Shown here in pieces: positions 1 through 64,000 of a stretch of 64,000 bases of DNA. Source of the stretch: an uncultured bacterium (GTDB lineage: Bacteria > Nitrospirota > Thermodesulfovibrionia > Thermodesulfovibrionales > Dissulfurispiraceae). Location: assembly GCA_937949555.1 (NCBI GenBank), contig CALEDV010000023.1:12869-76868 (forward strand), in the 5' to 3' direction. How positions within the stretch are numbered: position 1 is the first letter of the stretch; each line of letters starts with the position of its first letter. The notes beneath the pieces are model-generated. The model searched no databases, was not told the origin of the DNA, and saw only the letters and a program-made list of their open reading frames with translations. The position numbers and the translations under genes were made by a program.

Positions 1-1332
1 TGGCGCTTGTCCAAGCCATTGAAAGGCAGTATGTGCCTTTGGGATAAAGGGTGAGACAGTAACGCTAATGTTCACAAAACGCTTAGTCTTTGCCTTAGCA
101 GCCTTGAGCGCTTGATTTGCCATCCTTATGATTGCCTCAATGTCCTCTTGTCTTTCTGTGGGAAGACCGATCATGAAATAGAGCTTTAGATTGAGCCATC
201 CTGCCTCAAAGAGTTCAATCAATGCCCTTTCGTAATCCTGCCCTGTAAAATCTTTGTTTATAACCCTCCTTAAGCGGTCAGTTGCAGCCTCAGGGGCAAT
301 GGTAAAGCCGCTTTTTCTAACACTTTTAAGCTCCTTCAGCATTTCTTTATTGACCGAACCTACCCTTAGAGAGGGTAAGGAGAGTCCAACATGTTTTGAC
401 CTAAACTGGTTGTTGAACATCCTCATTGCCTCTACAAGGCAGCCGTAGTCCCCTGCGCTAAGGGATGCAAAAGAAACCGTATCATGCCCAGTGTTCTTTA
501 AGGATTCCCCTGCTATTGATAACACACTACTTACCGAGCGCTCTCTGAAAGGTCTGTATATCATACCTGCCTGACAAAACCTGCAACCTCTGGGACAACC
601 ACGGGTAACCTCAACAGCGACTCTATCATGTACCACAGACATATAAGGAACTACTGGTTTTACTGGGAAGGGATAGCTGTCAAGGTCTTGCACATATCTT
701 CTTTTTATTATTTTTGTGTGTTCTCTGTGAATACAGGGCACATAAAACCCCTCAATATCAGCAATTGCCCCTAAGATTGCACGGTTATCCCTGATTCCCT
801 CATCCTTGCACCTTCTGAGTACATCAATTAGTTCAAGCACAGCATCCTCTGCCTCTCCAATAAAAAACGCATCCACATAGGACAAAAGGGGCAGGGGATT
901 TACAGTACAGGGCCCCCCTGCTATTACAAGGGGATAGGTTGACTTTGAGTTAAGTCTGTCCTCAGTAAAAATGGGGATACATGAGAGATTGAGCATCTCG
1001 AGAACCGTAGTATAAGAGAGTTCGTATTGCAGGCTGAAGCCTACCACATCAAAATCCCCTAAGGGTCTCTTTGATTCCATTGAACAAAGAGGGATCTTTT
1101 TGTCTCTTAAATAGTCTGCCATATCAAGGGCTGGCATAAATGCCCTCTCTGCCGCGACATCGGGCAGTTTGTTTATGATCTCATAGAGTATCTTCAACCC
1201 TATATGAGACATTCCTACCTCATAGAGGTCAGCAAAGGCTAAAGCTATCCTTATCTTGGATTGTTCTTTGATTTTGCAATTTATCTCTCCGCCAATATAA
1301 CGGCTGGGTTTTAAAAACTTTGCATAGTTCAT
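1..1332 (-). CDS. B12-binding-domain / radical SAM protein (TIGR03960-like); 3' end lies beyond the window edge
   Basis: Own translation of the minus strand from ATG at 1332..1330: MNYAKFLKPSRYIGGEIN...GFSLQYE...VEVTRGCPRGCRFCQAGMIY (CxxxCxxC radical-SAM motif)...FMIGLPTE. The frame stays open to position 1. It is absent from the ORF track because it runs off the edge. Confidence 0.75.
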   Translation of the reverse strand, partial: MNYAKFLKPSRYIGGEINCKIKEQSKIRIALAFADLYEVGMSHIGLKILYEIINKLPDVAAERAFMPALDMADYLRDKKIPLCSMESKRPLGDFDVVGFSLQYELSYTTVLEMLNLSCIPIFTEDRLNSKSTYPLVIAGGPCTVNPLPLLSYVDAFFIGEAEDAVLELIDVLRRCKDEGIRDNRAILGAIADIEGFYVPCIHREHTKIIKRRYVQDLDSYPFPVKPVVPYMSVVHDRVAVEVTRGCPRGCRFCQAGMIYRPFRERSVSSVLSIAGESLKNTGHDTVSFASLSAGDYGCLVEAMRMFNNQFRSKHVGLSLPSLRVGSVNKEMLKELKSVRKSGFTIAPEAATDRLRRVINKDFTGQDYERALIELFEAGWLNLKLYFMIGLPTERQEDIEAIIRMANQALKAAKAKTKRFVNISVTVSPFIPKAHTAFQWLGQAP

Positions 1333-1367
1333 ATTGCCAATATCTCCGATAGTATTTATTGCTTGCC

Positions 1368-4300
1368 TTAGGGCAAAAAGAATATCCAGCTGTCAAACCA
1401 CTTAAGGTATCTGCTCATGTATTCTTTATCCACCACAGCGCCTGAAAGTATAGGATAGAAAAGGACAAAGAGCATCAACGCTAAGGCTATATATACGAGG
1501 GGAATGTATTGAGCCTTGTTATTTATTGATTCAAACCTCCTGAACACATAAAGGGTACCTAATATCAGAAAGGGCACTGAGGCAAAGAAGTGATATATGT
1601 AAATCTCTCTTGGAACAAAGATCCAGGGAAGATAATTTGACAGAAACCCAATAATTATAAAGCAAGCTGCAAGATTATAGGACCTTTTCCTTAGTCCTAA
1701 GACCAGCATATAAATAAGACTAAGTAGCCCTGCCCACCAAATAAGCGGATTTCCCATACTGACTATGCTTGATGCCTTGCCTTCTGGAAGCTCTGTGCCC
1801 ATGTAAAACCACATTGGCTTGGCAATGATGGGCCACTGCCACCAGGTCGAGGCAAAGGGGTGAGAACCCTTTATAGACTTGTGATACTGAAACATGTTGA
1901 TCTGATAGTCAAGCACTGCAATGAGATCATGCTCTTGGCCTGGAAGCATCATAAAGGGGACATAACTTAGTATATAAATAATTATTGGCACAAGAGCAAA
2001 ACATAAAACCCCATAGAGAAAATATCTAAAAACTCCCTTAGGGCTATTTGCATGATTATTGGGATACACATCCCCTTGTCTGTTGACCTTTATTTTTTTA
2101 GGGTGTTCTTGGTTGTTATTAGCCTTAACAACAAAAGATTGGTCCTTAAGTCTTCTATGGACAGCAGAAAAATAAAGAACAGCCAATCCTAATCCTGCAT
2201 ACAGGCATAGCCATTTTGTGGCAGCCCCTAAGCCGAAAGACAATCCAGAAAGGGCAAGGCATCTCAAAGAACCCTGTCTATTCCCTAAGGAAGCTAAATA
2301 GTATCTGAGCATAAAGTAGTACATGAGGACAATGAAGAGGACGGCAAAGGTATCAACAGTAGCTACCCTCGCCTGGACAAAGGGCATAAAATCCAGACCG
2401 GTCAGCAATGCTGAAAAAATGCCGTATTTTGTAGAGCCAAAAAGAAGCCTTCCCATAAAGAACATCGCTGTTATCAGCAATATCCCTGATAATGTCCCTG
2501 CAAAACGCCACCCAAAGGGGGTCATACCAAAAGACTTCACAGAGGCAGCCATAAATAACTTGCCGAGGGGTGGATGGGTGTTTTCATAGGGTTCCATACC
2601 CCTTGTTATCTCATAGGCAGTTCTTGCGAAGTATATCTCATCGAAGTACATACTATTTTTGTAAGAAGGTGTTAGCGGCACACCTTGCTGCTCATCAAAG
2701 AGGTGCTTTATGCTCCCCTCGGTCCCTTGGAAGACCGCAAAGGGCTTTGGCTGAAAGGAGCTGAGGAGTTTGTTAGCAGAGTCAAACAGTCCTATCTCAA
2801 ATAACACCCCGCCAGATTTCTCTGTTACAAGGCTCAAGTATCTTGAGTGTATTCTTGTCCCTTTGGTCTTCCATTGAAATATATCCCTCTGGTCTATTAC
2901 AAGGGCAGTGCTCCATTTAATGAAATCATCGGATACATCAATTCGATATCTTCCTGTGCCAATACCGGCGTAATAGGAGATCCTCGAGATGTCCTGTGCC
3001 TTGCCAAAATCTATATAGAAAGCCTCCCCATCGATGCCTGGTTTCCAGTATGTCTGTGGGGATAGGGTAGAGCCAAGGTTATAAAAGTAAAGGCAGGTAA
3101 AGGCTATAACTAAGGCTATAACAGCCATTGCATCTTGCCTTGATAAACTCAGGTCAGGTTTAAAGAACTCTTTGTTTCCATCAGAGCTAAATAATATCTG
3201 CCCTTGAACCCCGATATCTTCTGCCTGCCTTTTGTCAAATAGCGCAAACCAAAACCATTTTATGAAAAATAAATACCCTATAAGATTGCACAGGGAGAAA
3301 AACCTCAATAATAGATCATCGGTATTCAGATGATAGGTGCCCTGATGCGCAAGGGCAAGGGTGTAACCGATGTTGAAGGTATTTGTGATAGCAAATATTG
3401 TGATTATAAATAAAAATCTTCGTTCCGGTCTGATTGTATAGGCAATACAGGCAAGCAAGAAGAAGGGTATCATATATCTCTCGTGCATCTCTGTGGAGAA
3501 CATAAACACTGAAAGGGATATAAAGAGGGCAATTAATAGAATTTTATAGTAATTTTTTGAACGAATATAAACAAAACCTGAAAATAAGGTGATGCACACA
3601 ATTGCCAAGCCTCCCCAAAGCTTAAGAGGGATGATCAATTTGCTTGCCACTGGCGCCCAGTTCTTACCAATGAGGGCGTATATATTGAATGCGTTGAGGG
3701 TAGCATAGGGGTATTGAACAAGGGCGTTCTGGAATATCTTTAACAGCCAAATAGGTCCCTTTGACATTGAGAAGGGTAGGATGATAATTATTGCTAACAG
3801 TAAAGATGCCCCAACGGACATGATAAATTCCTTTAAGTTGCCGCGATGGGCGAAATACAATATAAAAAGCGGGGTAAACATCAATGCCTGTGGTTTCATA
3901 AGCACAGCACAGGTAAAGGCAATAGAGGCTCCAACAGGCTTGCCTTGGAGCAAAAGAAGCAATGATATAGCTACTAACAGTGCTAATACTGAATCAACCT
4001 GACCCCACAGCGAAGAGTTAATGGTAAGGGCAGGATTAAATATAAAGGCAAATAGGACAATTATAATTCCAACAGGAGGCAGATTGTGGGCTTTTGCAGT
4101 TCTGTAGATGATGAGTGCAGAAATAAACTCAGCGATTAAAGAGGGCATCTTAAGCAACAGCACAAAAAGGGGAGAGTCAAAGTCTATGCTGAGTAGATAT
4201 CTTAGTTTCCCAATTAGAAATAAAACATACATATATAGGGGTGGATAGTCAACAAAATGACCACTGAAGTAAAAGTCTGCAAAGCCCTTTTTGGCAAGAA

Positions 4301-5159
4301 GGTCTGCCCATGCCTTGTAAGTCATTAGGTCAACGGGGAAACCTGAGGAATTGTAAGCGAGTATAATTTTTGATAGAAAACCAATAATGAAAAGTATAGG
4401 CACAAGCCCTTGTTTATTGAAGTATTTATTGAAATTAGAGGGTCCTGCACAGTTATCCCGTAGATAATAGGAGCTCCATATAAAAACTAATCCGCCAAAG
4501 AGGACAGATGCAATGAAGAGTCCTATTATGTGCTTATGCTTTTGTAAACCCCAATCCATGCCTTTTGATGACCTTTCAGGGGTATTAAGTGCAGCTATCT
4601 TGGCACCCTCAGGGGTGGCATTGAGCCTTTCAACGGTACAGTCATCAAAATATGCTCTGCCCTTATTTAAACTTCCATAACCCCCTAATCTGAGGGTGAA
4701 TACTATTTCCCGTTGATCCCATCCTGTCTTGCCATAAAAATGAATCTGGCTCCACTGCCCCCTTGTGTCATAAACATCCTCTGAGGTTTCAAGTATGCCA
4801 AGCACGCTTATGTTTGCCCCCTTCTTATTAGAGGCTATGCCTTCAGCCCTTACCCAACAGGAAAAACTATAAATGCTTTCAGGGACAACGCTGATTGTCT
4901 GCATAACCTTTGCATCATCTTCTTCGGATACATCAATAGCAATGGCAAATCTTCCAGAATGGGTGTTGTCTTTGGTGAGGTAAAATTGTACGGCCTGTCT
5001 GTCTTTTTTCCACTGGTCGTATTTCCAACCCCTTGGTTTAAGCTCAGATACTTCTTCGAAACCTGGATTTATAAGGAGATTTTCCAAGGCAGAAGACTCC
5101 TTTGCAACTGGCACAGTAAGGGCGAGCAGAAGTGTAATTATCGCAAAAAGGTTTATCAT
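1368..5159 (-). CDS. Multidomain membrane glycosyltransferase: CBM-like domain + GT-C-like polytopic module + discoidin-like domain + PMT/GT39 module
   Basis: 1263-aa ORF. Signal/TM MINLFAIITLLLALTVPVA. Jelly-roll-like NLLINPGFEE...CWVRAEG. Many TM helices with a PVDLMTYKAWADLL loop. RISYYAGIGTGRYRIDVSDDFIKWS (F5/8-type-C-like). Then YFDEIYFARTAYE...THPPLGK (PMT signature) plus further TM helices. Confidence 0.7.
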   Translation of the reverse strand: MINLFAIITLLLALTVPVAKESSALENLLINPGFEEVSELKPRGWKYDQWKKDRQAVQFYLTKDNTHSGRFAIAIDVSEEDDAKVMQTISVVPESIYSFSCWVRAEGIASNKKGANISVLGILETSEDVYDTRGQWSQIHFYGKTGWDQREIVFTLRLGGYGSLNKGRAYFDDCTVERLNATPEGAKIAALNTPERSSKGMDWGLQKHKHIIGLFIASVLFGGLVFIWSSYYLRDNCAGPSNFNKYFNKQGLVPILFIIGFLSKIILAYNSSGFPVDLMTYKAWADLLAKKGFADFYFSGHFVDYPPLYMYVLFLIGKLRYLLSIDFDSPLFVLLLKMPSLIAEFISALIIYRTAKAHNLPPVGIIIVLFAFIFNPALTINSSLWGQVDSVLALLVAISLLLLLQGKPVGASIAFTCAVLMKPQALMFTPLFILYFAHRGNLKEFIMSVGASLLLAIIIILPFSMSKGPIWLLKIFQNALVQYPYATLNAFNIYALIGKNWAPVASKLIIPLKLWGGLAIVCITLFSGFVYIRSKNYYKILLIALFISLSVFMFSTEMHERYMIPFFLLACIAYTIRPERRFLFIITIFAITNTFNIGYTLALAHQGTYHLNTDDLLLRFFSLCNLIGYLFFIKWFWFALFDKRQAEDIGVQGQILFSSDGNKEFFKPDLSLSRQDAMAVIALVIAFTCLYFYNLGSTLSPQTYWKPGIDGEAFYIDFGKAQDISRISYYAGIGTGRYRIDVSDDFIKWSTALVIDQRDIFQWKTKGTRIHSRYLSLVTEKSGGVLFEIGLFDSANKLLSSFQPKPFAVFQGTEGSIKHLFDEQQGVPLTPSYKNSMYFDEIYFARTAYEITRGMEPYENTHPPLGKLFMAASVKSFGMTPFGWRFAGTLSGILLITAMFFMGRLLFGSTKYGIFSALLTGLDFMPFVQARVATVDTFAVLFIVLMYYFMLRYYLASLGNRQGSLRCLALSGLSFGLGAATKWLCLYAGLGLAVLYFSAVHRRLKDQSFVVKANNNQEHPKKIKVNRQGDVYPNNHANSPKGVFRYFLYGVLCFALVPIIIYILSYVPFMMLPGQEHDLIAVLDYQINMFQYHKSIKGSHPFASTWWQWPIIAKPMWFYMGTELPEGKASSIVSMGNPLIWWAGLLSLIYMLVLGLRKRSYNLAACFIIIGFLSNYLPWIFVPREIYIYHFFASVPFLILGTLYVFRRFESINNKAQYIPLVYIALALMLFVLFYPILSGAVVDKEYMSRYLKWFDSWIFFLP

Positions 5160-5273
5160 CTTAGGAAATGCCTATCCATTAAAGGGCTTTATAACTGCAA
5201 GGATATCTCATAGGATATATCTTCACGATGATGCCTGCATTAAAACCTCATCCTCAAACATCTTTAAACATCT

Positions 5274-6653
5274 TTAAACCTGGAAGATCTTTCCAGGGTT
5301 TAGTCTATCCTGAGGGTCGAATACCCTCTTGATCTCTTTCATCAGGGTTATCTGCCTATCAGGAATTTCCATAGAAAGAAAGGGGGCTTTTGTTACGCCA
5401 ATACCGTGTTCGCCTGAGATAGAGCCTCCAAGTTTGAGGGTTGCCTCAAAGAGCCTCTTTAGTATTCTCTCTAATTTTTCCTTATCCTGTCCTTCCCTGC
5501 TGTCCGTAAGGATGTTTACATGGATGTTGCCGTCTCCAGCATGACCAAAGCAAAGTATGTCTGTATTGTTTTCTTCAGAAATCTTGCTAATATCTAATAG
5601 TATTTCAGGAATCCTGTCTCTGGGCACAACTATATCCTCGTTTGTCTTGCATTTTTTGAGGTTATAAAGGGCAGGAGATATGGATCGACGGGTATCCCAT
5701 ATGAGTTCCCTTGAATAAACATCAGCAGCTAACACCGCATTACCCTTAAATTGATTGCATATTGCAACAACACGCTCGGCTTCTCTCTTTATAGTCGGTA
5801 TATTACCGTCTATTTCTATGATAAGCAAGGCTGAGGGGGCTTCAGTTATTAAATTTGGCTTATAACTTTGAACTGCCTTGATACAACCCTTATCAATGAA
5901 CTCAAGGGTCCTAGGGATTATGTTTGAGGATAGGACCTTATTGATTGTTGCCGCAGCATCTGCAGTATCCTGAAAGGACACAAGCAGAGTTACCACATCC
6001 TCAGGAAGGGGTAGTATCTTTAACCTTATCTTTGTAACGATTGCAAGGGTTCCTTCAGAGCCAATAAGGAGGTTTTTAATATCATAACCTACAACCCTTT
6101 TATGGGTCTTGCCTCCGCATCTTATAATAGTTCCATCCACAAGTACTGCCTCAAGTTCCATTACATAATCCCTTGTAACCCCATATTTGACAGCCCTTGG
6201 ACCTCCGGCATTGGTAGCTACATTTCCGCCAAGGGTGCAAAAATTAAGACTTGAGGGATCGGGGGGATAAAAAAAATTAAGGCAAAAAAGTTCCTTCTGC
6301 AGTGTGCCGTTTAATATGCCAGGTTCAACAAGAACAGACATGTTTTTTGTGTTAATGTCAAGCAACTTTCTCATTTTTTCAAGACTTATCACCATAGTGT
6401 TTGACCTTAGGGGCATCGCTGCGCCTGTCATTGCCGTGCCTGCTCCCCTTGGCACTATGGACATATCCTTTTCTAAGGCGTATTTTAAGAGTCTTGATAT
6501 CTCTTCTACACTTCTGGGCCATGCAACTAAGGCAGGATTGACCCCTAAGACAAAGGAAGAGTCAAACCCATAACATATGAGGTCCTCTCTGTTATCGGAT
6601 ATATCTATGTTTGAAAGGTCTGTCATGGTTGTCCTAATTAAGGCTCCTGTCAT
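5274..6653 (-). CDS. FAD-linked oxidase (GlcD / D-lactate dehydrogenase family)
   Basis: 459-aa ORF with an FAD-binding PCMH-type N-terminus (VVPRGAGT..TGAA, GGNVATNAGG) and a C-terminal GEHGIG motif. An alternative start at ATG 6626 would remove the 20-nt overlap with smc. Confidence 0.75.
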   Translation of the reverse strand: MTGALIRTTMTDLSNIDISDNREDLICYGFDSSFVLGVNPALVAWPRSVEEISRLLKYALEKDMSIVPRGAGTAMTGAAMPLRSNTMVISLEKMRKLLDINTKNMSVLVEPGILNGTLQKELFCLNFFYPPDPSSLNFCTLGGNVATNAGGPRAVKYGVTRDYVMELEAVLVDGTIIRCGGKTHKRVVGYDIKNLLIGSEGTLAIVTKIRLKILPLPEDVVTLLVSFQDTADAAATINKVLSSNIIPRTLEFIDKGCIKAVQSYKPNLITEAPSALLIIEIDGNIPTIKREAERVVAICNQFKGNAVLAADVYSRELIWDTRRSISPALYNLKKCKTNEDIVVPRDRIPEILLDISKISEENNTDILCFGHAGDGNIHVNILTDSREGQDKEKLERILKRLFEATLKLGGSISGEHGIGVTKAPFLSMEIPDRQITLMKEIKRVFDPQDRLNPGKIFQV

Positions 6654-9600
6654 ATTCAGCGAACTGCAGGGCTATTGTCTTAGATACTCCTGGTTCTTCC
6701 ATAGTAACCCCATAGAGGTAATCTGCAATCTCCATAGTAACCCTGTTATGGGTGATGATGATAAATTGTGTGTCCCTTGAAAGGTCTTTTATCATAGAGG
6801 CAAACCTCTCTGTGTTGGACTCATCAAGGGGGGCATCAGCCTCATCAAGGATACAGAGCGGACTTGGCTTGATAAGAAATCCAGCAAAAAGGAGCGCCAG
6901 AGAGGTCATTGCCTTTTCTCCGCCCGATAGTTGGTTTAGATTTTGATTTTTCTTGCCTGGAGGTTGAGCGATTATGTCAAGACCAGATTCAAGGATATTT
7001 TCTTCCTCCGTAAGGATCAAGTCTGCCTTCCCCCCACCAAAGAGGGTGGAAAATACACCGTTGAACCTCTCCCTGAGAGAGTTATATGCCTCTCTGAGCC
7101 TTCTCTTAGTCGTTGAATTAATCCTGTTGATAGCCTCCTCAAGCTCACTTATGGAAAGGGTGAGGTCCTCTTGCTGCTTAATAAGGAAGTCATATCCTTT
7201 CTTGAGCTCATCATATTCGGTTATGCTCTCCATATTTACGGGCCCCATATCCCTCATCTTGCCTAGTATTTCCTGTAATTTAGACTCTTCTTCTGGTGAG
7301 ACCTCTCCAAGGAATTCAATTGCTTTTATATCAACTCCATATTTTTCCCTAAGGTTATTTTCTAAATTTTCCAGATTAAGCCTTTTCTCAACAGACCCTG
7401 TCCTGAGTTCTGTGAGCCTAACATTGACATCGTCAATCTCAGTTCTTATCCTGTTCATAGAATCCTCTATTGCCTCAAGGGCCTCAAACTCAAGGGCAAT
7501 GTCGTCCTTTTTGCTTTGATAATCCTTTGTTAAGTCTGCAATTGTCTGAATGCCCTGTTTAATCTCAGTTTCAAGATTGTTTATCTGCTCAATCTCCTCC
7601 TCAATTAGTCTGAGCGCCCTTTGTCTGCTTCTGGTCAGATTATCCATATTTCTTGTAAGTTCCTCTTTAAGTAACCCCAAGGATGCCTGTTCTTTTTTTA
7701 AAGACTCATGCCTCTCTGAAAGTGATGCAGCTTGAAGCCTCAGGTTTGTTTCTTCCCTCTGTGCGATCTGAATCTGCTCCCTCAGAGCATTTATCTGCTC
7801 CTGCACAGAGGAAATAGACTGTTGTAATTCTGCCCTTTTTTGTTCGCTCTGCTGTATCTCTATAACCCTTTTTTCTATGTCCCTCTGCACATCCTTTCTC
7901 TCAGATTCAACGGATGCAGCTTCCATATCGAGGGATTCTAACCTCCTCTGTTTTCTATGGATATCCTTATTGTGTTCCTCAAGATTATGTTTCAGTAGGG
8001 ATAGTTTTTTGTCCCTCTCCATAAGCAAAGACTGCACAGCAGATAGCTTCTCTTTGATTTCACCTATTGTGCCTTTTGTTGTGGATATAGATACCTCTAA
8101 ATTAGCTATCTTTGCCTGTCTGTTCTCTATGGATGCCTCCAACTCCCTCTCTTCTCTCTTAAACCTCAGCACCTCAGAGGCCTTTCCTGTCACAATCCAA
8201 CCTCCCGGTAGCAGCACATCTCCTTGAGGTGTTACAAAGGTCAAGGTGCTCTGCCTTTCATCCTCAATGTAATCAATAGCCTGTTGTAAGTTATCTATTA
8301 CAAAGGTGTTAGAAAGTTGGTTTTTGACCAATATGACAGCGCTGTTTTCGGGCTCTGTAGAGTCAATAAAATCCGATGCCCTACCGATAATGCCTTTTAT
8401 ATCTGGTGCCTGTGCAGCCTCTGAGGGGTTGATGTTTATAGGCTTGTAAAGGAAACATGTTCTTTGTCCTGACATGTCTCTTAGTAATTGAAGAAGTGTT
8501 ATCAGGTCTGTTTTGTTTTCAACTATCAACGAAGATATTTTCTCATGAAGTAGAGCCTCAAGGGCTATCTCATGTTCTTTGTCTGCAATCACAATATCCG
8601 AAAGGGCTTTTAAAGAAGACCCGAGGGAGTCCTTGAGGGCTGAGACAGTAGAGTTTGGCGCGAATAGTTCTCTCAAAGATTCTATCCTTGAGGATTCTCC
8701 CGCAAGGGACTCTCTTTCCATTGAGAGATTTTGTCTAAGATAGTTCAAGTCCTTTTCTTTCAAATGTAAGGATGCTGTAAGTTCCTCGTTGTTCTTTTTT
8801 AATTCACCAGTCTCTTTAATAGCCAGATCTAATTGCTCCTGGACCTTTGAAACAACTACTCTTAGGTGTTCCAGTGTTTTCTGAAGGTTTTCACGATCTC
8901 TCTCTGCAACCTCTACCCTGTAATCAAGATGTTCAATATGGGAGTGTCTTTTGTTAAGTTCATTCTTTTTGCCGCTTATCTCCTCAGCAAGTTTGAAGAT
9001 ATCGCGCCTGCGAATGTCCATCTCCTGCTCTTTTTCATTGAGTCTTTTTGTAAGTTCATCGAGCGCTGCAGATTTTATTTCAAGTTGTTGTTGTAGGGCG
9101 TTCTCTGCCTGCAGTAGTTGTTCTATCAATGTATAGTTGGCTGATAACCTTTCATTGGTCTCTGACTGTTTTATCTGATTTTCCTGTAATTGCCCTGAGA
9201 GTCTTGCTGCCTCAACCTTCCTGTTTTCGATTTGAGTCTTTAATACCGCTGTCCGTTTTTCAGCAGCGGCAAGATCTCTTTGTTTAGCTTGCAGTGATTG
9301 TTCCATCTCTGCAAGAAACCTCTGATGCTCTGCTAAGGCAATCTTCTTTGTCTCCGACTTGTTTTGCATCTCTGAGAGTTTCATCCTGTTTGTAGAATCC
9401 CTTTCTTCATATGCTGATATGCTATCATTTAGTGCTTTGAGTTCTGATTCAAGCTGGGACTGCTTGGACTTGGCAATCTTTATCTCCAGTTCCTGGGCCT
9501 GTTTGAGCAGGTTTTTATACCTTTCAGCCTTTCTTGCCTGTCTGTCTATACTTACCATCTGCCTTTTCCTTTCGTGGATGATGTCGCCTATCCTGAGCAG

Positions 9601-10212
9601 ATTCTCTCTGGAAGACTCTAATTTTGACTGGGCTTCGGCTTTTCTTATTTTGTATTTCATGACCCCTGCAATCTCTTCTATTAGAATCCTCCTGTCCAGT
9701 GGTTTTGAGTTGACAATTTCTGATATTCTGTGTTGGTCAAGGATTGAGTAGCTCTTCACATCGAGACCGGTATCAAGTAAAATGTCTCTAATATCTTTTA
9801 GTCTGCAGACCTTTTTATTAAGCAGGTATTCACTCTCTCCTGACCTGTAAAGCCTGCGGGCAATAAGTATGCTATCCTCAGAACTAATCTTGTCTTCATC
9901 AGCATCCTGACTGGTATTGCTGCTTCCATTATCGTCTGTATTAAAATGAGTGGAAATAGTTAATAAAAGTGATACTTCTGCCATAGCCTTTTGTTTCTTA
10001 GTGGCTGAACCTTGAAAGATTACCTCTTCCATCTTTTCGCCTCGAAGACTCTTTGCGCTCTGCTCCCCAAGCACCCACCGAAAGGCATCTACGATATTGC
10101 TCTTGCCGCAGCCATTTGGACCAACTATACAAGTTATGCCTTCATGTAGCGGTAGTTGGGTTTTTTCTGAAAAGGACTTAAATCCTATGAGTTCTATTTG
10201 TTTTATCTTCAT
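6634..10212 (-). CDS. smc: Chromosome segregation protein SMC
   Basis: N-terminal MKIKQIELIGFKSF...GPNGCGKSN Walker A, long coiled coils, a central hinge, and C-terminal LSGGEKA...LDEADAPLD. Start moved to the MKIK Met (10212) from the ORF-track start 10254. Confidence 0.92.
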   Translation of the reverse strand: MKIKQIELIGFKSFSEKTQLPLHEGITCIVGPNGCGKSNIVDAFRWVLGEQSAKSLRGEKMEEVIFQGSATKKQKAMAEVSLLLTISTHFNTDDNGSSNTSQDADEDKISSEDSILIARRLYRSGESEYLLNKKVCRLKDIRDILLDTGLDVKSYSILDQHRISEIVNSKPLDRRILIEEIAGVMKYKIRKAEAQSKLESSRENLLRIGDIIHERKRQMVSIDRQARKAERYKNLLKQAQELEIKIAKSKQSQLESELKALNDSISAYEERDSTNRMKLSEMQNKSETKKIALAEHQRFLAEMEQSLQAKQRDLAAAEKRTAVLKTQIENRKVEAARLSGQLQENQIKQSETNERLSANYTLIEQLLQAENALQQQLEIKSAALDELTKRLNEKEQEMDIRRRDIFKLAEEISGKKNELNKRHSHIEHLDYRVEVAERDRENLQKTLEHLRVVVSKVQEQLDLAIKETGELKKNNEELTASLHLKEKDLNYLRQNLSMERESLAGESSRIESLRELFAPNSTVSALKDSLGSSLKALSDIVIADKEHEIALEALLHEKISSLIVENKTDLITLLQLLRDMSGQRTCFLYKPININPSEAAQAPDIKGIIGRASDFIDSTEPENSAVILVKNQLSNTFVIDNLQQAIDYIEDERQSTLTFVTPQGDVLLPGGWIVTGKASEVLRFKREERELEASIENRQAKIANLEVSISTTKGTIGEIKEKLSAVQSLLMERDKKLSLLKHNLEEHNKDIHRKQRRLESLDMEAASVESERKDVQRDIEKRVIEIQQSEQKRAELQQSISSVQEQINALREQIQIAQREETNLRLQAASLSERHESLKKEQASLGLLKEELTRNMDNLTRSRQRALRLIEEEIEQINNLETEIKQGIQTIADLTKDYQSKKDDIALEFEALEAIEDSMNRIRTEIDDVNVRLTELRTGSVEKRLNLENLENNLREKYGVDIKAIEFLGEVSPEEESKLQEILGKMRDMGPVNMESITEYDELKKGYDFLIKQQEDLTLSISELEEAINRINSTTKRRLREAYNSLRERFNGVFSTLFGGGKADLILTEEENILESGLDIIAQPPGKKNQNLNQLSGGEKAMTSLALLFAGFLIKPSPLCILDEADAPLDESNTERFASMIKDLSRDTQFIIITHNRVTMEIADYLYGVTMEEPGVSKTIALQFAEYDRSLN

Positions 10213-10404
10213 TGCAGGACTATAATTGTATGTTTGAAGGCATGGTAGGGTCAAGTTTTATTTTTTTTTATAAGGAAATAAAATTAATTTATTTGACCTG
10301 TGTTAAAAGGGTAGTTTAGGCTTACTAACCGTCACTAAAAAATTAAAAAAAAAAGACAAGCAGAGGCTTGCATTTTTATAAACCCCACAAAAAAGGAGGA
10401 ATCT

Positions 10405-11589
10405 ATGCCAAAGAAGTATGAAACTCCAATGCTTGACGAACTGGAAAAGGGACCTTTTCCAAGTTTCGTAACGGAGATGAAGAAGGCAGCAGCTAAGTCA
10501 GATATGGCCGCTGACGCCCTCGGACAACTTGAGAGGTGCTTTAAAGACAACAGAACACACTGGAAACACGGTGGCATCGTAGGCGTACGTGGTTACGGCG
10601 GTGGTGTTATAGGAAGGTATTCTGACCTTCCAGAGGAGTTTCCAGATGTAGCGCACTTCCATACAGTCAGGATCAATTCAATTGCTGGACTTTTCTACAA
10701 GTCCTCATTTTTGAAGGAGATGTGTGACATATGGGACAAGTATGGCAGCGGCTTAACTAATTTTCATGGTTCAACGGGAGACCTGGTTCTTTTAGGAACC
10801 AAAACTGACACCTTAGAGTCTATCTTTGCTGAGTTTTCCTCTCGTGGATGGGATCTTGGTGGCTCAGGGTCAGCAATGAGGACACCAAGTTGTTGTGTAG
10901 GACCGGCAAGGTGTGAATGGGCAAATATTGATACCCTTGACATTACGTATGCTACTACTCAGGAGTTTCAAGATGAGATGCACAGACCAGCATTCCCCTA
11001 CAAATTTAAGTTTAAGACTGTTGGATGTGCTGTGGACTGTAATGCAGCAATAGCCCGTGCAGACTGTTCTATAATCGGAACATGGAAAGGCAAAATAGAG
11101 ATAAATCAAGATGAGGTAGCTAACTACGCCAAAAGTGGCATGAATATCCAGACCGAGATAGTAAATCTTTGTCCATCAAAGTGTATGTCTTATGACGGCA
11201 AGACACTATCAATTAATGATGACGATTGCGTAAGATGCATGCACTGCATTAGTAGAATGACAAAGGCGTTGAAACCCACAGGCGAAAAAGGTGCGAGCAT
11301 ACTTATAGGAAGTAAGGCGCCCTTTGTTATCGGTGCAACACTGTCTTGGGTTATTGTGCCTTTTATGAAGATGGAGCCCCCATACACAGAGTTTTTTGAT
11401 TTAGTAAGGAAGATGTGGGAATGGTGGGATGAGCATGGAAAGAACAGAGAGAGGATTGGAGAGCTTATAATCAGAAGAGGCATGAGAGAGTTCCTTGAAT
11501 ACATTGGCGTTGACCCTATGCCTCAGCAGGTTAAAGAACCCAGAAGGGATCCTTTCTATTTCTGGAAAGAAGAAGATCTTGCAAAATAA
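10405..11589 (+). CDS. dsrA: Dissimilatory sulfite reductase alpha subunit
   Basis: 394 aa. [21 protein letters not shown] (C-x5-C), [14 protein letters not shown] (C-x3-C), ferredoxin-like CPSKC...CVRCMHC. AGGAGG RBS 6 nt upstream. Followed by dsrB and dsrD. Confidence 0.93.
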
Positions 11590-11612
11590 ATAAATCTATA
11601 ATAAAGGAGGAT

Positions 11613-12692
11613 ATGATAATTATGGCAGCACCACAGAGAAAGACAGACATTGGACCGCCTCATTATAAGGAATATCTCCCCCCAGTTATCCAGAAGAATT
11701 TTGGTGACTGGAAATATCATCAGATTATAAATCCTGGATTGATGGTCCATGTAGCCAACAGCGGAGATAAGATTTGGACTGTAAGGGTTGCATCTCCAAG
11801 ACTCCTCAGCACAGATACCATCAGAGATATTGCTGATATTGCTGAAAAATACTGTGGTGGTTATGTGAGATTCACCACAAGAAACAACATTGAGTTCCTT
11901 GTATCAGAGGAGAAGAACATCGAGCCTCTGATAAATGAACTTAAGTCCAAGCATTACATGATCGGTGGAATCGGCTCCGGAGTAAGCAATATCGTTCATA
12001 CACAGGGATGGATCCATTGCCACAGTGCAGCAGTAGATGCTTCTGCCCTTGTGAAGGTTATAATGGATGAATTCGCCGATTATTTCACCACCAAACAGAC
12101 TCCAAACAAGGTTAGATTTGCAGTGGCATGCTGCACCAACATGTGCGGTGCCGTCCATTGCTCAGACATAGCCTATGTGGGTATTCATAGGAAGATACCG
12201 AGGATTGACCATGACAATATAAAGAATATGTGCGAGGTGCCTTCCACTGTAGCATGTTGTCCTACAAATGCAATCAGCCCTGATCCAGCAAAGAAGAGCC
12301 TAAAGATCAACGCTGACAAATGTATGTATTGCGGCAATTGCTATTCTGTCTGCCCAGCCCTTCCCATTGCTGACCCTGAAAATGATGGCGTGGCAATAGT
12401 TGTAGGTGGCAAAGTCGGAAGCCTTAGAAGCAACCCAAAGTTCTCAAAACTGGTTGTTCCTTTCATTAAGAATAATCCCCCAAAATGGCCTGAGGTAGTT
12501 GAGGCTACCAAAAAGATATTCAACGCCTACATGGCAGGTGCTAATAAGCACGAAAGGGTTGGCGAATGGGTTGAGAGGATCGGTTGGGAGAAGTTCTTTA
12601 AGGTAACAGGTCTGCCCTTCACCTTCCAGCACATTGATGACTTTACCATAGCAAGAGAGACCTTTAGGACCGCTGCTACATTTAAGTGGTAG
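11613..12692 (+). CDS. dsrB: Dissimilatory sulfite reductase beta subunit
   Basis: 359 aa. [64 protein letters not shown]...[12 protein letters not shown]. An alternative start at ATG 11622 has better SD spacing. Confidence 0.93.
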
Positions 12693-12706
12693 GAGAGCAA
12701 GTTGTT

Positions 12707-12737
12707 AGGGGTGGGGAAAAAACCACCCCTTGATTTT
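12707..12737 (+). terminator. Hairpin + T-tract between dsrB and dsrD (terminator/attenuator)
   Basis: AGGGGTGG (12707-12714) pairs with CCACCCCT (12723-12730) over an 8-nt loop, followed by TGATTTT. Confidence 0.6.
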
Positions 12738-12796
12738 AAAACTTGATTTTAACATTTTGACTGGTTTCATAAACCACAAAGGGGTGTAAAGATAAA

Positions 12797-13015
12797 ATGG
12801 AAAAGGAAGAGATAAAACAAAAAATTTACGATTTGGTTGTAAAATCAACTGGAAAGAAGAAACTGAAATCTTCTGATATTCAAAAGCAGATATCATCCGA
12901 TACAGGGTGCTCAAGAGATGAGGTCAAAGACGCCCTCAAGGATCTCATGGATGAAGGCAAGCTCATTTATACTTACTTTGGCGGGAGTTATGTAGAGTTG
13001 CCTCCAAATCAATAG
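12797..13015 (+). CDS. dsrD: DsrD (small winged-helix protein of the dsr locus)
   Basis: 72 aa, Lys-rich, ...KKKLKSSDIQK...LMDEGKLIYTYFGGSYVEL. The position directly after dsrAB is typical for dsrD. Confidence 0.8.
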   Translation: MEKEEIKQKIYDLVVKSTGKKKLKSSDIQKQISSDTGCSRDEVKDALKDLMDEGKLIYTYFGGSYVELPPNQ

Positions 13016-13042
13016 GTCAAATTAACCGTTCAATATTTTTAG

Positions 13043-13071
13043 GGGCAGTCTTTTTGATAGCGAGACTGCCC
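13043..13071. terminator. Bidirectional hairpin between convergent dsrD and MBL-fold genes
   Basis: GGGCAGTCT (13043-13051) pairs with AGACTGCCC (13063-13071). T-rich on the plus side (TGTTTATT) and A/T-rich upstream. Confidence 0.55.
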
Positions 13072-13074
13072 TGT

Positions 13075-14460
13075 TTATTCATTAAATATGTCGCCCCTTT
13101 TAGGTATGCACACAGCAAGCCCTAAATCCTCCCTTATTGATTCTGCAAATAACTGAGATGTCTCAGGTTCTCCATGCACAACAAACACCTTTGGCTTATT
13201 ATCAATTTCCTTTAACCATTGTAGCAGCCCTGACCTATCGGCATGGGCAGAAAAGCCGCCTATTGTATGCACCGATGCCTTAACTGCTATATCCTCTCCG
13301 AGTATCTTTAACTTTTTTGCACCCTCAATTATCCTCCTGCCCATTGTGCCCTTTGCCTGAAAACCCACAAAGACCACACTACACTCCTTCCTCCAGAGGT
13401 TATGCTTGAAATGATGCCTGATCCTACCTCCTTCGCACATCCCGCTCCCTGCGATTATAATGGCCCCAGACCTGACCTTGTTTATCTGCTGAGACTCCTC
13501 CACAGAGCTGGTAAATATGGCCCTTGAAAACATTTTTTCCCTTACTGACAATACACGCAAGGCCTCTTCATCAAAACACTCTGGATGCCTTAGGTATATC
13601 TCTGTGGCCTCCTTGGCAAGGGGACTGTCTACAAAGATATAAAAGGGCTCTTTTATCCTATCCCCTGCTATCTCATTGAGGACATAGAGTATATCCTGCG
13701 TCCTGCCTACTGCAAAGGAGGGGATTAGCACATTGCCTCCCCTTTTGAAGGTAGACCTTATGGTATCTATGAACTCCTCCATGCTATCATTTGGATTTCT
13801 GTGCGTTCTATTGCCATAGGTAGATTCTATAAGCACTATGTCAGCCTCCTCAGGCGGTATGGGGTCTTTAATAATGGGGTTGTTCCTTTTGCCAATGTCC
13901 CCAGAAAAAACCAGCCTCTTTTCCCTCTCAGAGTCCTGATAGGATACCTCGATAGTAGCTGAACCAAGGATGTGTCCAGCATCTATAAACCTTATCTTTA
14001 CCCCTGAGCCAATGGGTTGAACACTGTCATAGGAGATGCCCCTTAGGTGAGGCAGTACCAAATCTACCTCTTGGGTTGTATAAAGGGGTTCAATGATATC
14101 ATCGACCCCTGCCCTTTGCCGCCTCTTTGTAAGCCATTCAGCGTCCTTTTTTTGTAAATGGGCAGAGTCTTTGAGCATTACAGAGGTCAGTTCTTTAGTG
14201 GCAGGGGTGCAAAGTATATCCCCCCTAAAACCATCCCTTACCAGGCAAGGCAACAAACCTGAGTGGTCAATATGGGCATGGGTTAACAATACATAGTCAA
14301 GCTCGGTGGGTTTAAAGACAAAGGGTGCCCTGTTGGCAATGTCACTGCCCTGTCCCTGATGCATCCCACAATCCACAAGGAGCCTCTTGTTGTTTATCTC
14401 TAAATAGAAGCAGCTTCCAGTTACAGAATCTACGCCACCGATGAATTGGAGCCTCACCAA
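13075..14460 (-). CDS. MBL-fold metallo-hydrolase with beta-CASP domain (RNA-processing nuclease family)
   Basis: 461 aa. VDCGMHQG...LLTHAHIDHSG (HxHxDH), later motifs DAGHILGSA, ESTYG and a C-terminal VHGE. Confidence 0.8.
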   Translation of the reverse strand: MVRLQFIGGVDSVTGSCFYLEINNKRLLVDCGMHQGQGSDIANRAPFVFKPTELDYVLLTHAHIDHSGLLPCLVRDGFRGDILCTPATKELTSVMLKDSAHLQKKDAEWLTKRRQRAGVDDIIEPLYTTQEVDLVLPHLRGISYDSVQPIGSGVKIRFIDAGHILGSATIEVSYQDSEREKRLVFSGDIGKRNNPIIKDPIPPEEADIVLIESTYGNRTHRNPNDSMEEFIDTIRSTFKRGGNVLIPSFAVGRTQDILYVLNEIAGDRIKEPFYIFVDSPLAKEATEIYLRHPECFDEEALRVLSVREKMFSRAIFTSSVEESQQINKVRSGAIIIAGSGMCEGGRIRHHFKHNLWRKECSVVFVGFQAKGTMGRRIIEGAKKLKILGEDIAVKASVHTIGGFSAHADRSGLLQWLKEIDNKPKVFVVHGEPETSQLFAESIREDLGLAVCIPKRGDIFNE

Positions 14461-15369
14461 TCAATCCTCAATAGCCCTGTTTATACCTGCCTTGATCAGG
14501 TAATCGAGGGCCTTTGAGTACTCCTCATTGGTGATGGTCCTACCAAGCCTTTCATCACCCCTTGCCTTATAGCAAGGATAATACTGGGCCATAATATTGA
14601 CATAGGTCCTCTTTGATATGTGATTTGCCACAAAGTCCATTGCCGCCTCTGTGCCTGCAAGGTCAGCAGGCAATACCAGATGCCTCAGTAGGATACCCCT
14701 CAGGACCACACCATTGGTGTCTAAAACCAGGTCACCCACCTGACGGTGCATCTCCTTTAAGGCCTCCTTTGCCCGCACAAAATAATCAGGGGCCTCGGCA
14801 CACATGGACGAGACAGAGTCATCGGTAAACTTCAGGTCTGGCATGTAGATGTCAACAATACCATCTAAGAGCCTCAATGCCTCAACGGATTCATAACCGC
14901 CACAGTTATAAACCACCGGCACATTCAATCCACCTTCTATGGCGATGCTTAGGGCCTTTAAGATCATTGGCATCTGGTGTGTTGGGGTAACCAAATTGAT
15001 ATTGTGACACCCTTGCCTTTGCAACTTAAGCATTATCTCTGCAAGGTCTTGCTCAGAGGTCTCATGACCTTCACCCTCGTGGCTTATCTCCCAGTTTTGA
15101 CAGAATATACAGCCCAGATTGCAGTTGCTGAAGAAGATGGTGCCTGAACCATGGCTTCCCCGTATGGGCCTCTCCTCTCCATAGTGAGGTCCCCAACTGG
15201 CAACAAAGGGCCTATGACCTGTCTTGCAATAGCCCCTTTGTCCAGAGAGCCTATCAACGCCACAGTCTCTCGGACAAAGCCTGCATTGGCTCAGCATCTC
15301 ATAGGCCCCATCTACCCTCTGCTGAAGCTCAGAAGGCGTTAGGTTTAGATATGAAGGATACCGTCTCAT
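14461..15369 (-). CDS. Radical SAM protein (PflX / COG1313-like activase family)
   Basis: 302 aa. N-terminal CRLCPRDCGVDR...GYC cluster and CNLGCIFCQNW radical-SAM motif. The stop abuts the start of the downstream MBL gene. Confidence 0.75.
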   Translation of the reverse strand: MRRYPSYLNLTPSELQQRVDGAYEMLSQCRLCPRDCGVDRLSGQRGYCKTGHRPFVASWGPHYGEERPIRGSHGSGTIFFSNCNLGCIFCQNWEISHEGEGHETSEQDLAEIMLKLQRQGCHNINLVTPTHQMPMILKALSIAIEGGLNVPVVYNCGGYESVEALRLLDGIVDIYMPDLKFTDDSVSSMCAEAPDYFVRAKEALKEMHRQVGDLVLDTNGVVLRGILLRHLVLPADLAGTEAAMDFVANHISKRTYVNIMAQYYPCYKARGDERLGRTITNEEYSKALDYLIKAGINRAIED

Positions 15370-15476
15370 GTTAACCTCAGTGCCTATTGCTAATCAGTTA
15401 AAGGTACTGGTGATTACCTGTCTTTTCTGAAATCTTTTGTAGCTATCTGCTGACCCCAAATACATCTCAAAGGTCC

Positions 15477-16835
15477 TCAAGGTATAACGGGGAGCTTAGA
15501 CAGTGCCTCCTTTATAAGCCCCTCAGGATACTCGTAATCAACGAGCTTACCATTTAAATAGTCATCATAGGCAGCAAGGTCAAGGTAGCCATGACCGCTG
15601 AGATTAAAGAGGATGGTCCTTGTCTTGCCCTCTTGCTTGCATAAAAGCGCCTCATCAATGGCTGCCCTTATGGCATGGGATGTCTCTGGTGCTGGGATTA
15701 TGCCCTCTGTTTTGGCAAAGAGCACAGCAGCCTCAAAACAGGCAAGCTGTTTATATGCCCGTGCCTCAATGATACCATCGTGGCATAGCTGAGATACCAA
15801 CGAGGAGTCTCCATGATAACGAAGGCCCCCTGCGTGTATGCCTGGTGGCATAAAGTCATGCCCAAGGGTGTACATCATGATTAGGGGCGTCAAACCAGCG
15901 GTATCTCCAAAGTCATATCTAAATTCACCCTTAGTCAGGGTAGGACAGGATGCTGGCTCAACGGCAATAGCCCTCAAATCTTTGCCATTAAACTTATCGA
16001 GCAAAAAGGGGAAACTAATGCCCCCAAAATTGCTGCCTCCACCACAACAACCAATTACGATATCTGGATAATCACCTACAATCTCAAATTGTCTCTTTGC
16101 CTCAAGGCCTATTACAGTTTGATGGAGAACCACATGATTCAGTACTGAACCGAGGGCATAGTTGGTGTCTTTGTGGGTAGCCGCATCCTCAACGGCCTCA
16201 GAGATTGCCAGACCAAGGCTTCCTGGGCTTTGTGGATCCAGTGAAAGTGCATTTCTGCCAGCATTGGTCTGATCTGAGGGGCTTGGATGGACCTTAGCCC
16301 CCCAGGTCTCCATGGCAATACGCCTGTAGGGTTTCTGATTGTAACTCACCCTAACCATATAAACGGTCACATCAATACCAAACATAGTGCCTGCCAGGGC
16401 CATTGAAGAACCCCACTGACCAGCCCCAGTCTCTGTAGCGATCCTCTTAATACCAGCCTTTTTGTTGTAATAGGCCTGTGGTACAGCAGTGTTTGGTTTG
16501 TGGCTGCCCGCAGGGCTTACGCCCTCGTATTTGTAGTAAATCTTTGCAGGGGTCTTGAGGGCATCCTCAAGCCTCTTTGCCCTACATAAAGGAGAGGGCC
16601 TCCACAATGCATATATCTGAAGCACCTCATCGGGGATATCAATCCATCGCTCAGTGGAGACCTCCTGCTCTATTAAACCCATTGGGAATATAGCGCTCAG
16701 GTCCTCTGGCCCCACAGGCTGCTTGGTAGCAGGATGGAGTGGGGGCTTAGGGAGGTGGGGCATATCAGCGGCAATGTTATACCACTGACGAGGCATCTCA
16801 TCGGTTGATAGTAGTATCTTTACATCCTTGTTCAT
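15477..16835 (-). CDS. TrpB-like PLP-dependent enzyme (tryptophan synthase beta, TrpB2 type)
   Basis: PRQWYNI...LKPPLHP N-terminus typical of the TrpB2 group, GSHKPN lysine motif, GGGSNFGG. Start set at MNKDV (ATG 16835) with AGGAGG 6 nt upstream. The ORF-track start at 16853 is TTG. Confidence 0.8.
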
Positions 16836-17078
16836 CAATAGCCTCCTGTGCAATAAATATCAAAGCATAGCAATACATTGTTTCAATTAAGCCTGTACTA
16901 CAGGGTCCAACGCAGGTCCTACCACAGGATGTGATGTTGCCCTGCGAGATGGCTGTCTTACAGGTGGTTTTTCATGAGACCTTTGACATTACTATTTTAT
17001 AAAGTAATTTCAACAAATGTTCCCCTATAGGTTTTTTGTTAATCTGCCCTATAGACACTGAATTTATATACCTCTTTT

Positions 17079-18857
17079 TTAGATACCCAGCCTCTTTGTA
17101 AGGGCCTCACACTGGTTACACAACTCCTGAGGAAGTCTGTCGCCAAACTGACTGAAGAATGACTTTATCTCCTCAATCTCCTTAGCCCATGCAGAGGGGT
17201 CAATCTTAAAAAGCCTTTCCTTTTCTGCTTGGTTAAGGGATAGCCCAGAAAAGTCCATGTCCTCAAGGTAGGGCACAAATCCTAAGGGCGTCTCCTTAGC
17301 CTTTACCCGTCCGTGGACCCTGTCAATAATCCACTTCATCACCCTTATATTTTCCCTAAAACCAGGCCAAATAAATCTACCCTGCTCATCGACCCTAAAC
17401 CAGTTGACCATAAAGATCTTCGGCGGGTTTGACATTTGAGAACCAATGTTCAACCAATGGGCAAAATAATCAGCCATGTTATAACCACAGAAAGGTAGCA
17501 TCGCGAAAGGGTCTCTCCTTATAACACCTACCTTTAATGCAGCCGCAGCAGTGGTCTCTGAGCCCATAGTGGCGGCACAGAACACACCATGGTTCCAGTC
17601 AAAACTCTCAAGCACAAGGGGTATAGTCCTGCTGCGTCTTGATCCAAAGAGCATTGCCGACACAGGCACACCCTGAGGATTGTCCACCTCCTTTGAGAGT
17701 GTTGGGGCATTGTAAATAGACACGGTAAATCTTGAATTTGGATGGGCTGCTTTATTACCTGAGCCTGGGTTAAACTCCTTGCCTTGCCAATCCAGAAGCC
17801 TCTTTGGGGCAGGGTTGTCCCTTTCCATGCCTTCCCACCAGGGAGTGTTTGTATCAGGATCAAGGGCTGTGTTAGTAAAAAGTGTGGGGAAAAATTTATC
17901 TGCCTTTAATGTATCCATCATATTGGGATTTGTTTTATAACAGGTATCTGGGGCAACACCAAAAAAACCTGCCTCAGGATTGATGGCATAGAGCCTCTTA
18001 TCAGGACCAAAATTTATCCATGCTATGTCATCTCCTAAGGTCCATAGCTTATATCCTGGCAACGAGGGAGACATCATGGCTAAATTGGTCTTACCGCAGG
18101 CAGAGGGGAATGCGCCAGTGATATAGGTGATATTGCCCTCTGGGTCTTCTATGCCTGCCACGATCATGTGCTCTGCAAGCCAATTCTCCTTGAGGGCAAG
18201 CTGGGAGGCAATCCTCAGAGAAAAACACTTCTTGCCCAGCAGGGCGTTTCCGCCATAACCTGAGCCAACACTCATCACAAGGCTCTCCTGAGGAAAGTGC
18301 ATTATGAACCTCTTTTCAGGGTCAAGCTCTCCAATTGAATGGAGCCCCTTGACAAAGTCTGAACTGCCCCCAATCCTTTCAATCACCCTGCTGCTCATAC
18401 GGGTCATTATCTTCATGCTTACGGCTACATAGACAGAATCGGTAATCTGGATACAGTCCTTTGCATAGGGGGAATCTGGCTGACCCATAGTGTAAGGTAG
18501 CACATACATGGTCCTCCCCTTCATGCATCCATCAAAAAGCTTGTTGAGTTTAGCCTTTGCCTCCACGGGATCCATCCAGTTGTTGTTGGGGCCAGCCATC
18601 TCTTTGGTGGGCTGATTTACAAAGGTTAGGTGCTCCACCCTCGCCACATCAGAGGGGTGGCTCCTGTGTAAATAGGCATTTGGAAACACCTTGTGATTGA
18701 GCTCACTAAAAGTGAAATGCCCTCCAATCTTCTCAACGGTCATGCCAATCTCAAGAAGTCTATGTGCCTCATCGTCAGAACCATCACACCAGTAAATCTT
18801 TTCAGGTTTTGTGAGCCCTGCCTGCTCATCAACCCATTGTTCAACTTCGGTAGCCAT
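17079..18857 (-). CDS. pckG: Phosphoenolpyruvate carboxykinase (GTP)
   Basis: AFPSACGKTN kinase-1a motif, WEG...NPNSRFT, typical ~590-aa length. Start set at MATEVEQW (GGGAGG RBS) rather than the ORF-track start 18893. Confidence 0.9.
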   Translation of the reverse strand: MATEVEQWVDEQAGLTKPEKIYWCDGSDDEAHRLLEIGMTVEKIGGHFTFSELNHKVFPNAYLHRSHPSDVARVEHLTFVNQPTKEMAGPNNNWMDPVEAKAKLNKLFDGCMKGRTMYVLPYTMGQPDSPYAKDCIQITDSVYVAVSMKIMTRMSSRVIERIGGSSDFVKGLHSIGELDPEKRFIMHFPQESLVMSVGSGYGGNALLGKKCFSLRIASQLALKENWLAEHMIVAGIEDPEGNITYITGAFPSACGKTNLAMMSPSLPGYKLWTLGDDIAWINFGPDKRLYAINPEAGFFGVAPDTCYKTNPNMMDTLKADKFFPTLFTNTALDPDTNTPWWEGMERDNPAPKRLLDWQGKEFNPGSGNKAAHPNSRFTVSIYNAPTLSKEVDNPQGVPVSAMLFGSRRSRTIPLVLESFDWNHGVFCAATMGSETTAAAALKVGVIRRDPFAMLPFCGYNMADYFAHWLNIGSQMSNPPKIFMVNWFRVDEQGRFIWPGFRENIRVMKWIIDRVHGRVKAKETPLGFVPYLEDMDFSGLSLNQAEKERLFKIDPSAWAKEIEEIKSFFSQFGDRLPQELCNQCEALTKRLGI

Positions 18858-18957
18858 TAATTCCTCCCTTTTGATTTCATAATTACTTCCCATTTTTCAT
18901 GAAACTTTTGACATTACCGATTTTTGGATATTGTTTGATATTAAATTAAAATCTTGT

Positions 18958-19797
18958 TTACCACTTAAGTTCCTTGTTCATGAGCTTTTTATAAAAGCCT
19001 GGGGGCACAAAGGACTGGACATGTATCTCATCACTGTATATCTTAGTTTGTATCTTACAGGGCCTTCTTATCTCTCTAATAGGGTGCCTCTTTGATGACG
19101 CTGAGAATGTCCACCAGTTACCAGCATAGGTTGCAAGGTTAGCTGTGTAAAGGTCAACAATGGGGAATATCAATCTCATTGACTCCTGCACCTCCACAAC
19201 CATCTCTTTGTGAAAATGTAAAGACTCAGAAAGGGTAACGAACATGCCCTCATCGGTAAGGCAGTCCTTTACATGCTTGAAAAACTCAACAGTAAAGAGA
19301 CTTTTTGCAAATCCTATAATGTCTGTGGAGTCAACTATGATAACATCTATGTCACCCTTTCTATTTTTGACAAACTCAGCACCGTCCATACATTTTATCT
19401 CAACCCTGCTGTCCCCAATTCCTGAGGCTACTTCAGGGAAAAACTTCTTTGATGTCTCAATCACCTCTTCATCAATCTCAATAAAATAGACCCTTTTGAC
19501 AGTTTCATGTTTTAACACTTCCCTCACTGCCCCACCATCTCCTCCCCCTATGACAACTATGTTCTCAGGTGATGGATGAGAATGCATAAGAGGATGAACA
19601 AGCATCTCATGGTAAAAAAACTCATCACGCTCCGTAATCTGCACAACTCCGTCAAGGATGAGCATATTGCCAAAGTAAGGGTTGCTTATTACCATGATCT
19701 CCTGAAATCTGCTCTTGCTGTGATGTAAAATATCTTTTACATCATATACATACTGGATAGGGGCATAGGGGTCTTTCTCAAATAGCTTAATCATCAT
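18958..19797 (-). CDS. speE: Spermidine synthase
   Basis: 279 aa. LDGVVQ.TERDEF.YHEML.H, GGGDGG.VREVLKH, IVDSTD. Confidence 0.88.
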   Translation of the reverse strand: MMIKLFEKDPYAPIQYVYDVKDILHHSKSRFQEIMVISNPYFGNMLILDGVVQITERDEFFYHEMLVHPLMHSHPSPENIVVIGGGDGGAVREVLKHETVKRVYFIEIDEEVIETSKKFFPEVASGIGDSRVEIKCMDGAEFVKNRKGDIDVIIVDSTDIIGFAKSLFTVEFFKHVKDCLTDEGMFVTLSESLHFHKEMVVEVQESMRLIFPIVDLYTANLATYAGNWWTFSASSKRHPIREIRRPCKIQTKIYSDEIHVQSFVPPGFYKKLMNKELKW

Positions 19798-19980
19798 TTC
19801 TCCTTATTTATAAATGGTTTTAAGCAAAGTTCTCTGAAATCTTAGCTATTAAGTTTTTATTTATAAACCCTTAGGGTTGATTTTAAAAGCCCTATAATTA
19901 AAATTTGGGTGTTATTTTACAACAATAGCCAATAAATTTAATACTTTTCAAAAATTATGTAACGCCAACATGATAATGTC

Positions 19981-20660
19981 CTAAAAGGTGTTGTGGGTAT
20001 AGGGTATCGATGCAAAGAGCGATATCAATGCCTTCTTGAATCCCTCAAGGTCACCCCTCAGCAATGACTCCTCTATATCGTTCCTTAAGACCGTGACGTC
20101 CTTGTCTTCACTCCTTATTAAATACTTGATGATATGCTCACTAAAGGCTATCTTGACCTCCTTGTTTGCAATAGTCAACCTTAAATCCCTGCTCCCACTT
20201 GACCTCTTGATAACCTCTGCTATGGTCAGACAGCCTGTCTAAAATAGGATTGTCTCTATGTCAAGGTGGTCTATGTCAAAGGAGGTCAAAAGATTCTTGC
20301 TGACTACTAAATTACTTAGTCCAGGCAGAAAATAGTCCTTTTCTTCTATGAGTCTCACCAAAAAGCTCGGTGTCCCTGTCTCAAACCAGTAACTGTCAAA
20401 CTCCTTGCCTTTATATAAAAAGGGCAATATGTCAAAGGGGTTGTAGACATTCTACCCTAAGAAGTTATAGCCATTATACCAGTCCCTTAGCTCTTGCAGG
20501 TCTACATCCGTCAGGGTATCTACAAACAAGGCTTGCCAAATCTACGAGGGCGAGAGAGAGGAAGTAATACTTGCCTGTGGTGGCTAAGTCATAGACATAA
20601 CCGTCATTGATTATCTCTCTTAAATTGCTGATGCCTTTGGGGAGTTTCTTCTTCATGGTG
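19981..20660 (-). pseudogene. Decayed AAA-ATPase-like (PF09820-type) / PD-(D/E)XK family gene
   Basis: Own translation: MKKKLPKGISNLREIINDGYVY / DLATTGKYYFLS, then frameshift (RPRRFGKPCL*), then ...WYNGYNFLG*NVYNPFDIL..., YWFETGTPSFLVRLIEEKDY...LF*, and a truncated tail. At least 1 frameshift, 3 in-frame stops, and the central ATPase and C-terminal nuclease parts are missing. Confidence 0.75.
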
Positions 20661-20799
20661 TGGGGATATTTTAGCACAGTTAAGACTGGGTTCTGTAGGA
20701 AGGCCAGTTAGAGCAGCAGTGCAGGGTTATTTGTAGGAATCAATAGGATTGGATCGCAGGACCATTTCTATCAATAAAAGAATTGACCCCACTTTTTTC

Positions 20800-20889
20800 T
20801 TGACGAATTATAATGTTTCCGATAGCATAATACCCCTTCGGAGTTCCTACAGGCTTTATTATCCACCAAATATCTCTGTCCAGTTTTTG
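20800..20889 (+). repeat. 90-bp direct repeat, copy 1 (upstream of the TA cassette)
   Basis: TTGACGAATTATAATGTTTCCGATAGCATAATACCCCTTCGGAGTTCCTACAGGCTTTATTATCCACCAAATATCTCTGTCCAGTTTTTG. 86/90 identical to 21497-21586. Confidence 0.9.
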
Positions 20890-20930
20890 TGGAAATTATA
20901 CCCCTCTCATCCTGAGAGATGGGAGGGGTC

Positions 20931-20959
20931 TTGACAAAGTCTATATGATTAAATATGAT
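20931..20959 (+). promoter_or_regulatory. Sigma-70-type promoter of the TA operon
   Basis: TTGACA (20931-20936), 17-nt spacer, TATGAT (20954-20959). GAGGTG SD, then ATG 20990. Confidence 0.5.
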
Positions 20960-20989
20960 TTTATCATCTAATATATGTGAGGTGAATAT

Positions 20990-21217
20990 ATGGTAAGGAA
21001 AACTATTTTAATAGATGATGATATGGTTCAGCAGTTAAATCTAATAGCAAAAAAAGAAGATAGGGATTTCTCCAGCAGTATAAGATATGCTCTGAGAATT
21101 GGGCTTATAGCCATTCAGAACCCTGAACTGACAGCAGAGGAAATTGAGGACATATTAGAGGCCAGGGCAGAACTTGAAACAGGCATGATTAAGGAGTTAA
21201 GCCTTGAAAATCTATGA
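20990..21217 (+). CDS. Ribbon-helix-helix (CopG-like) antitoxin
   Basis: 75 aa. N-terminal beta strand KTILIDDDMVQQL, helix SSSIRYALRIGL, acidic C-terminal tail. Overlaps the toxin gene by 14 nt. Confidence 0.65.
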   Translation: MVRKTILIDDDMVQQLNLIAKKEDRDFSSSIRYALRIGLIAIQNPELTAEEIEDILEARAELETGMIKELSLENL

Positions 21218-21461
21218 AACCCAGAAATTCAAGAGGCTGAGAGAAAAATTAAAAAACAACATTGAAAAAGAGGCATTAAAAAATGCTGTTGTAGAGGTTG
21301 CTAATAATCCTTTGACATGCAAAAAACTCAAAGGCGAACTTAAAGACATGAGATGTTATAAATACAACGTAGATGGTCAGGAAAGAAGACTTATCTTTAA
21401 GGTTGAAGGAGATGCCCTGTATTTTGTTTCTTTCGGGCCCCCTGAGGGGATTTATAAATAA
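21204..21461 (+). CDS. RelE/ParE-superfamily type II toxin
   Basis: 85 aa. KFKRL..KL......L..AV.EVANNPL.CKKLKGELKD.RCYKY...QERRLIFKVEGD.LYFVSFGP matches the RelE/ParE fold pattern. Confidence 0.65.
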   Translation: MKIYETQKFKRLREKLKNNIEKEALKNAVVEVANNPLTCKKLKGELKDMRCYKYNVDGQERRLIFKVEGDALYFVSFGPPEGIYK

Positions 21462-21496
21462 AGGCAAACAAAACATAGGGACACTTTCCATATTTA

Positions 21497-21586
21497 TTGA
21501 CAAGTTATAATGTTTCCGATAGCATAATACCCCTTTGGAGTTCCTACAGGCTTTATTATTCACCAAATATCTCTGTCCAGTTTTTG
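21497..21586 (+). repeat. 90-bp direct repeat, copy 2 (downstream of the TA cassette, upstream of rplT)
   Basis: See copy 1. This copy lies between 22-bp inverted repeats 21472-21493 and 21648-21669 (20/22 complementary). Confidence 0.9.
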
Positions 21587-21758
21587 GGGGGTATTGAAGC
21601 GTGAACTTTTTACCGAAGAAGGATATTTGTTCAGAGAAGAGGCAATAATATGGAAAGTGTTCCTGTGTTTTATGACAAGCTTTTCAAAATTATTGACTTG
21701 GAGGTTGTAAATTTATTATTCTACCCGTTCATTATTACACTTATATAGGAGGCTTTTT

Positions 21759-22115
21759 ATGCCGAGGGCAAAGGGTGGTTTTAAGACTAAGAGATACCAC
21801 AAGAAGGTATTAGATAGGGCAAAGGGTTATTACGGAGGCAGGAGTAAACTTTACAAGGTTGCTGCTGAGGCAGTAGATAAGGCGCTTTTAGCAAGTTATA
21901 AAGATAGAAAACTCAAGAAGAGAGAGTTCAGGGCCCTTTGGATCACGAGAATAAACGCAGCCGCAAGAACTTGCGGTTTGTCTTACAGTCAGTTAATCCA
22001 TGGACTAAACAAACTGAACATATCGCTCAATAGAAAGGCTCTTGCAGATATTGCCTATAATGATATGAACGCCTTTGAAGAGCTTGCCAAAAAGATAAAG
22101 ACAGCGACTGCATAA
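21759..22115 (+). CDS. rplT: 50S ribosomal protein L20
   Basis: 118 aa. [29 protein letters not shown]...LW I.RINAAAR. Confidence 0.95.
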
Positions 22116-22147
22116 TAGTCCTTTGTAATCTCTAACATTACAGCTAA

Positions 22148-23155
22148 ATGAGCGATACCATCAAAGAGACTTTTTTCGAGGAGCTTCAATCAGTTGAGGG
22201 TCTTGCAACCTTAGAGAGTCTTAGGGTTAAATATCTCGGCAAAAAGGGTGTGATTACTGAGGCAGTGAAGAAACTATCCTCCCTCCCCATTGAACAGAGA
22301 CCACAGGCAGGCAAAGAACTCAACGAAACAAAACAGGCAATTGAAGAATCCCTTGGCAAGAAAGAAAAACATCTAAGGGACAAGCAGCTATCAGAAAGGC
22401 TTGCTAAGGAATATTTGGACATTACAGTCCCTGGCAGGTATATCCCAAGAGGTAGGTTACATCCTATTAACCAGGTGCTTGCAGAGATTAATCATATCTT
22501 TAGCAAAATGGGCTTTGATGTGGAGGAAGGGCCAGAGGTTGAGTTAGACTATTACAATTTTGAAGCCCTAAACATACCTAAGGAGCATCCAGCTCGAGAT
22601 ATGCAGGACACCTTCTATATTTCTGATGAAGTTGTCCTGAGGACCCAGACATCCCCGGTCCAGATAAGGGTAATGGAAAAGAAGGCTCCGCCTCTACGTT
22701 TCATATCTCCTGGCAAGGTCTATCGCTGTGATTCTGATGTAAGCCATACGCCTATGTTTCATCAGGTTGAGGGATTGATGGTTGATAAAAATATCTCCTT
22801 CAGCCACCTGAAAGGGATATTGGAGACCTTTCTGAAAGAGATGTATGGTTCTTCGGTAGAGGTCAGATTTAGACCAAGCTTTTTCCCCTTTACAGAGCCC
22901 TCAGCAGAGATTGATATAAGCTGTATAATGTGCGGCAGCAAGGGTTGCAGGGTTTGCAAAGAAACTGGCTGGTTAGAGGTTCTCGGCGCTGGTATGGTTC
23001 ATCCGAAGGTCTTTGAGAATGTAGGGTACAATCCTGAGGAATTTACTGGATTTGCCTTTGGTATGGGTGTAGAAAGGCTTACCATGCTAAGGTATTCTAT
23101 CACCGATATAAGATTGTTTTTCGATAACGACCTAAGATTTCTGAGGCAGTTTTAA
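22148..23155 (+). CDS. pheS: Phenylalanine--tRNA ligase alpha subunit
   Basis: 335 aa. HPARDMQDTFY, class II motifs FRPSFFPFTEPSAE and GAGMVHP...GFAFGMGVERL. Confidence 0.95.
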   Translation: MSDTIKETFFEELQSVEGLATLESLRVKYLGKKGVITEAVKKLSSLPIEQRPQAGKELNETKQAIEESLGKKEKHLRDKQLSERLAKEYLDITVPGRYIPRGRLHPINQVLAEINHIFSKMGFDVEEGPEVELDYYNFEALNIPKEHPARDMQDTFYISDEVVLRTQTSPVQIRVMEKKAPPLRFISPGKVYRCDSDVSHTPMFHQVEGLMVDKNISFSHLKGILETFLKEMYGSSVEVRFRPSFFPFTEPSAEIDISCIMCGSKGCRVCKETGWLEVLGAGMVHPKVFENVGYNPEEFTGFAFGMGVERLTMLRYSITDIRLFFDNDLRFLRQF

Positions 23156-25296
23156 TGAAGATAACCCTTAATTGGTTAAGAGAATATGTTGATTTCAACG
23201 ATGATGCAGAGGGACTTGCAGGGCATCTAACAATGTGTGGTCTTGAGGTAGAGTCTATTGAGCAGGCACAGGATGACATAGTGCTCGATATAAATGTGAC
23301 TCCTAATAGGCCTGACTGTCTCAGTATTTATGGTATTGCAAGAGAAGTTGGTACTATTTATGGCACTGCATTGTCTTTCCCTGAGCATGATTTTATGGCA
23401 GAAACTGGTGAGCTTGATTTCAATGTGGATATACTTGATTCTGAATTGTGCCATAGATACGCGGGCAGGATCATTAGAAATGTTAGGGTTGCCCCTTCCC
23501 CGGAATGGATGCAAAAACGATTGCTTAATTGCGGCATTAGGGCAATAAATAATGTGGTTGACATTACTAATTATGTGCTGCTTGAACTTGGACATCCTCT
23601 TCATGCCTTTGATCTCTCTAAGCTTTATGGAAAGAAGATAATTGTTGCGACCTCTGGCAGGGTTTCAAATAATAATAGTCCATTGAGAATAAATCTCCTT
23701 GATGGCACTGAGAGAGAATTGTCAGCAGATATGTTGTTGATTAATGATGCTGAAAGGCCTGTAGCCCTTGCAGGGATAATGGGAGGCTCTAATTCAGAAG
23801 TTACAATAGATACTAAGGATTTGTTCTTAGAGAGCGCATGGTTTGAGCCTGCATCTATTAGAAGAACCTCAAGTAGTTTAGGAATAAAGACCGAGTCATC
23901 CTTTAGATTTGAACGTGGTGCAGATATAAAACTGCTAAAGAAATCCCTTGACAGGGCTGCCTTTTTGATACATAAGATTGCCGGTGGCTCAATATGTGGT
24001 AAGATAGATATATATCCTAAAAGACACCATCCACCACAAATCAACCTTTCCTTTGAGAAAATAAATCGTTATATAGGAATGCCTATCCCTAAAAAAGAGG
24101 TATTGAAGATTGTCTCGGCTCTGGGTTTTCAGGTAGAGGCATTCACAGAGGGGATCTCTGTTAGACCGCCCTCAAGTCGTAGAGATATACTTCGTGATGT
24201 GGACATAATTGAGGAGATAGTCAGGATATATGGATACAACAGGGTGCCTTCAGTTGTTCCAGAGGCACCTATAAAGATAAACTCACAGGACTCCCAAGCA
24301 AAGCAACGAAGACTTCAACTCATAGATACCTGTCGTCAAGTATTGCTTTGTCAGGGTTATAATGAGGTAGTCAACTATAGTTTTATAGGTCCCTATGATA
24401 TTGATATGCTCAATATATCTAAGGAGGACAAGAGAAGAGACACTGTTGAGATCATAAATCCCTTGAGCCAAGAAGACTCGCTTATGCGAACTCTAATCCT
24501 GCCAAGTTTGATTAAGAATCTTGTTCACAACCTATCTTATGGCAATAGGGAAATCAGGATATTTGAAATAGCCAAGGTGTTTATAAAAGGCGCTGCTCAA
24601 CTTCCTGATGAACATAACCATTTAGCCATGCTGATGCTGCTTGATAAAGAAAAGAGTCTTTATAGGGATAATACGGAGGACTTTTTTGTGCTTAAGGGAG
24701 TTGTTGAGTCGCTCTTGGACCATGTTGGCGTAAAAAATGTTGATTTTGTGAGGTCCACAGAACCTTTTCTCCATCCTGGGAAATCGGCTGATATTGTTAT
24801 TAATGGATGCAACAAACAGGTCAATAATATAAACACTCTTGACGATGCTTTAGGTAAGATAGGTTTTATTGGGGTGCTGTCCCCTCAGGTTGTATCTAAA
24901 CTACCGGTGAAACTCCAAAGGCAAGAGGCGCTGACTGCAGAGATATCCATTGATGGGCTATTTTTTGCTTCAGCAGACAATAAGCCATCCTTTGCTCCCC
25001 TGCCTCAGTTTCCTTATATAGATAGAGACACCGCTGTAGTTGTGGATGAAGGACTTGAGGTCGGTAAATTTTTAGAGATACTCTACTGGGTTACGAAGAC
25101 TGAACCTTTAGTGGAGGATTGCCGTGTATTTGATCTTTATAAGGGCAAAGGTATTGCTGAAGGTAAAAAGAGCATTGCCTTTAATGTTAGGTACAGGTCT
25201 TCTGATAAAACTCTCTCTGACACCGAGATAGAGACTATCCACGAGCGACTTGTAAGGGAACTGCTTTTAAAGACTGGCGGGAGCCTTAGAACTTAA
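23155..25296 (+). CDS. pheT: Phenylalanine--tRNA ligase beta subunit (short form lacking the N-terminal OB/tRNA-binding insert)
   Basis: 713 aa. MKITLNWLREYV...TMCGLEVE then directly ...DINVTPNRPDCLS. B3/4, B5 and FDX-ACB-like C-terminus present. 1-nt overlap with pheS. Confidence 0.9.
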   Translation: MKITLNWLREYVDFNDDAEGLAGHLTMCGLEVESIEQAQDDIVLDINVTPNRPDCLSIYGIAREVGTIYGTALSFPEHDFMAETGELDFNVDILDSELCHRYAGRIIRNVRVAPSPEWMQKRLLNCGIRAINNVVDITNYVLLELGHPLHAFDLSKLYGKKIIVATSGRVSNNNSPLRINLLDGTERELSADMLLINDAERPVALAGIMGGSNSEVTIDTKDLFLESAWFEPASIRRTSSSLGIKTESSFRFERGADIKLLKKSLDRAAFLIHKIAGGSICGKIDIYPKRHHPPQINLSFEKINRYIGMPIPKKEVLKIVSALGFQVEAFTEGISVRPPSSRRDILRDVDIIEEIVRIYGYNRVPSVVPEAPIKINSQDSQAKQRRLQLIDTCRQVLLCQGYNEVVNYSFIGPYDIDMLNISKEDKRRDTVEIINPLSQEDSLMRTLILPSLIKNLVHNLSYGNREIRIFEIAKVFIKGAAQLPDEHNHLAMLMLLDKEKSLYRDNTEDFFVLKGVVESLLDHVGVKNVDFVRSTEPFLHPGKSADIVINGCNKQVNNINTLDDALGKIGFIGVLSPQVVSKLPVKLQRQEALTAEISIDGLFFASADNKPSFAPLPQFPYIDRDTAVVVDEGLEVGKFLEILYWVTKTEPLVEDCRVFDLYKGKGIAEGKKSIAFNVRYRSSDKTLSDTEIETIHERLVRELLLKTGGSLRT

Positions 25297-25347
25297 TAAA
25301 CTTCTCTCAATAAAACAGTGAGTTGATGTAAGGTGTGAAGATTCTGC

Positions 25348-25376
25348 TTGACAAAGGCATTAAAATAAGCTACGAT
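25348..25376 (+). promoter_or_regulatory. Sigma-70-type promoter of the candidate sRNA
   Basis: TTGACA (25348-25353), 17-nt spacer, TACGAT (25371-25376). Confidence 0.5.
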
Positions 25377-25382
25377 GTAATC

Positions 25383-25552
25383 AAAGATAGGCTTCATGGG
25401 CGGTTCCCTCGTCCTGATTTATCCTGATGTTATTGGGCTTAATGTCTCAGGCTGTAATGTCGTAGGAATTTAGTTCTTAGGATGTAAGGTCTTAGGATGT
25501 TAGTCTTAAAGACTCAAAGGGATAGAGAGGGCTAAGGGAAACCGCCTTTTTT
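25383..25552 (+). ncRNA. Candidate ~170-nt sRNA with multiple A(N)GGA motifs (CsrA/RsmA-sponge-like); family unknown
   Basis: No coding potential. Long-range closing stem GGGCGGTTCCCT (25398-25409) with AGGGAAACCGCC (25535-25546), followed by TTTTTT (25547-25552). AGGA/AGGGA at 25464, 25479, 25494, 25518, 25535. Degenerate ~15-nt tandem units (TCTTAGGATGT x2). Confidence 0.45.
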
Positions 25553-25582
25553 GCGTCCTTTATTGTTTCCTTTTTCAGAGGT

Positions 25583-26404
25583 TTATTTATCCTTCCATTG
25601 ATTAAGTCTATTTTCAATAAAATCTATAATCTTACGCTGTTCTTCAGAACCCCTGTCTTTTACAAAGATAGGCTCTCCAAAGGCGAAAAATACACCTTTG
25701 TTTATCTCTAACCTGCCAAAATCCCTAATAATTTTACCGTTATGCCAAGCATCAGTTTTAAGTGCAAAGGGAATAATTGGAACAGCACCGTTCTTTGCAA
25801 GTTTAACTCCGATGCTGTTAAACTCTGAGGGATTGAATCTTTCGGCTCTTGTGGTCTGAGGAAATACGACTATTGAGATCCCAGCGGAAAGTTTCTCCAG
25901 TCCTTCTTTCATCACCCTTTTAAAATCCTCTCTTGGGTTTGTCCTGGTAACTGTTATAGGGTTTGTAGCCCTCATAATATGTTTAAAGACTGGGTAATTT
26001 ACGAGGCTTTCCTTTACAATAAAGGTTACGGGCTTAATAGGATCAATCACTACAGGGAGCACAGCAGTTTCAAGGGCGCTCATATGATTACCAACAAATA
26101 CACAGGGCCCTTTCAGTGAACTGAAATGGTTTACGCCTGTTATCTCAAATACCATTCCTATTTTCTCAAGGGCCTGAAGTACTGTAAAGCTTGTTTTTGC
26201 CCAAGCTTTTTTGTCATAGGCACCCCTCTTTGCAATACCGCTATCAAAAAAAATTATAGAAAACAACTTAGGATAAAAAAAGCATTCTGGAAAGATCTTC
26301 AAAAGGGACACAGACTTCTTGGGATTTGTTCTATAAGTTCCTGATTCATCAAATTCTAAGGGACTGTCAATGTTCATAGATGTGATTATACCCTTATAGA
26401 GCAT
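25583..26404 (-). CDS. Lysophospholipid (1-acyl-sn-glycerol-3-phosphate) acyltransferase family protein
   Basis: 273 aa. VGNHMSALE (HX4D/E acyltransferase motif), VVFPQTTR block. Confidence 0.7.
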   Translation of the reverse strand: MLYKGIITSMNIDSPLEFDESGTYRTNPKKSVSLLKIFPECFFYPKLFSIIFFDSGIAKRGAYDKKAWAKTSFTVLQALEKIGMVFEITGVNHFSSLKGPCVFVGNHMSALETAVLPVVIDPIKPVTFIVKESLVNYPVFKHIMRATNPITVTRTNPREDFKRVMKEGLEKLSAGISIVVFPQTTRAERFNPSEFNSIGVKLAKNGAVPIIPFALKTDAWHNGKIIRDFGRLEINKGVFFAFGEPIFVKDRGSEEQRKIIDFIENRLNQWKDK

Positions 26405-26432
26405 AAGAATGCTATAATCTTAATCTTAAATT

Positions 26433-27698
26433 ATGAACACCAGCGTAAGATATCATGATAGCCTTTATGAGCAGCTTAAGACCCTCAGGGATTTTACGGC
26501 AATAATCAACTCCACCCTTGATTTAGACGATCTCATGAATATAGTTATGGAAAAGGCTAAGACAGAGCTTCAGGCTGAGGCATGTTCAATACTCTTTTAC
26601 AATGAGAGAACAAAAAAACTTGAGTTTGAGGTTGCTATTTGCAACAATCCCGATACCTGCGAGACTTTGAAGGAGAAGATATATATCGATCTCGGGCAGG
26701 GTATAGCAGGCTGGACTGCCCTTCACCAGCAGCCTCTTTACATAGAAGATGTCAACAAGGATGAAAGGTTCTTCAGCGGCGCCGATAAGACCACAGGTTT
26801 TGTCACAAAGAGCATCATATCAATGCCTTTAATAGGCAGAAGAGGGCTTATAGGCGTAGCAGAGATTATCAATCCTGCCCGCAAGGATTATGACAAGGAG
26901 ATATTTGGAGCCCTATGCAAACAGTTTGCCATAGCCATAGAGAATGCCCTTCTATTTAAAGAGTCCATTGAAAGGGAAAGGATTAGACAGGAGTTGGATA
27001 TTGCTGCATCAATCCAAAAGAGCTTCTTACCGGAGGAACCTTTGCTGCGTAGGGGAGACTATACAGTGAGGGCTATAAATATACCTGCCTATGCTATAGG
27101 AGGAGATATATACGATTTTGTTGATTTGACTAACGATAGGGTAGGGGTGCTTATTGGCGATATATCTGGCAAGGGGATCTCTGCGGCGCTTTATATGGCG
27201 AAGGTTATAAGTGATTTTAGGCATGTGAGCGTAAAGCAAGACTCTGTCTCTGGCACTATTAATCTTATGAATACCCTGATTTCAAGGGCGCCCAGAGGGA
27301 TGTTTCTTACCGCTATATATTTGATTTTTCACTACTACAGCGGTTCTATAGAATATATTAATGCAGGGCACCTTCCTATTATAAAGGTATCTCAATCAGG
27401 GGAGATTAAAATCATTGAGGCTGTTTCTGGTCCACCTCTTGGCATATTGATTGAGGATTACACCCCCTTTGAACTGAGGCTTGAAAGGGGCGATAGGATT
27501 ATATTGCTCACTGATGGTGTGATGGATGCCAAAGACAAAAAGGGCAGCCCCTTTGGATTTCAGGATTTGGTATCCTTTATAAGACATAGGGCTTCCTCTA
27601 ACCGATTGATTGATATGCTGGCGCAGTATGCAAATGATCTTGCAGGGGGGCAACAGAGAGTTGACGATATTACAATCGTAGAGGTAAAGAGGCAATGA
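26433..27698 (+). CDS. GAF-domain PP2C (SpoIIE/RsbU-type) serine phosphatase
   Basis: 421 aa. N-terminal GAF (LDLDDLMNIVMEKA...GIAGW...), then AASIQKSFLPE, GGDIYDF, LIGDISGKGISAALYMA, LLTDGV.DA. Confidence 0.85.
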   Translation: MNTSVRYHDSLYEQLKTLRDFTAIINSTLDLDDLMNIVMEKAKTELQAEACSILFYNERTKKLEFEVAICNNPDTCETLKEKIYIDLGQGIAGWTALHQQPLYIEDVNKDERFFSGADKTTGFVTKSIISMPLIGRRGLIGVAEIINPARKDYDKEIFGALCKQFAIAIENALLFKESIERERIRQELDIAASIQKSFLPEEPLLRRGDYTVRAINIPAYAIGGDIYDFVDLTNDRVGVLIGDISGKGISAALYMAKVISDFRHVSVKQDSVSGTINLMNTLISRAPRGMFLTAIYLIFHYYSGSIEYINAGHLPIIKVSQSGEIKIIEAVSGPPLGILIEDYTPFELRLERGDRIILLTDGVMDAKDKKGSPFGFQDLVSFIRHRASSNRLIDMLAQYANDLAGGQQRVDDITIVEVKRQ

Positions 27699-28108
27699 AA
27701 AAACCCTTGATGCACAAGGCTGCAATAACTATATCCTCTCATCCAATGTATCTGAGTATTGTAAGAGTATTCCTTGAAAAACTACTAAAACTTATGGACC
27801 TGCCTACATATATGGTTGAGGATCTAAAGAGCGCTGTTGATGAAGCCTGTTCAAATGTAATAAAGTATGCTTATAAAAACGACTATGAAAGGACCATAAA
27901 GGTATCCTTTGAGTGTACCAGCGATAAGGTAGAAGTGGTCATAGAGGACAGGGGTGAAAAACCTGCTGATACGGAGTTTCAAGGAAGGGATCTTAGGGAT
28001 TTAAAACCAGGAGGGTTAGGTATGCACTTTATCAGGAAGGCCTTTGATGAGATAAGATTTAGACGAATAAGGGGGATAAATAAACTTACCCTGATGAGGC
28101 GTTTGTAA
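27695..28108 (+). CDS. RsbW/SpoIIAB-like anti-sigma-type serine kinase (HATPase_c)
   Basis: 137 aa. N-box EACSNVIKYAY, DRGEK, GGLGMHFIRKAFDE. 4-nt overlap with the phosphatase gene. Confidence 0.8.
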   Translation: MKKPLMHKAAITISSHPMYLSIVRVFLEKLLKLMDLPTYMVEDLKSAVDEACSNVIKYAYKNDYERTIKVSFECTSDKVEVVIEDRGEKPADTEFQGRDLRDLKPGGLGMHFIRKAFDEIRFRRIRGINKLTLMRRL

Positions 28109-28109
28109 A

Positions 28110-28439
28110 ATGGATATTAACATTGAAGATGTAGGAAAAGGCAAGAAGGTGTCCCTTTCGGGCGAGATTGATATGCACACATCACCTGAACTTAGGAAGG
28201 CACTGTTAAAACTCACTAAGGAGAAGATATCCCCAATTATCATAGACCTTAAAAACGTAAGCTACATGGACAGTTCAGCAATAGCCACCTTTGTAGAGGC
28301 TCTAAAATCAATGATGTCCTATAAGGGCTCTATGAGGCTTTGCAATCTATCACCTCGGGTGCAGGAGATCTTTGCCTTTGCCAAACTTGATAGGGTCTTT
28401 ACAATCTGCAAAGACATAGAAGATGCCCTATCTCGTTGA
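28110..28439 (+). CDS. STAS-domain protein (RsbV/SpoIIAA-like anti-anti-sigma; candidate MlaB equivalent)
   Basis: 109 aa. IIIDLKNVSYMDSSAIATFVEAL with Ser55 at the canonical phospho-site. Starts 1 nt after the kinase stop. mlaE starts 17 nt before its stop. Confidence 0.8.
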   Translation: MDINIEDVGKGKKVSLSGEIDMHTSPELRKALLKLTKEKISPIIIDLKNVSYMDSSAIATFVEALKSMMSYKGSMRLCNLSPRVQEIFAFAKLDRVFTICKDIEDALSR

Positions 28440-29229
28440 CAGTTTGATCGCACTTATAGGTAAAAAGACTCTCTCTCTGCTTGCTGTTTTAAGGGATGTA
28501 TCAATTCTAATTAACAGTGTATTCTACTGGACCTTTATAGCCCCCTTTACTACCGGCAAATTAAGAATTAAGTCAACGGTATCAGAAATGGTTAAGGTGG
28601 GCTATAATTCTATACCTATTGTTGCAGTAATTTCTTTCTTTGTGGGAATTATATTAGCTCTTCAGTCTGCCTATCAGCTTAAAAAGGTTGGAGCATTAAT
28701 ATATATAGCAAATCTTGTGGGTGTGTCTCTTACAAGGGAATTAGGACCTATTTTAACTGCCATTATAGTTGCAGGTAGAAGTGGTTCTGCCTTTGCAGCA
28801 GAGATAGGTTCTATGAAGGCTGCTGAGGAAGTAGATGCCCTGAAGAGCATGGGAATTAATCCAGTGAGCTTTCTGGTTTCTCCAAAGATGCTGGCAATGC
28901 TTATTATGGTGCCCTGTTTAACGGTAATCTCAGATTTTGTTGGTATCCTTGGTGGTTTTGTACTCTCTGTAACAGTGGTCAATATACACCCACAGAGTTA
29001 TATTCAGCAGACCATCAATGCACTGATGGTAAAGGATGTGATCACAGGATTAGTTAAAGCCGTTGCCTTTGGAGGAATTATTACTATTGTTGGCGCTTAT
29101 CAGGGCTTTCAGGTCAGTGGTGGCGCAGAAGAGGTAGGTATGAGAACTACTGCATCGGTAGTATCATCAATCTTCATGGTAATACTGTTTGATCTGTTCT
29201 TTACGGTACTGTTTTATTACTTTACCTAA
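28423..29229 (+). CDS. mlaE: MlaE-family ABC permease
   Basis: 268 aa. SIPIV....FVG.ILALQ, LTRELGPILTAIIVAGRSGSAFAAEIGSMK..EE.DAL..MGI.P (MlaE/Ttg2B signature). Confidence 0.88.
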   Translation: MPYLVDSLIALIGKKTLSLLAVLRDVSILINSVFYWTFIAPFTTGKLRIKSTVSEMVKVGYNSIPIVAVISFFVGIILALQSAYQLKKVGALIYIANLVGVSLTRELGPILTAIIVAGRSGSAFAAEIGSMKAAEEVDALKSMGINPVSFLVSPKMLAMLIMVPCLTVISDFVGILGGFVLSVTVVNIHPQSYIQQTINALMVKDVITGLVKAVAFGGIITIVGAYQGFQVSGGAEEVGMRTTASVVSSIFMVILFDLFFTVLFYYFT

Positions 29230-29231
29230 AT

Positions 29232-30023
29232 ATGCAAAACGAAAGCGCTATTACTATAAAAAATCTTATTACAAGATATGGTGATAAATTAATCTTAAAG
29301 GACCTCTCCTTTGAGATACCAAGGTCAAAGATAACTGCTATTGTTGGGGGAAGCGGATGCGGTAAAAGCACCCTACTTAAGCATATTATAGGTCTTCTAA
29401 AGCCAGCCTCTGGCAGTATATTAGTTGGCGGCAGAGATATAGTTGCAATGAATGAAAGGGAGTTGAATGAATTTAGAAGGCGCATAGGCGTGCTTTTTCA
29501 AGGATCAGCGCTGTTAAATTCTATGACTATAGAGGACAATGTGGCGCTACCTATCAGGGAACATGCAAGATTGAATGAGGCAACCATTAAAATAATGGTG
29601 AAGATGAAGCTTGACCTTGTTGGACTCTCAGGCTTTGATGATTTCTTCCCAGCTCAACTTTCTGGAGGCATGAAAAAAAGGGCTGGCATTGCAAGGGCAA
29701 TGGCGCTCGATCCCGAGATGCTTTTTTTTGACGAGCCACAGGCAGGGCTTGATCCTATTACAGCCGCTGGCTTAGACGAACTGATAATGAAGTTAAGAGA
29801 TATTTTTAAAATGACCCTTGTAGTAGTCACCCATGAACTGCACAGCCTTTTTACTATAGCGGATCATATAATAATGCTTGATAAGGGTGAATTGATCTTT
29901 ACGGGCACAGTAGAACAATTTAAGTTCTCTGAACATCCTAAGATAAAGAGGTTTATTTCAAGACAGGTTGAAGAAGATAAATACTGTCCAGAGGATTATT
30001 TTAATATAATAACTGCAGATTAA
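29232..30023 (+). CDS. mlaF: MlaF-family ABC ATP-binding protein
   Basis: 263 aa. GGSGCGKST Walker A, LSGGMKKRAGIARA signature, LFFDEP Walker B, VTHEL. Confidence 0.88.
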   Translation: MQNESAITIKNLITRYGDKLILKDLSFEIPRSKITAIVGGSGCGKSTLLKHIIGLLKPASGSILVGGRDIVAMNERELNEFRRRIGVLFQGSALLNSMTIEDNVALPIREHARLNEATIKIMVKMKLDLVGLSGFDDFFPAQLSGGMKKRAGIARAMALDPEMLFFDEPQAGLDPITAAGLDELIMKLRDIFKMTLVVVTHELHSLFTIADHIIMLDKGELIFTGTVEQFKFSEHPKIKRFISRQVEEDKYCPEDYFNIITAD

Positions 30024-30039
30024 CTTAGGAGACAAAGGC

Positions 30040-30942
30040 ATGAGAGAAGAGATTAAGGCGGGTTTGATTGTTATTGGGGCAATGGCTATACTAATAATCT
30101 CTGTTATTGCTATTGGAGGCAGTAAGTTATTTGATAGCTTTGATGTCTATTACACAAAGCTCTTCAATGTGACAGGTCTTGAATCGGGTTCACAGGTGAA
30201 ACTCGGGGGCATGACCGTTGGCAGAGTTCTTTCAATAAGTCCGCCAGCAAAGGAGAATGACCCTATTCTTATTGAGATCGGATTAAAAAAAGGCACGCCT
30301 TTATATGAGGGCATAACTGCTTCAATTAGCCAGGTTGGTTTTGTGGGAGACATTTTTCTTCAGCTATCCCTGAGCAATAAGATGGGTAAACCAATAAAGA
30401 CAGGAGAAACTATTCCCTCTGTGGAACAGTCCAATTTTAACACTATAATGGCAAAGGCAGAGGCATTAACCCTATCTTTGAAGAAGTTGGTAGAGGATGT
30501 TGACAAGGTATTTAATGATGACAATATCAATAATGTATCGGAGATTATTAAAAACACAAATAAACTTGTAGTGAGCACCGACAACAGGCTTGATAAGTTG
30601 ATAGCCTCACTCAAGTCTCTATCTGAAAAACTTTCAGTTACCATATCAAAGGCGGAACTTATTATGGATGATAATAGAGACAACCTCAAACAGGTAATCC
30701 TAAAGGCAAAGGACGATATGGTTGCCCTTGAGGGACTTATACAATCCCTTGAATCGTCCTCTGAAAATCTTGGTAATATGCTAATAAAGGCTGAACACCT
30801 AATAGATACTCAAAATGACAATCTCGATCAGCTTTTTAGGAAAGTGATAAAGACTACTGAGACACTAAACGATGCAATAAGTAATCTCAATCAGCGTCCC
30901 TGGAGGATAATATACCGGGAACGTTCTCAAAGGGAGGAGTAA
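30040..30942 (+). CDS. mlaD: MlaD/MCE-domain protein with extended coiled-coil C-terminus
   Basis: 300 aa. N-terminal TM, MCE core F.NV.GLE.GS.VKLGGM.VGRV, long helical tail. Confidence 0.8.
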   Translation: MREEIKAGLIVIGAMAILIISVIAIGGSKLFDSFDVYYTKLFNVTGLESGSQVKLGGMTVGRVLSISPPAKENDPILIEIGLKKGTPLYEGITASISQVGFVGDIFLQLSLSNKMGKPIKTGETIPSVEQSNFNTIMAKAEALTLSLKKLVEDVDKVFNDDNINNVSEIIKNTNKLVVSTDNRLDKLIASLKSLSEKLSVTISKAELIMDDNRDNLKQVILKAKDDMVALEGLIQSLESSSENLGNMLIKAEHLIDTQNDNLDQLFRKVIKTTETLNDAISNLNQRPWRIIYRERSQREE

Positions 30943-30945
30943 GAT

Positions 30946-31548
30946 ATGAATAGGGTCTTGATTTGTAAAATAGTGTTCTTTTTTATATTGTGCTCCTCTT
31001 GCTCAACCACTGAGACAAAGATATATAGTCTTTATTTAAATGACCTTAAGGAATACAAAAACACGCAAAAGGTAGATGCAGTTGCCTTCATACATATAAA
31101 GGCACATAAGTATTTGGAACAACCCTACATAGTTTTTAAGACTTCACCCTATGAACTCACCCCTTCATCCTACGCCAAATGGGATACATACCCATCGGAG
31201 ATTATAAAAGAACAGATATTGGAGTATCTCTCAAAAAGGGGTCCTTTCAAAGAGGTCAAAACTACCCGTCCTGTAATAACTGGCAACTCTTACTTGATAT
31301 CTATAAATCTTAAGGACCTATCCAGGTATGATACAGGCTCTTTAAGCTACGGAATACTTGCCTTGTCTGTATCCCTCAAGGATAGTGCAGGCAAAGAGAT
31401 ATACCATAAGGAATTTAATCAAAGGGAACCTCTTCAAGACAGAAGCTATCTGAGTCTTGCTAAGGGTATCAGCGCTGCCTTAAATGTTGTATTGATTGAA
31501 ATGACTGAGGGAATTAACAGTGCGATGAGAGGTCAGGCAGCAAAATAA
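30946..31548 (+). CDS. ABC-transport auxiliary lipoprotein (PqiC/YmbA-like, PF03886-type)
   Basis: 200 aa. Signal peptide with Cys (FFFILCSSCS), KIYSLYL start of the mature domain as in the family. Last gene of the Mla-like operon. Confidence 0.6.
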   Translation: MNRVLICKIVFFFILCSSCSTTETKIYSLYLNDLKEYKNTQKVDAVAFIHIKAHKYLEQPYIVFKTSPYELTPSSYAKWDTYPSEIIKEQILEYLSKRGPFKEVKTTRPVITGNSYLISINLKDLSRYDTGSLSYGILALSVSLKDSAGKEIYHKEFNQREPLQDRSYLSLAKGISAALNVVLIEMTEGINSAMRGQAAK

Positions 31549-31799
31549 AATTACCACAATAGAGCCAATTGCAACCCTCGTAGTTTGTTGATGAAAGCAG
31601 ATAGGTGGCACCTATATGCTTTCTTATTGATATTTCCTCGGGTTCGATCCATTATGTCCCCTATTGAATAGGAGCCCCTAATAATAGGGCATTTCAATGT
31701 CGTATCTTCTTGTATATATCCAATCACCAAGGGATTACAAGTATAACCTGAAGATTCAGCCAACAACATTGACAAAACAATATTGAAAGAATAACAATA

Positions 31800-32062
31800 T
31801 CGGACTTTAAGTCGTGAACGGAAGTCAGGGAAGAGGAGTGAGGTCCTAAGGGCCAATGCTCCCGCTGCCCCGCAGCCGTGATGGGAACGAAAGACCGTGC
31901 TAAAGAGTCAAGAGTCTTCAGTCAGGAGACTTGAGGCCTTTAGTAAGCCACTGTCATGTGTAATATCATGATGGGAAGGTGGTCAAGTAGGAATGCTTGC
32001 CTTAGTGTATAACCCATTGAGGTAAGTAGATGCCCTAAGCCGGAAGACCTATCTGCTTCATG
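31800..32062 (+). promoter_or_regulatory. Cobalamin (B12) riboswitch
   Basis: Conserved blocks in canonical order: GGGAAGAGGAGTGAGGTCC (31828-31846), CCGCTGCCCCGCAGCCGTGA (31862-31881), GCCACTGT (31947-31954), GGGAAGGTGG (31973-31982), B12 box AGCCGGAAGACCT (32038-32050). Upstream of a TonB-dependent receptor. Confidence 0.85.
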
Positions 32063-32457
32063 TTTGCGTCAAACTTCTGGGGAGAAGATGATGCTTACAA
32101 TTGATGTATGCCATAGTTTTTTAGCCATTTTCTATCAAATTGCCTATCTAAGGTCAAAGGCCTTTGCTTTGCCTCCAGAGTATTCAATATCTTGTCATTA
32201 CTGCAAAGGCATGAATCTAAGAGTCAACAGGACAATTATCCATCTTTTTTTGATTCTTGATTTTTATTTCTTTTTACGCCAGGCCTTTGTAATGGTTGTT
32301 TCTAATAACAGTCCTATCCTTACAAAAAACATCCCTGTCACATACAAGGAGGTGATGCAGTAGCCCTGTTATTTATGAGCGTTACGAACGCTTGTATTTC
32401 AAGAGGATCTCGAATCCCGATGGTTTTTTGAAAAATCAAGATATCGGGAGGGTAGTG

Positions 32458-34395
32458 ATGAGGTATTTTATACAAAGTGTTAGGGTTTTGATTGTTGTGT
32501 GGTCTTTGCTATCTTCAACTTATGTTTTTGCACAGGAGGCGGAACTCCGGGAGATAGTTGTGACTGCCTCAAAGACTGAAGAGGACATAAAAGATGTACC
32601 AGCCTCAGTTGAGGTGATTACCCGTCAGCAATTAGAGGCAAGGGGTGCTATAAAGTTAAACGACATCTTAAGGTTGGCAACAGGTGTGTATCAATACACA
32701 GGTCTTACGAGAGACAACTCTGCAGTAAGTATAAGGGGCTTTGACAATAAACAGAGCCTTATACTCATTGACGGCAGGAGACTCTCTGGTGAGCCTACCG
32801 GTGTGTTTGAGATAGATAGGATTACCGTTGAGGATATTGAACGGATTGAGATCGTCAGAGGTCCTGTGAGCGCCCTTTATGGTAGTGATGCCCTTGGAGG
32901 TGTTATAAATATCATCACTCGTACTTCGGAAAAACCCTTTTTTCAGTTTCACCCACAGTTTGGCACCTATAGGGGTGATGGCAATAGGACCACTATCTCT
33001 GGCATTGCTGGCAGTGGTGATTTAGGCAGGTTCAATGTGATCCTATCTGGGCTATATCAGAGGCAAAAGCCCTTAATAGTCAACAACGACACCACCCTTG
33101 ATGATGGAGACCTAAAGAGGGTATCTATGAAGACTCATTACTCCTTCAGCAAGTCAACAAAGTTGATGTTTGACGGCTCTTACACAAAAGAGTTAGTCAG
33201 GCTTCAGACAGAAACCATGGGGCAGATAAACAGCAGTAGATATGACAATTACAGATATGACCTTTCTTTAGCCCTTGACCATAGGAGTGATTTGGTTGAC
33301 CTCTTTGTAAGGGGCTATACCTCTGTGTACAACAAAGACTATGAGCAGAGGAACAAAAAGACCGGGGCCCTCACAGACTTCTATCCCGCAGAGCGTAAGA
33401 CCCCTACAGTAGAGATCAGGGCTACGAAGGAGTTGTTAAAGGGGCATGTTACCACCTTAGGTGCAGAATACAGGAGCGATTACTACCGTGGTGCGAAGGT
33501 CACTACAGGTGAGGGCACCTACAGCGAGACAAGAGAAGGCTTAACGAGGTCAGGCTCTGAAAAGACCATTGGTTATTGGGCAGTATACCTTCAGGATGAG
33601 TGGATAATTGACAACTCTCTGATCTTAGTGCCTGCCCTTAGATACGACGACAGCGATAAGTTCAGTAGTAATATATCACCGAGGTTAGGCGTCACCTACA
33701 AGGTTTATCCAAACCTTCGTTTAAAAGCAAATATCGGGCAGGCCTTTAGGAGTCCAAATGTAGAAGAACTCTATCAGTTCTTTACTACAAGGATGGCAAG
33801 GTTTTGGAACTCTGTAAGAGGCAATCCAAATCTCAAACCTGAAAAGTCCACAAGCTACGAGCTCGCCCTTGAGGCAGAGACAGGTAAATTCAGAGGAAGG
33901 ACGGCATTGTTTTACAACGATGTAAAGGACCTTATAAAAAATGTCCTCACTGGGGGTAAGGGCACAGCTACGGACCCACAGGTATTTGTATCACAAAACA
34001 TCAGCAAGGCAAGGATTCAGGGTTTTGAGATAGAATCAGGTGTAGAGATTACTAAGGGATTAGACCTTAGGGCATCATACACCTACCTTGATGCAAAGAG
34101 TAAGACCGATGACAAACCACTAACCTTAAGACCCAAACACAAACTCGTTGCACAGGGTAGCTACCAATACAAACCCTGGGATGTAAGGTTAGACCTTTGG
34201 ACTGAGTATATAGCTGATTATGTAATGAGTGACTATGAAGAAAAAAGCTACAACACCTGGCACTTTAATATCTCAAAGGATATCAATAAAAACTTCAACC
34301 TATGTGTTGGCATAGACAATATCTTCAATAAAAAAGACAGTGAGATCCCCTTAAATGGCGTATTTTATTATGCTGGCCTAAGGGCAAGATTTTAG
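32458..34395 (+). CDS. TonB-dependent outer-membrane receptor (BtuB-like by riboswitch context)
   Basis: Start set at MRYFIQS (GGGAGG RBS). Signal peptide, TonB box EIVVTASK, plug motifs IEIVRGP.SALYGS.A.GGVINIIT, C-terminal ...GLRARF. Confidence 0.88.
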   Translation: MRYFIQSVRVLIVVWSLLSSTYVFAQEAELREIVVTASKTEEDIKDVPASVEVITRQQLEARGAIKLNDILRLATGVYQYTGLTRDNSAVSIRGFDNKQSLILIDGRRLSGEPTGVFEIDRITVEDIERIEIVRGPVSALYGSDALGGVINIITRTSEKPFFQFHPQFGTYRGDGNRTTISGIAGSGDLGRFNVILSGLYQRQKPLIVNNDTTLDDGDLKRVSMKTHYSFSKSTKLMFDGSYTKELVRLQTETMGQINSSRYDNYRYDLSLALDHRSDLVDLFVRGYTSVYNKDYEQRNKKTGALTDFYPAERKTPTVEIRATKELLKGHVTTLGAEYRSDYYRGAKVTTGEGTYSETREGLTRSGSEKTIGYWAVYLQDEWIIDNSLILVPALRYDDSDKFSSNISPRLGVTYKVYPNLRLKANIGQAFRSPNVEELYQFFTTRMARFWNSVRGNPNLKPEKSTSYELALEAETGKFRGRTALFYNDVKDLIKNVLTGGKGTATDPQVFVSQNISKARIQGFEIESGVEITKGLDLRASYTYLDAKSKTDDKPLTLRPKHKLVAQGSYQYKPWDVRLDLWTEYIADYVMSDYEEKSYNTWHFNISKDINKNFNLCVGIDNIFNKKDSEIPLNGVFYYAGLRARF

Positions 34396-34407
34396 AGGAT
34401 CAAAACA

Positions 34408-35820
34408 ATGGATATAACTAATACTACTGTAGTCAAGGCAGATAGATTCAAGGCAATGCAAGAGGGTATGTCTTTAAAGGACATACCCCTTGAGTGGCTC
34501 TATGGCAATGTAACCAATGATCCCCTCAGATTTGGCTTTTACAGTAAGAGGGTAGTTCATCCAACCATAAAGAGTCCTCTCATAAAAGATAAGGCCCTGC
34601 AAAACAGATGGTCTCAGTTTATGACAATGGAGGATAATGAGGGCTCGAGGGTTGCATATATACACATACCCTTTTGCATCAGTCGTTGCCATTACTGCGG
34701 GTTTTTTCAGCATTTTGTGGATCGAGGGCTCGAGGATGCCTTCATAGACAGCCTCATCAAAGAGCTCAGGATGGCAGAGGACGCGAGATTTATCCAGTGC
34801 CGACCCTTTAATGCAGTCTATATAGGGGGAGGTACTCCGTCAGCGCTTAAGACAGACAGCCTCAGGGGGCTTTTAAATGCTATAAGGAATTCGATACCTA
34901 TGAAGGAAAACTGTGAATTCACCATGGAAGGGTCCTTACAGACCTTTACTGAGGAGACCTTTGAACTGTGTAGGGATTCAGGGATAAATCGTCTTTCCTT
35001 TGGGGTACAGTCTTTCAATACCTCTGTAAGGAGGCTTGTGGGCAGGATGCTCAGTGGTCAGGAGGTGCATGATCGCCTTAATAGGCTTGTTGAGAAGGCT
35101 GACAGCATGGAGATGCTTATTGTTATTGACCTCATCTTTGGCCTGCCCCTTCAGCACATGCCTGTGTGGGAGGAGGATATAGATACATACATCGCCTCAA
35201 AGATACACAGTGCAGACTTCTACCAGCTCAATGTGTTTTCAGATAGCAGGCTGAAGGAGTTTACTGATAAGGGGCTATTGCCATCACAGGCAGGGCTGCC
35301 TGAGCAGGCAATGATGTTTGCAAAGGCCGTTGATATTATGGAAAGGAAAGGACAGCTTAGACTGAGCAACATCCACTGGGCAAGAACTCATGGGGAGAGA
35401 AACCTCTACAACAGCCTTTCAAAGGCTGGTTCAACGATCATACCCTTTGGTCCTGGTGCAGGAGGTAGGGTGATGGGTTCAACGACATTTATAACAAAAG
35501 ACATTGACCGATACATCAAAGAGATTGATGAGGGTGTTAAACCTCTGATGTTTATGACAGAGCCCATCAAAGACTATCAAGTGTATTATCAATTAATTGG
35601 TCAGTTAGATAGGGGCTTCATAGACCTAAGGGCATTACAATCTCATTATCCACAATACTACAGTTTAGCAATGGAGTTGATACAAAAGTGGCAGAGTAGA
35701 GGATTTGTCTTTGTGTCTGATGCAATAGCAAATCTGACCTTGGCAGGTCAGTTCTGGTATGTAAATCTAACCCAGGCACTTATTGATTGGTTGCAACTAA
35801 AGACAGGAGGTATGATGTGA
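34408..35820 (+). CDS. HemN-family radical SAM enzyme with HutW/ChuW-like N-terminal extension
   Basis: 470 aa. About 75 aa precede AYIHIPFCISRCHYCGFF (CxxxCxxC). AVYIGGGTPS, RLSFGVQSF. Confidence 0.7.
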   Translation: MDITNTTVVKADRFKAMQEGMSLKDIPLEWLYGNVTNDPLRFGFYSKRVVHPTIKSPLIKDKALQNRWSQFMTMEDNEGSRVAYIHIPFCISRCHYCGFFQHFVDRGLEDAFIDSLIKELRMAEDARFIQCRPFNAVYIGGGTPSALKTDSLRGLLNAIRNSIPMKENCEFTMEGSLQTFTEETFELCRDSGINRLSFGVQSFNTSVRRLVGRMLSGQEVHDRLNRLVEKADSMEMLIVIDLIFGLPLQHMPVWEEDIDTYIASKIHSADFYQLNVFSDSRLKEFTDKGLLPSQAGLPEQAMMFAKAVDIMERKGQLRLSNIHWARTHGERNLYNSLSKAGSTIIPFGPGAGGRVMGSTTFITKDIDRYIKEIDEGVKPLMFMTEPIKDYQVYYQLIGQLDRGFIDLRALQSHYPQYYSLAMELIQKWQSRGFVFVSDAIANLTLAGQFWYVNLTQALIDWLQLKTGGMM

Positions 35821-36722
35821 TAGGAGTAATAGTTGTTCTTATATGTATTTTGCCCTGGCTATCAGCCAATGCAGAGGTATACATAGATGACCTTAATACA
35901 AAGGTAGAGATCAATTCCAAACCCCAAAGGGTAGTAGCACTCAATGCCTCAAACCTTGAGATGCTCTTGGCATTCAGGGCAAATATTGTAGGAAGACCTG
36001 AAAAGACAGGCATGACAGAGGGCCTCTATGAGAGGGTAAAGGGGATAGATGATATTGGACATACTGCTAATCCCTCTTTAGAGAAGATCGTATCTTTAAG
36101 GCCTGACTTAGTTGTTGGTAATGCAGTGAGCTTTCATCAGGCCTTGGTGCCATCACTTAAAGAGGCAGGCATAAAGACCCTTCTCGTCTCAATCAAAGAT
36201 TACGACGATATATTCAGCAAGATAAGATTGTTTGGTAGGGTTTTCAGGGATGAAAGGACTGCTGAGGAGATCATCAAAGGCATAAAACAAGAAACCGCTG
36301 AAGTGAAGGCCTTAACAAAGGGCAAAGGGGACAAAAGGGTCTTGGTAATATGGGGGTCGCCTCAGAGTTTTTCAATGGCAACGGCCCAGAGCTTTGTAGG
36401 TTCATTGCTAAAGGAGCTAAAGATTGCTAACATTTCAGCGGGCCTTAAGATGCCTACCAATAGTCCGTACATACCCTTGAACCTTGAATACGCCCTATCT
36501 AAAGATCCCGATGCTATTTTCATAATAACAATGGGCAATCCCGAGACTATGAGGCAGAAGGCAATCAGGGAGCTTGAGAAAAGCGGTGCCTGGTCTGCCT
36601 TTAGGGCAGTGAGGGAAAATAGGGTCTATTATCTACCCTATGAACTCTTTACGGTCAATCCCTCCTTGAGGGTTGCCGATGCAATGAGGCACCTTGTGAT
36701 TACACTTTACGAAGGGCAATGA
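35817..36722 (+). CDS. Periplasmic substrate-binding protein of a FecB/BtuF-type (cluster A) ABC importer
   Basis: Signal peptide IGVIVVLICILPWLSANA, PQRVVALN.SNLEMLLA, LRPDLVV. A GTG start at 35817 gives a GTGA overlap with the upstream stop. The ORF track starts at 35787. Confidence 0.8.
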   Translation: MIGVIVVLICILPWLSANAEVYIDDLNTKVEINSKPQRVVALNASNLEMLLAFRANIVGRPEKTGMTEGLYERVKGIDDIGHTANPSLEKIVSLRPDLVVGNAVSFHQALVPSLKEAGIKTLLVSIKDYDDIFSKIRLFGRVFRDERTAEEIIKGIKQETAEVKALTKGKGDKRVLVIWGSPQSFSMATAQSFVGSLLKELKIANISAGLKMPTNSPYIPLNLEYALSKDPDAIFIITMGNPETMRQKAIRELEKSGAWSAFRAVRENRVYYLPYELFTVNPSLRVADAMRHLVITLYEGQ

Positions 36723-36877
36723 AAGAGATAAGATGCAAGAAGTGTAAGAGGCTGTTGATGAAGGGGGATGTAAAGAGGATTGAGATAAAGTGCCCGAAGT
36801 GTGGTTATGTTCAATTAATTGAAGGAGAGAGGTCTTTGAAGGTCGAAGATAAACAAACATCAAAGGAGGCGTCATGA
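36719..36877 (+). CDS. Com-like zinc-ribbon small protein (52 aa), not in the ORF track
   Basis: Own translation: MKEIRCKKCKRLLMKGDVKRIEIKCPKCGYVQLIEGERSLKVEDKQTSKEAS. ATGA overlaps at both ends (36719-36722 and 36874-36877). The pattern M-K-x-I-R-C-K-x-C-x-x-L-L...IEI-x-CP-x-C resembles phage Mu Com. Confidence 0.6.
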   Translation: MKEIRCKKCKRLLMKGDVKRIEIKCPKCGYVQLIEGERSLKVEDKQTSKEAS

Positions 36878-37410
36878 AGGTATTGATCCTCTGTGCATCA
36901 AGATATGGCTCCACAGAGCAGATAGGCCGATGGATGAAGGAGCGATTTATCTATGAAAGTTATGAGGTTTATATGATTAAACCTTTTGACGAGGTAAATC
37001 TGGCAAACTACGATCTTATTGTTTTAGGTTCTGGTATCTATAGCCATAGACCTCTACCTGAATTGAGTAGTTTTATCGAGAAGAATTTAGCCACCCTTAG
37101 AACTAAAAGGGTTGCCCTATTTGGTGTGCTTATGAAGACCAGTCCTGTTTTTTACAAGGGTAAGATCCATGGCGGATTAGGGCACCTTAAAGACACCATT
37201 GATCTCCTTGGAGAGTCAGTTATACATGCAGACATGCTTCACGGTGAGATGGTTCCTTCAAAGCTCACAAAGGAAGACCTCGATGCTGTGATGAGATTTT
37301 ATAAGATGCTCAATCTGCCAGAAAGGGAGCTTAAAGAACGATTAAGGCCTAGGACCCTTATGGACAAAAAAGAGGTCTGGGAGTTTGTTGAAAAGGTCAT
37401 TGCAAAATAA
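36874..37410 (+). CDS. Flavodoxin-like protein (HemG/Flavodoxin_5 type)
   Basis: 178 aa. MKVLILCASRYGSTEQI, DLIVLGSGIY. Confidence 0.7.
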   Translation: MKVLILCASRYGSTEQIGRWMKERFIYESYEVYMIKPFDEVNLANYDLIVLGSGIYSHRPLPELSSFIEKNLATLRTKRVALFGVLMKTSPVFYKGKIHGGLGHLKDTIDLLGESVIHADMLHGEMVPSKLTKEDLDAVMRFYKMLNLPERELKERLRPRTLMDKKEVWEFVEKVIAK

Positions 37411-38392
37411 GAGACTTGTCTTAGTCTTTGTGGGATTTTTTCTTTTAATCTCAGGCGTTGTGTGTAGTCTAAAGATCGGCAGCGTAAATGTAAATATCCA
37501 TGAGATCTTCATACTGCTCTTTCATCCTGAAGATGCAGCGACCTATCATATTGTCTTTAACATCAGGCTCCCAAGGATCTTAATAGGTGCTTTGGTGGGA
37601 ATGAACCTCGCAGTTTCTGGTGCAATCCTTCAAGGGGTGTTGCGTAACCCGATAGCTGAACCATCTATAATAGGCATCTCATCAGGGGCAGGGTTATTCG
37701 CAATCATTGTGATGATACTCGTTCCAGAACAGACTATCTATGTGCCTCTGGTTTCTTTTATTGGTGCAATGCTTGCAGCAACGATGGTCTATGGCATTGC
37801 CTATAGAAGCAAGTTATCGCCTATGGCACTGATACTGTCAGGTGTTGCCATGGCTTCCTTTTTGGGTGCCTTCATGACTACACTGATGGTCTTTCATAGC
37901 GACAAGGTTCAGGGTGTGATTAATTGGTTAGCAGGTGGTTTCCCTGCAAGGAGTTGGATGCACCTTAAGACAATACTACCTTATAGCCTCTTTGGTCTTA
38001 CAATGGCATTTCTTTTAGGTAGGTATGTAAACATCCTGCTTTTAGGTGATGATATCTCAAAGAGCTTAGGACTGAGGTTAGAGTTGACAAGGCTTACACT
38101 TATCGCCCTCTCAGCCCTGCTTGCTGCCTCTGCAGTGTGTGTATCTGGACTGATTGGTTTTGTAGGGCTGATTGTACCACATATGGTCAGGCTTGTGATT
38201 GGCTCAAATTATAGTTATCTCCTGCCCTTTTCAGCGCTCTTTGCCTCGTCCTTTGTTATATGGACAGACCTTGCTGCAAGGACGATCTTTTATCCTGTGG
38301 AATTACCAGTAGGTATTTTCATGGCATTCATGGGCGCACCATTTTTTCTTTTCTTACTTAGAAAAAATCTAAAGGTCTACAGGGCTTCATAA
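37385..38392 (+). CDS. FecCD/BtuC-family ABC permease
   Basis: 335 aa. RLPRIL.GALVGM.LA.SGA.LQG..RNP.AEPSI.G.SSGA, GL.GFVGLIVPH..R. Confidence 0.88.
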   Translation: MLKRSLQNKRLVLVFVGFFLLISGVVCSLKIGSVNVNIHEIFILLFHPEDAATYHIVFNIRLPRILIGALVGMNLAVSGAILQGVLRNPIAEPSIIGISSGAGLFAIIVMILVPEQTIYVPLVSFIGAMLAATMVYGIAYRSKLSPMALILSGVAMASFLGAFMTTLMVFHSDKVQGVINWLAGGFPARSWMHLKTILPYSLFGLTMAFLLGRYVNILLLGDDISKSLGLRLELTRLTLIALSALLAASAVCVSGLIGFVGLIVPHMVRLVIGSNYSYLLPFSALFASSFVIWTDLAARTIFYPVELPVGIFMAFMGAPFFLFLLRKNLKVYRAS

Positions 38393-39174
38393 TGGATAGA
38401 GGATTGATGCTCAAAGGGGTAAGCTTTGGTTACACTGAGGCAGAGGTATTGAAAGATTTATCTCTGACTTTTAAAGACAGTGGCATTGTATCAATAATTG
38501 GTCCAAACGGTTCAGGCAAGTCCACTATACTAAGGCTAATAGCGAGGTTATTGAGGCCAGAGAAGGGTTATGTGCTTTTAGACGGTAAAAATATCCTGAG
38601 TTTGCCCACAAAGGCTGTAGCCAAGAGATTAGCTATTCTCACACAGAACCTTAAATGTCCAGAGGATATAAGGGTAAAGGATTTAGTCAGCTATGGCAGG
38701 ACACCCTATAGCAGTATTTTTGGTAGCAGCGCAGAAGAGGACAGAAGGGTTATAAACTGGGCAATAGAGGTTTGTGGTCTAAAAGACCTCAGTGAAAGGC
38801 CTGTGGTTAGCCTATCAGGAGGGGAGAGACAGAGGGCATGGATTGCGATGGTATTGGCGCAGAGGACGGACCTTCTCCTGTTGGATGAACCTATAACATA
38901 CCTTGACATACACCATCAAATTGAGATGATGGAGCTTGTAAGAAGACTAAATGTGGACTATGGGGTAAGGATCCTGATGGTCTTACATGACATAAATTTA
39001 GCGATAAGATTTAGTCAGAGGCTGATAGCAGTCAAAGATGGACAGATAGTTGGTCAAGACTGTCCAAAGACCCTGATCACTGAAGATTTTCTGTTAAAGG
39101 TATTTAACATCAAAGCAGAGATAATGACAAAGGCTGGACTTCCTTATATCATACCTTGGGGGATCGTTACTTGA
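38392..39174 (+). CDS. ABC ATP-binding protein (BtuD/FepC type)
   Basis: 260 aa. GPNGSGKST, LSGGERQRAWIAMVLAQ, LLLDEP, VLHD. TAATG overlap with the permease gene. Confidence 0.88.
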   Translation: MDRGLMLKGVSFGYTEAEVLKDLSLTFKDSGIVSIIGPNGSGKSTILRLIARLLRPEKGYVLLDGKNILSLPTKAVAKRLAILTQNLKCPEDIRVKDLVSYGRTPYSSIFGSSAEEDRRVINWAIEVCGLKDLSERPVVSLSGGERQRAWIAMVLAQRTDLLLLDEPITYLDIHHQIEMMELVRRLNVDYGVRILMVLHDINLAIRFSQRLIAVKDGQIVGQDCPKTLITEDFLLKVFNIKAEIMTKAGLPYIIPWGIVT

Positions 39175-39473
39175 CAGATATTTTAAGATATCAATCCTTT
39201 CTTAACATAGGCTGTGAGTTTTATCCCTGCCATGAGATAGCCAATTTTCACAATTGTATGTTTTGCTGGTGTCCACTTTATCTGCTTGACTGTAAAGGCA
39301 ATTACTTAATGATCAATGGCATAAAAGACTGCTCTCACTGTGTGTTGCCCCATATTGAGGGTGGGTATGAATATGTGCTCAAGGCGGTAAAAGAGCAGGT
39401 GTTCAGTCATAAAAGACAGAGAAGTGGCAGCAGGCGTAAACCGTTAGTTGATCAGTTAAGACTTTTTCTTTAA
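39156..39473 (+). CDS. Cysteine-rich small-domain protein (PF04071-like)
   Basis: CEFYPCHEIANFHNCMFCWCPLYLLDCKG...IKDCSHCVLPH. Non-ATG (TTG) start, 19-nt overlap with the ATPase gene. Start uncertain. Confidence 0.6.
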   Translation: MGDRYLTDILRYQSFLNIGCEFYPCHEIANFHNCMFCWCPLYLLDCKGNYLMINGIKDCSHCVLPHIEGGYEYVLKAVKEQVFSHKRQRSGSRRKPLVDQLRLFL

Positions 39474-39607
39474 GCTTTTTGATCTGCAGTCCCTTTGCTG
39501 GAATTTTTTACTTTCTCGATACAGCCAGATGATTTTACGCCATAGCTTATAGAGATATATGACATTTCTATATATGAAGGTCATCAAAGGAAATATTTCA
39601 GCAATAT

Positions 39608-39808
39608 GTCCTTAAATTGCCGATAGGAGTAAGAGGGTGTGCTGAAAGGGCTTTATTGCCACAGCTTTTTGCAAGGCCTTTGGACTTTTACAAATGATGC
39701 TCATTAAATCACCCCTTGATGACTTAATGAGCTATGACCCCTTTTTAATAAACCCTGTGGCAGTATAGGCATGCCCTCTTACTCTTACAGGTTTCTATCG
39801 GCAATCTT
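39608..39808 (-). repeat. ~205-bp long-palindrome (MITE/Correia-like) repeat, copy A (inverted relative to B and C)
   Basis: Termini GTCCTTAAATTGCCGATAGGAGTAAGAGGGTGTGC ... GCATGCCCTCTTACTCTTACAGGTTTCTATCGGCAAT are inverted repeats. The reverse complement aligns along its whole length with 52800-53009 (about 80 percent by eye, one 9-nt indel). Confidence 0.85.
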
Positions 39809-39901
39809 GGGATATGTAGGTTTTATTGATTTAACGCCCTTTAAACAATACAATATATAATTTGCATTTCACTAAATAGGATGTTTTGGAGGAGATAATA
39901 A

Positions 39902-42268
39902 GTGGACAGGCAGTCCTTTGAAAAACTCGATTATTACAAACTGCTTGCTATTATTGCAGAGGGTGCACATAGTCCTGTATCAAGACAGAGGGTTATGTCA
40001 TTGGAGCCTCTTCAGGATGTGGAAGATATAAGGTTAAGAAATGCTCAAATAGAAGACATTAGGGCTGCTATACAACGGGGTTTTGCCATAAGCCTTCAGG
40101 AGTATTCCGATATTGTTCCCTTGATTAAGAAAAGCACCCCTCAGGGTGCAATTCTTGATGCCTTTGAGCTGTACTGTTTTATCGCTGTATTTGAAAATAC
40201 GGAGCATATTCTTGGACTTCTTGGACAGCATCCTGAGCTTGTCAGTCTTCAGAGGGTTGTAGATAATGTGAATTCCTGTAAGGGATTGCTAAAGAGATTA
40301 AAACTTTCTGTAGATGCAGAAGGCAATATTCTTGATACAGCATCGTCAGCTCTTAAGGCTGTGAGGACTTCTATAAGGGGCATTGAGGCAAAGATACGCA
40401 GGAAGCTTGAAGATCTGGTGCAGTCTAAGGAAATTGCGGTTTTTTTGCAGGATAATTTTATTACCCAACGCTCAGGCAGATGGGTGATTCCTGTAAGAAT
40501 GGATTCAAAGGGGCAGGTTTCAGGGGTGGTGCACGATGTGTCAAAGTCCGGAGAAACTGCCTTCATTGAACCCCTATCCATTATAAACCTTACCAATGAG
40601 CTCGAAAATATGAGGGCAGAAGAAAAGTCAGAGGAGATTAAGGTGCTCAGGGAGTTATCTGATGATATTAGGGGCAATGCTGAGATTATACTGCTCTCTT
40701 TTGAAGCGCTTGTGTATTATGATTTGCTCAATGCCATTGCTAACTATGCTGAGAGATTGTCAATGGAGTCTCCTTCAGTAGTGGACTCACCTGGCATAAA
40801 ACTCTTTAATGCAAGGCATCCCCTTCTTTATAACAGTTTGCAGGCAAGGGGCATGGAAGATACCTTAGTGCCTCTTGATATTGTTATAGATGGCAGCAAA
40901 CCACTTATGATAATTACTGGGCCAAATGCAGGCGGTAAGACAATTGTTTTAAAGACTGTTGGGCTCTTAACCCTGATGGCGCTTACGGGTATGCCTATAC
41001 CAGCATCATCACTCTCTGTATTCCCTGTGTTTAGCAAAATACTTGCTGATATTGGCGATGAGCAGTCAATAGAAGACAGCCTTTCGACCTTTGCTGGTCA
41101 TATATCTAACCTTTCAAGATTTATATCTCAAGCTGACAGTAATTCTATGATACTCATTGATGAGCTTGGCACCGGGACGGATCCCCTGGAAGGCGCAGCC
41201 CTTGCCTCAGCAATATTAAAAGAACTCAGAGACACAGGCGCTTTGGTGTTAGCCAACACCCATCTCTCTGAGATAAAGGGTTTTGTGCAGAGGTCTGAGG
41301 GTATGATCAATGCCTCTATGGAGTTTGACCCAAAGGGTTTTAAACCCCTTTACAAGCTATCTATAGGGATCCCTGGACAATCCTATGCCTTTGAGACTGC
41401 CCGCCGTTATGGAATCTCTGAAAGGGTAATTGACACTGCAAAGGAACTTCTTGGCAGCCAAAAAATTGAGCTTGACAGCCTGTTAAGGGAACTTCAAGAG
41501 AAGGTTCAGCACTATGAAAGAATGAATGCAGAACTTCAGGAAAGGCTTATTGGGGTACAAAGACAGAGGGACGAATTAAAGGGGCTTATGGAGCAGGTGC
41601 AAGAGCAGAGTAGGGCGATATTGTCTAAGAGCCATAGGGATGCTGAGATGTTGATTGAGAAAACAAGGCAAGAGCTTTATCAACTCCTTGAAGAGGCAAA
41701 GACAATGGAGAAGGCATCTCTTAAGGCGTCTATAAAGCAGGTTTCGACAATGGCACAGGAGATGAGAAGGTCTATGGAGGCATTGCAGCCTACCTTGGAC
41801 AATAAAAGCCCCTGTATAGGTGAAATTAAAGAGGGAGACAGGGTTTATTCTGTTGTTGCCGGAGGTCCTGCAAGGATTGTGCAGATTAATCAAAAGCAGG
41901 AGAGGGTCAAGATAAATGCACAGGGCATAGAGTTTGATGTGCCTTTGAAAGATATATCCTTGCTTAAGGAGGGCAGACAAGATAAGGGCATCACAGAGAT
42001 TGTTGATAGTGAAGACCCTGGCATAGTTCTTACAGAGATAAATCTAATTGGAAAGAGGGTTGATGAAGCCCTTTCTGAGGTAGAACCATTTTTAAATCAT
42101 GCCTTTTTGTCAGGTATACATGAGGCGGTCATAATACACGGCGTTGGTTCAGGCATATTGAAAAGGGCGATACATCAGCACCTAAAGGGGCATAGTCTTG
42201 TGAAAGGTTTTGCAAATGCAAGCCCTTCTGAGGGTGGTGCAGGGGTGACAATAGTCAAGTTTAAGTAG
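39902..42268 (+). CDS. mutS2: Endonuclease MutS2 (Smr domain)
   Basis: 788 aa. GPNAGGKT Walker A, DELG.GTDP, C-terminal Smr (IHG.GSGILK). GTG start. Confidence 0.9.
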   Translation: MDRQSFEKLDYYKLLAIIAEGAHSPVSRQRVMSLEPLQDVEDIRLRNAQIEDIRAAIQRGFAISLQEYSDIVPLIKKSTPQGAILDAFELYCFIAVFENTEHILGLLGQHPELVSLQRVVDNVNSCKGLLKRLKLSVDAEGNILDTASSALKAVRTSIRGIEAKIRRKLEDLVQSKEIAVFLQDNFITQRSGRWVIPVRMDSKGQVSGVVHDVSKSGETAFIEPLSIINLTNELENMRAEEKSEEIKVLRELSDDIRGNAEIILLSFEALVYYDLLNAIANYAERLSMESPSVVDSPGIKLFNARHPLLYNSLQARGMEDTLVPLDIVIDGSKPLMIITGPNAGGKTIVLKTVGLLTLMALTGMPIPASSLSVFPVFSKILADIGDEQSIEDSLSTFAGHISNLSRFISQADSNSMILIDELGTGTDPLEGAALASAILKELRDTGALVLANTHLSEIKGFVQRSEGMINASMEFDPKGFKPLYKLSIGIPGQSYAFETARRYGISERVIDTAKELLGSQKIELDSLLRELQEKVQHYERMNAELQERLIGVQRQRDELKGLMEQVQEQSRAILSKSHRDAEMLIEKTRQELYQLLEEAKTMEKASLKASIKQVSTMAQEMRRSMEALQPTLDNKSPCIGEIKEGDRVYSVVAGGPARIVQINQKQERVKINAQGIEFDVPLKDISLLKEGRQDKGITEIVDSEDPGIVLTEINLIGKRVDEALSEVEPFLNHAFLSGIHEAVIIHGVGSGILKRAIHQHLKGHSLVKGFANASPSEGGAGVTIVKFK

Positions 42269-42363
42269 CCCTCGGCATGTTTTTTAATCTATTGCTGCCT
42301 ATTATTTAGGCAGTGTCAATCAATTTAATCTTATAACCCACTGATATTTGGAGGTATGATTAA

Positions 42364-42379
42364 TGGCACATTAGTTGCG
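42364..42379 (+). promoter_or_regulatory. Sigma-54 promoter-like element upstream of GATase-glnB-glnA
   Basis: TGGCACATTAGTTGCG: GG and GC in canonical -24/-12 register (TGGCAC-N5-TTGC). The ATG at 42394 is only 16 nt after the GC. Confidence 0.45.
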
Positions 42380-42393
42380 TATTACATTTTGTC

Positions 42394-43092
42394 ATGTCAA
42401 CTGTGATATTAAAACATCTTCACAACGAAGGGCCTGGCACTATTGAGGAATATCTAAAGAATAAGGATATGTCCTATAGGGTCATCGAAATATACAATAA
42501 TGAGCCAATACCTTCTGTTGATGATTTCAGTATTCTTGTTGTATTAGGCGGCACCATGAGCGTCAATGATGAGGACAGGTATGCCTTTATAGGGCAGGAG
42601 TTAAGGTTAATAGAAGATGCTTTATGGAAGGGCAAGAGGGTTATTGGGATCTGTCTTGGAGCGCAACTGATTGCCAAGGCTCTTGGTAGTAGAGTTTATA
42701 AGGGAGAGGTTGTTGAAGCAGGATGGGGTGATATTGTCTTCACTAATAATGGTCTTAGAGATACAAATATAAGAAAACTTGCTATGCATCCCAGTGTAGG
42801 TGATCTATGGCAGAGGATCAAGGTATTTCAATGGCATGGTGAGACCTTTGACATCCCTAAAGATGCAGAGCATCTTGCAAGTTCTGAATTATATCCAAAT
42901 CAGGCATTCAGATATAACCAGTTTGTCTATGCCTTTCAATTCCATATTGAGGTTACCAAGGGCATGATAACTGATTGGATGAGTAATGAGCCCATTGATA
43001 AAGGGCTACTTAACAGGGATACTGAAAATTATTACGACATGTATTATGGAAGGGCAAAGAATTTTTATGAGTCCTTTTTTAGGTTAGATTAG
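42394..43092 (+). CDS. Class I glutamine amidotransferase (GATase1, COG0518-like)
   Basis: 232 aa. ILKHLHNEGPGTI, GICLGAQL nucleophile elbow, FQFHIEV. Confidence 0.8.
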   Translation: MSTVILKHLHNEGPGTIEEYLKNKDMSYRVIEIYNNEPIPSVDDFSILVVLGGTMSVNDEDRYAFIGQELRLIEDALWKGKRVIGICLGAQLIAKALGSRVYKGEVVEAGWGDIVFTNNGLRDTNIRKLAMHPSVGDLWQRIKVFQWHGETFDIPKDAEHLASSELYPNQAFRYNQFVYAFQFHIEVTKGMITDWMSNEPIDKGLLNRDTENYYDMYYGRAKNFYESFFRLD

Positions 43093-43461
<369 letters not shown>

Positions 43462-43488
43462 AAAACAAAAAACACAAGGAGGATTGAT

Positions 43489-44904
43489 TTGATGACACCA
43501 AAGGATGTAATCAAGATGGCACAAGAGAACAAGGCAGTGATGGTAGATTTTAAGTTTCTCGACTATCCAGGCATATGGCAGCATTTTGCAGCGCCTATAT
43601 CAGAGCTTACGGAATCGGTATTTGAAGAGGGGCTTGGTTTTGACGGTTCCTCTATAAGGGGTTGGCAGGCTATTCACACTTCAGATATGCTTGTGATGCC
43701 TGACCCCTCAACAGCAGTAATGGACCCCTTTGCCAAGGTCCCAAATATCAGTCTTATCTGTAATATTGTTGACCCCTATACAAAGGAATACTACTCAAGG
43801 GATCCCCGTTATATTGCCCAGAAGGCAGAGGCATATCTAAAGTCAACGGGGATTGGAGATATTGCCTATTTTGGTCCAGAGGCAGAGTTCTTTATCTTTG
43901 ATAACGTTAGATTTGATCAGAATTCATATAGTGGGTACTATTTTATTGATTCCGTAGAGGGTATATGGAATTCGGGCAGGGAGGAGAACCCAAATCTTGG
44001 CTATAAACCAAGACACAAGGAGGGGTACTTCCCTGTTCCACCTACTGACAGCCTTGTGGATATCAGGCAGGAGATGGTCCTGGAGATGCAAAAATGCGGC
44101 ATTTATGTCGAAAAGGAGCATCACGAGGTAGCCACCGCAGGGCAGGCTGAGATTGATATGCGTTTTGAGTCTTTGGTCAAGATGGCTGATGCCCTTATGA
44201 TGTTTAAATACATCATCAAGAATGTCGCCAAGAAGCATGGCAAGACAGTAACCTTTATGCCAAAGCCCATATTTGGAGACAATGGTTCGGGTATGCACAC
44301 CCATCAGAGCATTTGGAAGGGCGGAAAGCCCCTTTTTGCCGGCAATGGATATGCAGGATTAAGCGATACAGCGCTTTACTATATTGGCGGTATATTAAAG
44401 CATGCAAAGTCACTTGCTGCAATCACTAATCCTACTACTAATTCCTATAAAAGATTGACACCAGGGTTTGAGGCGCCTGTAAATCTTGCCTATTCTGCAA
44501 GAAATCGTTCTGCTTCTATTAGGATTCCCACTTACTCTGCAAGTCCAAAGGCAAAGAGGTGTGAGGTCAGATTCCCTGATCCTTCTTGCAATCCCTATTT
44601 AGCCTTTGCCGCAATGCTTATGGCTGGGCTTGATGGCATTGAGAACAAGATTCATCCAGGAGAGCCTTTGGATAAGGATATTTATGAGCTTGGACCTGAG
44701 GAACTTGCTTCGGTTCCCACAATGCCTGCTAGCCTGGATGAGGCATTGGATAATCTTGAGGAGGATCATGAGTACTTATTAAAAGGCAATGTATTTACCG
44801 AGGATGCCCTTGAGACATGGATAAGCTACAAGAGGTCAAGGGAGGTTGATGCCCTTAGGCTTAGACCACACCCCTATGAGTACTTCCTCTATTACGATAT
44901 CTAA
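43489..44904 (+). CDS. glnA: Glutamine synthetase, type I
   Basis: 471 aa. [40 protein letters not shown]. Confidence 0.93.
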
Positions 44905-44931
44905 CAGTAAGTTTTGCCATCCAATAATTAA

Positions 44932-44952
44932 GCCCCTCTTTTTAGGAGGGGC
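44932..44952 (+). terminator. Rho-independent terminator-like hairpin after glnA
   Basis: GCCCCTC (44932-44938) pairs with GAGGGGC (44946-44952), followed by CTTGTGTTCC. Confidence 0.5.
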
Positions 44953-45109
44953 CTTGTGTTCCTTGCAATCCCATAATCTCGGTAACTTCATGTGCTTTGG
45001 CAGATGTTGCTCTCTCAAGAACTGCAACAGGGATTACAATAAATATGTGCTGATAATATATAATCTAAGTTCAATATCATAGGAATCATAGGAACAAGGA
45101 GGAATATCA

Positions 45110-45685
45110 ATGAAGTCGTTGAAGGGAACAAAGACAGAAAAAAATATCCTAACCGCCTTCGCAGGGGAATCTCAGGCAAGAAACAGATACACCTATTTTG
45201 CCAAACAGGCAAAGAAGGAAGGATATGAGCAGATAGCCTTTATATTTGAGGAGACGGCTAATCAGGAAAAGGAACATGCCAAAAGGCTCTTTAAGCAGCT
45301 TGAAGGTGGAGAGGTGGAGATATGCGCTGCCTTCCCTGCTGGGGTTATTGGGACCACTGTAGAGAACCTCAAAGAGGCTGCTGCAGGGGAAAACTATGAG
45401 CAGACCACTATGTATCCAGGATTTGCGAAGATAGCGAGGGAGGAAGGCTTTGAGGCTATTGCCCTTATCTTTGAAGCTATTGCTGTAGCTGAGAGGCAAC
45501 ATGAAAAGAGGTATCGTGCCCTTATGTCCAATATTGAAAAGGGTATCGTATTTAAGAGAGACCAGAAGACAACCTGGCGTTGCCGTAATTGTGGATATAT
45601 GCATGAAGGCTTGAGCGCTCCTGAAAAGTGTCCTGCCTGTGATCATCCTCAGGCACACTTTGAGATTAACGGAGAGAATTGGTAA
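45110..45685 (+). CDS. rbr: Rubrerythrin
   Basis: 191 aa. Di-iron ExxH motifs (EKEHAKR, ERQHEKR) and a C-terminal rubredoxin-like CRNCG...CPAC. Confidence 0.92.
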
Positions 45686-45707
45686 TACTTTAATTTGTAG
45701 TCTATTG

Positions 45708-45753
45708 TGTTTAAACCGTTCATGCCTCTTAGGAGTTGCTTGAACGGTTTAAA
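45708..45753. terminator. 14-bp perfect hairpin between convergent rbr and phosphohexomutase genes
   Basis: GTTTAAACCGTTCA (45708-45721) pairs with TGAACGGTTTAAAC (45740-45753). Confidence 0.6.
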
Positions 45754-45764
45754 CAATCTCAATG

Positions 45765-47393
45765 TTAGTTTTCTATCGCCTCCATAGCAATTCTCTCAGC
45801 AAGCGTAAAGAGCGCATTCTTTCCTCCTTCAGTCCTTGATTCAATGTAGAAGCGCACCTTGGGTTCAGTGCCTGAGGGCCTTATCATAAACCATGAGCCA
45901 TCCTCAAGGATTATCTTAGTGCCATCAACAGTAAGAACCTCTTTAACGGCAAGGTCAACTCCGTTGAGATTGATGCTTGTGCCTGCAGGATATTTTTTTG
46001 ATACCACCGATAGCTTATCAAGCAATGGTTTGCCTGCCAACGAACGGTCAACGGCAATGCCTGACCTGTCTGGATAGAATGTGCCAAAGGTATTCATTAT
46101 TTCCTTCAGATAGACACTGATGTTTTTCCCTATAACGGCCATCATCTCAAGGGCAACAAAAAGACCAATTAGTGCGTCCTTTTCAAGGGTATGATTGTAA
46201 AGGGAGATCCCGTCGGATTCCTCAAAGGCTACTATTGCCCTTTCTGTTGCAGATTCAAGCAGATAGGGCCTGAAGTTTTTGAATCCCACCTTGGTCTCTT
46301 TTATTGCAATGCCTAATTTATCTGCAATGGCATTAACAAAGTTGCTTGTCCCCACTGATTTAGCTACACAACCCCTAATGCCCTTGTGTTGATATAAAAA
46401 GTGCAACGCCATTGCCCCAAAGTAATTCATTGGGATCTGCATAGAGCCATCTGAAAACCTTATCCTGTCTCCATCGGGGTCCATTATTACTCCAAGCTTA
46501 AACTTGGCGTTGCTTCCTTTTAGTATTGCTTCTACCCCTATCATGTTCTTTTCTGAAGGTTCAGGGGCAATCCCACCAAATAGATAGTCTTGTTCTGTCC
46601 TTAGATATAGAATCTTTTTGCTTTCCCCTAAGATTCTTTGCACCTTTCCTCTTGTGGCTCCATGTACATTATCTATGCACAATAGCAAGTCTTCACTGTT
46701 TATAAAACTTATGATCCTTTCTAAATCAATGGTTGATTTAGTCTTTAAGTATTTAATGTATAAATCAGTGAGGTCAATATGTTGGAGGGAGCTCACAGGA
46801 TAGGTCTTAAGGACAACTCCCTTTTTCATCATCCTATTGGCATAGGATTCAAAAAGAGAGGTTATCTCTGTGCCGGCAGGCCCACCATCTGAAGGGTTGA
46901 ATTTGAAGCCTGCAAAGTTTGCAGGGTTGTGGGAGGGGGTTAAGTTAATAGAACAGGCTGCCTTTAGCATCTCTAAGCCTGCAGAGAATTCAGGGGTGAT
47001 TGATTCACCGCTATACCAAGTTAGTATGCCCTCCTGTTGCAGCAATCCTATGACTTCCATTGCGAAGTCCCTACCCAAAAAGCGATTGTCGTGTCCGACA
47101 ATAACACCTCTTTTTTTTATCTCCTCAAAGCTATCTACCCCCATGGCTTGCATAAAATCCTTATCTTCACTCTTGAACGCCTCAATTATTGCAGAGGTAA
47201 CGATCCTCACATTATTGAAGGTATAATCTGTCCCAATCTCGCCCCTCCATCCTGAGGTGCCGAATACTATCTCAGCAGGTTTTGTGTTTTCCCTTGCAAA
47301 TCTTTCAATGTTGGGAAGGAGAGACTTGTTATTGCGTGGGTCCTTTAGTATTTCCTTCCAGCACTCTGAGGCATTGGTAAAGGTATTTCCCAT
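45765..47393 (-). CDS. Phosphoglucomutase/phosphomannomutase-family alpha-D-phosphohexomutase
   Basis: 542 aa. Active-site TPSHNP, metal loop DPDGDR, GTEPK-like SGTEPKVRFY. Confidence 0.85.
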   Translation of the reverse strand: MGNTFTNASECWKEILKDPRNNKSLLPNIERFARENTKPAEIVFGTSGWRGEIGTDYTFNNVRIVTSAIIEAFKSEDKDFMQAMGVDSFEEIKKRGVIVGHDNRFLGRDFAMEVIGLLQQEGILTWYSGESITPEFSAGLEMLKAACSINLTPSHNPANFAGFKFNPSDGGPAGTEITSLFESYANRMMKKGVVLKTYPVSSLQHIDLTDLYIKYLKTKSTIDLERIISFINSEDLLLCIDNVHGATRGKVQRILGESKKILYLRTEQDYLFGGIAPEPSEKNMIGVEAILKGSNAKFKLGVIMDPDGDRIRFSDGSMQIPMNYFGAMALHFLYQHKGIRGCVAKSVGTSNFVNAIADKLGIAIKETKVGFKNFRPYLLESATERAIVAFEESDGISLYNHTLEKDALIGLFVALEMMAVIGKNISVYLKEIMNTFGTFYPDRSGIAVDRSLAGKPLLDKLSVVSKKYPAGTSINLNGVDLAVKEVLTVDGTKIILEDGSWFMIRPSGTEPKVRFYIESRTEGGKNALFTLAERIAMEAIEN

Positions 47394-47461
47394 TGAAATA
47401 TCCTCCTTTGTTTTCTATCGGTAGAGAGTATATTGTATTGAAAGCCCTGTTTACTTTTCAA

Positions 47462-47662
47462 TTATTGGTTCTTCAGAATAATTTGTGTATTGCCAGAGGT
47501 TTGCTCAAGCACGCCAAGTATCATATTGATAATAGTAGTGTTGCCAGCACCCTTTGGACCTGACAGTCCAACTATCTCTCCGCAACCAACCTCAAAGGAT
47601 ATGTTTTTGACACCCCTTAGACTTCCAGAATCCTTGCACACACCCGATATAGATAGGGTCAT
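47462..47662 (-). pseudogene. Truncated ABC-transporter ATPase N-terminal stub
   Basis: 66 aa. ISFEVGCGEIVGLSGPKGAGNTT (Walker A with Lys replaced by Asn), then stop. No Q-loop, signature or Walker B. Confidence 0.6.
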
Positions 47663-47669
47663 GATTTAA

Positions 47670-49457
47670 TCAGTTGATGATTGCATGTTCTAACAGAGAG
47701 TAAAGCATACTGCAGCAGGATGCAGGAGAACTTGCTATTGTGGAAGGCATAGCATAGGGTATAGATAGGGCAATATCCTTATAGTAGGGGTCGCCTGTTA
47801 TTCTATTAAGTGCCAGTAGGTTGTCCAGCATGACTGAGTTGCTGGAGGGCAGTACATTATCTGTTATATCTTTCATCCTCAGGATGAGCCCAAGGGATGT
47901 TTCGGGGGTTGAGTAGAAGCCTTTTCCCTTTGAATCATAGAAATGCCCTAACACATAGTCTGTCAAGGCTAATGCCCATCTAAGGTGTTGGTTGCCTGTT
48001 GCAGCTTTATCGGTTTGAAGGGCAGCAGCAATCAAAAAGGCGTAATCTTCAAGGAGGGCATCTGTCCTTGTTTGTCCCTCATAATAGACACGATATAGCC
48101 CAGAATCAGGATTATAGATTTTGTCTTTAATAAAGTTGAGAGCCCTCAGGGCTGCTTCTAAAAAATCTTTTCTGTGAAATGTAGCCGATGCCTTTGCAAG
48201 GGCATATATCATTAATCCATTGCAGCCTGTAAGGGATTTTCTGTCTTTAAAGGGGCGAATCCTGTTAGAGCGTAAGAGTCTTAGTTTATTTAATATCCTA
48301 TCAAGTTGTCCCTTTATTGCAACATTCAATATTGCGTTTGAGCCTTGTTTACAATAGAGTATGTTTCTTCCGGTTTCTTCAAAATTGCCCTCCTCTGAGA
48401 GATCAAATAGGTTAAGCATTAAAGACATCTCTTCATTATTTAGGGAATCTTTAAGTTCTTTTAATGTCCATGTGTAATAGAGCCCCTCAGAGCCCTCACT
48501 GTCCGCATCCTCTGCAGTGTAGAATATTCCCTCAGGGGAAGTTAATTCCTCAAGGACATATCCTATTGTTTCTATTGCACGGTCCCTAAAAAAGTCACTC
48601 CTGGTTATTTCGTATGCCTCTGTGTAGGTCCTTATGAGCATAGCCTGATCGTAAAGCATCTTTTCAAAGTGAGGTATTGACCATTTCTGATCAGTAGCAT
48701 AGCGGTGGAATCCCTTTTCAACGATATCGTATATGCCTCCAGCACCCATGGATTCAAGAGAATGTGTAATTTTTTGCAATGCCTCCTTTGAACCATAGGC
48801 CCTGTAATAGGCAATGAAGAAAAGTAGATATGTGGGCATTGGAAACTTTGGGGCGCTGCCAAAGCCGCCATTTTGACTGTCATATATGGAACTAAGATGG
48901 TGAAATGCCCTGTGGGGTAAGGTATTCATTTCCAATGGACAAGGCTTTGCAGCCTCCTGAATGTTTGCTCTCAAGGCCTCAAATATTTTTAAGGATAGAG
49001 ACTCAATCTCAGCCCTCTGCTCAATCCATAGTCTGTTTATCTGCTGGGCTATATCAATTAAGCCTTTCCTGCCCATTGTGGTGTGCTTTGGAAGATAGGT
49101 AGCCGCAAAGAAGGGATACAGATTGGGGGTCATAACAATCGTAAGGGGCCATCCTCCTGAGCCCGTTATAAGATGGCAAAATTCCATGTAGAGGTTGTCA
49201 ATATGGGGCATCTCTTCGCGATCAACCTTGATGCAGACAAAACTGTCGTTGAGTATCTCGGCTGTTTGCTGGTCTGAGAAGGATTCTCTCTCCATCACAT
49301 GACACCAATGGCATGTAGAGTAACCCACCGAAAGGAATATAGGGATATCTCTGTCTTTTGCTTCTTTCAGGGCATGGATGTCCCAGGGTTGCCAATAAAC
49401 TGGATTATCGCTGTGCTGCTGTAAGTATGGGCTTATTTGTCCTTTGAGTCTGTTCAT
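47670..49457 (-). CDS. Thioredoxin-domain protein of the YyaL/DUF255 family (six-hairpin glycosidase-like C-terminal domain)
   Basis: 595 aa. SPYLQQHSDNPVYWQPW...IFLSVGYSTCHWCHVMERESF. Confidence 0.8.
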   Translation of the reverse strand: MNRLKGQISPYLQQHSDNPVYWQPWDIHALKEAKDRDIPIFLSVGYSTCHWCHVMERESFSDQQTAEILNDSFVCIKVDREEMPHIDNLYMEFCHLITGSGGWPLTIVMTPNLYPFFAATYLPKHTTMGRKGLIDIAQQINRLWIEQRAEIESLSLKIFEALRANIQEAAKPCPLEMNTLPHRAFHHLSSIYDSQNGGFGSAPKFPMPTYLLFFIAYYRAYGSKEALQKITHSLESMGAGGIYDIVEKGFHRYATDQKWSIPHFEKMLYDQAMLIRTYTEAYEITRSDFFRDRAIETIGYVLEELTSPEGIFYTAEDADSEGSEGLYYTWTLKELKDSLNNEEMSLMLNLFDLSEEGNFEETGRNILYCKQGSNAILNVAIKGQLDRILNKLRLLRSNRIRPFKDRKSLTGCNGLMIYALAKASATFHRKDFLEAALRALNFIKDKIYNPDSGLYRVYYEGQTRTDALLEDYAFLIAAALQTDKAATGNQHLRWALALTDYVLGHFYDSKGKGFYSTPETSLGLILRMKDITDNVLPSSNSVMLDNLLALNRITGDPYYKDIALSIPYAMPSTIASSPASCCSMLYSLLEHAIIN

Positions 49458-49505
49458 TGGAGATACCCTGCGGTTTATTTATGCAATATACCGCAGGGTT
49501 AATTA

Positions 49506-50969
49506 TTATCTGTTTGGAATAGTTAAGTATATAGTTGAGCCACTCCTATAAACGAGCACGAGGGCGCCTTGAGACTTTTTCATTGAGGCTGTGACAGCAT
49601 TGAAGTCCTTTGTGTTTGCAATCTTTTTCCTGTTTATCTCCATTATAATATCGTTTTCTGCAATTGAACCCTCCGCAGGGCTGCCTTCTGCAATGTCTGT
49701 AACTATTACTCCTGTTACTCTTTTGGGGAGTTGAAGGGTCCTTCTTATCTCAGGGGTAATATCCTGTATTTGTATGCCCCTTAAGGCACCTTCAGTAGGA
49801 GCTGACATTTTTTGCATGTCTGCCGGCAATTCATTGACCACAGCCTTGATGGTCATCTGTTTGCCTTCTCTGAGTATCTTAAGGGTAATCTCTTTGCCTG
49901 GAGGTATTGCTGCTACAGCGTTTCTGAGGGCAGAGGGTTCTGAAAACTCCTTGCCGTCTAACTCCAATATTACATCACCCCTCTTTAATCCGGCCTTTTC
50001 AGCAGGGCTGTCCTCAACCACATCTCCTATTAACACACCCTTTTCACTCGTAAGTGAGAATTGCTTTGCTAAGTCGGGTGTAATAGGTTGTATGGATACC
50101 CCTAACCAGCCTCTTACCACTTTGCCCTTCTTGATAAGGTTTTCCATGACCACCTTTGCCATATTGCTTGGAATGGCAAAGCCAATGCCTTGGTATCCGC
50201 CAGAGGTGCTGAAGATGGCTGTGTTAATACCGATAAGTTCACCTCTTACATTAACAAGGGCACCCCCTGAATTGCCAGGATTGATTGCAGCATCGGTTTG
50301 TATGAAATCCTCATAGTCTGCAATGCCAACATTAGCCCTGCCTGTAGCGCTGATAATTCCAGAGGTGACAGTTTGTGTAAGTCCAAAGGGATTGCCAATG
50401 GCAAGGATCATTTCACCCACCTTCAACCTATCTGAATCACCCCATTTTATAACTGGCAGTTTGTCCGACTGGATCTTGATAACTGCTATGTCTGTCTTTG
50501 AATCACTGCCTATTACCTTGCCTGTAAACTCCCTTTTGTCCGATAGTTTTACCTTGATCTCATCGGCATCCTTTACTACATGATAGTTTGTAAGTATGTA
50601 TCCGTCCTTATCAACTATAACTCCAGAGCCAAGTCCAGACTGCCTATGTTCCCTTGGCCTTTCAAAGAATCTGAACTCATCACCGAAGAATCTCCTAAAA
50701 AAGGGGTCGTTGAAAAAGGGATTTGGAGTTCCTTGACTCTTGATTGTCCTTACGGAGGATATGTTTACTACAGAGGGTTTGACAGCCATAGCAACCTCTG
50801 AAAGGGCTTGATTTGTTTTAGTTAATATATCTATTGATTCCTTTGAGATAAGGGTATCCTGAGAGTAGCCTTTACTCTGAAAATTAAATTGTGAAGAGAT
50901 AGTAAGCCCAATAACCAATCCGAGAATCGTGAAAATAAGTCCTATTGAAGCTGCCTTTTTAAGTGTCAT
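49506..50969 (-). CDS. htrA: Periplasmic serine endoprotease DegP/HtrA with two PDZ domains
   Basis: 487 aa. TNYHVV, D.AV.K, GNSGGALVN catalytic triad context, two PDZ segments. Confidence 0.9.
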   Translation of the reverse strand: MTLKKAASIGLIFTILGLVIGLTISSQFNFQSKGYSQDTLISKESIDILTKTNQALSEVAMAVKPSVVNISSVRTIKSQGTPNPFFNDPFFRRFFGDEFRFFERPREHRQSGLGSGVIVDKDGYILTNYHVVKDADEIKVKLSDKREFTGKVIGSDSKTDIAVIKIQSDKLPVIKWGDSDRLKVGEMILAIGNPFGLTQTVTSGIISATGRANVGIADYEDFIQTDAAINPGNSGGALVNVRGELIGINTAIFSTSGGYQGIGFAIPSNMAKVVMENLIKKGKVVRGWLGVSIQPITPDLAKQFSLTSEKGVLIGDVVEDSPAEKAGLKRGDVILELDGKEFSEPSALRNAVAAIPPGKEITLKILREGKQMTIKAVVNELPADMQKMSAPTEGALRGIQIQDITPEIRRTLQLPKRVTGVIVTDIAEGSPAEGSIAENDIIMEINRKKIANTKDFNAVTASMKKSQGALVLVYRSGSTIYLTIPNR

Positions 50970-50989
50970 CCTTATTACCTCCGTTGATC

Positions 50990-51023
50990 AATAAAAAATA
51001 AAAGGGGGCTTTAAAAAGCCCCC
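50990..51023 (-). terminator. Rho-independent terminator after the hsp20 triplet
   Basis: Minus strand: GGGGGCTT / AAGCCCCC stem (51004-51023), followed by TTTTATTTTTTATT. Confidence 0.75.
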
Positions 51024-51049
51024 TTTTTAAAGCCCCCTATTTTAACCTT

Positions 51050-51550
51050 TTACTCCGCCTTAATTGCAATCTTTTTGGTCTCTCTGAGGGCAGATTCTGT
51101 CTTTGGAAGGACGATATTTAATATCCCTTTGTTGAATTTTGCCTCAACCTTGTCAACATTGATCTCTACAGGCAGAGGTACAGTGCGGCAGAAAGATCCG
51201 TAGGAACGTTCCATCCTGTAGTAATCCTTACCCTTGTCTTCCTTTTCCGCCTTTTTTTCTCCCTTTATTGTAATTGAATCCTTGTTGACAGAAACATCCA
51301 GATCCTTTTCGTCCATGCCTGGAAGTTCTGCGGAGATCTTTATCTCTTTGTCTGTTTCTATAACATCTATCTTTGGGCTAAAACCCTCAAAACCCTGTCT
51401 AAAGGGTGCAAGCTCAAACTCCTTGAAAAAATTATCAAACACTGAGTTTATATCCCTTTGTAGTGCATAAAAGGGATTGTCTTCTTCCTTTCTAACAGGG
51501 ACAGAAGATTCTCCTGAAAAGGGTCGCTTTATAAGATTCTTGAAAAACAT
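51050..51550 (-). CDS. hsp20: Hsp20/alpha-crystallin small heat-shock protein
   Basis: 166 aa. alpha-crystallin domain ...DV.ETD.E..I.AELPG....D.DV.V....I.G... Confidence 0.88.
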   Translation of the reverse strand: MFFKNLIKRPFSGESSVPVRKEEDNPFYALQRDINSVFDNFFKEFELAPFRQGFEGFSPKIDVIETDKEIKISAELPGMDEKDLDVSVNKDSITIKGEKKAEKEDKGKDYYRMERSYGSFCRTVPLPVEINVDKVEAKFNKGILNIVLPKTESALRETKKIAIKAE

Positions 51551-51561
51551 AATAACACCTC

Positions 51562-51966
51562 CTATTCTGATATTACGGCTATCTTCTTAGTCTTAGCCGC
51601 TGCAGACTTTGGCAGTATTATTGTGAGCACCCCATTCTTTACCTTTGCCTGGATCTTTTCTCTGTCAACCTCATTAGATAGAGTAAAGACCCTTTGATAA
51701 TCTCCAGTGCCATATTCAAACAGTGCTGGTTTAAGTCCTTCATCAAACTCCAATAATACCTTGCCGTAGATTGTTAGCAGGTTTTTCTCAAGGGTTATGT
51801 CCACGGAGTTTTCGTCACAACCTGCCATATCGGCTATTACAACTATTTCGTCAGTTCTCTCAATAATATCTACTGCAGGCATATATACCTTCTGATCCTT
51901 AGTTCTTTCCACCCCTGCTGGTGACTCGACCTCTTTCTTTTGGATCTCCTGAGTGTTCTCCTGCAT
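51562..51966 (-). CDS. hsp20: Hsp20/alpha-crystallin small heat-shock protein
   Basis: 134 aa. PAVDIIERTDEIVVIADMAGC...GVLTIILPK. Confidence 0.88.
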   Translation of the reverse strand: MQENTQEIQKKEVESPAGVERTKDQKVYMPAVDIIERTDEIVVIADMAGCDENSVDITLEKNLLTIYGKVLLEFDEGLKPALFEYGTGDYQRVFTLSNEVDREKIQAKVKNGVLTIILPKSAAAKTKKIAVISE

Positions 51967-51980
51967 AATCTCATCACCTC

Positions 51981-52391
51981 CTATTCAGATTTGATCTCAA
52001 TCTTCTTGGGCTTTTCAGCCTCAGCCCTGGGCAATGTAACTGTCAATATCCCTCTTCCAAAATTGGCTGAAACCTTGTTGCTCTCAATGTTGAACGGAAG
52101 TTCAATAGACTTGTTAAAGCTTCCATACCACCTTTCTCTCCTGTGATAGGTATCGTTGTTCTTTAATTCTTCTGAGTTTCTACAACCCTTGAGCGTTACA
52201 ATTTTACCTATTACGGATACATCAATGTCCTGAGGATTTAGTCCAGGCAGCTCAGTGGTAATTACAGCCCTGTCATCGGAAACCCAAACATTAAAGGGAG
52301 GAAACTCAGTCCTTCTTTGAGGCACCCTCCATCTGCTGCCTGTCATGCCCCAAAGGGGTTCAAAGATCCTTTCAAAGTCTGATAGTAACAT
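51981..52391 (-). CDS. hsp20: Hsp20/alpha-crystallin small heat-shock protein
   Basis: 136 aa. PPFNVWVSDDRAVITTELPG...GILTVTLPR. GAAGGAGG RBS. Confidence 0.88.
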   Translation of the reverse strand: MLLSDFERIFEPLWGMTGSRWRVPQRRTEFPPFNVWVSDDRAVITTELPGLNPQDIDVSVIGKIVTLKGCRNSEELKNNDTYHRRERWYGSFNKSIELPFNIESNKVSANFGRGILTVTLPRAEAEKPKKIEIKSE

Positions 52392-52463
52392 AGCATTTAC
52401 CTCCTTCTTTCTTGGTTTAATAGCCTTTGTTTATGATTGACCTAAGGCATTTTTATAGTATTA

Positions 52464-52481
52464 AAGCAATGTTTATGCCAA
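52464..52481 (-). promoter_or_regulatory. Sigma-54 promoter upstream of the hsp20 operon
   Basis: Minus strand TTGGCATAAACATTGCTT: GG and GC in canonical -24/-12 register, about 75 nt upstream of ATG 52391. Confidence 0.6.
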
Positions 52482-52799
52482 TTTGTAAAATATGGCTTTC
52501 TGCTATTAAAAGACATTGAAATTCATGCAATATTAAGGGATAAGGTCATTAATGAGAGGTTGCACATTGAAGGATTCTCAATTAGTTAGGTCCTTATGTA
52601 TTGAAGGGATAGGACAAAGGTTACATTACTGGGTCATAATTATCTATTTGCATTGAAAGCGTCCTTAGTCAAAAGATCCAATGCACCTTTGATGGACCCT
52701 AAGGGTCATATGCAAGGTTTATGATTTACATTGAAGAATTGCCATGGTTTCTTTAGGGTGCTCTAAAAGATTACCCAATGGGACTATAGGTGTATACCC

Positions 52800-53009
52800 A
52801 AAATTGCCAATAGAAAACTGTAGGAGCAAGAGGGCATGCCTGAAGGCCTTTATACTGCCACAGGGTTTATTAAAAAGGGCCATAGGTCATTCAGTCCCCA
52901 AGGGGTGATTAGTTTGGCATTATCTGTGAAAGTCCAGAGGTCTCGTAAAAAGGGTTGGCAATAAGGCCTTTTCGGCACACCCCCTTACTCCTATCGGCAA
53001 TTTAAGGAC
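52800..53009 (+). repeat. ~205-bp long-palindrome (MITE/Correia-like) repeat, copy B
   Basis: AAAATTGCCAATAGAAAACTGTAGGAGCAAGAGGGCATGCC ... GGCACACCCCCTTACTCCTATCGGCAATTTAAGGAC. Termini are inverted repeats and the interior is also self-complementary. Confidence 0.85.
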
Positions 53010-53046
53010 TGTGAACCCTTTGGAGGTATTAAGGGCAGGGATATCT

Positions 53047-54306
53047 CTACTTGTTCATCATATCAAGAAAATCTTGATTGCTCTTTGAACCCTTAAGTTT
53101 ACTCAGCAGAAATTCCATGCTCTCTACAGTGCTTAGGGGATTTAATACCTTTCTTAATATCCACATCTTATTAAGCACATCAGCAGGCACAAGTAGTTCC
53201 TCTTTACGGGTGCCCGAGGCATTGATATCAATAGTTGGGAATATCCTCTTATCCACGAGCTTCCTATCAAGATGGAGTTCCATATTGCCTGTGCCTTTGA
53301 ATTCTTCAAAGATCACATCGTCCATTCTGCTGCCTGTATCCACAAGGGCTGTGGCTATAATAGTAAGGCTTCCGCCTTCCTCTATATTTCTTGCAGTGCC
53401 AAAAAATCTTTTGGGCTTCTGAAGGGCATTGGCTTCAAGGCCTCCTGAGAGCACCTTTCCGCTTGTGGGAGATATAGCATTATATGCCCTTGCAAGTCTT
53501 GTGATGCTGTCCAGGAGTATAACCGCATCCCTGCCAGCCTCTACTAGCCTCTTTGCCCGTTCAATAACCATCTCAGAGACCTGACAATGCCTCTGTGGAG
53601 GTTCATCAAAGGTAGAGCTTATTATCTCTGCAGTGCTGACTTGCCTCTTCCAGTCAGTAACCTCCTCGGGTCTCTCGTCTATCAACAGTATTATTAAATC
53701 TATCTCCTTATGGTTTGCCTTTATTGCCTTTGCAATAGATTGAAGGAGCATGGTTTTGCCTGTCCTTGGCGCTGCAACAATAAGCCCCCTTTGACCTCTG
53801 CCTATGGGGGCAATCAAGTCCATGACCCGCATGGAATAATCGGAGTCGTACTCAAGGTTGATCTTTTGGGTTGGGTAATAGGGTGTAAGATTGTCAAAAA
53901 GGGACCTGCTTGTATTTGCCTCAGGCGTAGAACCATTGATGGTTTCAACCTTAAGGAGCGCAAAGTATCGTTCATTCTCCTTTGGTGGCCTTATATGCCC
54001 TGATATGTAATCACCTGTGCGTAAGGAAAATCTTCTTATTTGGGACGGCGACACATATATGTCATCCGGTGAAGGCAGGTAGCTGTAATCTAAAGATCTG
54101 AGAAAACCAAACCCATCAGGCAAAATCTCAAGCACCCCAGAGCCGTAGACATTGCCTATCTTCTCTGCCTGCCCCTGCAGTATGCTGAATATGATGTCCT
54201 GCTTCCTCATCCCCCCTGCGCCTTCTACATTGAGTTCCTTTGCAAGGACCGTTAAATCATCAATTGACATGGATTTCAATTCTGATATTGAAATATAATT
54301 ATCCAT
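53047..54306 (-). CDS. rho: Transcription termination factor Rho
   Basis: [17 protein letters not shown]-terminus, RNA-binding [21 protein letters not shown]-like Walker A ([15 protein letters not shown]), ALVDTGS. Start set at MDNYIS (AGAGGT SD). Confidence 0.93.
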
Positions 54307-54496
54307 AGGCTTGTTACCTCTTTCTGTGGGCATGTTATAAATTTTTAAGACAGTGAATTCACAAACTATTCTGGATTGGTTATTTAGTTTTTTTTTAAAT
54401 CCCTTTGTCCCTAAACGGTTTTGGAGGGAGTAAATTGATTCTGATAGATAAGATACAAAAAGATTTTAACTTTGTCAATAGCCAGCTTTAAGAGAT

Positions 54497-55405
54497 ATGA
54501 AAAAAATACCACCTTTTTTTGACCGCCACATTCATTTCCTGATTGAGGGCTCTAAACCTAAGGCCCATGAAATAGATGACAGGATAATAGCCCCAATGCT
54601 TAAGAGGGGAATACTGTCCTTCTATGATATGGGAGGTAAAGGTGAGCATGGATTAGTTATAAAAAGCTATTGTCGGCATATGAAAACTGCAGGCGCTGCA
54701 CTATATAAAAAGGGCGGATATGGGTCCTTTCTGGGGATTGGCATTGATAATAAAGCCGACATATCAAGGGCGATTCTAAATAATGCAGGCAAGGGTGTCG
54801 ATTTTATTAAGGTCATAAATTCAGGCATAGTGTCGGCAGACCCTTCGCAGGCTGTTTCCAGTGGGGGATTTAGCAGGGAAGAGATGAGAATGATTGTAGA
54901 AGAGGCTGCAGAAAGGGGATTAAGGGTTTTTTGCCATTGTAATGGAGAACAGTCCATACTTGATGCTCTTGTCTCTGGCGTATCCTCCATTGAACATGGG
55001 TTTTTTATCACCGAAGAATGCTTACAAATCATGGCGTCACAGGATACAAGCTGGACCCCTACAATCTTTGCCCTTAAAGCCTTTAGAGATACTATATCTG
55101 ACATAGAAGCACGAAGATACCTTGATTCAGTAATTGATAAACATCTTGAGTCGGTTTACAGGGCACATCGGTTGGGGATTAAAATAGGGGCAGGTTCAGA
55201 CAGTGGGGCAAAGGGTGTGCGCCATGGAGAGTCCTTTTTTGAAGAACTCAAACTTCTCCTCAAGGCTGGACTCTCTAAGGAGGAAGTGCTGAGGGCTGGC
55301 ACAATGGAAGAACAGGAGCTTGAAAGGGGCAATTATGTTGTGATCGACGAGGGTTTCTTTGAGGGTAATAGTAACATGGAGGTTTGTTTCAGTTCGATTA
55401 TCTAA
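54497..55405 (+). CDS. Amidohydrolase-superfamily metal-dependent hydrolase
   Basis: 302 aa. N-terminal FDRHIHF (HxH), internal FCHCNG, IEHG, and GSDSG near the C-terminus. Confidence 0.65.
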   Translation: MKKIPPFFDRHIHFLIEGSKPKAHEIDDRIIAPMLKRGILSFYDMGGKGEHGLVIKSYCRHMKTAGAALYKKGGYGSFLGIGIDNKADISRAILNNAGKGVDFIKVINSGIVSADPSQAVSSGGFSREEMRMIVEEAAERGLRVFCHCNGEQSILDALVSGVSSIEHGFFITEECLQIMASQDTSWTPTIFALKAFRDTISDIEARRYLDSVIDKHLESVYRAHRLGIKIGAGSDSGAKGVRHGESFFEELKLLLKAGLSKEEVLRAGTMEEQELERGNYVVIDEGFFEGNSNMEVCFSSII

Positions 55406-55694
55406 TTACAGTGTTTTCCTGAATCCTCTCTCCTGTTGTTTCTGCAACTATAAGGGCGCCCTCTATGCCAGCCTCAGAAGGGATTACCACAAACTCCTCT
55501 GCTGCAAATCTTGCCAGCCTCATAAAGTAACTCATTGGTGCTCTTTGTGCCAAAGTGTGATTCAAGCACAGAACAACCTGTAAGGGTCTGTGCCCCTCAA
55601 GTCTTGTATAGGTGGCGAGATTGGGACGCCCTGTCTCAATGTCCCCTATCAGGTCTCATGTAAATTTATATTTCCTCTACTGCATGTTTGTTTC

Positions 55695-56357
55695 TCACTC
55701 TATCCATTTTAGGACTTCGCTTAAAGCTACCCTGTTAGTTTTAAATTGATTGATTGGCTCATCCCTATCAGGATATCCAATGGATATGCCCAATACAAGC
55801 CTCTTTGAGGGGGGTATTTGCAGAAATTCCTTTGTCTGTTTTGCATAGTCGGTGAGAAAGGCCTGTGGCACAGTTCCAAGACCCTTTGCGTGAGCTGCAA
55901 GCATAAGGCTTTGTGCAAATAGTCCCATATCAAATATTGACCAGGGAGTAAGGGAGTCATCCTGAAAAAGCAATATGCCCTGGGGTGCGCCATAAAACCT
56001 TGAGTTTGCGATCTTGGCTGCCTTGACTACCGCTGGGTCTCTGAGATCTACCCCAAGCTGTTTAGCCCTTGACGAAAAGAGGTCATCTATCCTTCTCTTC
56101 TGTGCCTCTGGCCACCCCTTTGGTTCTGGTATATCAGGGGTCATAGGTTCTCCCTTTTCAAGCAAAGCTACAAGCATTTTAGAGAGCTCTTCCTTTTTTT
56201 TGCCCGATATAATAATAACCTCCCAGGGTTGCGTGTTTTTGTACGAAGGACTCCAAAGGGCGGCCTCTATAACCTCCTGAAGCAACTCTTTTGGTACTGG
56301 TTCGGGCTTAAATTTCCTTATGCTCATCCTTGTCTTAATACACTCAATGGTATCCAT
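55695..56357 (-). CDS. Nitroreductase-family protein
   Basis: Start set at MDTIECIKTRMSIRKF (AAGGAGGG RBS). SPSYKNTQPW motif. The ORF-track N-terminal extension to 56549 runs into repeat copy C. Confidence 0.82.
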   Translation of the reverse strand: MDTIECIKTRMSIRKFKPEPVPKELLQEVIEAALWSPSYKNTQPWEVIIISGKKKEELSKMLVALLEKGEPMTPDIPEPKGWPEAQKRRIDDLFSSRAKQLGVDLRDPAVVKAAKIANSRFYGAPQGILLFQDDSLTPWSIFDMGLFAQSLMLAAHAKGLGTVPQAFLTDYAKQTKEFLQIPPSKRLVLGISIGYPDRDEPINQFKTNRVALSEVLKWIE

Positions 56358-56542
56358 CTTATAACCCTCCTTGTTTTTGTAGATAATCCTAAGCAGTATT
56401 TCACAGGGGATTAGTTTAACATTTTCAGGACACATCATTATAAGGCCCCTTAAGTCGGATATGCAATTGCGAAAATAAAAAGAAAAACGTCTATTGAGCC
56501 TTATCCTCTGATCCTGTCTTGTGCTGCAACCATAACCATAAC

Positions 56543-56749
56543 TTGCCAATAGGAATTTATAACAAAGAAAGGGGGGTATGCCTCAAGGCCTTTATACTGC
56601 GACAAAACTATCTAAAAAGGGCCTTGGTCTTAGGTTGCCCTTGGGTGAATGCCTTTGCATCGTTTTTAGGGTGTAAGAGTTCTTGCAAATAGGTGTCGCA
56701 ATAAAGCCTATTCGGCATACTCCCCCTTTTTTCTATCGGCAATTTAGGG
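56543..56749 (+). repeat. ~205-bp long-palindrome (MITE/Correia-like) repeat, copy C (most diverged)
   Basis: TTGCCAATAGGAATTTATAAC...GGGGGGTATGCCTCAAGGCCTTTATACTGCGACA...GGCATACTCCCCCTTTTTTCTATCGGCAATTTAGGGCC. Collinear with copy B. Confidence 0.8.
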
Positions 56750-56807
56750 CCATAAGATTTCAATTGACAAACATAAGGCTTTTGTTGTTTAATTTACATT
56801 CCAAAAC

Positions 56808-56880
56808 GGGCGGATAGCTCAGTTGGGAGAGCACAGCCCTTACAAGGCTGGGGTCACAGGTTCAAGCCCTGTTCCGCCTA
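56808..56880 (+). tRNA. tRNA-Val (anticodon TAC)
   Basis: Manual cloverleaf: acceptor GGGCGGA/TCCGCCT, D arm GCTC-AGTTGGGA-GAGC, anticodon arm CAGCC-CTTACAA-GGCTG, T arm ACAGG-TTCAAGC-CCTGT, discriminator A. No encoded CCA. Confidence 0.9.
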
Positions 56881-56899
56881 CTTTTTCTTATATCTCTTT

Positions 56900-56973
56900 G
56901 GGGTGGTAGTTCAGCCGGTTAGAACGCTTGCCTGTCACGCAAGAGGCCGCGGGTTCGAGCCCCGTCCGCCCCG
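56900..56973 (+). tRNA. tRNA-Asp (anticodon GTC)
   Basis: Manual cloverleaf: acceptor GGGGTGG/CCGCCCC, D arm GTTC-AGCCGGTTA-GAAC, anticodon arm CTTGC-CTGTCAC-GCAAG, T arm GCGGG-TTCGAGC-CCCGT, discriminator G. Confidence 0.9.
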
Positions 56974-57295
56974 CCTTAGAAATCAATTTCTTAAATATTG
57001 CGTTAGCCCGCAGGATGTTCTGCTTTTATAACCCATAGGCCGTCTCCTTTGAGTTCCTTATCCCTTTGCAGAATCTATATTCCCCCATATATAAACGTAT
57101 CTCCAAAGAACAACAACTCTTTTCTCATCCCATTCTGCCTTCTGCTTACATCTTGCCTGATAGCTATGTATCTTTTCCTTTGTAAACTTGATACCTACTT
57201 TATTAATTTCAATCTTTGTGTTACATTTTAACTACATCTTTTTGTGCTCCTTTTGTTTAGAATTTTTGCTCTCTTACCCCATTGATACTGATTCA

Positions 57296-57637
57296 AAGGG
57301 ACAACTTTTTTATAAGTGCCGATCTCAGTGCAAGGGAATTTTTTGTGTCAAAGAGAGCGCCGTTGCAGTAAGGGCAGAACAATATGGACTTGTAGCCCTT
57401 AGAGGATCTCTGATTTAGCTGAAAGAGGTGGTCACAGGCCTTGCATTTTGGTCCAGAGCGTTTTATGCCGTTGTTGTAATAGATATAGTAGTGAGGGGTG
57501 TGACATGTAGGGCAGGTAGTAAGGGAAGAGTCTTTGGGAGGGTTGGCATTTTCTTTAACAGGCTTCAGGGGTTTGCCTTGAGCGGTCTGATACTGAGCCA
57601 GAAGGAGTTTGTAGTCTTTGGCAGGGGAGATAGGTTT
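57296..57637 (-). pseudogene. Start-less zinc-ribbon ORF remnant (transposase/IS-accessory-like double CxxC)
   Basis: Own translation, stop to stop, 114 codons: ...TTCPTCHTPHYYIYYNNGIKRSGPKCKACDHLFQ...LFCPYCNGALF... No ATG/GTG/TTG start near the 5' end of the frame, the only in-frame one being a TTG in the last third. Confidence 0.4.
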
Positions 57638-57711
57638 TTAAGAGGGGTTTCAGTTAAAGGATGCAAAGGGTCAACAGTGTATAACAGGCTGAGCCAGAGG
57701 AGGAATAATCA

Positions 57712-57870
57712 ATGTCTGAACAACAGTTGTGTATAGTTTGCGCTTACAGGGCTACTTGTCAAAAGCAGTTTTCCATGCCTGCTGGAAGAAGGTGTCCTGA
57801 ATTTACAAAGGACCTTACAATAAGGGAACCCAAGTCTGCCCAAGAGGGGGCAGAACAAAAGAAAGAATAA
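57712..57870 (+). CDS. Small Cys-rich protein (52 aa), not in the ORF track
   Basis: Own translation: MSEQQLCIVCAYRATCQKQFSMPAGRRCPEFTKDLTIREPKSAQEGAEQKKE. GGAGG RBS 8 nt upstream. The stop is 4 nt before the next gene start. Confidence 0.55.
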   Translation: MSEQQLCIVCAYRATCQKQFSMPAGRRCPEFTKDLTIREPKSAQEGAEQKKE

Positions 57871-57874
57871 GATT

Positions 57875-58897
57875 GTGATATTATTACTGGTCAAAAAATA
57901 TGGAATAACTAACCGCTCCTTGTGGATTCCTTTAAGGTTTTGGGCGCTCATTTTTATCATGATGCCTGTTTTAATTATAGGATGCGGTAAAAAATCTCCC
58001 CCCACACTGAAGGCTTACGAGATACCAAAACAGGTGCAGCAACTCCAAGCAGAGAGATTAGAGGATGAGGTTTTATTGTCCTGGGACTATCCATCGCCTG
58101 ACATAAAAAGGATAAAGGGGTTTATCTTGACGAAAACTCATCGGGGGAAAGAGGAGCATATATCGCTTGGTTCGGATATAAAGAAATTTAAGGACCTCTC
58201 CATTAAAGAGGGAGAAACCTATGAATACCGTATCAGGGCAGTCAATAGCAAGGATATCCCAGGCCCCTATTCAGAACGATTAGTTGTTAAAGTATGTCCT
58301 ATGCCAGAGCCTCCAGAAGAACTCACTTATAGGGTGCATAGGGATTCCGTTGAAATAATATGGGGCTCTGCAGAAATAAGGAGAACTGTGGTTAATAAAT
58401 GTCAGGAACCAATAAGGTACAACCTTTACAGAACTCAAGGGTTTGGGGCGTTGAATCTTTCTCCCCTAAACGACAAACCTATAGAATCAAATAGTATCAG
58501 GGTACCTGTGGATCTCCACAAAGGGGAGCCCAACAAGAAGGCATATTTTTCTATAAGACCTACAATAAGACAGGGCATAACCCATACAGGCAGGGCATCA
58601 AAGGTTATTGCAGTGTCTCCAGAGGATTTTGTCCCTTCCAGTCCCTTATTTATAGATACCACTATAAATAACGGGCGTGTCTATCTTAATTGGCAAGAGG
58701 CCCCAGAGACATGGGTCAGGGGATATAGGGTTTATAGAAGGGATGCAGAGGGCAATTTTGTTGTTGTTGGTGAAACTCAAACACCCTTTTTTACAGAGCA
58801 TATAGGCAAAGTGCAGATGGTACATTACAGGGTTACATCTTTAGGTCCCTCAAGGGAAAGCCTGCCTTCAGAAAGGATAATTGCAAATGACCGATAG
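57875..58897 (+). CDS. Lipoprotein with fibronectin-type-III-like repeats
   Basis: 340 aa. Lipobox-like VLIIGC. FN3-type strands GETYEYRIRAVN, YNLYRT, GYRVYRRD...HYRVTSLG. GTG start. Confidence 0.65.
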   Translation: MILLLVKKYGITNRSLWIPLRFWALIFIMMPVLIIGCGKKSPPTLKAYEIPKQVQQLQAERLEDEVLLSWDYPSPDIKRIKGFILTKTHRGKEEHISLGSDIKKFKDLSIKEGETYEYRIRAVNSKDIPGPYSERLVVKVCPMPEPPEELTYRVHRDSVEIIWGSAEIRRTVVNKCQEPIRYNLYRTQGFGALNLSPLNDKPIESNSIRVPVDLHKGEPNKKAYFSIRPTIRQGITHTGRASKVIAVSPEDFVPSSPLFIDTTINNGRVYLNWQEAPETWVRGYRVYRRDAEGNFVVVGETQTPFFTEHIGKVQMVHYRVTSLGPSRESLPSERIIANDR

Positions 58898-59912
58898 CAA
58901 AGACAGAATACTCCTTGCCCATGGCAGCGGCGGCACCATGATGCATAGTCTTATAAAGGAGGTGATAGCACCTACCCTCAATATGTCTCAGCTTGGAGAT
59001 GCTGCCCTCGTGGGTTTGCCTTCTTTGAAGGGACTAAGGCTTGCCTTTACAACAGATTCTTATGTGGTTTCACCTCTTTTCTTTCCTGGGGGCAATATTG
59101 GAGACCTTGCTGTTAATGGCACTGTAAATGATTTATCTATGGTAGGCGCCGAGCCTGTCTGTCTCTCTGTTGGCATTATCATAGAGGAGGGGCTCCCTCT
59201 TGAAACACTGAGAGAGGTGCTCTCCAGCATGCAGAGAGCTGCCCAACGGGCAAAGGTAAAGATAATTACAGGCGATACAAAGGTGGTTGACCGCGGCAAG
59301 TGCGACCAACTCTTTATAAATACCGCAGGGGTAGGTTTTGTGTATGAAGATACCGATCTGGGTCCCCATAGGATAAAGCCAGGCGATAAGGTATTAGTAA
59401 GTGGCATGATAGGTTGTCACGGTATTGCAGTTATGGCAGAACGTAATGGTTTGACCTTTGACCCTCCTGTCATAAGCGACTCGGCCCCTTTAAATGAGAT
59501 TACAGGGCTTATTCTCAAGGAAAAGGGTGCAGTAAAAATGATGCGAGACCCAACCAGGGGAGGAGTAGCCACAACACTCAAGGAAATAGCCTTAGAGAGC
59601 AGACTCAATATGGAGATAGAGGAAACAGCCCTCCCAGTGCCTGGTGGAGTAAAGGGCGCCTGTGAGCTCTTAGGACTAGACCCTTTGTATGTGGCTAACG
59701 AGGGTATTTTAATTGCAATCCTATCACCTGACAGGGCAGAATCAATACTTTCACTGATTAAGGGTCTTCGGATAGGTAAGTATGCTGCAATAATAGGCGA
59801 GGTCGTTCAACCCACAGAGGGCAGAGATTCTATGGTTATCATGAAAACCCCAATGGGGGGCAGAAGGATTATAGATATGCTTGCAGGAGAACAACTCACA
59901 AGGATATGCTAA
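58887..59912 (+). CDS. hypE: Hydrogenase maturation protein HypE (PurM superfamily)
   Basis: ILLAHGSGG N-terminus, DTKVV, C-terminal ...LTRIC (conserved terminal Cys). ATG at 58887 (the ORF track begins 58881). Overlaps the upstream gene by 11 nt. Confidence 0.85.
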   Translation: MTDSKDRILLAHGSGGTMMHSLIKEVIAPTLNMSQLGDAALVGLPSLKGLRLAFTTDSYVVSPLFFPGGNIGDLAVNGTVNDLSMVGAEPVCLSVGIIIEEGLPLETLREVLSSMQRAAQRAKVKIITGDTKVVDRGKCDQLFINTAGVGFVYEDTDLGPHRIKPGDKVLVSGMIGCHGIAVMAERNGLTFDPPVISDSAPLNEITGLILKEKGAVKMMRDPTRGGVATTLKEIALESRLNMEIEETALPVPGGVKGACELLGLDPLYVANEGILIAILSPDRAESILSLIKGLRIGKYAAIIGEVVQPTEGRDSMVIMKTPMGGRRIIDMLAGEQLTRIC

Positions 59913-61156
59913 TTACGGGTTATCTCTAACCTTACCACAAAGCTCTTTCTTCCGTAACTTGTGTCTATATCAACGTACAGAGGCATACTTAAAAAAGAAA
60001 AGACATAACTTGCTGATATTTCTTCCTCTGGACTCAGTGGAGTGGAAGGATTGAATACCGCCGTCAAGGCTCCCGAATTAGGGTCATAGGTTTGTATAGT
60101 AGCGACTTTATCGGCAGTAAAAACCTGTAGAGAACTCGTTCTTATAAGCGCCATAATGCCAAGGGCTGTATTGGATTTATTAAGGGTGAAACGGCATATA
60201 TTGCCTATGCATTTTGAGGCAGCTGTGCCAAGGCTTTCCCCGCCATACCTCCTCAGGGGGTCACCTGAATATTGCACAGTAATGGGGGCATTCCTAAACC
60301 CCATAGCCTTTGTAATCTCAATCTGCCTTCCAACCACACTTCCATAGACTGTAGAGCCAGATACAAGCCTATCAGAAGAATCCTGCTGTAAGGATAGGGT
60401 ATCGTAATAAACCTTCACATCTTTTCCTGTAGGTAGGTTATTGAGTTGTCTAAGGGGTGTTATGTACATCGCGTAAATTTCGTTGCCCTCAGCAATACCC
60501 TTTTTAAAATTGAGCAGCCAGGTCCTTGATGTAGTATTGTAGCTTCCTGAGCCATCGCCTGTTAAGGCGCCAAGGTTAGCGCTCTCCTGAAGAGAGAGCA
60601 CTAGGTCGGTAAACCTCATAGTGCCTCTGGTATAGTCATAGGAAGGCACATTTTCAAACCTTGTGCATGTTGTGCTTGTGCTATCTGCTGTGCATCCTGT
60701 GCGGCCTGTAAGCCCCGTCTTTGTATATGCTATGTCGCCAATTGTTTCTGTGTAGTTAGTGTAGTTTGTCTGAGACCTCGTAGGGTTTTCATCCTTCAGA
60801 TATACAAGGGGGGCAAATACCCTGTCGGAGTCCGTAAGGGCCGTCAAGGTGATAGAGGCGTTTGCCTTGGAGTTGATAATTTTATTGAGCGCTGTAGATT
60901 TGCTTATTGATTGTCCTGAAGCAGTTGTCCATCTTACTGTAGCTGAATGGATAACGCAGCTTACTACGGCATCACAGTTGGCTGTAAAAGAGAGTGTCTC
61001 TGCTGCGCCAGATATAGTAGTAGAGGACTTTACTGCAGGAATGTCAGTAATTCTTACATCATCCTCTGGTTCTTTCTCGCCTCCTCCGCAACCATAAAGA
61101 GCAATAGAACAAGCAATAGAGAGAAGCAACGCCAAAAGGATGTTTAATATTTTCAT
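59909..61156 (-). CDS. Lipoprotein of unknown function
   Basis: 415 aa. Signal plus lipobox ALYGCGG. Thr/Ser-rich, several Cys pairs. No motif I recognise. Confidence 0.6.
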   Translation of the reverse strand: MKILNILLALLLSIACSIALYGCGGGEKEPEDDVRITDIPAVKSSTTISGAAETLSFTANCDAVVSCVIHSATVRWTTASGQSISKSTALNKIINSKANASITLTALTDSDRVFAPLVYLKDENPTRSQTNYTNYTETIGDIAYTKTGLTGRTGCTADSTSTTCTRFENVPSYDYTRGTMRFTDLVLSLQESANLGALTGDGSGSYNTTSRTWLLNFKKGIAEGNEIYAMYITPLRQLNNLPTGKDVKVYYDTLSLQQDSSDRLVSGSTVYGSVVGRQIEITKAMGFRNAPITVQYSGDPLRRYGGESLGTAASKCIGNICRFTLNKSNTALGIMALIRTSSLQVFTADKVATIQTYDPNSGALTAVFNPSTPLSPEEEISASYVFSFLSMPLYVDIDTSYGRKSFVVRLEITRN

Positions 61157-61165
61157 GGGGGTATT

Positions 61166-62656
61166 TTACTCAAATTTTGCACTTACTGCAATATCGCTGT
61201 TTAATACAAAGGTGCAAGGATTGTTGTTTGTGCAGCCTGCTATGCCTGACCATTCTACAAAAGAAGAGCCAGTTTGAGGTATTGCATAGAGGGTAACATT
61301 ATTCCCCCCGAGCATTGAAGATGAACAGGCAGTTCCGCAGGCAATACCGTTAGGAGATGAATAGATATCTCCAGAACCTGCACCGGCCTTTGAAACATTC
61401 AAAGAATAAAGCACCCCCGTGCTTGTGGCTGATATGGATATAGTAGTAGCTACAGCCATGGTTGAGGATTTTATGACTATGCTTGCCCTATTGAGACCTG
61501 CCACATCGGATACAAACTTGACATCTATCCTGCATGACCCTGACTTGTGCAGGACAACGCCTGTGCATAGGTCGTTGCCAATAGAGAACTGGGCATCACC
61601 TGTCTTTGTAACGGAGGATATCTCAAGGGGCACATCGCTTACATTTATAACTGTAAAGGGTTGGGTGAAGGTCCCATTAGGTTGCAGGTAACCGAAGTTT
61701 ATAATTGATGGATTTGTGATGAGGTAGTTGTTGTTGGCCTTGATCACAGCACCTTCAAAGCCTGCAGACACAAATATGTTGTTCCTATAAGCTACGGCAT
61801 TAAGGGTCGTATTGCTACCTGTGTTTAAGGCAATCCATGTGGTGGCGTCATTTGAATAGAGAACTGTTCCATTCTGTCCTGCAGCCAAAAATAGAGAGTC
61901 CCCAAAGGTTAGAGCCCTCAGGTAGCTGCCTGTCCTTGAATCTTGTTGCACCCAAACAGCACCGTCAATGGAGCGTAAGATTGCCCCACCATCCCCTACA
62001 GCAGTGAAGACGCCATTTCCAAAGGCAACGGCCCTGAGATTGTATTTTACTGGCGATGGGAGTTGCCTCCAGGATGCACCGTCTTCTGAGACAATGATCA
62101 CCCCTTGATTGCCAACGGCAGTAAATATTCCACTACCGTAAGCTACAGCATTGAGGTCTGATTGCACAGGGGAATCCATTAACTCCCAATTTGTCCCACC
62201 CTCTGACCTGAGGATTACACCCCCCTGACCCACTGCAACAAAGAGGGCGTTTCTGTTAGCAACACCCTTGAGGGTCTTATCTGTCTTTTTGACTTTTTCA
62301 TACCACTGGATACCATTTGATGATGTCAGGATAGTGCCCATTGAGCCCACTGCTACATATAAATCACTTGATAGGGCCGAATACCTGTAGGTGACCGCCC
62401 TCAAGTCTGCCTCTGTTCTGCTGTTTGCTGTTTGCCATGTGGCGCCATCAAAGGATACGCCTATGTAACCGTTGTCACCCACAACCACAAAGGAGCCTGT
62501 CTTAGAGCCGTAGGTTATGCCATAAATGTCGCTGTTATGCTCAAGTTGTAGCCTTTGAAAGGAGAGATAGGACGGATTTGCCTCAGATTGGGATGGAACT
62601 AAGGCAAGAAATATAAAACTTAGAAAAAACAATATCGATGACATCCTTATGCCCAT
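61166..62656 (-). CDS. Secreted seven-bladed beta-propeller (Ycf48/BNR-like repeats) with two C-terminal Ig-like/B-repeat-like domains
   Basis: 496 aa. Signal peptide. Seven repeats of F.AVG..G.IL.S.DG..W (for example FVAVGQGGVILRSEGGTNW). Then INFGYLQPNGTFTQPFTVINVSD..LEI and a ...FVEWSGIAGCTNNNPCTF tail. Confidence 0.7.
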   Translation of the reverse strand: MGIRMSSILFFLSFIFLALVPSQSEANPSYLSFQRLQLEHNSDIYGITYGSKTGSFVVVGDNGYIGVSFDGATWQTANSRTEADLRAVTYRYSALSSDLYVAVGSMGTILTSSNGIQWYEKVKKTDKTLKGVANRNALFVAVGQGGVILRSEGGTNWELMDSPVQSDLNAVAYGSGIFTAVGNQGVIIVSEDGASWRQLPSPVKYNLRAVAFGNGVFTAVGDGGAILRSIDGAVWVQQDSRTGSYLRALTFGDSLFLAAGQNGTVLYSNDATTWIALNTGSNTTLNAVAYRNNIFVSAGFEGAVIKANNNYLITNPSIINFGYLQPNGTFTQPFTVINVSDVPLEISSVTKTGDAQFSIGNDLCTGVVLHKSGSCRIDVKFVSDVAGLNRASIVIKSSTMAVATTISISATSTGVLYSLNVSKAGAGSGDIYSSPNGIACGTACSSSMLGGNNVTLYAIPQTGSSFVEWSGIAGCTNNNPCTFVLNSDIAVSAKFE

Positions 62657-62727
62657 AATAACGCCTCCTAATAAGTTTGATATGTCTATATTATCGTCAA
62701 GCTTTTATCAGCCTTCATAATAATGAA

Positions 62728-63504
62728 CTAAAACAAAAGGCTATTGTCATTTAGGATCTCCTTGGCAAGGGCAACATAAGCCTGGGCCCCTGCTGAATTA
62801 GGGGCATAAAGCACTGCTGGCTTGCCATGACTGGGGGACTCTGCCAAAACAATGTTTCTTGGGATAACGGTATCATAAACCTTGGATTTAAATATCCTCC
62901 TGATATCCTCTGCAACCTGCCTTGAAAGGGCTATGTGACGGTTAAACATGGTCAACAGTATTCCTTCCATGTCCAAGGTTTCATTGAATCCACCCCTGAT
63001 GCGCCAAAGCAGTTTTATCAATAGGCTCAGTCCTTCCATGGCAAAGTATTCGCATTGCACCGGCACAAGGACAGACTCAGAGGCGATCAAGGCATTTAGG
63101 GTAAGAAGTCCAAAGGAGGGAGGGCAGTCTATAAACACATACTTCCAGTTGTCCTTGATAGGGGCGAGAAGTTTTAGCAGAGACATCTCTCTATTATCAG
63201 ACCTTTCAAGCAGTTCAATCTCTGCGGCGAAGAGATCCATAGAGGCAGGCAGCACGAAGAGATTGGGTATTTCAGTGGGTGAAAGGGCCTCTTCAAGTCT
63301 TATCTTGCCCGTATATAACTCATAGAGTCCGCGTTTTAGCTGGTCCTTTTTTATTCCCAGTCCACTGGTAAGATTACCTTGGGGATCAGAGTCTATGACA
63401 AGGATATTTTCTCCTGCAAGGGCAAGGGATGCAGAGAGATTCAGGGCTGTAGTGGTTTTGCCCACACCACCCTTTTGATTAGTTATCGCAATTACCTTGC
63501 CCAC
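62728..63504 (-). CDS. parA: ParA/Soj-family ATPase (no parB adjacent)
   Basis: 258 aa. KVIAITNQKGGVGKTTTALNL deviant Walker A, VIDSDPQGN, FIDCPP. Confidence 0.88.
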   Translation of the reverse strand: MGKVIAITNQKGGVGKTTTALNLSASLALAGENILVIDSDPQGNLTSGLGIKKDQLKRGLYELYTGKIRLEEALSPTEIPNLFVLPASMDLFAAEIELLERSDNREMSLLKLLAPIKDNWKYVFIDCPPSFGLLTLNALIASESVLVPVQCEYFAMEGLSLLIKLLWRIRGGFNETLDMEGILLTMFNRHIALSRQVAEDIRRIFKSKVYDTVIPRNIVLAESPSHGKPAVLYAPNSAGAQAYVALAKEILNDNSLLF

Positions 63505-63506
63505 TG

Positions 63507-64000
63507 TTAAGGGTTATCGTGCAAGACATGGATATTGTATTTTTTTATCTTGTAACCTATCTGTCGAGGGGTAATTCCAAGCATCTTCGATGCCCTTGAT
63601 TGAATCCATCCAGACTTCTCTAAGGCTGCAATTATCTTTGTCTTTTCAATCTCTTCAATTGTAAGGGGAAGGGCATCTTTTATATGGCTGCTGAATTTTA
63701 TTTTCATGTCCTGTTCTCGAATATTAAAGGGAAGGTCTGAGGGCTTTATTATCTCGTTTTTTGACATTACCACAAGCCTCTCAATTGTATTTTCAAGCTC
63801 ACGCACATTCCCCTGCCAGTCGTAGGTCATAAGAATGGATAGTGCCTCAGGGGATAGGGAGACTTTTTTATTATTTTCCCTGTTGAATATGGTAAGGAAG
63901 TGTTCAATAAGCATTGGGATGTCCTCTCTCCTTTCCCTAAGGGCAGGCAACAGTAAGGGTATCACATTGAGTCTGTAAAAAAGGTCTTCCCTAAAATAGC
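63507..64000 (-). CDS. Sigma-54-dependent (NtrC-family) transcriptional activator, C-terminal part; 5' end beyond the window
   Basis: ...FYRLNVIPLLLPALRERREDIPMLIEHFL...WQGNVRELENTIER... and a Fis-type HTH SRASKMLGITPRQIGYKIKKY. The frame stays open to the window edge. The stop is 2 nt before the parA start. Confidence 0.85.
   Translation of the reverse strand, partial: YFREDLFYRLNVIPLLLPALRERREDIPMLIEHFLTIFNRENNKKVSLSPEALSILMTYDWQGNVRELENTIERLVVMSKNEIIKPSDLPFNIREQDMKIKFSSHIKDALPLTIEEIEKTKIIAALEKSGWIQSRASKMLGITPRQIGYKIKKYNIHVLHDNP

What the first reader, a model, noticed from the sequence alone, without database searches (positions are those of the whole stretch)
26433..31548. Partner-switching module without a sigma factor, translationally coupled to an Mla-type lipid ABC transporter: possible phospho-regulated MlaB
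Seen: seven co-directional genes with overlapping or nearly abutting boundaries. The first is a GAF + PP2C/SpoIIE phosphatase (GGDIYDF). Next is an RsbW-like kinase (4-nt overlap; EACSNVIKYAY, GGLGMHF). Then a STAS protein (IIIDLKNVSYMDSSAIATF; Ser55 codon AGT at 28272-28274 aligns with the phospho-Ser of SpoIIAA/RsbV). mlaE starts 17 nt inside the STAS gene, followed by mlaF, mlaD (with a long coiled-coil tail) and a PqiC/YmbA-like lipoprotein. No sigma-factor gene is in the operon or the window. Established: the E. coli MlaFEDB complex requires the STAS protein MlaB bound to the ATPase MlaF. In partner-switching systems a STAS protein is toggled by an RsbW-type kinase and a PP2C phosphatase. 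Inference: here the STAS protein is the MlaB equivalent, and its association with MlaF is switched by phosphorylation, with the GAF domain as sensory input. That would put phospholipid trafficking and outer-membrane lipid asymmetry under the switch. I am not aware of this wiring having been characterised.
Basis: partly seen in the sequence, partly recalled or inferred. Interest (0 to 1): 0.7.

Follow-up and report, generated by a model that had tools for sequence, protein, structure and literature searches.

The report
Kinase-phosphatase switch wired to lipid transporter
A conserved seven-gene operon found in several uncultured bacterial phyla places a sensor phosphatase, a serine kinase and their small STAS-domain substrate directly in front of an Mla/MCE-type envelope lipid transporter and never beside a sigma factor, which makes it a natural system for testing the published but unproven idea that such transporters are switched by phosphorylating their STAS subunit.

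Summary
Seven co-directional genes at 26433-31548 encode a GAF-PP2C phosphatase, an RsbW-like kinase, a STAS protein (Ser55 = AGT, 28272-28274), MlaE, an MlaF-like ATPase, a long-tailed MCE protein and a PqiC-family lipoprotein, with junctions of -4 to +16 nt.

The wiring is strongly conserved. In 80 loci chosen by STAS similarity, 79/79 evaluable have the kinase upstream and 74/75 have mlaE downstream. In 80 loci chosen by MlaE similarity alone, 71/71 have STAS directly upstream, 56/61 the kinase, and 76/76 keep Asp-Ser at the phospho-site. No sigma-70-family gene occurs in 1.13 Mb of these loci plus the window.

The STAS protein is RsbV/SpoIIAA-like in sequence and fold. It is not an NF033618 MlaB. 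Several points suggest it is nonetheless the transporter's own subunit:
- A related clade without a kinase still starts its operon with STAS-mlaE.
- Brucella fuses STAS to MlaE.
- MlaF keeps the E. coli-type C-terminal extension (CTE) that docks beside MlaB in E. coli.

Phosphoregulation of MlaB was hypothesised in 2016 and 2020 with no kinase known, and I found no prior description of this operon. Binding and phosphorylation remain untested. It is a new variant of known kinds, of high interest.

The parts
26433..27698 (+). Sensor phosphatase: N-terminal GAF domain (aa 29-170) plus PP2C/SpoIIE domain (aa 234-420)
   Evidence: Pfam SpoIIE 7.9e-41 and GAF 9.2e-14. GGD222-224, D242, GKG246-248, DG361-362 and DD411-412 are conserved in 65 orthologues. 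It lies directly upstream of the kinase in 63/73 evaluable STAS-selected loci. In L080 and L075 a CHASE2-SpoIIE gene sits downstream of the mla genes instead.
27695..28108 (+). RsbW-type serine kinase (HATPase_c_2, 137 aa); overlaps the phosphatase gene by 4 nt
   Evidence: Pfam HATPase_c_2 3.6e-22; NCBIfam RsbW 3.6e-20, below the equivalog cutoff. Its only PDB sequence hit is B. subtilis RsbW, 6m36_A, 3.8e-15. N-box E50/A51/N54 and G-box D85/G87/G107/G109 are invariant or nearly so in 79 orthologues. It is upstream of STAS in 79/79 evaluable loci.
28110..28439 (+). Single-domain STAS protein (109 aa): presumed kinase substrate and proposed MlaB-equivalent subunit
   Evidence: Pfam STAS 8.4e-24; TIGR00377 93.8 bits, above cutoff; mlaB_1 NF033618 18.6 bits, far below its cutoff of 90. 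AF2 model pLDDT 93. Best fold matches are RsbV (6m36; TMq 0.86, rmsd 1.0) and SpoIIAA (1th8; TMq 0.91); E. coli and P. aeruginosa MlaB rank 45 and 47. It lies directly upstream of mlaE in 71/71 evaluable MlaE-selected loci.
28272..28274 (+). AGT codon for Ser55, the predicted phospho-acceptor, at the N-cap of helix alpha2
   Evidence: Codon verified. It aligns with E. coli MlaB Thr52 and with the DSS motif of SpoIIAA/RsbV. Helix H55-69 in the AF2 model. Asp54-Ser55 is kept in 76/76 STAS proteins from loci selected by MlaE only.
28423..29229 (+). MlaE-family ABC permease; its start codon lies 17 nt inside the STAS gene
   Evidence: Pfam MlaE 7.7e-79; TIGR00056 249 bits, above its 212 cutoff. 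The STAS-mlaE gap is <=50 nt in 72/77 loci and the two genes overlap in 46.
29232..30023 (+). MlaF-like ABC ATPase with the Mla/TGD-type LSGGM signature and a C-terminal extension (about aa 244-263)
   Evidence: Best NCBIfam match MlaF at 220 bits, below the 441 equivalog cutoff. Best PDB hits: A. baumannii MlaF 9e-60, mycobacterial MceG, E. coli MlaF 3.7e-54. LSGGM is present in 56/65 orthologues. In the C-terminal motif, Tyr aligns with E. coli Tyr261 and Ile/Leu with Leu265.
30040..30942 (+). MCE (MlaD-like) protein: N-terminal TM helix, one MCE domain, then a Pro/Gly-poor tail of about 155 aa, presumably helical
   Evidence: Pfam MlaD 6.2e-10; TIGR00996 Mce family 4e-19. It aligns over its full length with 13hr_I (4e-9) and Mce1B 8fed_B (4e-6). 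TM helix at aa 7-25, and only 3 Pro/Gly between aa 151 and 300. The homologue in L085 has a faint Helical_needle hit.
30946..31548 (+). PqiC/YmbA-family auxiliary lipoprotein (ABC_trans_aux) with a hydrophobic N-terminus and Cys16/Cys19
   Evidence: Pfam PF03886 5.3e-11, 42.8 bits, above its cutoff of 26. It follows the MCE gene in 41/44 loci at <=50 nt. No PDB sequence hit.

Best explanation
This is a conserved seven-gene operon in which a partner-switching-type phospho-module has a lipid ABC transporter, not a sigma factor, as its output. The module is a GAF-PP2C phosphatase, an RsbW-type kinase and a STAS substrate.

Proposed mechanism:
1. The unphosphorylated STAS protein acts as the MlaB-equivalent cytoplasmic subunit. 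It docks through its helical face, with Ser55 at the centre, on the MlaF ATPase of an MlaE2F2-MCE6-lipoprotein trans-envelope transporter, and supports its assembly or ATPase activity.
2. The kinase phosphorylates Ser55 on free STAS. This blocks rebinding and turns the transporter down.
3. The GAF-controlled PP2C removes the phosphate in response to an unknown cytoplasmic ligand and turns transport back on. In some other lineages a CHASE2-linked PP2C would supply an extracytoplasmic signal instead.

Shown here: gene content, the catalytic and acceptor residues, the operon structure, conservation across phyla, and the absence of nearby sigma factors.

Inferred: that the kinase phosphorylates Ser55, that STAS binds MlaF, which phospho-state is the active one, and that the substrate is a phospholipid.
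For: (1) Domains and junctions are as described.

(2) Linkage in 80 loci chosen only by STAS similarity, from Nitrospirota/Thermodesulfovibrionales, Nitrospinota, Tectomicrobia, Calditrichia, Omnitrophota, Planctomycetia and unclassified MAGs: kinase upstream in 79/79, mlaE downstream in 74/75, PP2C directly upstream in 63/73.

(3) Four look-ups using third-party gene calls and Pfam hits show the same seven-gene cassette.

(4) In 80 metagenome loci chosen only by MlaE similarity: STAS directly upstream in 71/71, kinase in 56/61, Asp-Ser at the phospho-site in 76/76.

(5) There are zero sigma-70-family hits in 1.13 Mb (85 loci plus the window), even at E <= 10, and the positive control works. 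The window's other ORFs hold no sigma factor and no second STAS.

(6) The kinase and PP2C catalytic residues are conserved.

(7) Evidence that STAS belongs to the transporter itself:
- A clade without a kinase (L157, L162, L163, L168, L169) still starts its operon with STAS-mlaE-mlaF-MCE-lipoprotein and keeps the Ser.
- Brucella MpcE is a STAS-MlaE fusion within the same MlaE/MlaF/long-MCE/PqiC-like layout (PMC12436622).
- Thong 2016 also notes MlaB-MlaE fusions.

(9) In E. coli, Thr52 lies at the centre of the MlaF-MlaB interface. T52E weakens MlaF binding and T52A abolishes ATPase activity (PMC7367683 and PMC5016091).

(10) Mirror-tree partial correlations: STAS-MlaE 0.26 [0.12-0.39] and STAS-MlaF 0.21 [0.09-0.31], similar to STAS-kinase at 0.24. 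Kinase-MlaE is -0.03 and kinase-MlaF 0.12, with both intervals spanning zero. The difference is positive in 99.7% of bootstraps.
Against: - No binding, phosphorylation or transport data exist for any member, and all carriers found are uncultured.
- The STAS protein is much closer to RsbV/SpoIIAA (E = 2e-12; TMq 0.86-0.91) than to solved MlaB proteins (E ~ 2e-3; TMq 0.66-0.70). It fails the MlaB NCBIfam cutoff.
- The co-fold test could not be run.
- CTE conservation is not diagnostic: Veillonella MlaF has a shorter CTE yet no MlaB.
- The mirror-tree signal is weak. It shrinks in the close-relative subset, and the analysis also gives an unexplained PP2C-MlaF value of 0.46.
- A sigma factor or other kinase target encoded elsewhere in these genomes cannot be excluded from 8-10 kb flanks.
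- Conservation of the Ser in the clade without a kinase shows the residue may be needed for reasons other than phosphorylation.
Confidence: 0.55

Rival explanations
1. A classical partner switch in which the kinase, not the STAS protein, is the effector. The RsbW-like kinase binds and inhibits MlaF (or MlaE) in place of a sigma factor, and unphosphorylated STAS frees the transporter by sequestering the kinase. The output is still the transporter, but STAS never touches it.
For: This is the canonical logic of RsbW/SpoIIAB systems. The STAS protein and the kinase are each most similar to RsbV and RsbW taken from their complex. The kinase-STAS pair is adjacent to mlaE in 79/79 loci.
Against: - A related clade keeps STAS-mlaE with no kinase nearby. 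A pure kinase antagonist would have no role there.
- STAS-MlaE fusions exist.
- STAS, not the kinase, is the gene translationally coupled to mlaE.
- The kinase shows no residual co-evolution with MlaE/MlaF, while STAS does (weak evidence).
- In E. coli the STAS protein is the MlaF binder.
Confidence: 0.15
2. A conventional anti-sigma/anti-anti-sigma switch, or one with some other transcriptional output, whose target is encoded elsewhere in the genome. The genes ride in the same operon as the transporter only so that an envelope-related regulon and the transporter are co-expressed.
For: By sequence, all three proteins fall in the families that regulate SigB/SigF. Only 8-10 kb flanks, and 64 kb for the window, could be examined. 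Some partner-switch systems do have distant targets.
Against: - Canonical rsbV-rsbW-sigB and spoIIAA-AB-sigF operons carry the sigma gene next to the kinase. Here it is absent in 85 of 85 loci plus the window, and mlaE occupies that position with overlapping reading frames.
- The linkage has persisted across several phyla, with the five proteins' distance matrices correlated at r = 0.84-0.94.
- The input domain varies (GAF or CHASE2) while kinase-STAS-mlaEF stays fixed.
Confidence: 0.12
3. The STAS protein is a constitutive structural MlaB-like subunit, and Ser55 is conserved for structural or catalytic reasons, as with E. coli Thr52. The neighbouring kinase and phosphatase act on another substrate or are vestigial.
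For: The clade without a kinase retains Asp-Ser. E. coli T52A abolishes ATPase activity with no known phosphorylation.
Against: - The kinase and PP2C catalytic motifs are under clear purifying selection across phyla.
- The kinase gene abuts or overlaps the STAS gene in 81/82 cases.
- The STAS fold and sequence are those of bona fide kinase substrates.
- No alternative STAS substrate is encoded nearby.
Confidence: 0.08

Closest known systems
E. coli MlaFEDB with its STAS subunit MlaB (Thong 2016, PMC5016091; Kolich 2020, PMC7367683)
   Same: - MlaE permease.
- MlaF-type ATPase with the LSGGM signature and a C-terminal extension.
- An MCE protein.
- A small STAS protein encoded in the operon, with Ser/Thr at the position of MlaB Thr52.
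   Different: - The STAS protein is RsbV/SpoIIAA-like and fails the MlaB model (18.6 against 90 bits).
- It is encoded before mlaE rather than at the end of the operon.
- A dedicated kinase and phosphatase are present; none is known for E. coli.
- The MCE protein has a long helical tail and is followed by a PqiC-like lipoprotein.
- No MlaC or MlaA is in the window.
Brucella abortus Mpc (Mla-Pqi chimeric) system, MpcEFDA (PMC12436622)
   Same: The same transporter layout: MlaE, MlaF, an MCE protein of about 300-330 aa with a coiled-coil 'needle', and a PqiC-homologous lipoprotein as the last gene. A STAS module lies immediately N-terminal to MlaE.
   Different: In Brucella the STAS domain is fused to MlaE, and that paper mentions no kinase or phosphatase. 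Here STAS is a separate, translationally coupled gene preceded by a kinase and a PP2C.
B. subtilis RsbU/RsbV/RsbW-SigB and SpoIIE/SpoIIAA/SpoIIAB-SigF partner switches
   Same: - A PP2C phosphatase with an N-terminal input domain.
- A HATPase_c_2 serine kinase.
- A STAS antagonist with a DSS phospho-site.
- These give the best sequence and fold matches (6m36, 1th8).
   Different: No sigma factor gene is in the operon or within 8-10 kb in any of 85 related loci. The position downstream of the kinase-STAS pair is occupied by an ABC transporter.
Sigma-independent partner-switch-like systems in which the STAS protein or domain is itself the effector. Examples: Anabaena HenR/All4160/Alr3423 controlling a glycosyltransferase (PMC13555669); V. 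fischeri SypE/SypA (PMC10120452); P. aeruginosa HsbR/HsbA (from my own knowledge).
   Same: Reversible serine phosphorylation of a STAS module controls a target that is not a sigma factor. Phosphorylation is inhibitory in the Anabaena case.
   Different: The outputs there are polysaccharide or biofilm enzymes, or FlgM and a diguanylate cyclase. No ABC transporter or lipid-trafficking machine has been reported as the output.
Mycobacterial Mce1 / plant TGD transporters
   Same: MlaE/YrbE-type permease, MlaF/MceG-type ATPase (8fed_G, 8e-58), and MCE proteins with a helical needle (8fed_B aligns over the full length).
   Different: Mce1 uses six different MCE proteins and accessory Mam/LucB-type regulators. 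No STAS subunit and no partner-switch module.

Membership tests
Partner-switching module (RsbU/RsbW/RsbV type) | PP2C/SpoIIE-family phosphatase with intact metal-binding Asp motifs and an N-terminal input domain | tested here: met
   SpoIIE 7.9e-41 and GAF 9.2e-14. GGD, D242, DG and DD are conserved in 65 orthologues.
Partner-switching module (RsbU/RsbW/RsbV type) | HATPase_c_2 serine kinase with N, G1 and G2 boxes | tested here: met
   HATPase_c_2 3.6e-22; RsbW 6m36_A 3.8e-15; boxes conserved in 79 orthologues. It scores below the RsbW equivalog cutoff (72 against 145 bits), so it is not an RsbW orthologue.
Partner-switching module (RsbU/RsbW/RsbV type) | Single-domain STAS antagonist with a phosphorylatable Ser at the N-cap of helix alpha2 | tested here: met
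   TIGR00377 93.8 bits, above 53.45. The DSS motif is kept. AF2 model helix 55-69. Fold TMq 0.86-0.91 to RsbV/SpoIIAA.
Partner-switching module (RsbU/RsbW/RsbV type) | The kinase phosphorylates the STAS protein and binds it or an alternative partner, mutually exclusively | not testable with these tools
   Needs biochemistry.
Partner-switching module (RsbU/RsbW/RsbV type) | A cognate sigma factor as target, typically encoded next to the kinase | tested here: not met
   No sigma-70-family ORF in the window or in 85 related loci (1.13 Mb), with a working positive control (Pfam). A distant target cannot be excluded.
MlaB (NCBIfam NF033618, lipid asymmetry maintenance protein MlaB) | Sequence score above the family's curated cutoff | tested here: not met
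   18.6 bits against a cutoff of 90. A. baumannii MlaB chains score only E ~ 2e-3. E. coli and P. aeruginosa MlaB rank 45 and 47 by fold.
MlaB (NCBIfam NF033618, lipid asymmetry maintenance protein MlaB) | A small cytoplasmic STAS protein encoded in the mlaFED operon, with Ser/Thr at the Thr52 position | tested here: met
   The gene overlaps mlaE by 17 nt. It is upstream of mlaE in 71/71 MlaE-selected loci. Ser55 aligns with Thr52.
MlaB (NCBIfam NF033618, lipid asymmetry maintenance protein MlaB) | Binds the helical subdomain of MlaF and is needed for MlaFE assembly or ATPase activity | not testable with these tools
   Only indirect support: the clade without a kinase, the STAS-MlaE fusions, the MlaF C-terminal extension (CTE) and the mirror-tree signal.
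Mla system sensu E. coli (MlaFEDB + MlaC + MlaA) | MlaE permease and an MlaF ATPase with the LSGGM signature and a C-terminal extension | tested here: met
   MlaE 7.7e-79 and TIGR00056 above cutoff. LSGGM and the CTE aligned to E. coli Tyr261/Leu265. MlaF is below the equivalog cutoff (220 against 441 bits).
Mla system sensu E. coli (MlaFEDB + MlaC + MlaA) | A short MlaD plus the periplasmic shuttle MlaC and the outer-membrane lipoprotein MlaA | tested here: not met
   The MCE protein is 300 aa with a tail of about 155 aa. No MlaC or MlaA family hit among the window ORFs. The rest of the genome was not available.
Mpc-type (Mla-Pqi chimeric) trans-envelope MCE transporter | An operon of MlaE, MlaF, an MCE protein with a long helical C-terminus, and a PqiC-homologous lipoprotein | tested here: met
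   The same order holds in 41/44 loci for MCE-lipoprotein and. The family is described in PMC12436622.
Mpc-type (Mla-Pqi chimeric) trans-envelope MCE transporter | A STAS domain fused to the N-terminus of the MlaE-like permease | tested here: not met
   STAS is a separate ORF with its own stop codon, overlapping mlaE out of frame.

The most novel reading that the evidence does not exclude
A dedicated kinase/phosphatase pair directly gates the assembly or ATPase activity of a trans-envelope MCE lipid ABC transporter by phosphorylating its MlaB-like STAS subunit. This would be the first signal-transduction input acting post-translationally on bacterial intermembrane lipid transport. The sensor domains are interchangeable (cytoplasmic GAF, periplasmic CHASE2), and the system is ancient enough to be shared by Nitrospirota, Nitrospinota, Tectomicrobia, Calditrichota, Omnitrophota and Planctomycetota. 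The kinase-less STAS-mlaE operons, the STAS-MlaE fusions and proteobacterial MlaB would then be derived states that lost the switch.
Probability: 0.45. Interest if true: 0.8.

Novelty: new variant of a known kind. Interest (0 to 1): 0.72.

Why it matters
How bacteria regulate phospholipid traffic between their two membranes is largely unknown. For the best-studied system, two groups proposed that the STAS subunit MlaB might be phosphoregulated at Thr52 (2016 and 2020). No kinase, phosphatase or phosphorylated form has ever been found, and Kolich et al. call the regulation of MlaB 'an open question'.

This operon supplies exactly the missing parts, hard-wired next to the transporter and conserved over large evolutionary distances. 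The hypothesis can therefore be tested with a handful of recombinant proteins.

If confirmed, it would:
- extend partner switching from transcription to direct control of an ABC transporter;
- give a physiological handle, through the GAF and CHASE2 inputs, on when cells want envelope lipid transport on or off;
- suggest an evolutionary route linking anti-sigma antagonists to MlaB and to the STAS domains of transporters.

Tried and rejected
1. Co-fold by proxy. No complex model was obtained.

2. Promoter/terminator scan of 25200-32500. Counts equal the shuffled expectation, so it is uninformative. No + strand terminator-like site lies inside the operon.

3. Search for a cultured carrier, using a Thermodesulfovibrio-labelled member. 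All 120 best hits are MAG or metagenome proteins.

4. Family size from the 50%-identity representative library: 48 representatives at <=1e-30 and 14,584 at <=1e-10. The profile also hits multi-STAS proteins and generic antagonists, so the numbers are not specific to this subfamily.

5. PDB sequence search with the lipoprotein: no hit, so the PqiC relationship rests on Pfam PF03886 only.

6. Hypothesis that the kinase-less clade hides a fused REC-PP2C-kinase (HsbR/CrsR type) in the 549-aa downstream gene. Rejected: it is a REC-trypsin-like protease.

7. The invariance of DSS in the STAS-selected loci was discounted as circular, because the search pattern contained DSS. It was re-measured on MlaE-selected loci.

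8. Chance adjacency was rejected by the two independent surveys.

Full report

Yes. The ORF list shows seven + strand ORFs at exactly the stated coordinates.

| Coordinates | Product | Evidence |
|---|---|---|
| 26433-27698 | GAF + SpoIIE/PP2C phosphatase | SpoIIE 7.9e-41; GAF 9.2e-14 |
| 27695-28108 | HATPase_c_2 kinase | 3.6e-22; best named match RsbW 3.6e-20, below the equivalog cutoff |
| 28110-28439 | STAS protein | 8.4e-24; TIGR00377 'anti-sigma factor antagonist' 93.8 bits, above its 53.45 cutoff |
| 28423-29229 | MlaE | 7.7e-79 |
| 29232-30023 | ABC ATPase | best match MlaF, 3.1e-65 |
| 30040-30942 | MlaD/MCE protein | Pfam MlaD 6.2e-10; TIGR00996 Mce family 4.1e-19 |
| 30946-31548 | ABC_trans_aux (PqiC-family) lipoprotein | 5.3e-11 |

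Gene junctions are -4, +1, -17, +2, +16 and +3 nt, and codon 28272-28274 is AGT = Ser55.

The operon is bounded on both sides. Upstream is a divergent PlsC-like acyltransferase gene whose start codon is only 28 nt away. Downstream is a cobalamin riboswitch at 31796-32070 that heads a separate TonB-receptor/B12-type uptake cluster.

Pfam scans of 40 other ORFs across the 64-kb window found no sigma factor, no second STAS protein, and no MlaA or MlaC. The source is a Thermodesulfovibrionales-like (Nitrospirota) MAG. The dsrAB-like genes in the window fit that assignment.

**2. Is the wiring conserved?**

I made two independent surveys.

*Survey A* retrieved loci from one genome per GTDB species, using only an alignment of STAS homologues. 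Of 599 pattern matches, 587 encoded relatives, and the best 80 were kept. The depositors label them Nitrospirota/Thermodesulfovibrionales (including Magnetobacterium-type MAGs), Nitrospinota, Tectomicrobia, Calditrichia, Omnitrophota, Planctomycetia, one 'Cytophagia', and unclassified bacteria. I mapped the seven window proteins onto them:
- Kinase directly upstream of STAS: 79/79 evaluable loci.
- mlaE directly downstream: 74/75.
- PP2C gene directly upstream of the kinase: 63/73.
- STAS-mlaE spacing <=50 nt in 72/77, with the genes overlapping in 46.

The single exception, L040, is a second copy in the same MAG as L005 with a fragmented PP2C gene.

Four further family members, examined through precomputed gene calls and Pfam hits, show the identical cassette: GAF-SpoIIE, HATPase_c_2, STAS, MlaE, ABC_tran, MlaD, ABC_trans_aux.

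*Survey B* removed the selection on STAS. It took 80 metagenome loci retrieved by MlaE similarity alone:
- STAS gene directly upstream of mlaE: 71/71 evaluable.
- Kinase: 56/61.
- PP2C: 36/46.
- Asp54-Ser55 retained: 76/76 STAS proteins in which the site is covered (71 DSS, 5 DSA).

The DSS invariance seen in Survey A is partly circular, because the search pattern contained DSS. Survey B is the valid measurement.

**3. No sigma factor**

Canonical rsbV-rsbW-sigB and spoIIAA-spoIIAB-sigF operons carry the sigma gene next to the kinase (established knowledge). I searched all stop-to-stop segments of at least 80 aa in 85 related loci plus the whole window (1.13 Mb) using phmmer with authentic E. 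coli RpoE, RpoS and FliA. There was no hit even at E <= 10. The three queries detected one another at 1e-4 to 1e-11, so the search works. In this family, the position a sigma gene would occupy is filled by mlaE.

**4. Are the signalling proteins functional?**

Across 79 kinase orthologues, the N-box (E50, A51, N54) and G-boxes (D85, G87, G107, G109) are invariant or nearly so. Across 65 phosphatase orthologues, GGD222-224, D242, GKG246-248, DG361-362 and DD411-412 are conserved. The kinase's only PDB sequence hit is B. subtilis RsbW from the RsbV/RsbW complex (3.8e-15).

The STAS model is confident (pLDDT 93, pTM 0.85), with Ser55 at the N-cap of helix alpha2. Its best structural matches are RsbV (TMq 0.86, rmsd 1.0 A) and SpoIIAA (TMq 0.91), both taken from kinase complexes. 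That the kinase phosphorylates Ser55 and the PP2C reverses it is therefore a strong inference, but it has not been shown.

The input domain is modular. It is GAF in most lineages, but in an Omnitrophota locus (L080) and a Planctomycetia locus (L075) a CHASE2-SpoIIE gene lies downstream of the mla genes. Other Omnitrophota loci have no PP2C within 8 kb.

**5. What is the transporter?**

It is not an E. coli-type Mla system. The MCE protein has an N-terminal TM helix, one MCE domain, and a Pro/Gly-poor tail of about 155 aa. It aligns over its full length with a 312-aa Mce/MlaD protein (13hr_I) and with mycobacterial Mce1B. It is followed by a PqiC-family lipoprotein.

This is the layout of the recently described Brucella Mpc 'Mla-Pqi chimeric' system, MpcEFDA, which is proposed to bridge the two membranes (PMC12436622). 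It also fits the 'long MlaD' type that Grasekamp et al. consider ancestral (PMC10665443).

MlaF carries the Mla/TGD-specific LSGGM signature (56/65 orthologues) and a conserved C-terminal extension (CTE). Its terminal motif aligns with E. coli MlaF Tyr261 and Leu265(/Leu266), the residues that dock in the groove between MlaF and MlaB.

**6. Is the STAS protein the MlaB equivalent?**

By family membership, no:
- It scores 18.6 bits against the MlaB model's cutoff of 90.
- It matches solved A. baumannii MlaB chains only at E ~ 2e-3.
- E. coli and P. aeruginosa MlaB rank 45th and 47th by fold.

By function, probably yes, on indirect evidence:
- (a) It is the gene translationally coupled to mlaE.
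- (b) A more distant MlaE clade (L157, L162, L163, L168, L169; 48-52% MlaE identity) has the operon STAS-mlaE-mlaF-long MCE-lipoprotein. STAS is the first gene, a divergent MarC gene lies upstream, and there is no kinase or PP2C nearby. A pure kinase antagonist would have no role there.
- (c) In Brucella the STAS domain is fused to the N-terminus of MlaE, and Thong et al. noted such fusions in Pfam.
- (d) Ser55 aligns with MlaB Thr52. That residue sits at the centre of the MlaF-MlaB interface. T52E weakens MlaF binding, and T52A abolishes ATPase activity.
- (e) An exploratory mirror-tree analysis on 79 complete, non-identical operons.

Details of (e). All five proteins' distance matrices correlate at r = 0.84-0.94, so the module and the transporter have co-diverged as a unit. 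After partialling out the other proteins:

| Pair | Partial correlation [95% bootstrap interval] |
|---|---|
| STAS-MlaE | 0.26 [0.12-0.39] |
| STAS-MlaF | 0.21 [0.09-0.31] |
| STAS-kinase | 0.24 [0.10-0.35] |
| kinase-MlaE | -0.03 [-0.16, 0.13] |
| kinase-MlaF | 0.12 [-0.04, 0.26] |

The difference between STAS-transporter and kinase-transporter coupling is positive in 99.7% of bootstraps. This is weak evidence. The resampled operons are not phylogenetically independent, the effect shrinks in the close-relative subset, and an unexplained PP2C-MlaF value of 0.46 shows that protein length and noise affect the statistic.

**7. Most likely mechanism**

The unphosphorylated STAS protein docks on MlaF as MlaB does and supports assembly or ATPase activity of the MlaE2F2-MCE6-lipoprotein machine. 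The kinase phosphorylates Ser55 on free STAS and prevents rebinding. The sensor PP2C restores it.

- Shown: anatomy, conservation, intact catalytic and acceptor residues, absence of neighbouring sigma genes.
- Inferred: every protein-protein contact, the sign of the switch, the substrate and the signal.

Rivals:
- The kinase rather than STAS contacts the transporter (0.15).
- The real target is a sigma factor or other regulator encoded elsewhere (0.12).
- STAS is a constitutive subunit and the Ser is structural (0.08).

**8. Novelty**

Full-text searches combining partner-switch terms with Mla/MCE terms returned no paper describing this arrangement. The phylogenomic survey of Mla components across bacteria looked for MlaB by synteny, and the word 'kinase' does not occur in its text. 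A review of STAS-domain-only proteins does not mention Mla, lipids or ABC transporters.

What does exist is the explicit hypothesis, stated twice, that MlaB may be phosphorylated, with 'no experimental evidence' and no enzyme proposed. Sigma-independent partner-switch-like systems with a STAS effector are known, for example Anabaena HenR/All4160. The kind is therefore known, but an ABC lipid transporter as the output is new.

I classify it as a new variant of a known kind. Interest is high because it turns an open question into a bench experiment. The main limits are that all carriers found are uncultured and that I could not run a complex prediction.

Noticed in passing
window 31796-32070 (+), with 32392-39473: A cobalamin riboswitch (Rfam RF00174, 36.2 bits, above 31.5) lies upstream of a TonB-dependent receptor, a radical-SAM protein, a periplasmic binding protein, a flavodoxin-like protein, a FecCD permease and an ABC ATPase. 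This is a separate B12-type uptake unit and marks the 3' boundary of the Mla-like operon.
   Followed up: partly
window 25583-26404 (-): A PlsC-like acyltransferase gene is transcribed divergently from the phosphatase gene, with the two start codons only 28 nt apart. A lipid-synthesis enzyme next to a lipid transporter is suggestive, but among the related loci only L002 has this neighbour.
   Followed up: partly
L157, L162, L163, L168, L169 (e.g. L168:4619-8436): A more distant clade has the operon STAS-mlaE-mlaF-long MCE-PqiC-like lipoprotein with no kinase or PP2C nearby. Its STAS keeps the Ser (YIDSAG). In L168 and L169, a REC-trypsin-like protease gene follows the lipoprotein gene.
   Followed up: partly
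L080:10739-12685 and L075:6525-8204: An Omnitrophota locus and a Planctomycetia locus carry a CHASE2-SpoIIE (membrane sensor PP2C) gene downstream of the mla genes, in place of the upstream GAF-SpoIIE gene. Other Omnitrophota loci (L059, L060, L073, L081) have riboflavin genes upstream and no PP2C within 8 kb.
   Followed up: partly
L043:1350-2357: A response-regulator diguanylate cyclase gene (REC-GGDEF) is inserted between the STAS gene and mlaE in one Nitrospirae MAG.
   Followed up: no
L040:6357-8330: A second, apparently decaying copy of the module lies in the same MAG as L005. Its PP2C is split into 284- and 85-aa ORFs, the kinase and STAS are intact, and there is no mlaE downstream. It is the only exception to the STAS-mlaE linkage.
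   Followed up: partly
L085:2245-4800 and L086:1-4776: In Calditrichaeota-type loci, large Hanks-type Ser/Thr kinase genes (Pkinase + PEGA/TPR, plus an FHA protein) lie divergently upstream of the GAF-SpoIIE gene. Downstream are a lytic transglycosylase (SLT) gene and GAF-histidine-kinase genes.
   Followed up: no
L028: between 7670 and 10860: A 3.2-kb insertion separates mlaE from mlaF in one locus. Several other loci have gaps of 200-630 nt at the same junction.
   Followed up: no
window 30040-30942 versus PDB 13hr chain I: The best full-length structural relative of the MCE protein, by sequence, is a 312-aa 'Mce/MlaD domain-containing protein' in PDB entry 13hr (4e-9). I could not establish which organism or system this entry comes from.
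   Followed up: no
79 operons: The mirror-tree partial correlation between the PP2C phosphatase and MlaF (0.46 [0.36-0.55]) is higher than for any pair expected to be in contact. It is probably an artefact of the lower distance noise in long proteins, but it is unexplained.
   Followed up: no
window 49506-52391 (-) and 10405-12692 (+): Three tandem HSP20 genes lie next to a DegP-like protease gene. Elsewhere in the window are dsrAB-like sulfite reductase genes, consistent with a sulfate-reducing Thermodesulfovibrionales host. Two tRNA genes lie at 56808-56973.
   Followed up: no

Follow-up and report, generated by a model that had tools for sequence, protein, structure and literature searches.

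The closest described relatives of the operon reported here are the ChuW/HutW/HmuW operons (chu of E. coli O157:H7, hutWXZ of V. cholerae and hmu of F. nucleatum, with HmuF), in which a HutW/ChuW-family enzyme is co-encoded with a TonB receptor, a binding-protein-dependent ABC importer and a flavodoxin-superfamily protein. To our knowledge, no member of this family has a characterised substrate other than haem and porphyrins. Metal-free porphyrins also serve as substrates of ChuW and HutW, whose chemistry is thus independent of iron (PMC10114718). In Bacteroidetes, hmu-like operons located behind cobalamin riboswitches encode the HmuS (CobN-like) dechelatase, and their proposed substrate is cobalamin and not haem (PMC10100974). 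Two other kinds of operon resemble the present one in part: those of the BtuBFCD B12 importers and the cbiMNQO-PF04071 operons, whose ECF-type importer brings in free cobalt (or nickel) ions.

The operon described here, located in a stretch of 64 kb (the window), has all the parts listed above for the ChuW/HutW/HmuW operons. Unlike them, it lies behind a cobalamin riboswitch, lacks ChuX/HutX, HutZ/ChuZ-like and ChuY genes and adds a PF04071 protein and a Com-like zinc ribbon; moreover, its binding protein lacks the axial His and nine family-conserved residues of its enzyme are changed. Like the Bacteroidetes operons, it is a second, cobalamin-riboswitch version of a haem-acquisition operon type, although in another phylum, with other transporter parts and with an enzyme of the radical SAM ring-opening type (PMC10100974). 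It resembles the BtuBFCD importers in its transporter architecture and in the RF00174 aptamer preceding the TonB receptor, but includes an enzyme module. Like the cbiMNQO-PF04071 operons (L095-L097), which have no tetrapyrrole-processing enzyme, it is a B12-repressed uptake operon that ends in an overlapping gene of this PF04071 subfamily. The literature that we searched contains no description of a cobalamin riboswitch linked to ChuW/HutW, in agreement with the sequence-only reading, which knew of no ring-modifying radical SAM enzyme under B12 control.

Results

Layout of the operon

The window locus (W) consists of a cobalamin riboswitch followed by eight co-directional, mostly overlapping genes (Table 1). 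The riboswitch and the eight gene types that had been listed from the sequence alone were all recovered as Rfam, Pfam and NCBIfam matches. The four overlapping junctions named earlier were also found (GTGA at 35817-35820, ATGA at 36719-36722 and 36874-36877, TAATG at 38390-38394). Some points of the earlier account needed correction: the flavodoxin and permease genes share 26 nt; TTG 39171 is the probable start of the PF04071 gene, which would overlap the ATPase stop as TTGA; and a gap of 12 nt separates the receptor gene from the radical SAM gene. The junctions and the RF00174 match support the view of a single coupled unit with a genuine cobalamin aptamer in front of it. The receptor gene, with ATG 32458 as its likely start and TTG 32392 disfavoured, follows the aptamer at a distance of about 390 nt, and conserved hairpins and a leader ORF occupy this spacer.

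Table 1. Features of the window locus, with positions counted from the first letter of the window.
Feature	Position	Strand	Remarks
Promoter-like site	31769..31798	+	TTGACA, 18 nt spacer, AACAAT; 10/12 consensus positions matched
Cobalamin riboswitch aptamer RF00174	31796..32070	+	36.2 bits; three inserted hairpins
P13-like regulatory hairpin	32066..32094	+	GGGG loop; SD GGGGAG and leader-ORF AUG inside
Leader ORF (uORF)	32091..32363	+	90 codons; peptide sequence not conserved
Shine-Dalgarno-like element AAGGAGGTGAT	32347..32357	+	Conserved; at uORF end
Hairpin UCCCGAUG / UAUCGGGA	32415..32449	+	Predicted to sequester receptor SD (32446-32452)
TonB-dependent outer-membrane receptor	32458..34395	+	Plug and barrel domains
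HutW/ChuW-family class C radical SAM methyltransferase	34408..35820	+	TIGR04107, 445.8 bits
Periplasmic binding protein, IsdE-like	35817..36722	+	PF01497; GTG start overlaps radical SAM stop
Com-like zinc ribbon, 52 aa	36719..36877	+	PF10122 Zn_ribbon_Com, 41.8 bits
Flavodoxin_5 protein	36874..37410	+	PF12724; C-terminal extension of ~90 residues, predicted helical
FecCD-family ABC permease	37385..38392	+	PF01032, 315 bits
ABC transporter ATPase	38392..39174	+	PF00005; best NCBIfam match FecE-like, below its cutoff
PF04071 cysteine-rich small protein	39171..39473	+	70.5 bits; ORF readable from TTG 39156 too

Two types of cluster

We distinguished a riboswitch form of the cluster (Type A), represented by the three lineages W, L001/L091 and L002, from a haem-utilisation cluster that lacks the riboswitch (Type B) and occurs in MAGs of related anaerobes from five Thermodesulfovibrionales- and Dissulfurispiraceae-like lineages (L003, L004, L006, L088 and L178). 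Word-indexed searches of a 5.8-billion-protein database together with an exhaustive HMMER search revealed Type A in these three lineages only; all three come from uncultured organisms. Since the riboswitch and the gene order recur in L001/L091 and L002, the arrangement is not a chance juxtaposition. No RF00174 match was present in the 13 other HutW loci scanned (L003, L004, L006, L088 and nine from named genomes).

Type B clusters share with the window locus the flavodoxin-HutW pair and the Com-like zinc ribbon (the latter in L003, L088 and L178), but differ in gene order and have neither riboswitch nor PF04071 gene. They carry in addition ExbBD-TonB, a HutZ-like PNPOx protein and, in three of the five lineages, ChuX/HutX, none of which occurs anywhere in the window or in the other Type A loci. 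L004 adjoins FeoAB and Fur, and L178 a FeoB-associated gene. These additional genes and neighbours identify Type B as a haem/iron system, from which Type A derives: seven of its eight parts (all but PF04071) are 43-66% identical to their Type B counterparts. The identity between the two types is 45-46% for the receptor, the binding protein and the radical SAM protein and 53-55% for the ATPase, the permease and the flavodoxin; the positions involved suggest that the Type A-specific changes sit where the ligand would matter.

The leader RNA

The aptamer match scored 36.2 bits, above the gathering score of 31.5, and covers the full model (1-189); the orthologous aptamers reached 45.9 bits (L002) and 33.2 bits (L001/L091). 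The aptamer core, the B12 box AAGCCGGAAGACC and GCCACUG are invariant among the leaders, and the promoter -35 TTGACA is unchanged across the three-locus leader alignment A2. The P13-like hairpin (-14.7 kcal/mol, z = -4.07, with none of 200 shuffles folding as well) is kept in sequence in all three Type A lineages. Its GGGG loop is capable of pairing with the CCC(C) loop of P5, and its layout is that of leaders in which a PF04071 gene begins at this place.

The uORF is open from a conserved AUG over 90, 50 and 74 codons in the three lineages, lengths attained by 0.004, 0.058 and 0.012 of the shuffles, respectively (product about 3e-6). Each of the three reading frames stops at or beside the conserved AAGGAGGTGAT element, of which 10 of 11 positions are identical in W, L001 and L002 (AAGGGGGTGAT in the latter) within an otherwise unconserved spacer. 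The hairpin covering the receptor SD was found in the minimum-free-energy fold of all three leaders, where it competes with a small upstream hairpin, GGAU-loop-AUCC, that shows a compensatory change from U:A to G:C in L002. A rho gene lies within the window at 53047-54333.

The riboswitch thus appears to gate the translation of a non-conserved leader ORF. We infer that, when adenosylcobalamin is plentiful, the aptamer would stabilise a kissing contact between the CCC(C) and GGGG loops, and the P13-like hairpin would then bury the ribosome-binding site and AUG of the leader ORF. The long leader RNA would be left untranslated and naked, with the receptor ribosome-binding site locked in its hairpin and the operon off; Rho-dependent termination may follow. 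When B12 is scarce, the leader ORF would be translated and the eight coupled genes expressed.

The encoded proteins

The radical SAM protein passed the NCBIfam equivalog cutoff for HutW/ChuW (TIGR04107, 445.8 bits against 400), which bears out its earlier assignment as HutW/ChuW-like. The housekeeping HemW and HemN models were tried as well and rejected, both scores (165.6 and 111.6 bits) falling under the model cutoffs. The protein carries CxxxCxxC and GGGTP motifs, with the motif AYIHIPFCISRCHYCGFF at residues 83-100, and retains all columns that are invariant in an alignment of 18 family sequences. Nine positions that are at least 85% conserved in the family are nevertheless replaced in all three Type A proteins. 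Among these, R176S lies two residues past the Glu matching the position of HemN E145, which we take to be SAM-binding, K184T removes a second basic residue, and C322I/T adjoins the invariant His-Trp pair.

The transporter falls outside the BtuBFCD type, named earlier as the classic cargo of B12 riboswitches, since none of its four parts reached the BtuB, BtuF, BtuC or BtuD model cutoffs (42 bits against 234 for BtuF) and the receptor and binding protein share only 25-30% identity with their counterparts in a riboswitch-controlled BtuB/F-like system (L095). The receptor scored below the cutoffs of both the haemin (230 against 317) and the B12 (219 against 600) NCBIfam models; its identity amounts to 69-80% within Type A and to 45% with the receptors of the Type B haem clusters. 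For the binding protein, the best matches were IsdE and Lmo2184, both of them haem binders (E about 1e-18, against 1e-7 for BtuF). The equivalent of the IsdE haem-ligand His229 is Met in all three Type A binding proteins and His in all five of Type B. Haem iron can be ligated by Met, and the change therefore leaves haem possible.

The flavodoxin is 51-66% identical to the one encoded directly 5' of HutW in Type B clusters and 61-63% identical to the other Type A flavodoxins. This equal closeness to both types argues for an unchanged partner function. Only the N-terminal core aligned with solved flavodoxins, FldH included. The protein may be a tetrapyrrole-handling partner like HmuF (PMC10404700) and not just an Fe-S reductant, although homology to HmuF could not be established.

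The PF04071 gene, translationally coupled at the operon end in W, has an orthologue right behind the ATPase gene in L001 and L091 (65% identity, 9 nt after the ATPase). It is thus present in two of the three Type A lineages, the contig of the third ending before that position, and in none of the Type B loci. The loci of close relatives lie directly behind a cobalamin riboswitch in 37 of 42 cases by nhmmer and in 19 of 20 by Rfam (RF00174). A riboswitch-controlled cbiM-N-Q-O operon ends with this gene in L095-97, and in L122 the gene is located 5' of cbiM. The close subfamily of the cysteine-rich protein is thus tied to B12, which supports the corrinoid link previously drawn; the wider PF04071 family occurs in unrelated contexts too.

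Discussion

We tentatively propose, with somewhat less than even confidence, that Type A is a B12-repressed, re-purposed haem-utilisation cluster for the uptake and processing of corrinoids or other cobalt tetrapyrroles, possibly for cobalt salvage. The TonB receptor, together with the binding protein, permease and ATPase, would import a tetrapyrrole, most likely a corrinoid or other cobalt tetrapyrrole rather than haem, to be processed in the cytoplasm by the HutW-like radical SAM methyltransferase and its flavodoxin-like partner. By analogy with iron release by ChuW/HutW/HmuW, the most likely outcome would be reductive methylation and ring opening, which would free cobalt. This cobalt would be handed to the PF04071 cysteine-rich protein, which elsewhere accompanies the CbiMNQO cobalt importer.

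Against a cobalt tetrapyrrole, the radical SAM protein does pass the HutW/ChuW equivalog cutoff, and judged from the sequences haem is still a candidate substrate beside corrinoids and other cobalt tetrapyrroles. Corrins have one meso bridge fewer than porphyrins and bear methyl groups on C5 and C15, so that HutW/ChuW chemistry may not apply to them. In addition, destroying corrinoids under B12 scarcity seems wasteful unless the organism makes its own B12; the 64 kb window shows neither cbi nor cob genes.

A rather unlikely alternative is that the operon is still a haem system, importing haem and converting it to anaerobilin and iron as Type B does and simply put under B12 control, possibly because, in sulfite-reducing anaerobes, haem synthesis competes with B12 synthesis for uroporphyrinogen III and sirohydrochlorin. 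The TIGR04107 score, the homology of the parts to those of Type B, the IsdE- and Lmo2184-like binding protein, the almost unchanged flavodoxin and the retention of all family-invariant radical SAM residues are consistent with it, as are the DsrAB-like sulfite reductase proteins encoded in the window, enzymes that use sirohaem. However, Feo (seen in L004 and L178), Fur (L004) and ExbBD-TonB are missing in Type A, which has a B12 switch instead. The ChuX and HutZ-like haem-handling partners have been lost together with the haem-ligand His (in all three lineages) and basic residues that are otherwise conserved close to the active site; PF04071, which belongs to the B12 regulon, has been gained; and haem degradation would be no remedy for a shortage of haem precursors. 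It is less probable, and on balance unlikely, that a corrinoid is imported and used unopened, with the radical SAM protein and flavodoxin acting as chaperone or reductase or removing or replacing the upper ligand. B12 uptake genes are typically under riboswitch control, and an intact corrinoid would make physiological sense when B12 is scarce. In enterobacteria, flavodoxin reduces cob(II)alamin for adenosylation. The HemN-like proteins include a non-catalytic haem chaperone, HemW (PMC10114718). Yet the catalytic motifs of class C methyltransferases are all conserved and the score is that of HutW, not HemW; no adenosyltransferase, CbiZ or CobT/S/U genes lie near the operon; and the PF04071-CbiMNQO link suggests free metal over an intact cofactor.

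The radical SAM protein is the least conserved, and fastest-evolving, part within Type A (52% against 73% for the receptor, an order that is reversed in Type B), with an identity of only 47-63% between the three lineages. This could reflect relaxed constraint rather than adaptation, as expected if the radical SAM, zinc-ribbon and flavodoxin genes were decaying passengers of a haem transporter recruited for B12 uptake. Such decay is quite improbable given that the ORFs are intact and full length in the three lineages, every family-invariant residue is kept and the start/stop overlaps for translational coupling are preserved. Lastly, the low Rfam scores (33-46 bits) and a gene association atypical of cobalamin riboswitches could point to a cobalamin-fold variant sensing another ligand, such as haem or a linear tetrapyrrole. 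We consider this highly improbable, since the low score stems solely from the three inserted hairpins; the binding core, B12 box and P6 extension are nearly identical to those of aptamers of 69-79 bits that precede PF04071 and BtuB-like genes.

The suggestion that the operon does more than import, with ring opening and cobalt salvage as putative steps, is strengthened by its derivation from a haem import and degradation cluster and by the systematic changes at positions that would touch the ligand. The haem import and iron-release cluster of anaerobes occurs here in a rare form, rewired to a B12-sensing RNA and a cobalt-linked cysteine-rich protein.

Organization of the operon

Comparison with related loci showed that the operon is a variant of the HutW haem-utilisation cluster that is linked to a B12 riboswitch and present in three lineages. 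We refer to these riboswitch-linked loci as Type A (the window, L001/L091, and L002) and to the riboswitch-free haem-utilisation clusters of related anaerobe MAGs as Type B (L003, L004/5, L006/7, L088, and L178). The riboswitch and eight genes proposed by the sequence-only reading were all recovered, with small corrections of start sites, and the junctions that it had listed (GTGA, ATGA, ATGA, and TAATG) read as claimed. The flavodoxin and permease genes shared 26 nt; for the last gene, which encodes the PF04071 protein, a start codon was available that gives a TTGA overlap with the ATPase stop codon. The upstream boundary of the locus was formed by a Mla-like lipid-transport operon (28423-31548, forward strand), consisting of a MlaE permease, an ABC ATPase, MlaD, and an auxiliary lipoprotein, which ended about 250 nt 5' of the riboswitch.

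Features of the operon, of the leader ORFs (uORFs), and of the Rho gene in the window
Feature	Position	Strand	Family, motif, or length
Promoter-like sequence	just 5' of aptamer		TTGACA-N18-AACAAT
Cobalamin riboswitch aptamer	31796-32070	+	Rfam RF00174
uORF, window	32091-32363		90 codons
uORF, L001	2900-3052		50 codons
uORF, L002	5041-5265		74 codons
TonB-dependent receptor	32458-34395	+	
Radical SAM protein (HutW/ChuW family)	34408-35820	+	TIGR04107
Binding protein	35817-36722	+	PF01497
Com-like zinc ribbon, 52 aa	36719-36877	+	PF10122
Flavodoxin_5 protein	36874-37410	+	
FecCD permease	37385-38392	+	
ABC ATPase	38392-39174	+	
Cysteine-rich protein	39171 (or 39156)-39473	+	PF04071
Rho transcription termination factor	53047-54333	-	

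Elsewhere in the window, a pair of neighbouring genes (10405-12692, forward strand) encoded NIR_SIR-domain proteins (394 and 359 aa) resembling the dissimilatory sulfite reductase DsrAB, and a rubrerythrin gene was located at 45110-45685. The DsrAB-like pair and the rubrerythrin point to an anaerobe that reduces sulfite or sulfate or disproportionates sulfur. The window also carried two adjacent tRNA genes (56808-56880 and 56900-56973, forward strand; 68.0 and 68.7 bits) and, on the reverse strand (1368-5159), the gene of a 1263-aa protein with a C-terminal protein-O-mannosyltransferase-like (PMT) domain.

Riboswitch and leader

The window aptamer matched RF00174 over the complete model (positions 1-189 of 189) with 36.2 bits (gathering threshold 31.5), and the orthologous Type A aptamers scored 45.9 and 33.2 bits. 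The low score in the window was due to the insertion of three hairpins. The aptamer core, the B12 box, and the P6 extension were invariant in the three-locus leader alignment A2 and in alignment A5, and they were shared with aptamers scoring 69-122 bits; to those scoring 69-79 bits they were almost identical. From this conserved aptamer, cobalamin binding by the window RNA is predicted.

A stable, conserved hairpin (32066-32094; -14.7 kcal/mol, z = -4.07) directly followed the aptamer. Its GGGG loop could pair with the CCC(C) loop of P5, and it held the Shine-Dalgarno (SD) sequence GGGGAG together with the AUG (32091) of the uORF located between the aptamer and the receptor gene. The two loops may thus form an L5-L13 kissing contact that occludes this ribosome-binding site, although the three lineages offer little covariation by which to judge it. 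In the leaders of the PF04071 type, the PF04071 gene began exactly at the position of this AUG. The uORF start codon was conserved but the encoded peptide was not, and the uORF always ended at or beside a conserved 11-nt SD-like element (AAGGAGGTGAT). Dinucleotide shuffles reached the observed uORF lengths in 0.004 (window), 0.058 (L001), and 0.012 (L002) of the trials. Further downstream, a conserved hairpin (32415-32449) sequestered the receptor SD in all three leaders, and the small hairpin that competes with it showed one compensatory change. The uORF leader resembles an expression platform coupled to translation or to Rho, whose gene lies in the window: cobalamin would block translation of the uORF, the receptor ribosome-binding site would then stay closed, and the untranslated leader might be exposed to Rho. 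A link from the aptamer to the structural genes through this leader is plausible.

The radical SAM enzyme

The choice between a HutW-type and a housekeeping HemN/HemW-type enzyme, for which an HMM assignment had been proposed, fell clearly on the former. The protein scored 445.8 bits against the equivalog model TIGR04107 (cutoff 400; model positions 2-419 of 419), whereas it remained below the cutoffs for HemW (165.6 bits vs. 205.4) and HemN (111.6 vs. 325), and far under that for HemZ. Conversion of haem to anaerobilin with iron release is the activity of this family and a possible one for the window enzyme. Its sole solved relatives were HemN (1OLT) and NocN.

The cysteines C90, C94, and C97 (CxxxCxxC), the G140-P144 motif (GGGTP), and E174 were invariant in the family alignment; E174 aligned with the HemN position that we take to be the SAM-binding E145. 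Each of the three Type A enzymes carried substitutions at nine sites where at least 85% of 113 other members of the family agree: A43G, G56S/R, N167E/D, R176S, K184T, G268S, C322I/T, R364K/S, and L433F. Two of these replacements, R176S and K184T, removed basic residues, R176 lying two residues after E174, and C322 adjoined an invariant His-Trp pair.

A C-terminal tail ending in (I/V)A(A/G)QG was conserved in many proteins of the HutW family (Type B loci L003, L004, and L006, and the consensus of the family alignment A1). The three Type A enzymes lacked this AxQG tail, but we dropped its absence as a Type A signature because several Type B proteins also lacked it. P0118, which in the tree seemed to be sister to the Type A enzymes, was set aside because its gene context was unrelated. 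The window encoded a second radical SAM protein (14461-15369, reverse strand).

Type A and Type B clusters

In Type A loci, the riboswitch was followed by the receptor, the radical SAM enzyme, the binding protein, the zinc ribbon, the flavodoxin, the permease, and the ATPase. The window enzyme was 64% identical to that of L001/L091 and 47% identical to that of L002, with an RF00174 match upstream in each case. The Type B order was ExbB-ExbD-TonB, zinc ribbon (not always present), receptor, PNPOx/HutZ-like protein, flavodoxin, radical SAM enzyme, ChuX/HutX (not always present), binding protein, permease, and ATPase; the neighbours included FeoAB and Fur at L004 and a FeoB-associated gene at L178. 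These Type B relatives were labelled Thermodesulfovibrionales, Dissulfurispiraceae, and WOR.

RF00174 was not found in the four Type B loci scanned (L003, L004, L006, and L088), nor at nine further HutW loci of named genomes, including Veillonellaceae, Acidaminococcus, Ferrimonas, and Rhodopseudomonas. Conversely, homologues of ChuX/HutX, HutZ-like PNPOx, ExbBD, and TonB were absent from the 64 kb window, L001, L002, and L091. In place of the usual haem-utilisation context (ChuX/HutX, HutZ/ChuZ or ChuY, and iron-linked neighbours), a cobalamin riboswitch lay upstream. A scan with the Fur-box consensus gave no match in either type and is uninformative for these phyla.

Part by part, Type A and Type B were 43-66% identical (45-46% for the receptor, binding protein, and enzyme, the parts expected to contact the ligand; 53-55% for the ATPase, permease, and flavodoxin, which thus diverged less), whereas the Type A receptor and binding protein were only 25-30% identical to a riboswitch-controlled BtuB/F-like system. 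The operon thus derives from a haem-utilisation cluster and not from a B12 importer.

Word-indexed searching of 5.8 billion proteins recovered Type A in the same three lineages only. When 1.84 billion cluster representatives were searched exhaustively with HMMER, only one of them, P0002, was closer than the Type B representative; its cluster had six members (NCBI, JGI, ENA, and Logan). A contig scan with the radical SAM alignment, whose output was swamped by HemW-type genes, yielded about 19 HutW-like loci with no Type A among them; we used these loci as negative controls in testing for the riboswitch. We also sought a single genome with both types: the Type B locus L178 shared its assembly series with L001 and L002 but came from a different MAG.

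Transport proteins

None of the BtuBFCD equivalog models was matched (score vs. cutoff: BtuB 219.5 vs. 599.7, BtuF 42.4 vs. 234, BtuC 261 vs. 461, and BtuD 116.5 vs. 281), and neither were the haem models for the TonB-hemin receptor (TIGR01785, 230 vs. 316.85) and IsdE (TIGR03659, 163 vs. 298.65). The binding protein was nearest to the haem binders IsdE and Lmo2184. The position equivalent to His229, the haem ligand of IsdE, was His in all five Type B binding proteins and Met in all three of Type A, and the equivalent of IsdE Met78 was Ala in the window protein. P0124, the next-closest receptor, turned out to be part of a Type B cluster.

Flavodoxin and zinc ribbon

Flavodoxins of the HmuF/FldH type consist of a flavodoxin core and a helical cap with a His that ligates haem, and are encoded beside the HutW-type enzyme (PMC10404700, PDB 8G64). 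The window flavodoxin aligned with FldH over residues 1-86 only (profile E = 7e-4), and ordinary flavodoxins scored equally; sequence and profile searches for this relation reached only the common flavodoxin core. It was extended at the C-terminus by about 90 residues, including a conserved His118, and its single-sequence AF2 model was poor (pLDDT 59).

The zinc ribbon scored 41.8 bits against PF10122, Zn_ribbon_Com (gathering threshold 22.9), and its two CxxC pairs, CKKC and CPKC, were kept in four orthologues. Com-like zinc ribbons of 52-69 aa occurred in both cluster types (L003, L088, and L178, as well as the window). The protein could be an RNA-binding regulator like Com of Mu, or a small protein acting in redox reactions or in metal binding.

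The PF04071 protein and its relatives

The product of the last gene scored 70.5 bits against PF04071 (gathering threshold 27), with C20, C25, H26, C34, C37, C39, C46, C59, C62, and H66 as its conserved residues. The gene came next after the ATPase gene both in the window and, at 65% identity, in L001/L091; gene callers had overlooked it. It was absent from Type B loci. We found no solved relative, an AF2 model from a 20-sequence alignment was poor (pLDDT 48), and the literature searched held nothing relevant on the family.

We scanned 80 metagenome PF04071 loci with an nhmmer profile built from six aptamers. Of the 42 closest loci, 37 had an aptamer match directly 5' of the PF04071 gene, and four of the five misses had little or no upstream DNA; Rfam detected a cobalamin riboswitch in 19 of the 20 loci scanned (59-78 bits). 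For the close subfamily, this supports the earlier remark that Cys-rich domains of this type occur chiefly in settings of corrinoid biosynthesis. The gap between riboswitch and gene was 30-60 nt (L092-L094, L095-L097, L100-L141, and L150). The gene often stood alone, and the genes downstream varied (MFS transporter, Pyr_redox_2, Zn-ADH, CbiM, or MOSC). In L092-L094, RF00174 (79 bits) preceded PF04071 and two YeeE-like transporters. In L095-L097, RF00174 (122 bits) preceded cbiM-N-Q-O and PF04071, and a second riboswitch followed, ahead of a BtuB/F-like importer. The two riboswitches of L095 were located at 4984-5169, before cbiM-N-Q-O-PF04071, and at 8331-8544, before the unit of TonB receptor, ABC importer, and TonB; because a NikR gene lay just downstream, cobalt and nickel are both possible cargoes of this locus. 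These close relatives behind cobalamin riboswitches tie the last gene to the cobalt/B12 regulon.

More distant PF04071 proteins occurred in unrelated contexts. In L155 (6004-7443), a class-III aminotransferase beside an ornithine carbamoyltransferase carried the domain as an N-terminal fusion, so the domain family is not restricted to B12 contexts. In L150, a match to the c-di-GMP-I riboswitch (426-542; 35.9 bits, gathering threshold 35) lay about 5 kb 5' of the cobalamin-riboswitch/PF04071 unit.

Discussion

Type A has lost haem accessory genes, carries substitutions at ligand sites, and has acquired a B12-regulon protein. Our preferred reading, held tentatively and at rather less than even chances, is that a haem module was re-purposed: the cargo would be a cobalt tetrapyrrole such as a corrinoid, the HutW-like enzyme would open or modify it after import, and the cobalt would then pass to the PF04071 protein. 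This reading is supported by previous findings that metal-free porphyrins are also substrates of ChuW and HutW (PMC10114718), that HmuF, a flavodoxin-like protein of F. nucleatum, both supplies HmuW with haem and reduces the product (PMC10404700), and that hmu-like operons behind cobalamin riboswitches in Bacteroidetes were proposed to act on cobalamin (PMC10100974).

Several observations speak against it, namely a flavodoxin essentially unchanged from Type B and the absence of visible B12 biosynthesis genes from the window. Moreover, the only substrates of the HutW/ChuW family known to us are haem and porphyrins, and the Met that replaces the His of the Type B binding proteins is able to ligate haem iron. 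That haem is still the substrate, despite the lost accessory genes, is unlikely in our estimate. A corrinoid could also be imported and handled non-destructively, an alternative that we likewise regard as unlikely. Within Type A the enzyme was the least conserved part (52% vs. 73% for the receptor), an order reversed within Type B, which fits either adaptation or relaxed constraint; the Type A enzymes keep every invariant column of the 18-sequence family alignment, and it seems improbable that the enzyme genes are passengers. An altered riboswitch ligand, on which both the low score and the invariant core of the window aptamer bear, is very improbable.

The boldest form of the preferred re-purposing would make the HutW-like enzyme the first anaerobic enzyme to open a corrin or cobalt-tetrapyrrole ring, in an operon for "cobalt piracy." Foreign corrinoids would be imported at low B12 and cleaved by radical SAM methylation, and the freed cobalt would go to the PF04071 protein and serve to make B12 de novo. 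The literature searched contained no enzyme that opens the corrin ring, and we know of neither a route of corrinoid catabolism nor a recycling of cobalt from corrinoids by bacteria. We consider this piracy rather unlikely; if true, the extraction of iron from haem would have its equivalent for cobalt in this operon.

The literature searched contained no description of a ChuW/HutW-type (or HemN) enzyme behind a cobalamin riboswitch, in agreement with the earlier suspicion that a ring-modifying radical SAM enzyme under B12 control was undescribed. The Type A operon is rare and comes from uncultured organisms, yet it is coherent and conserved. The small set formed by the binding protein, the enzyme, the flavodoxin, the PF04071 protein, and one RNA is directly testable. 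Two wider leads emerge: the small PF04071 proteins are an unstudied family directly behind cobalamin riboswitches, and the apparent route of riboswitch action is the translation of a leader ORF that is not conserved. If haem is still the substrate, the operon would represent cross-regulation of haem catabolism by B12, which would still be of interest. The operon is a natural experiment in which a complete module for haem import and ring opening has moved from a haem/iron context into the B12 regulon, with changes exactly on the ligand-contacting parts and the addition of a cobalt-linked partner.
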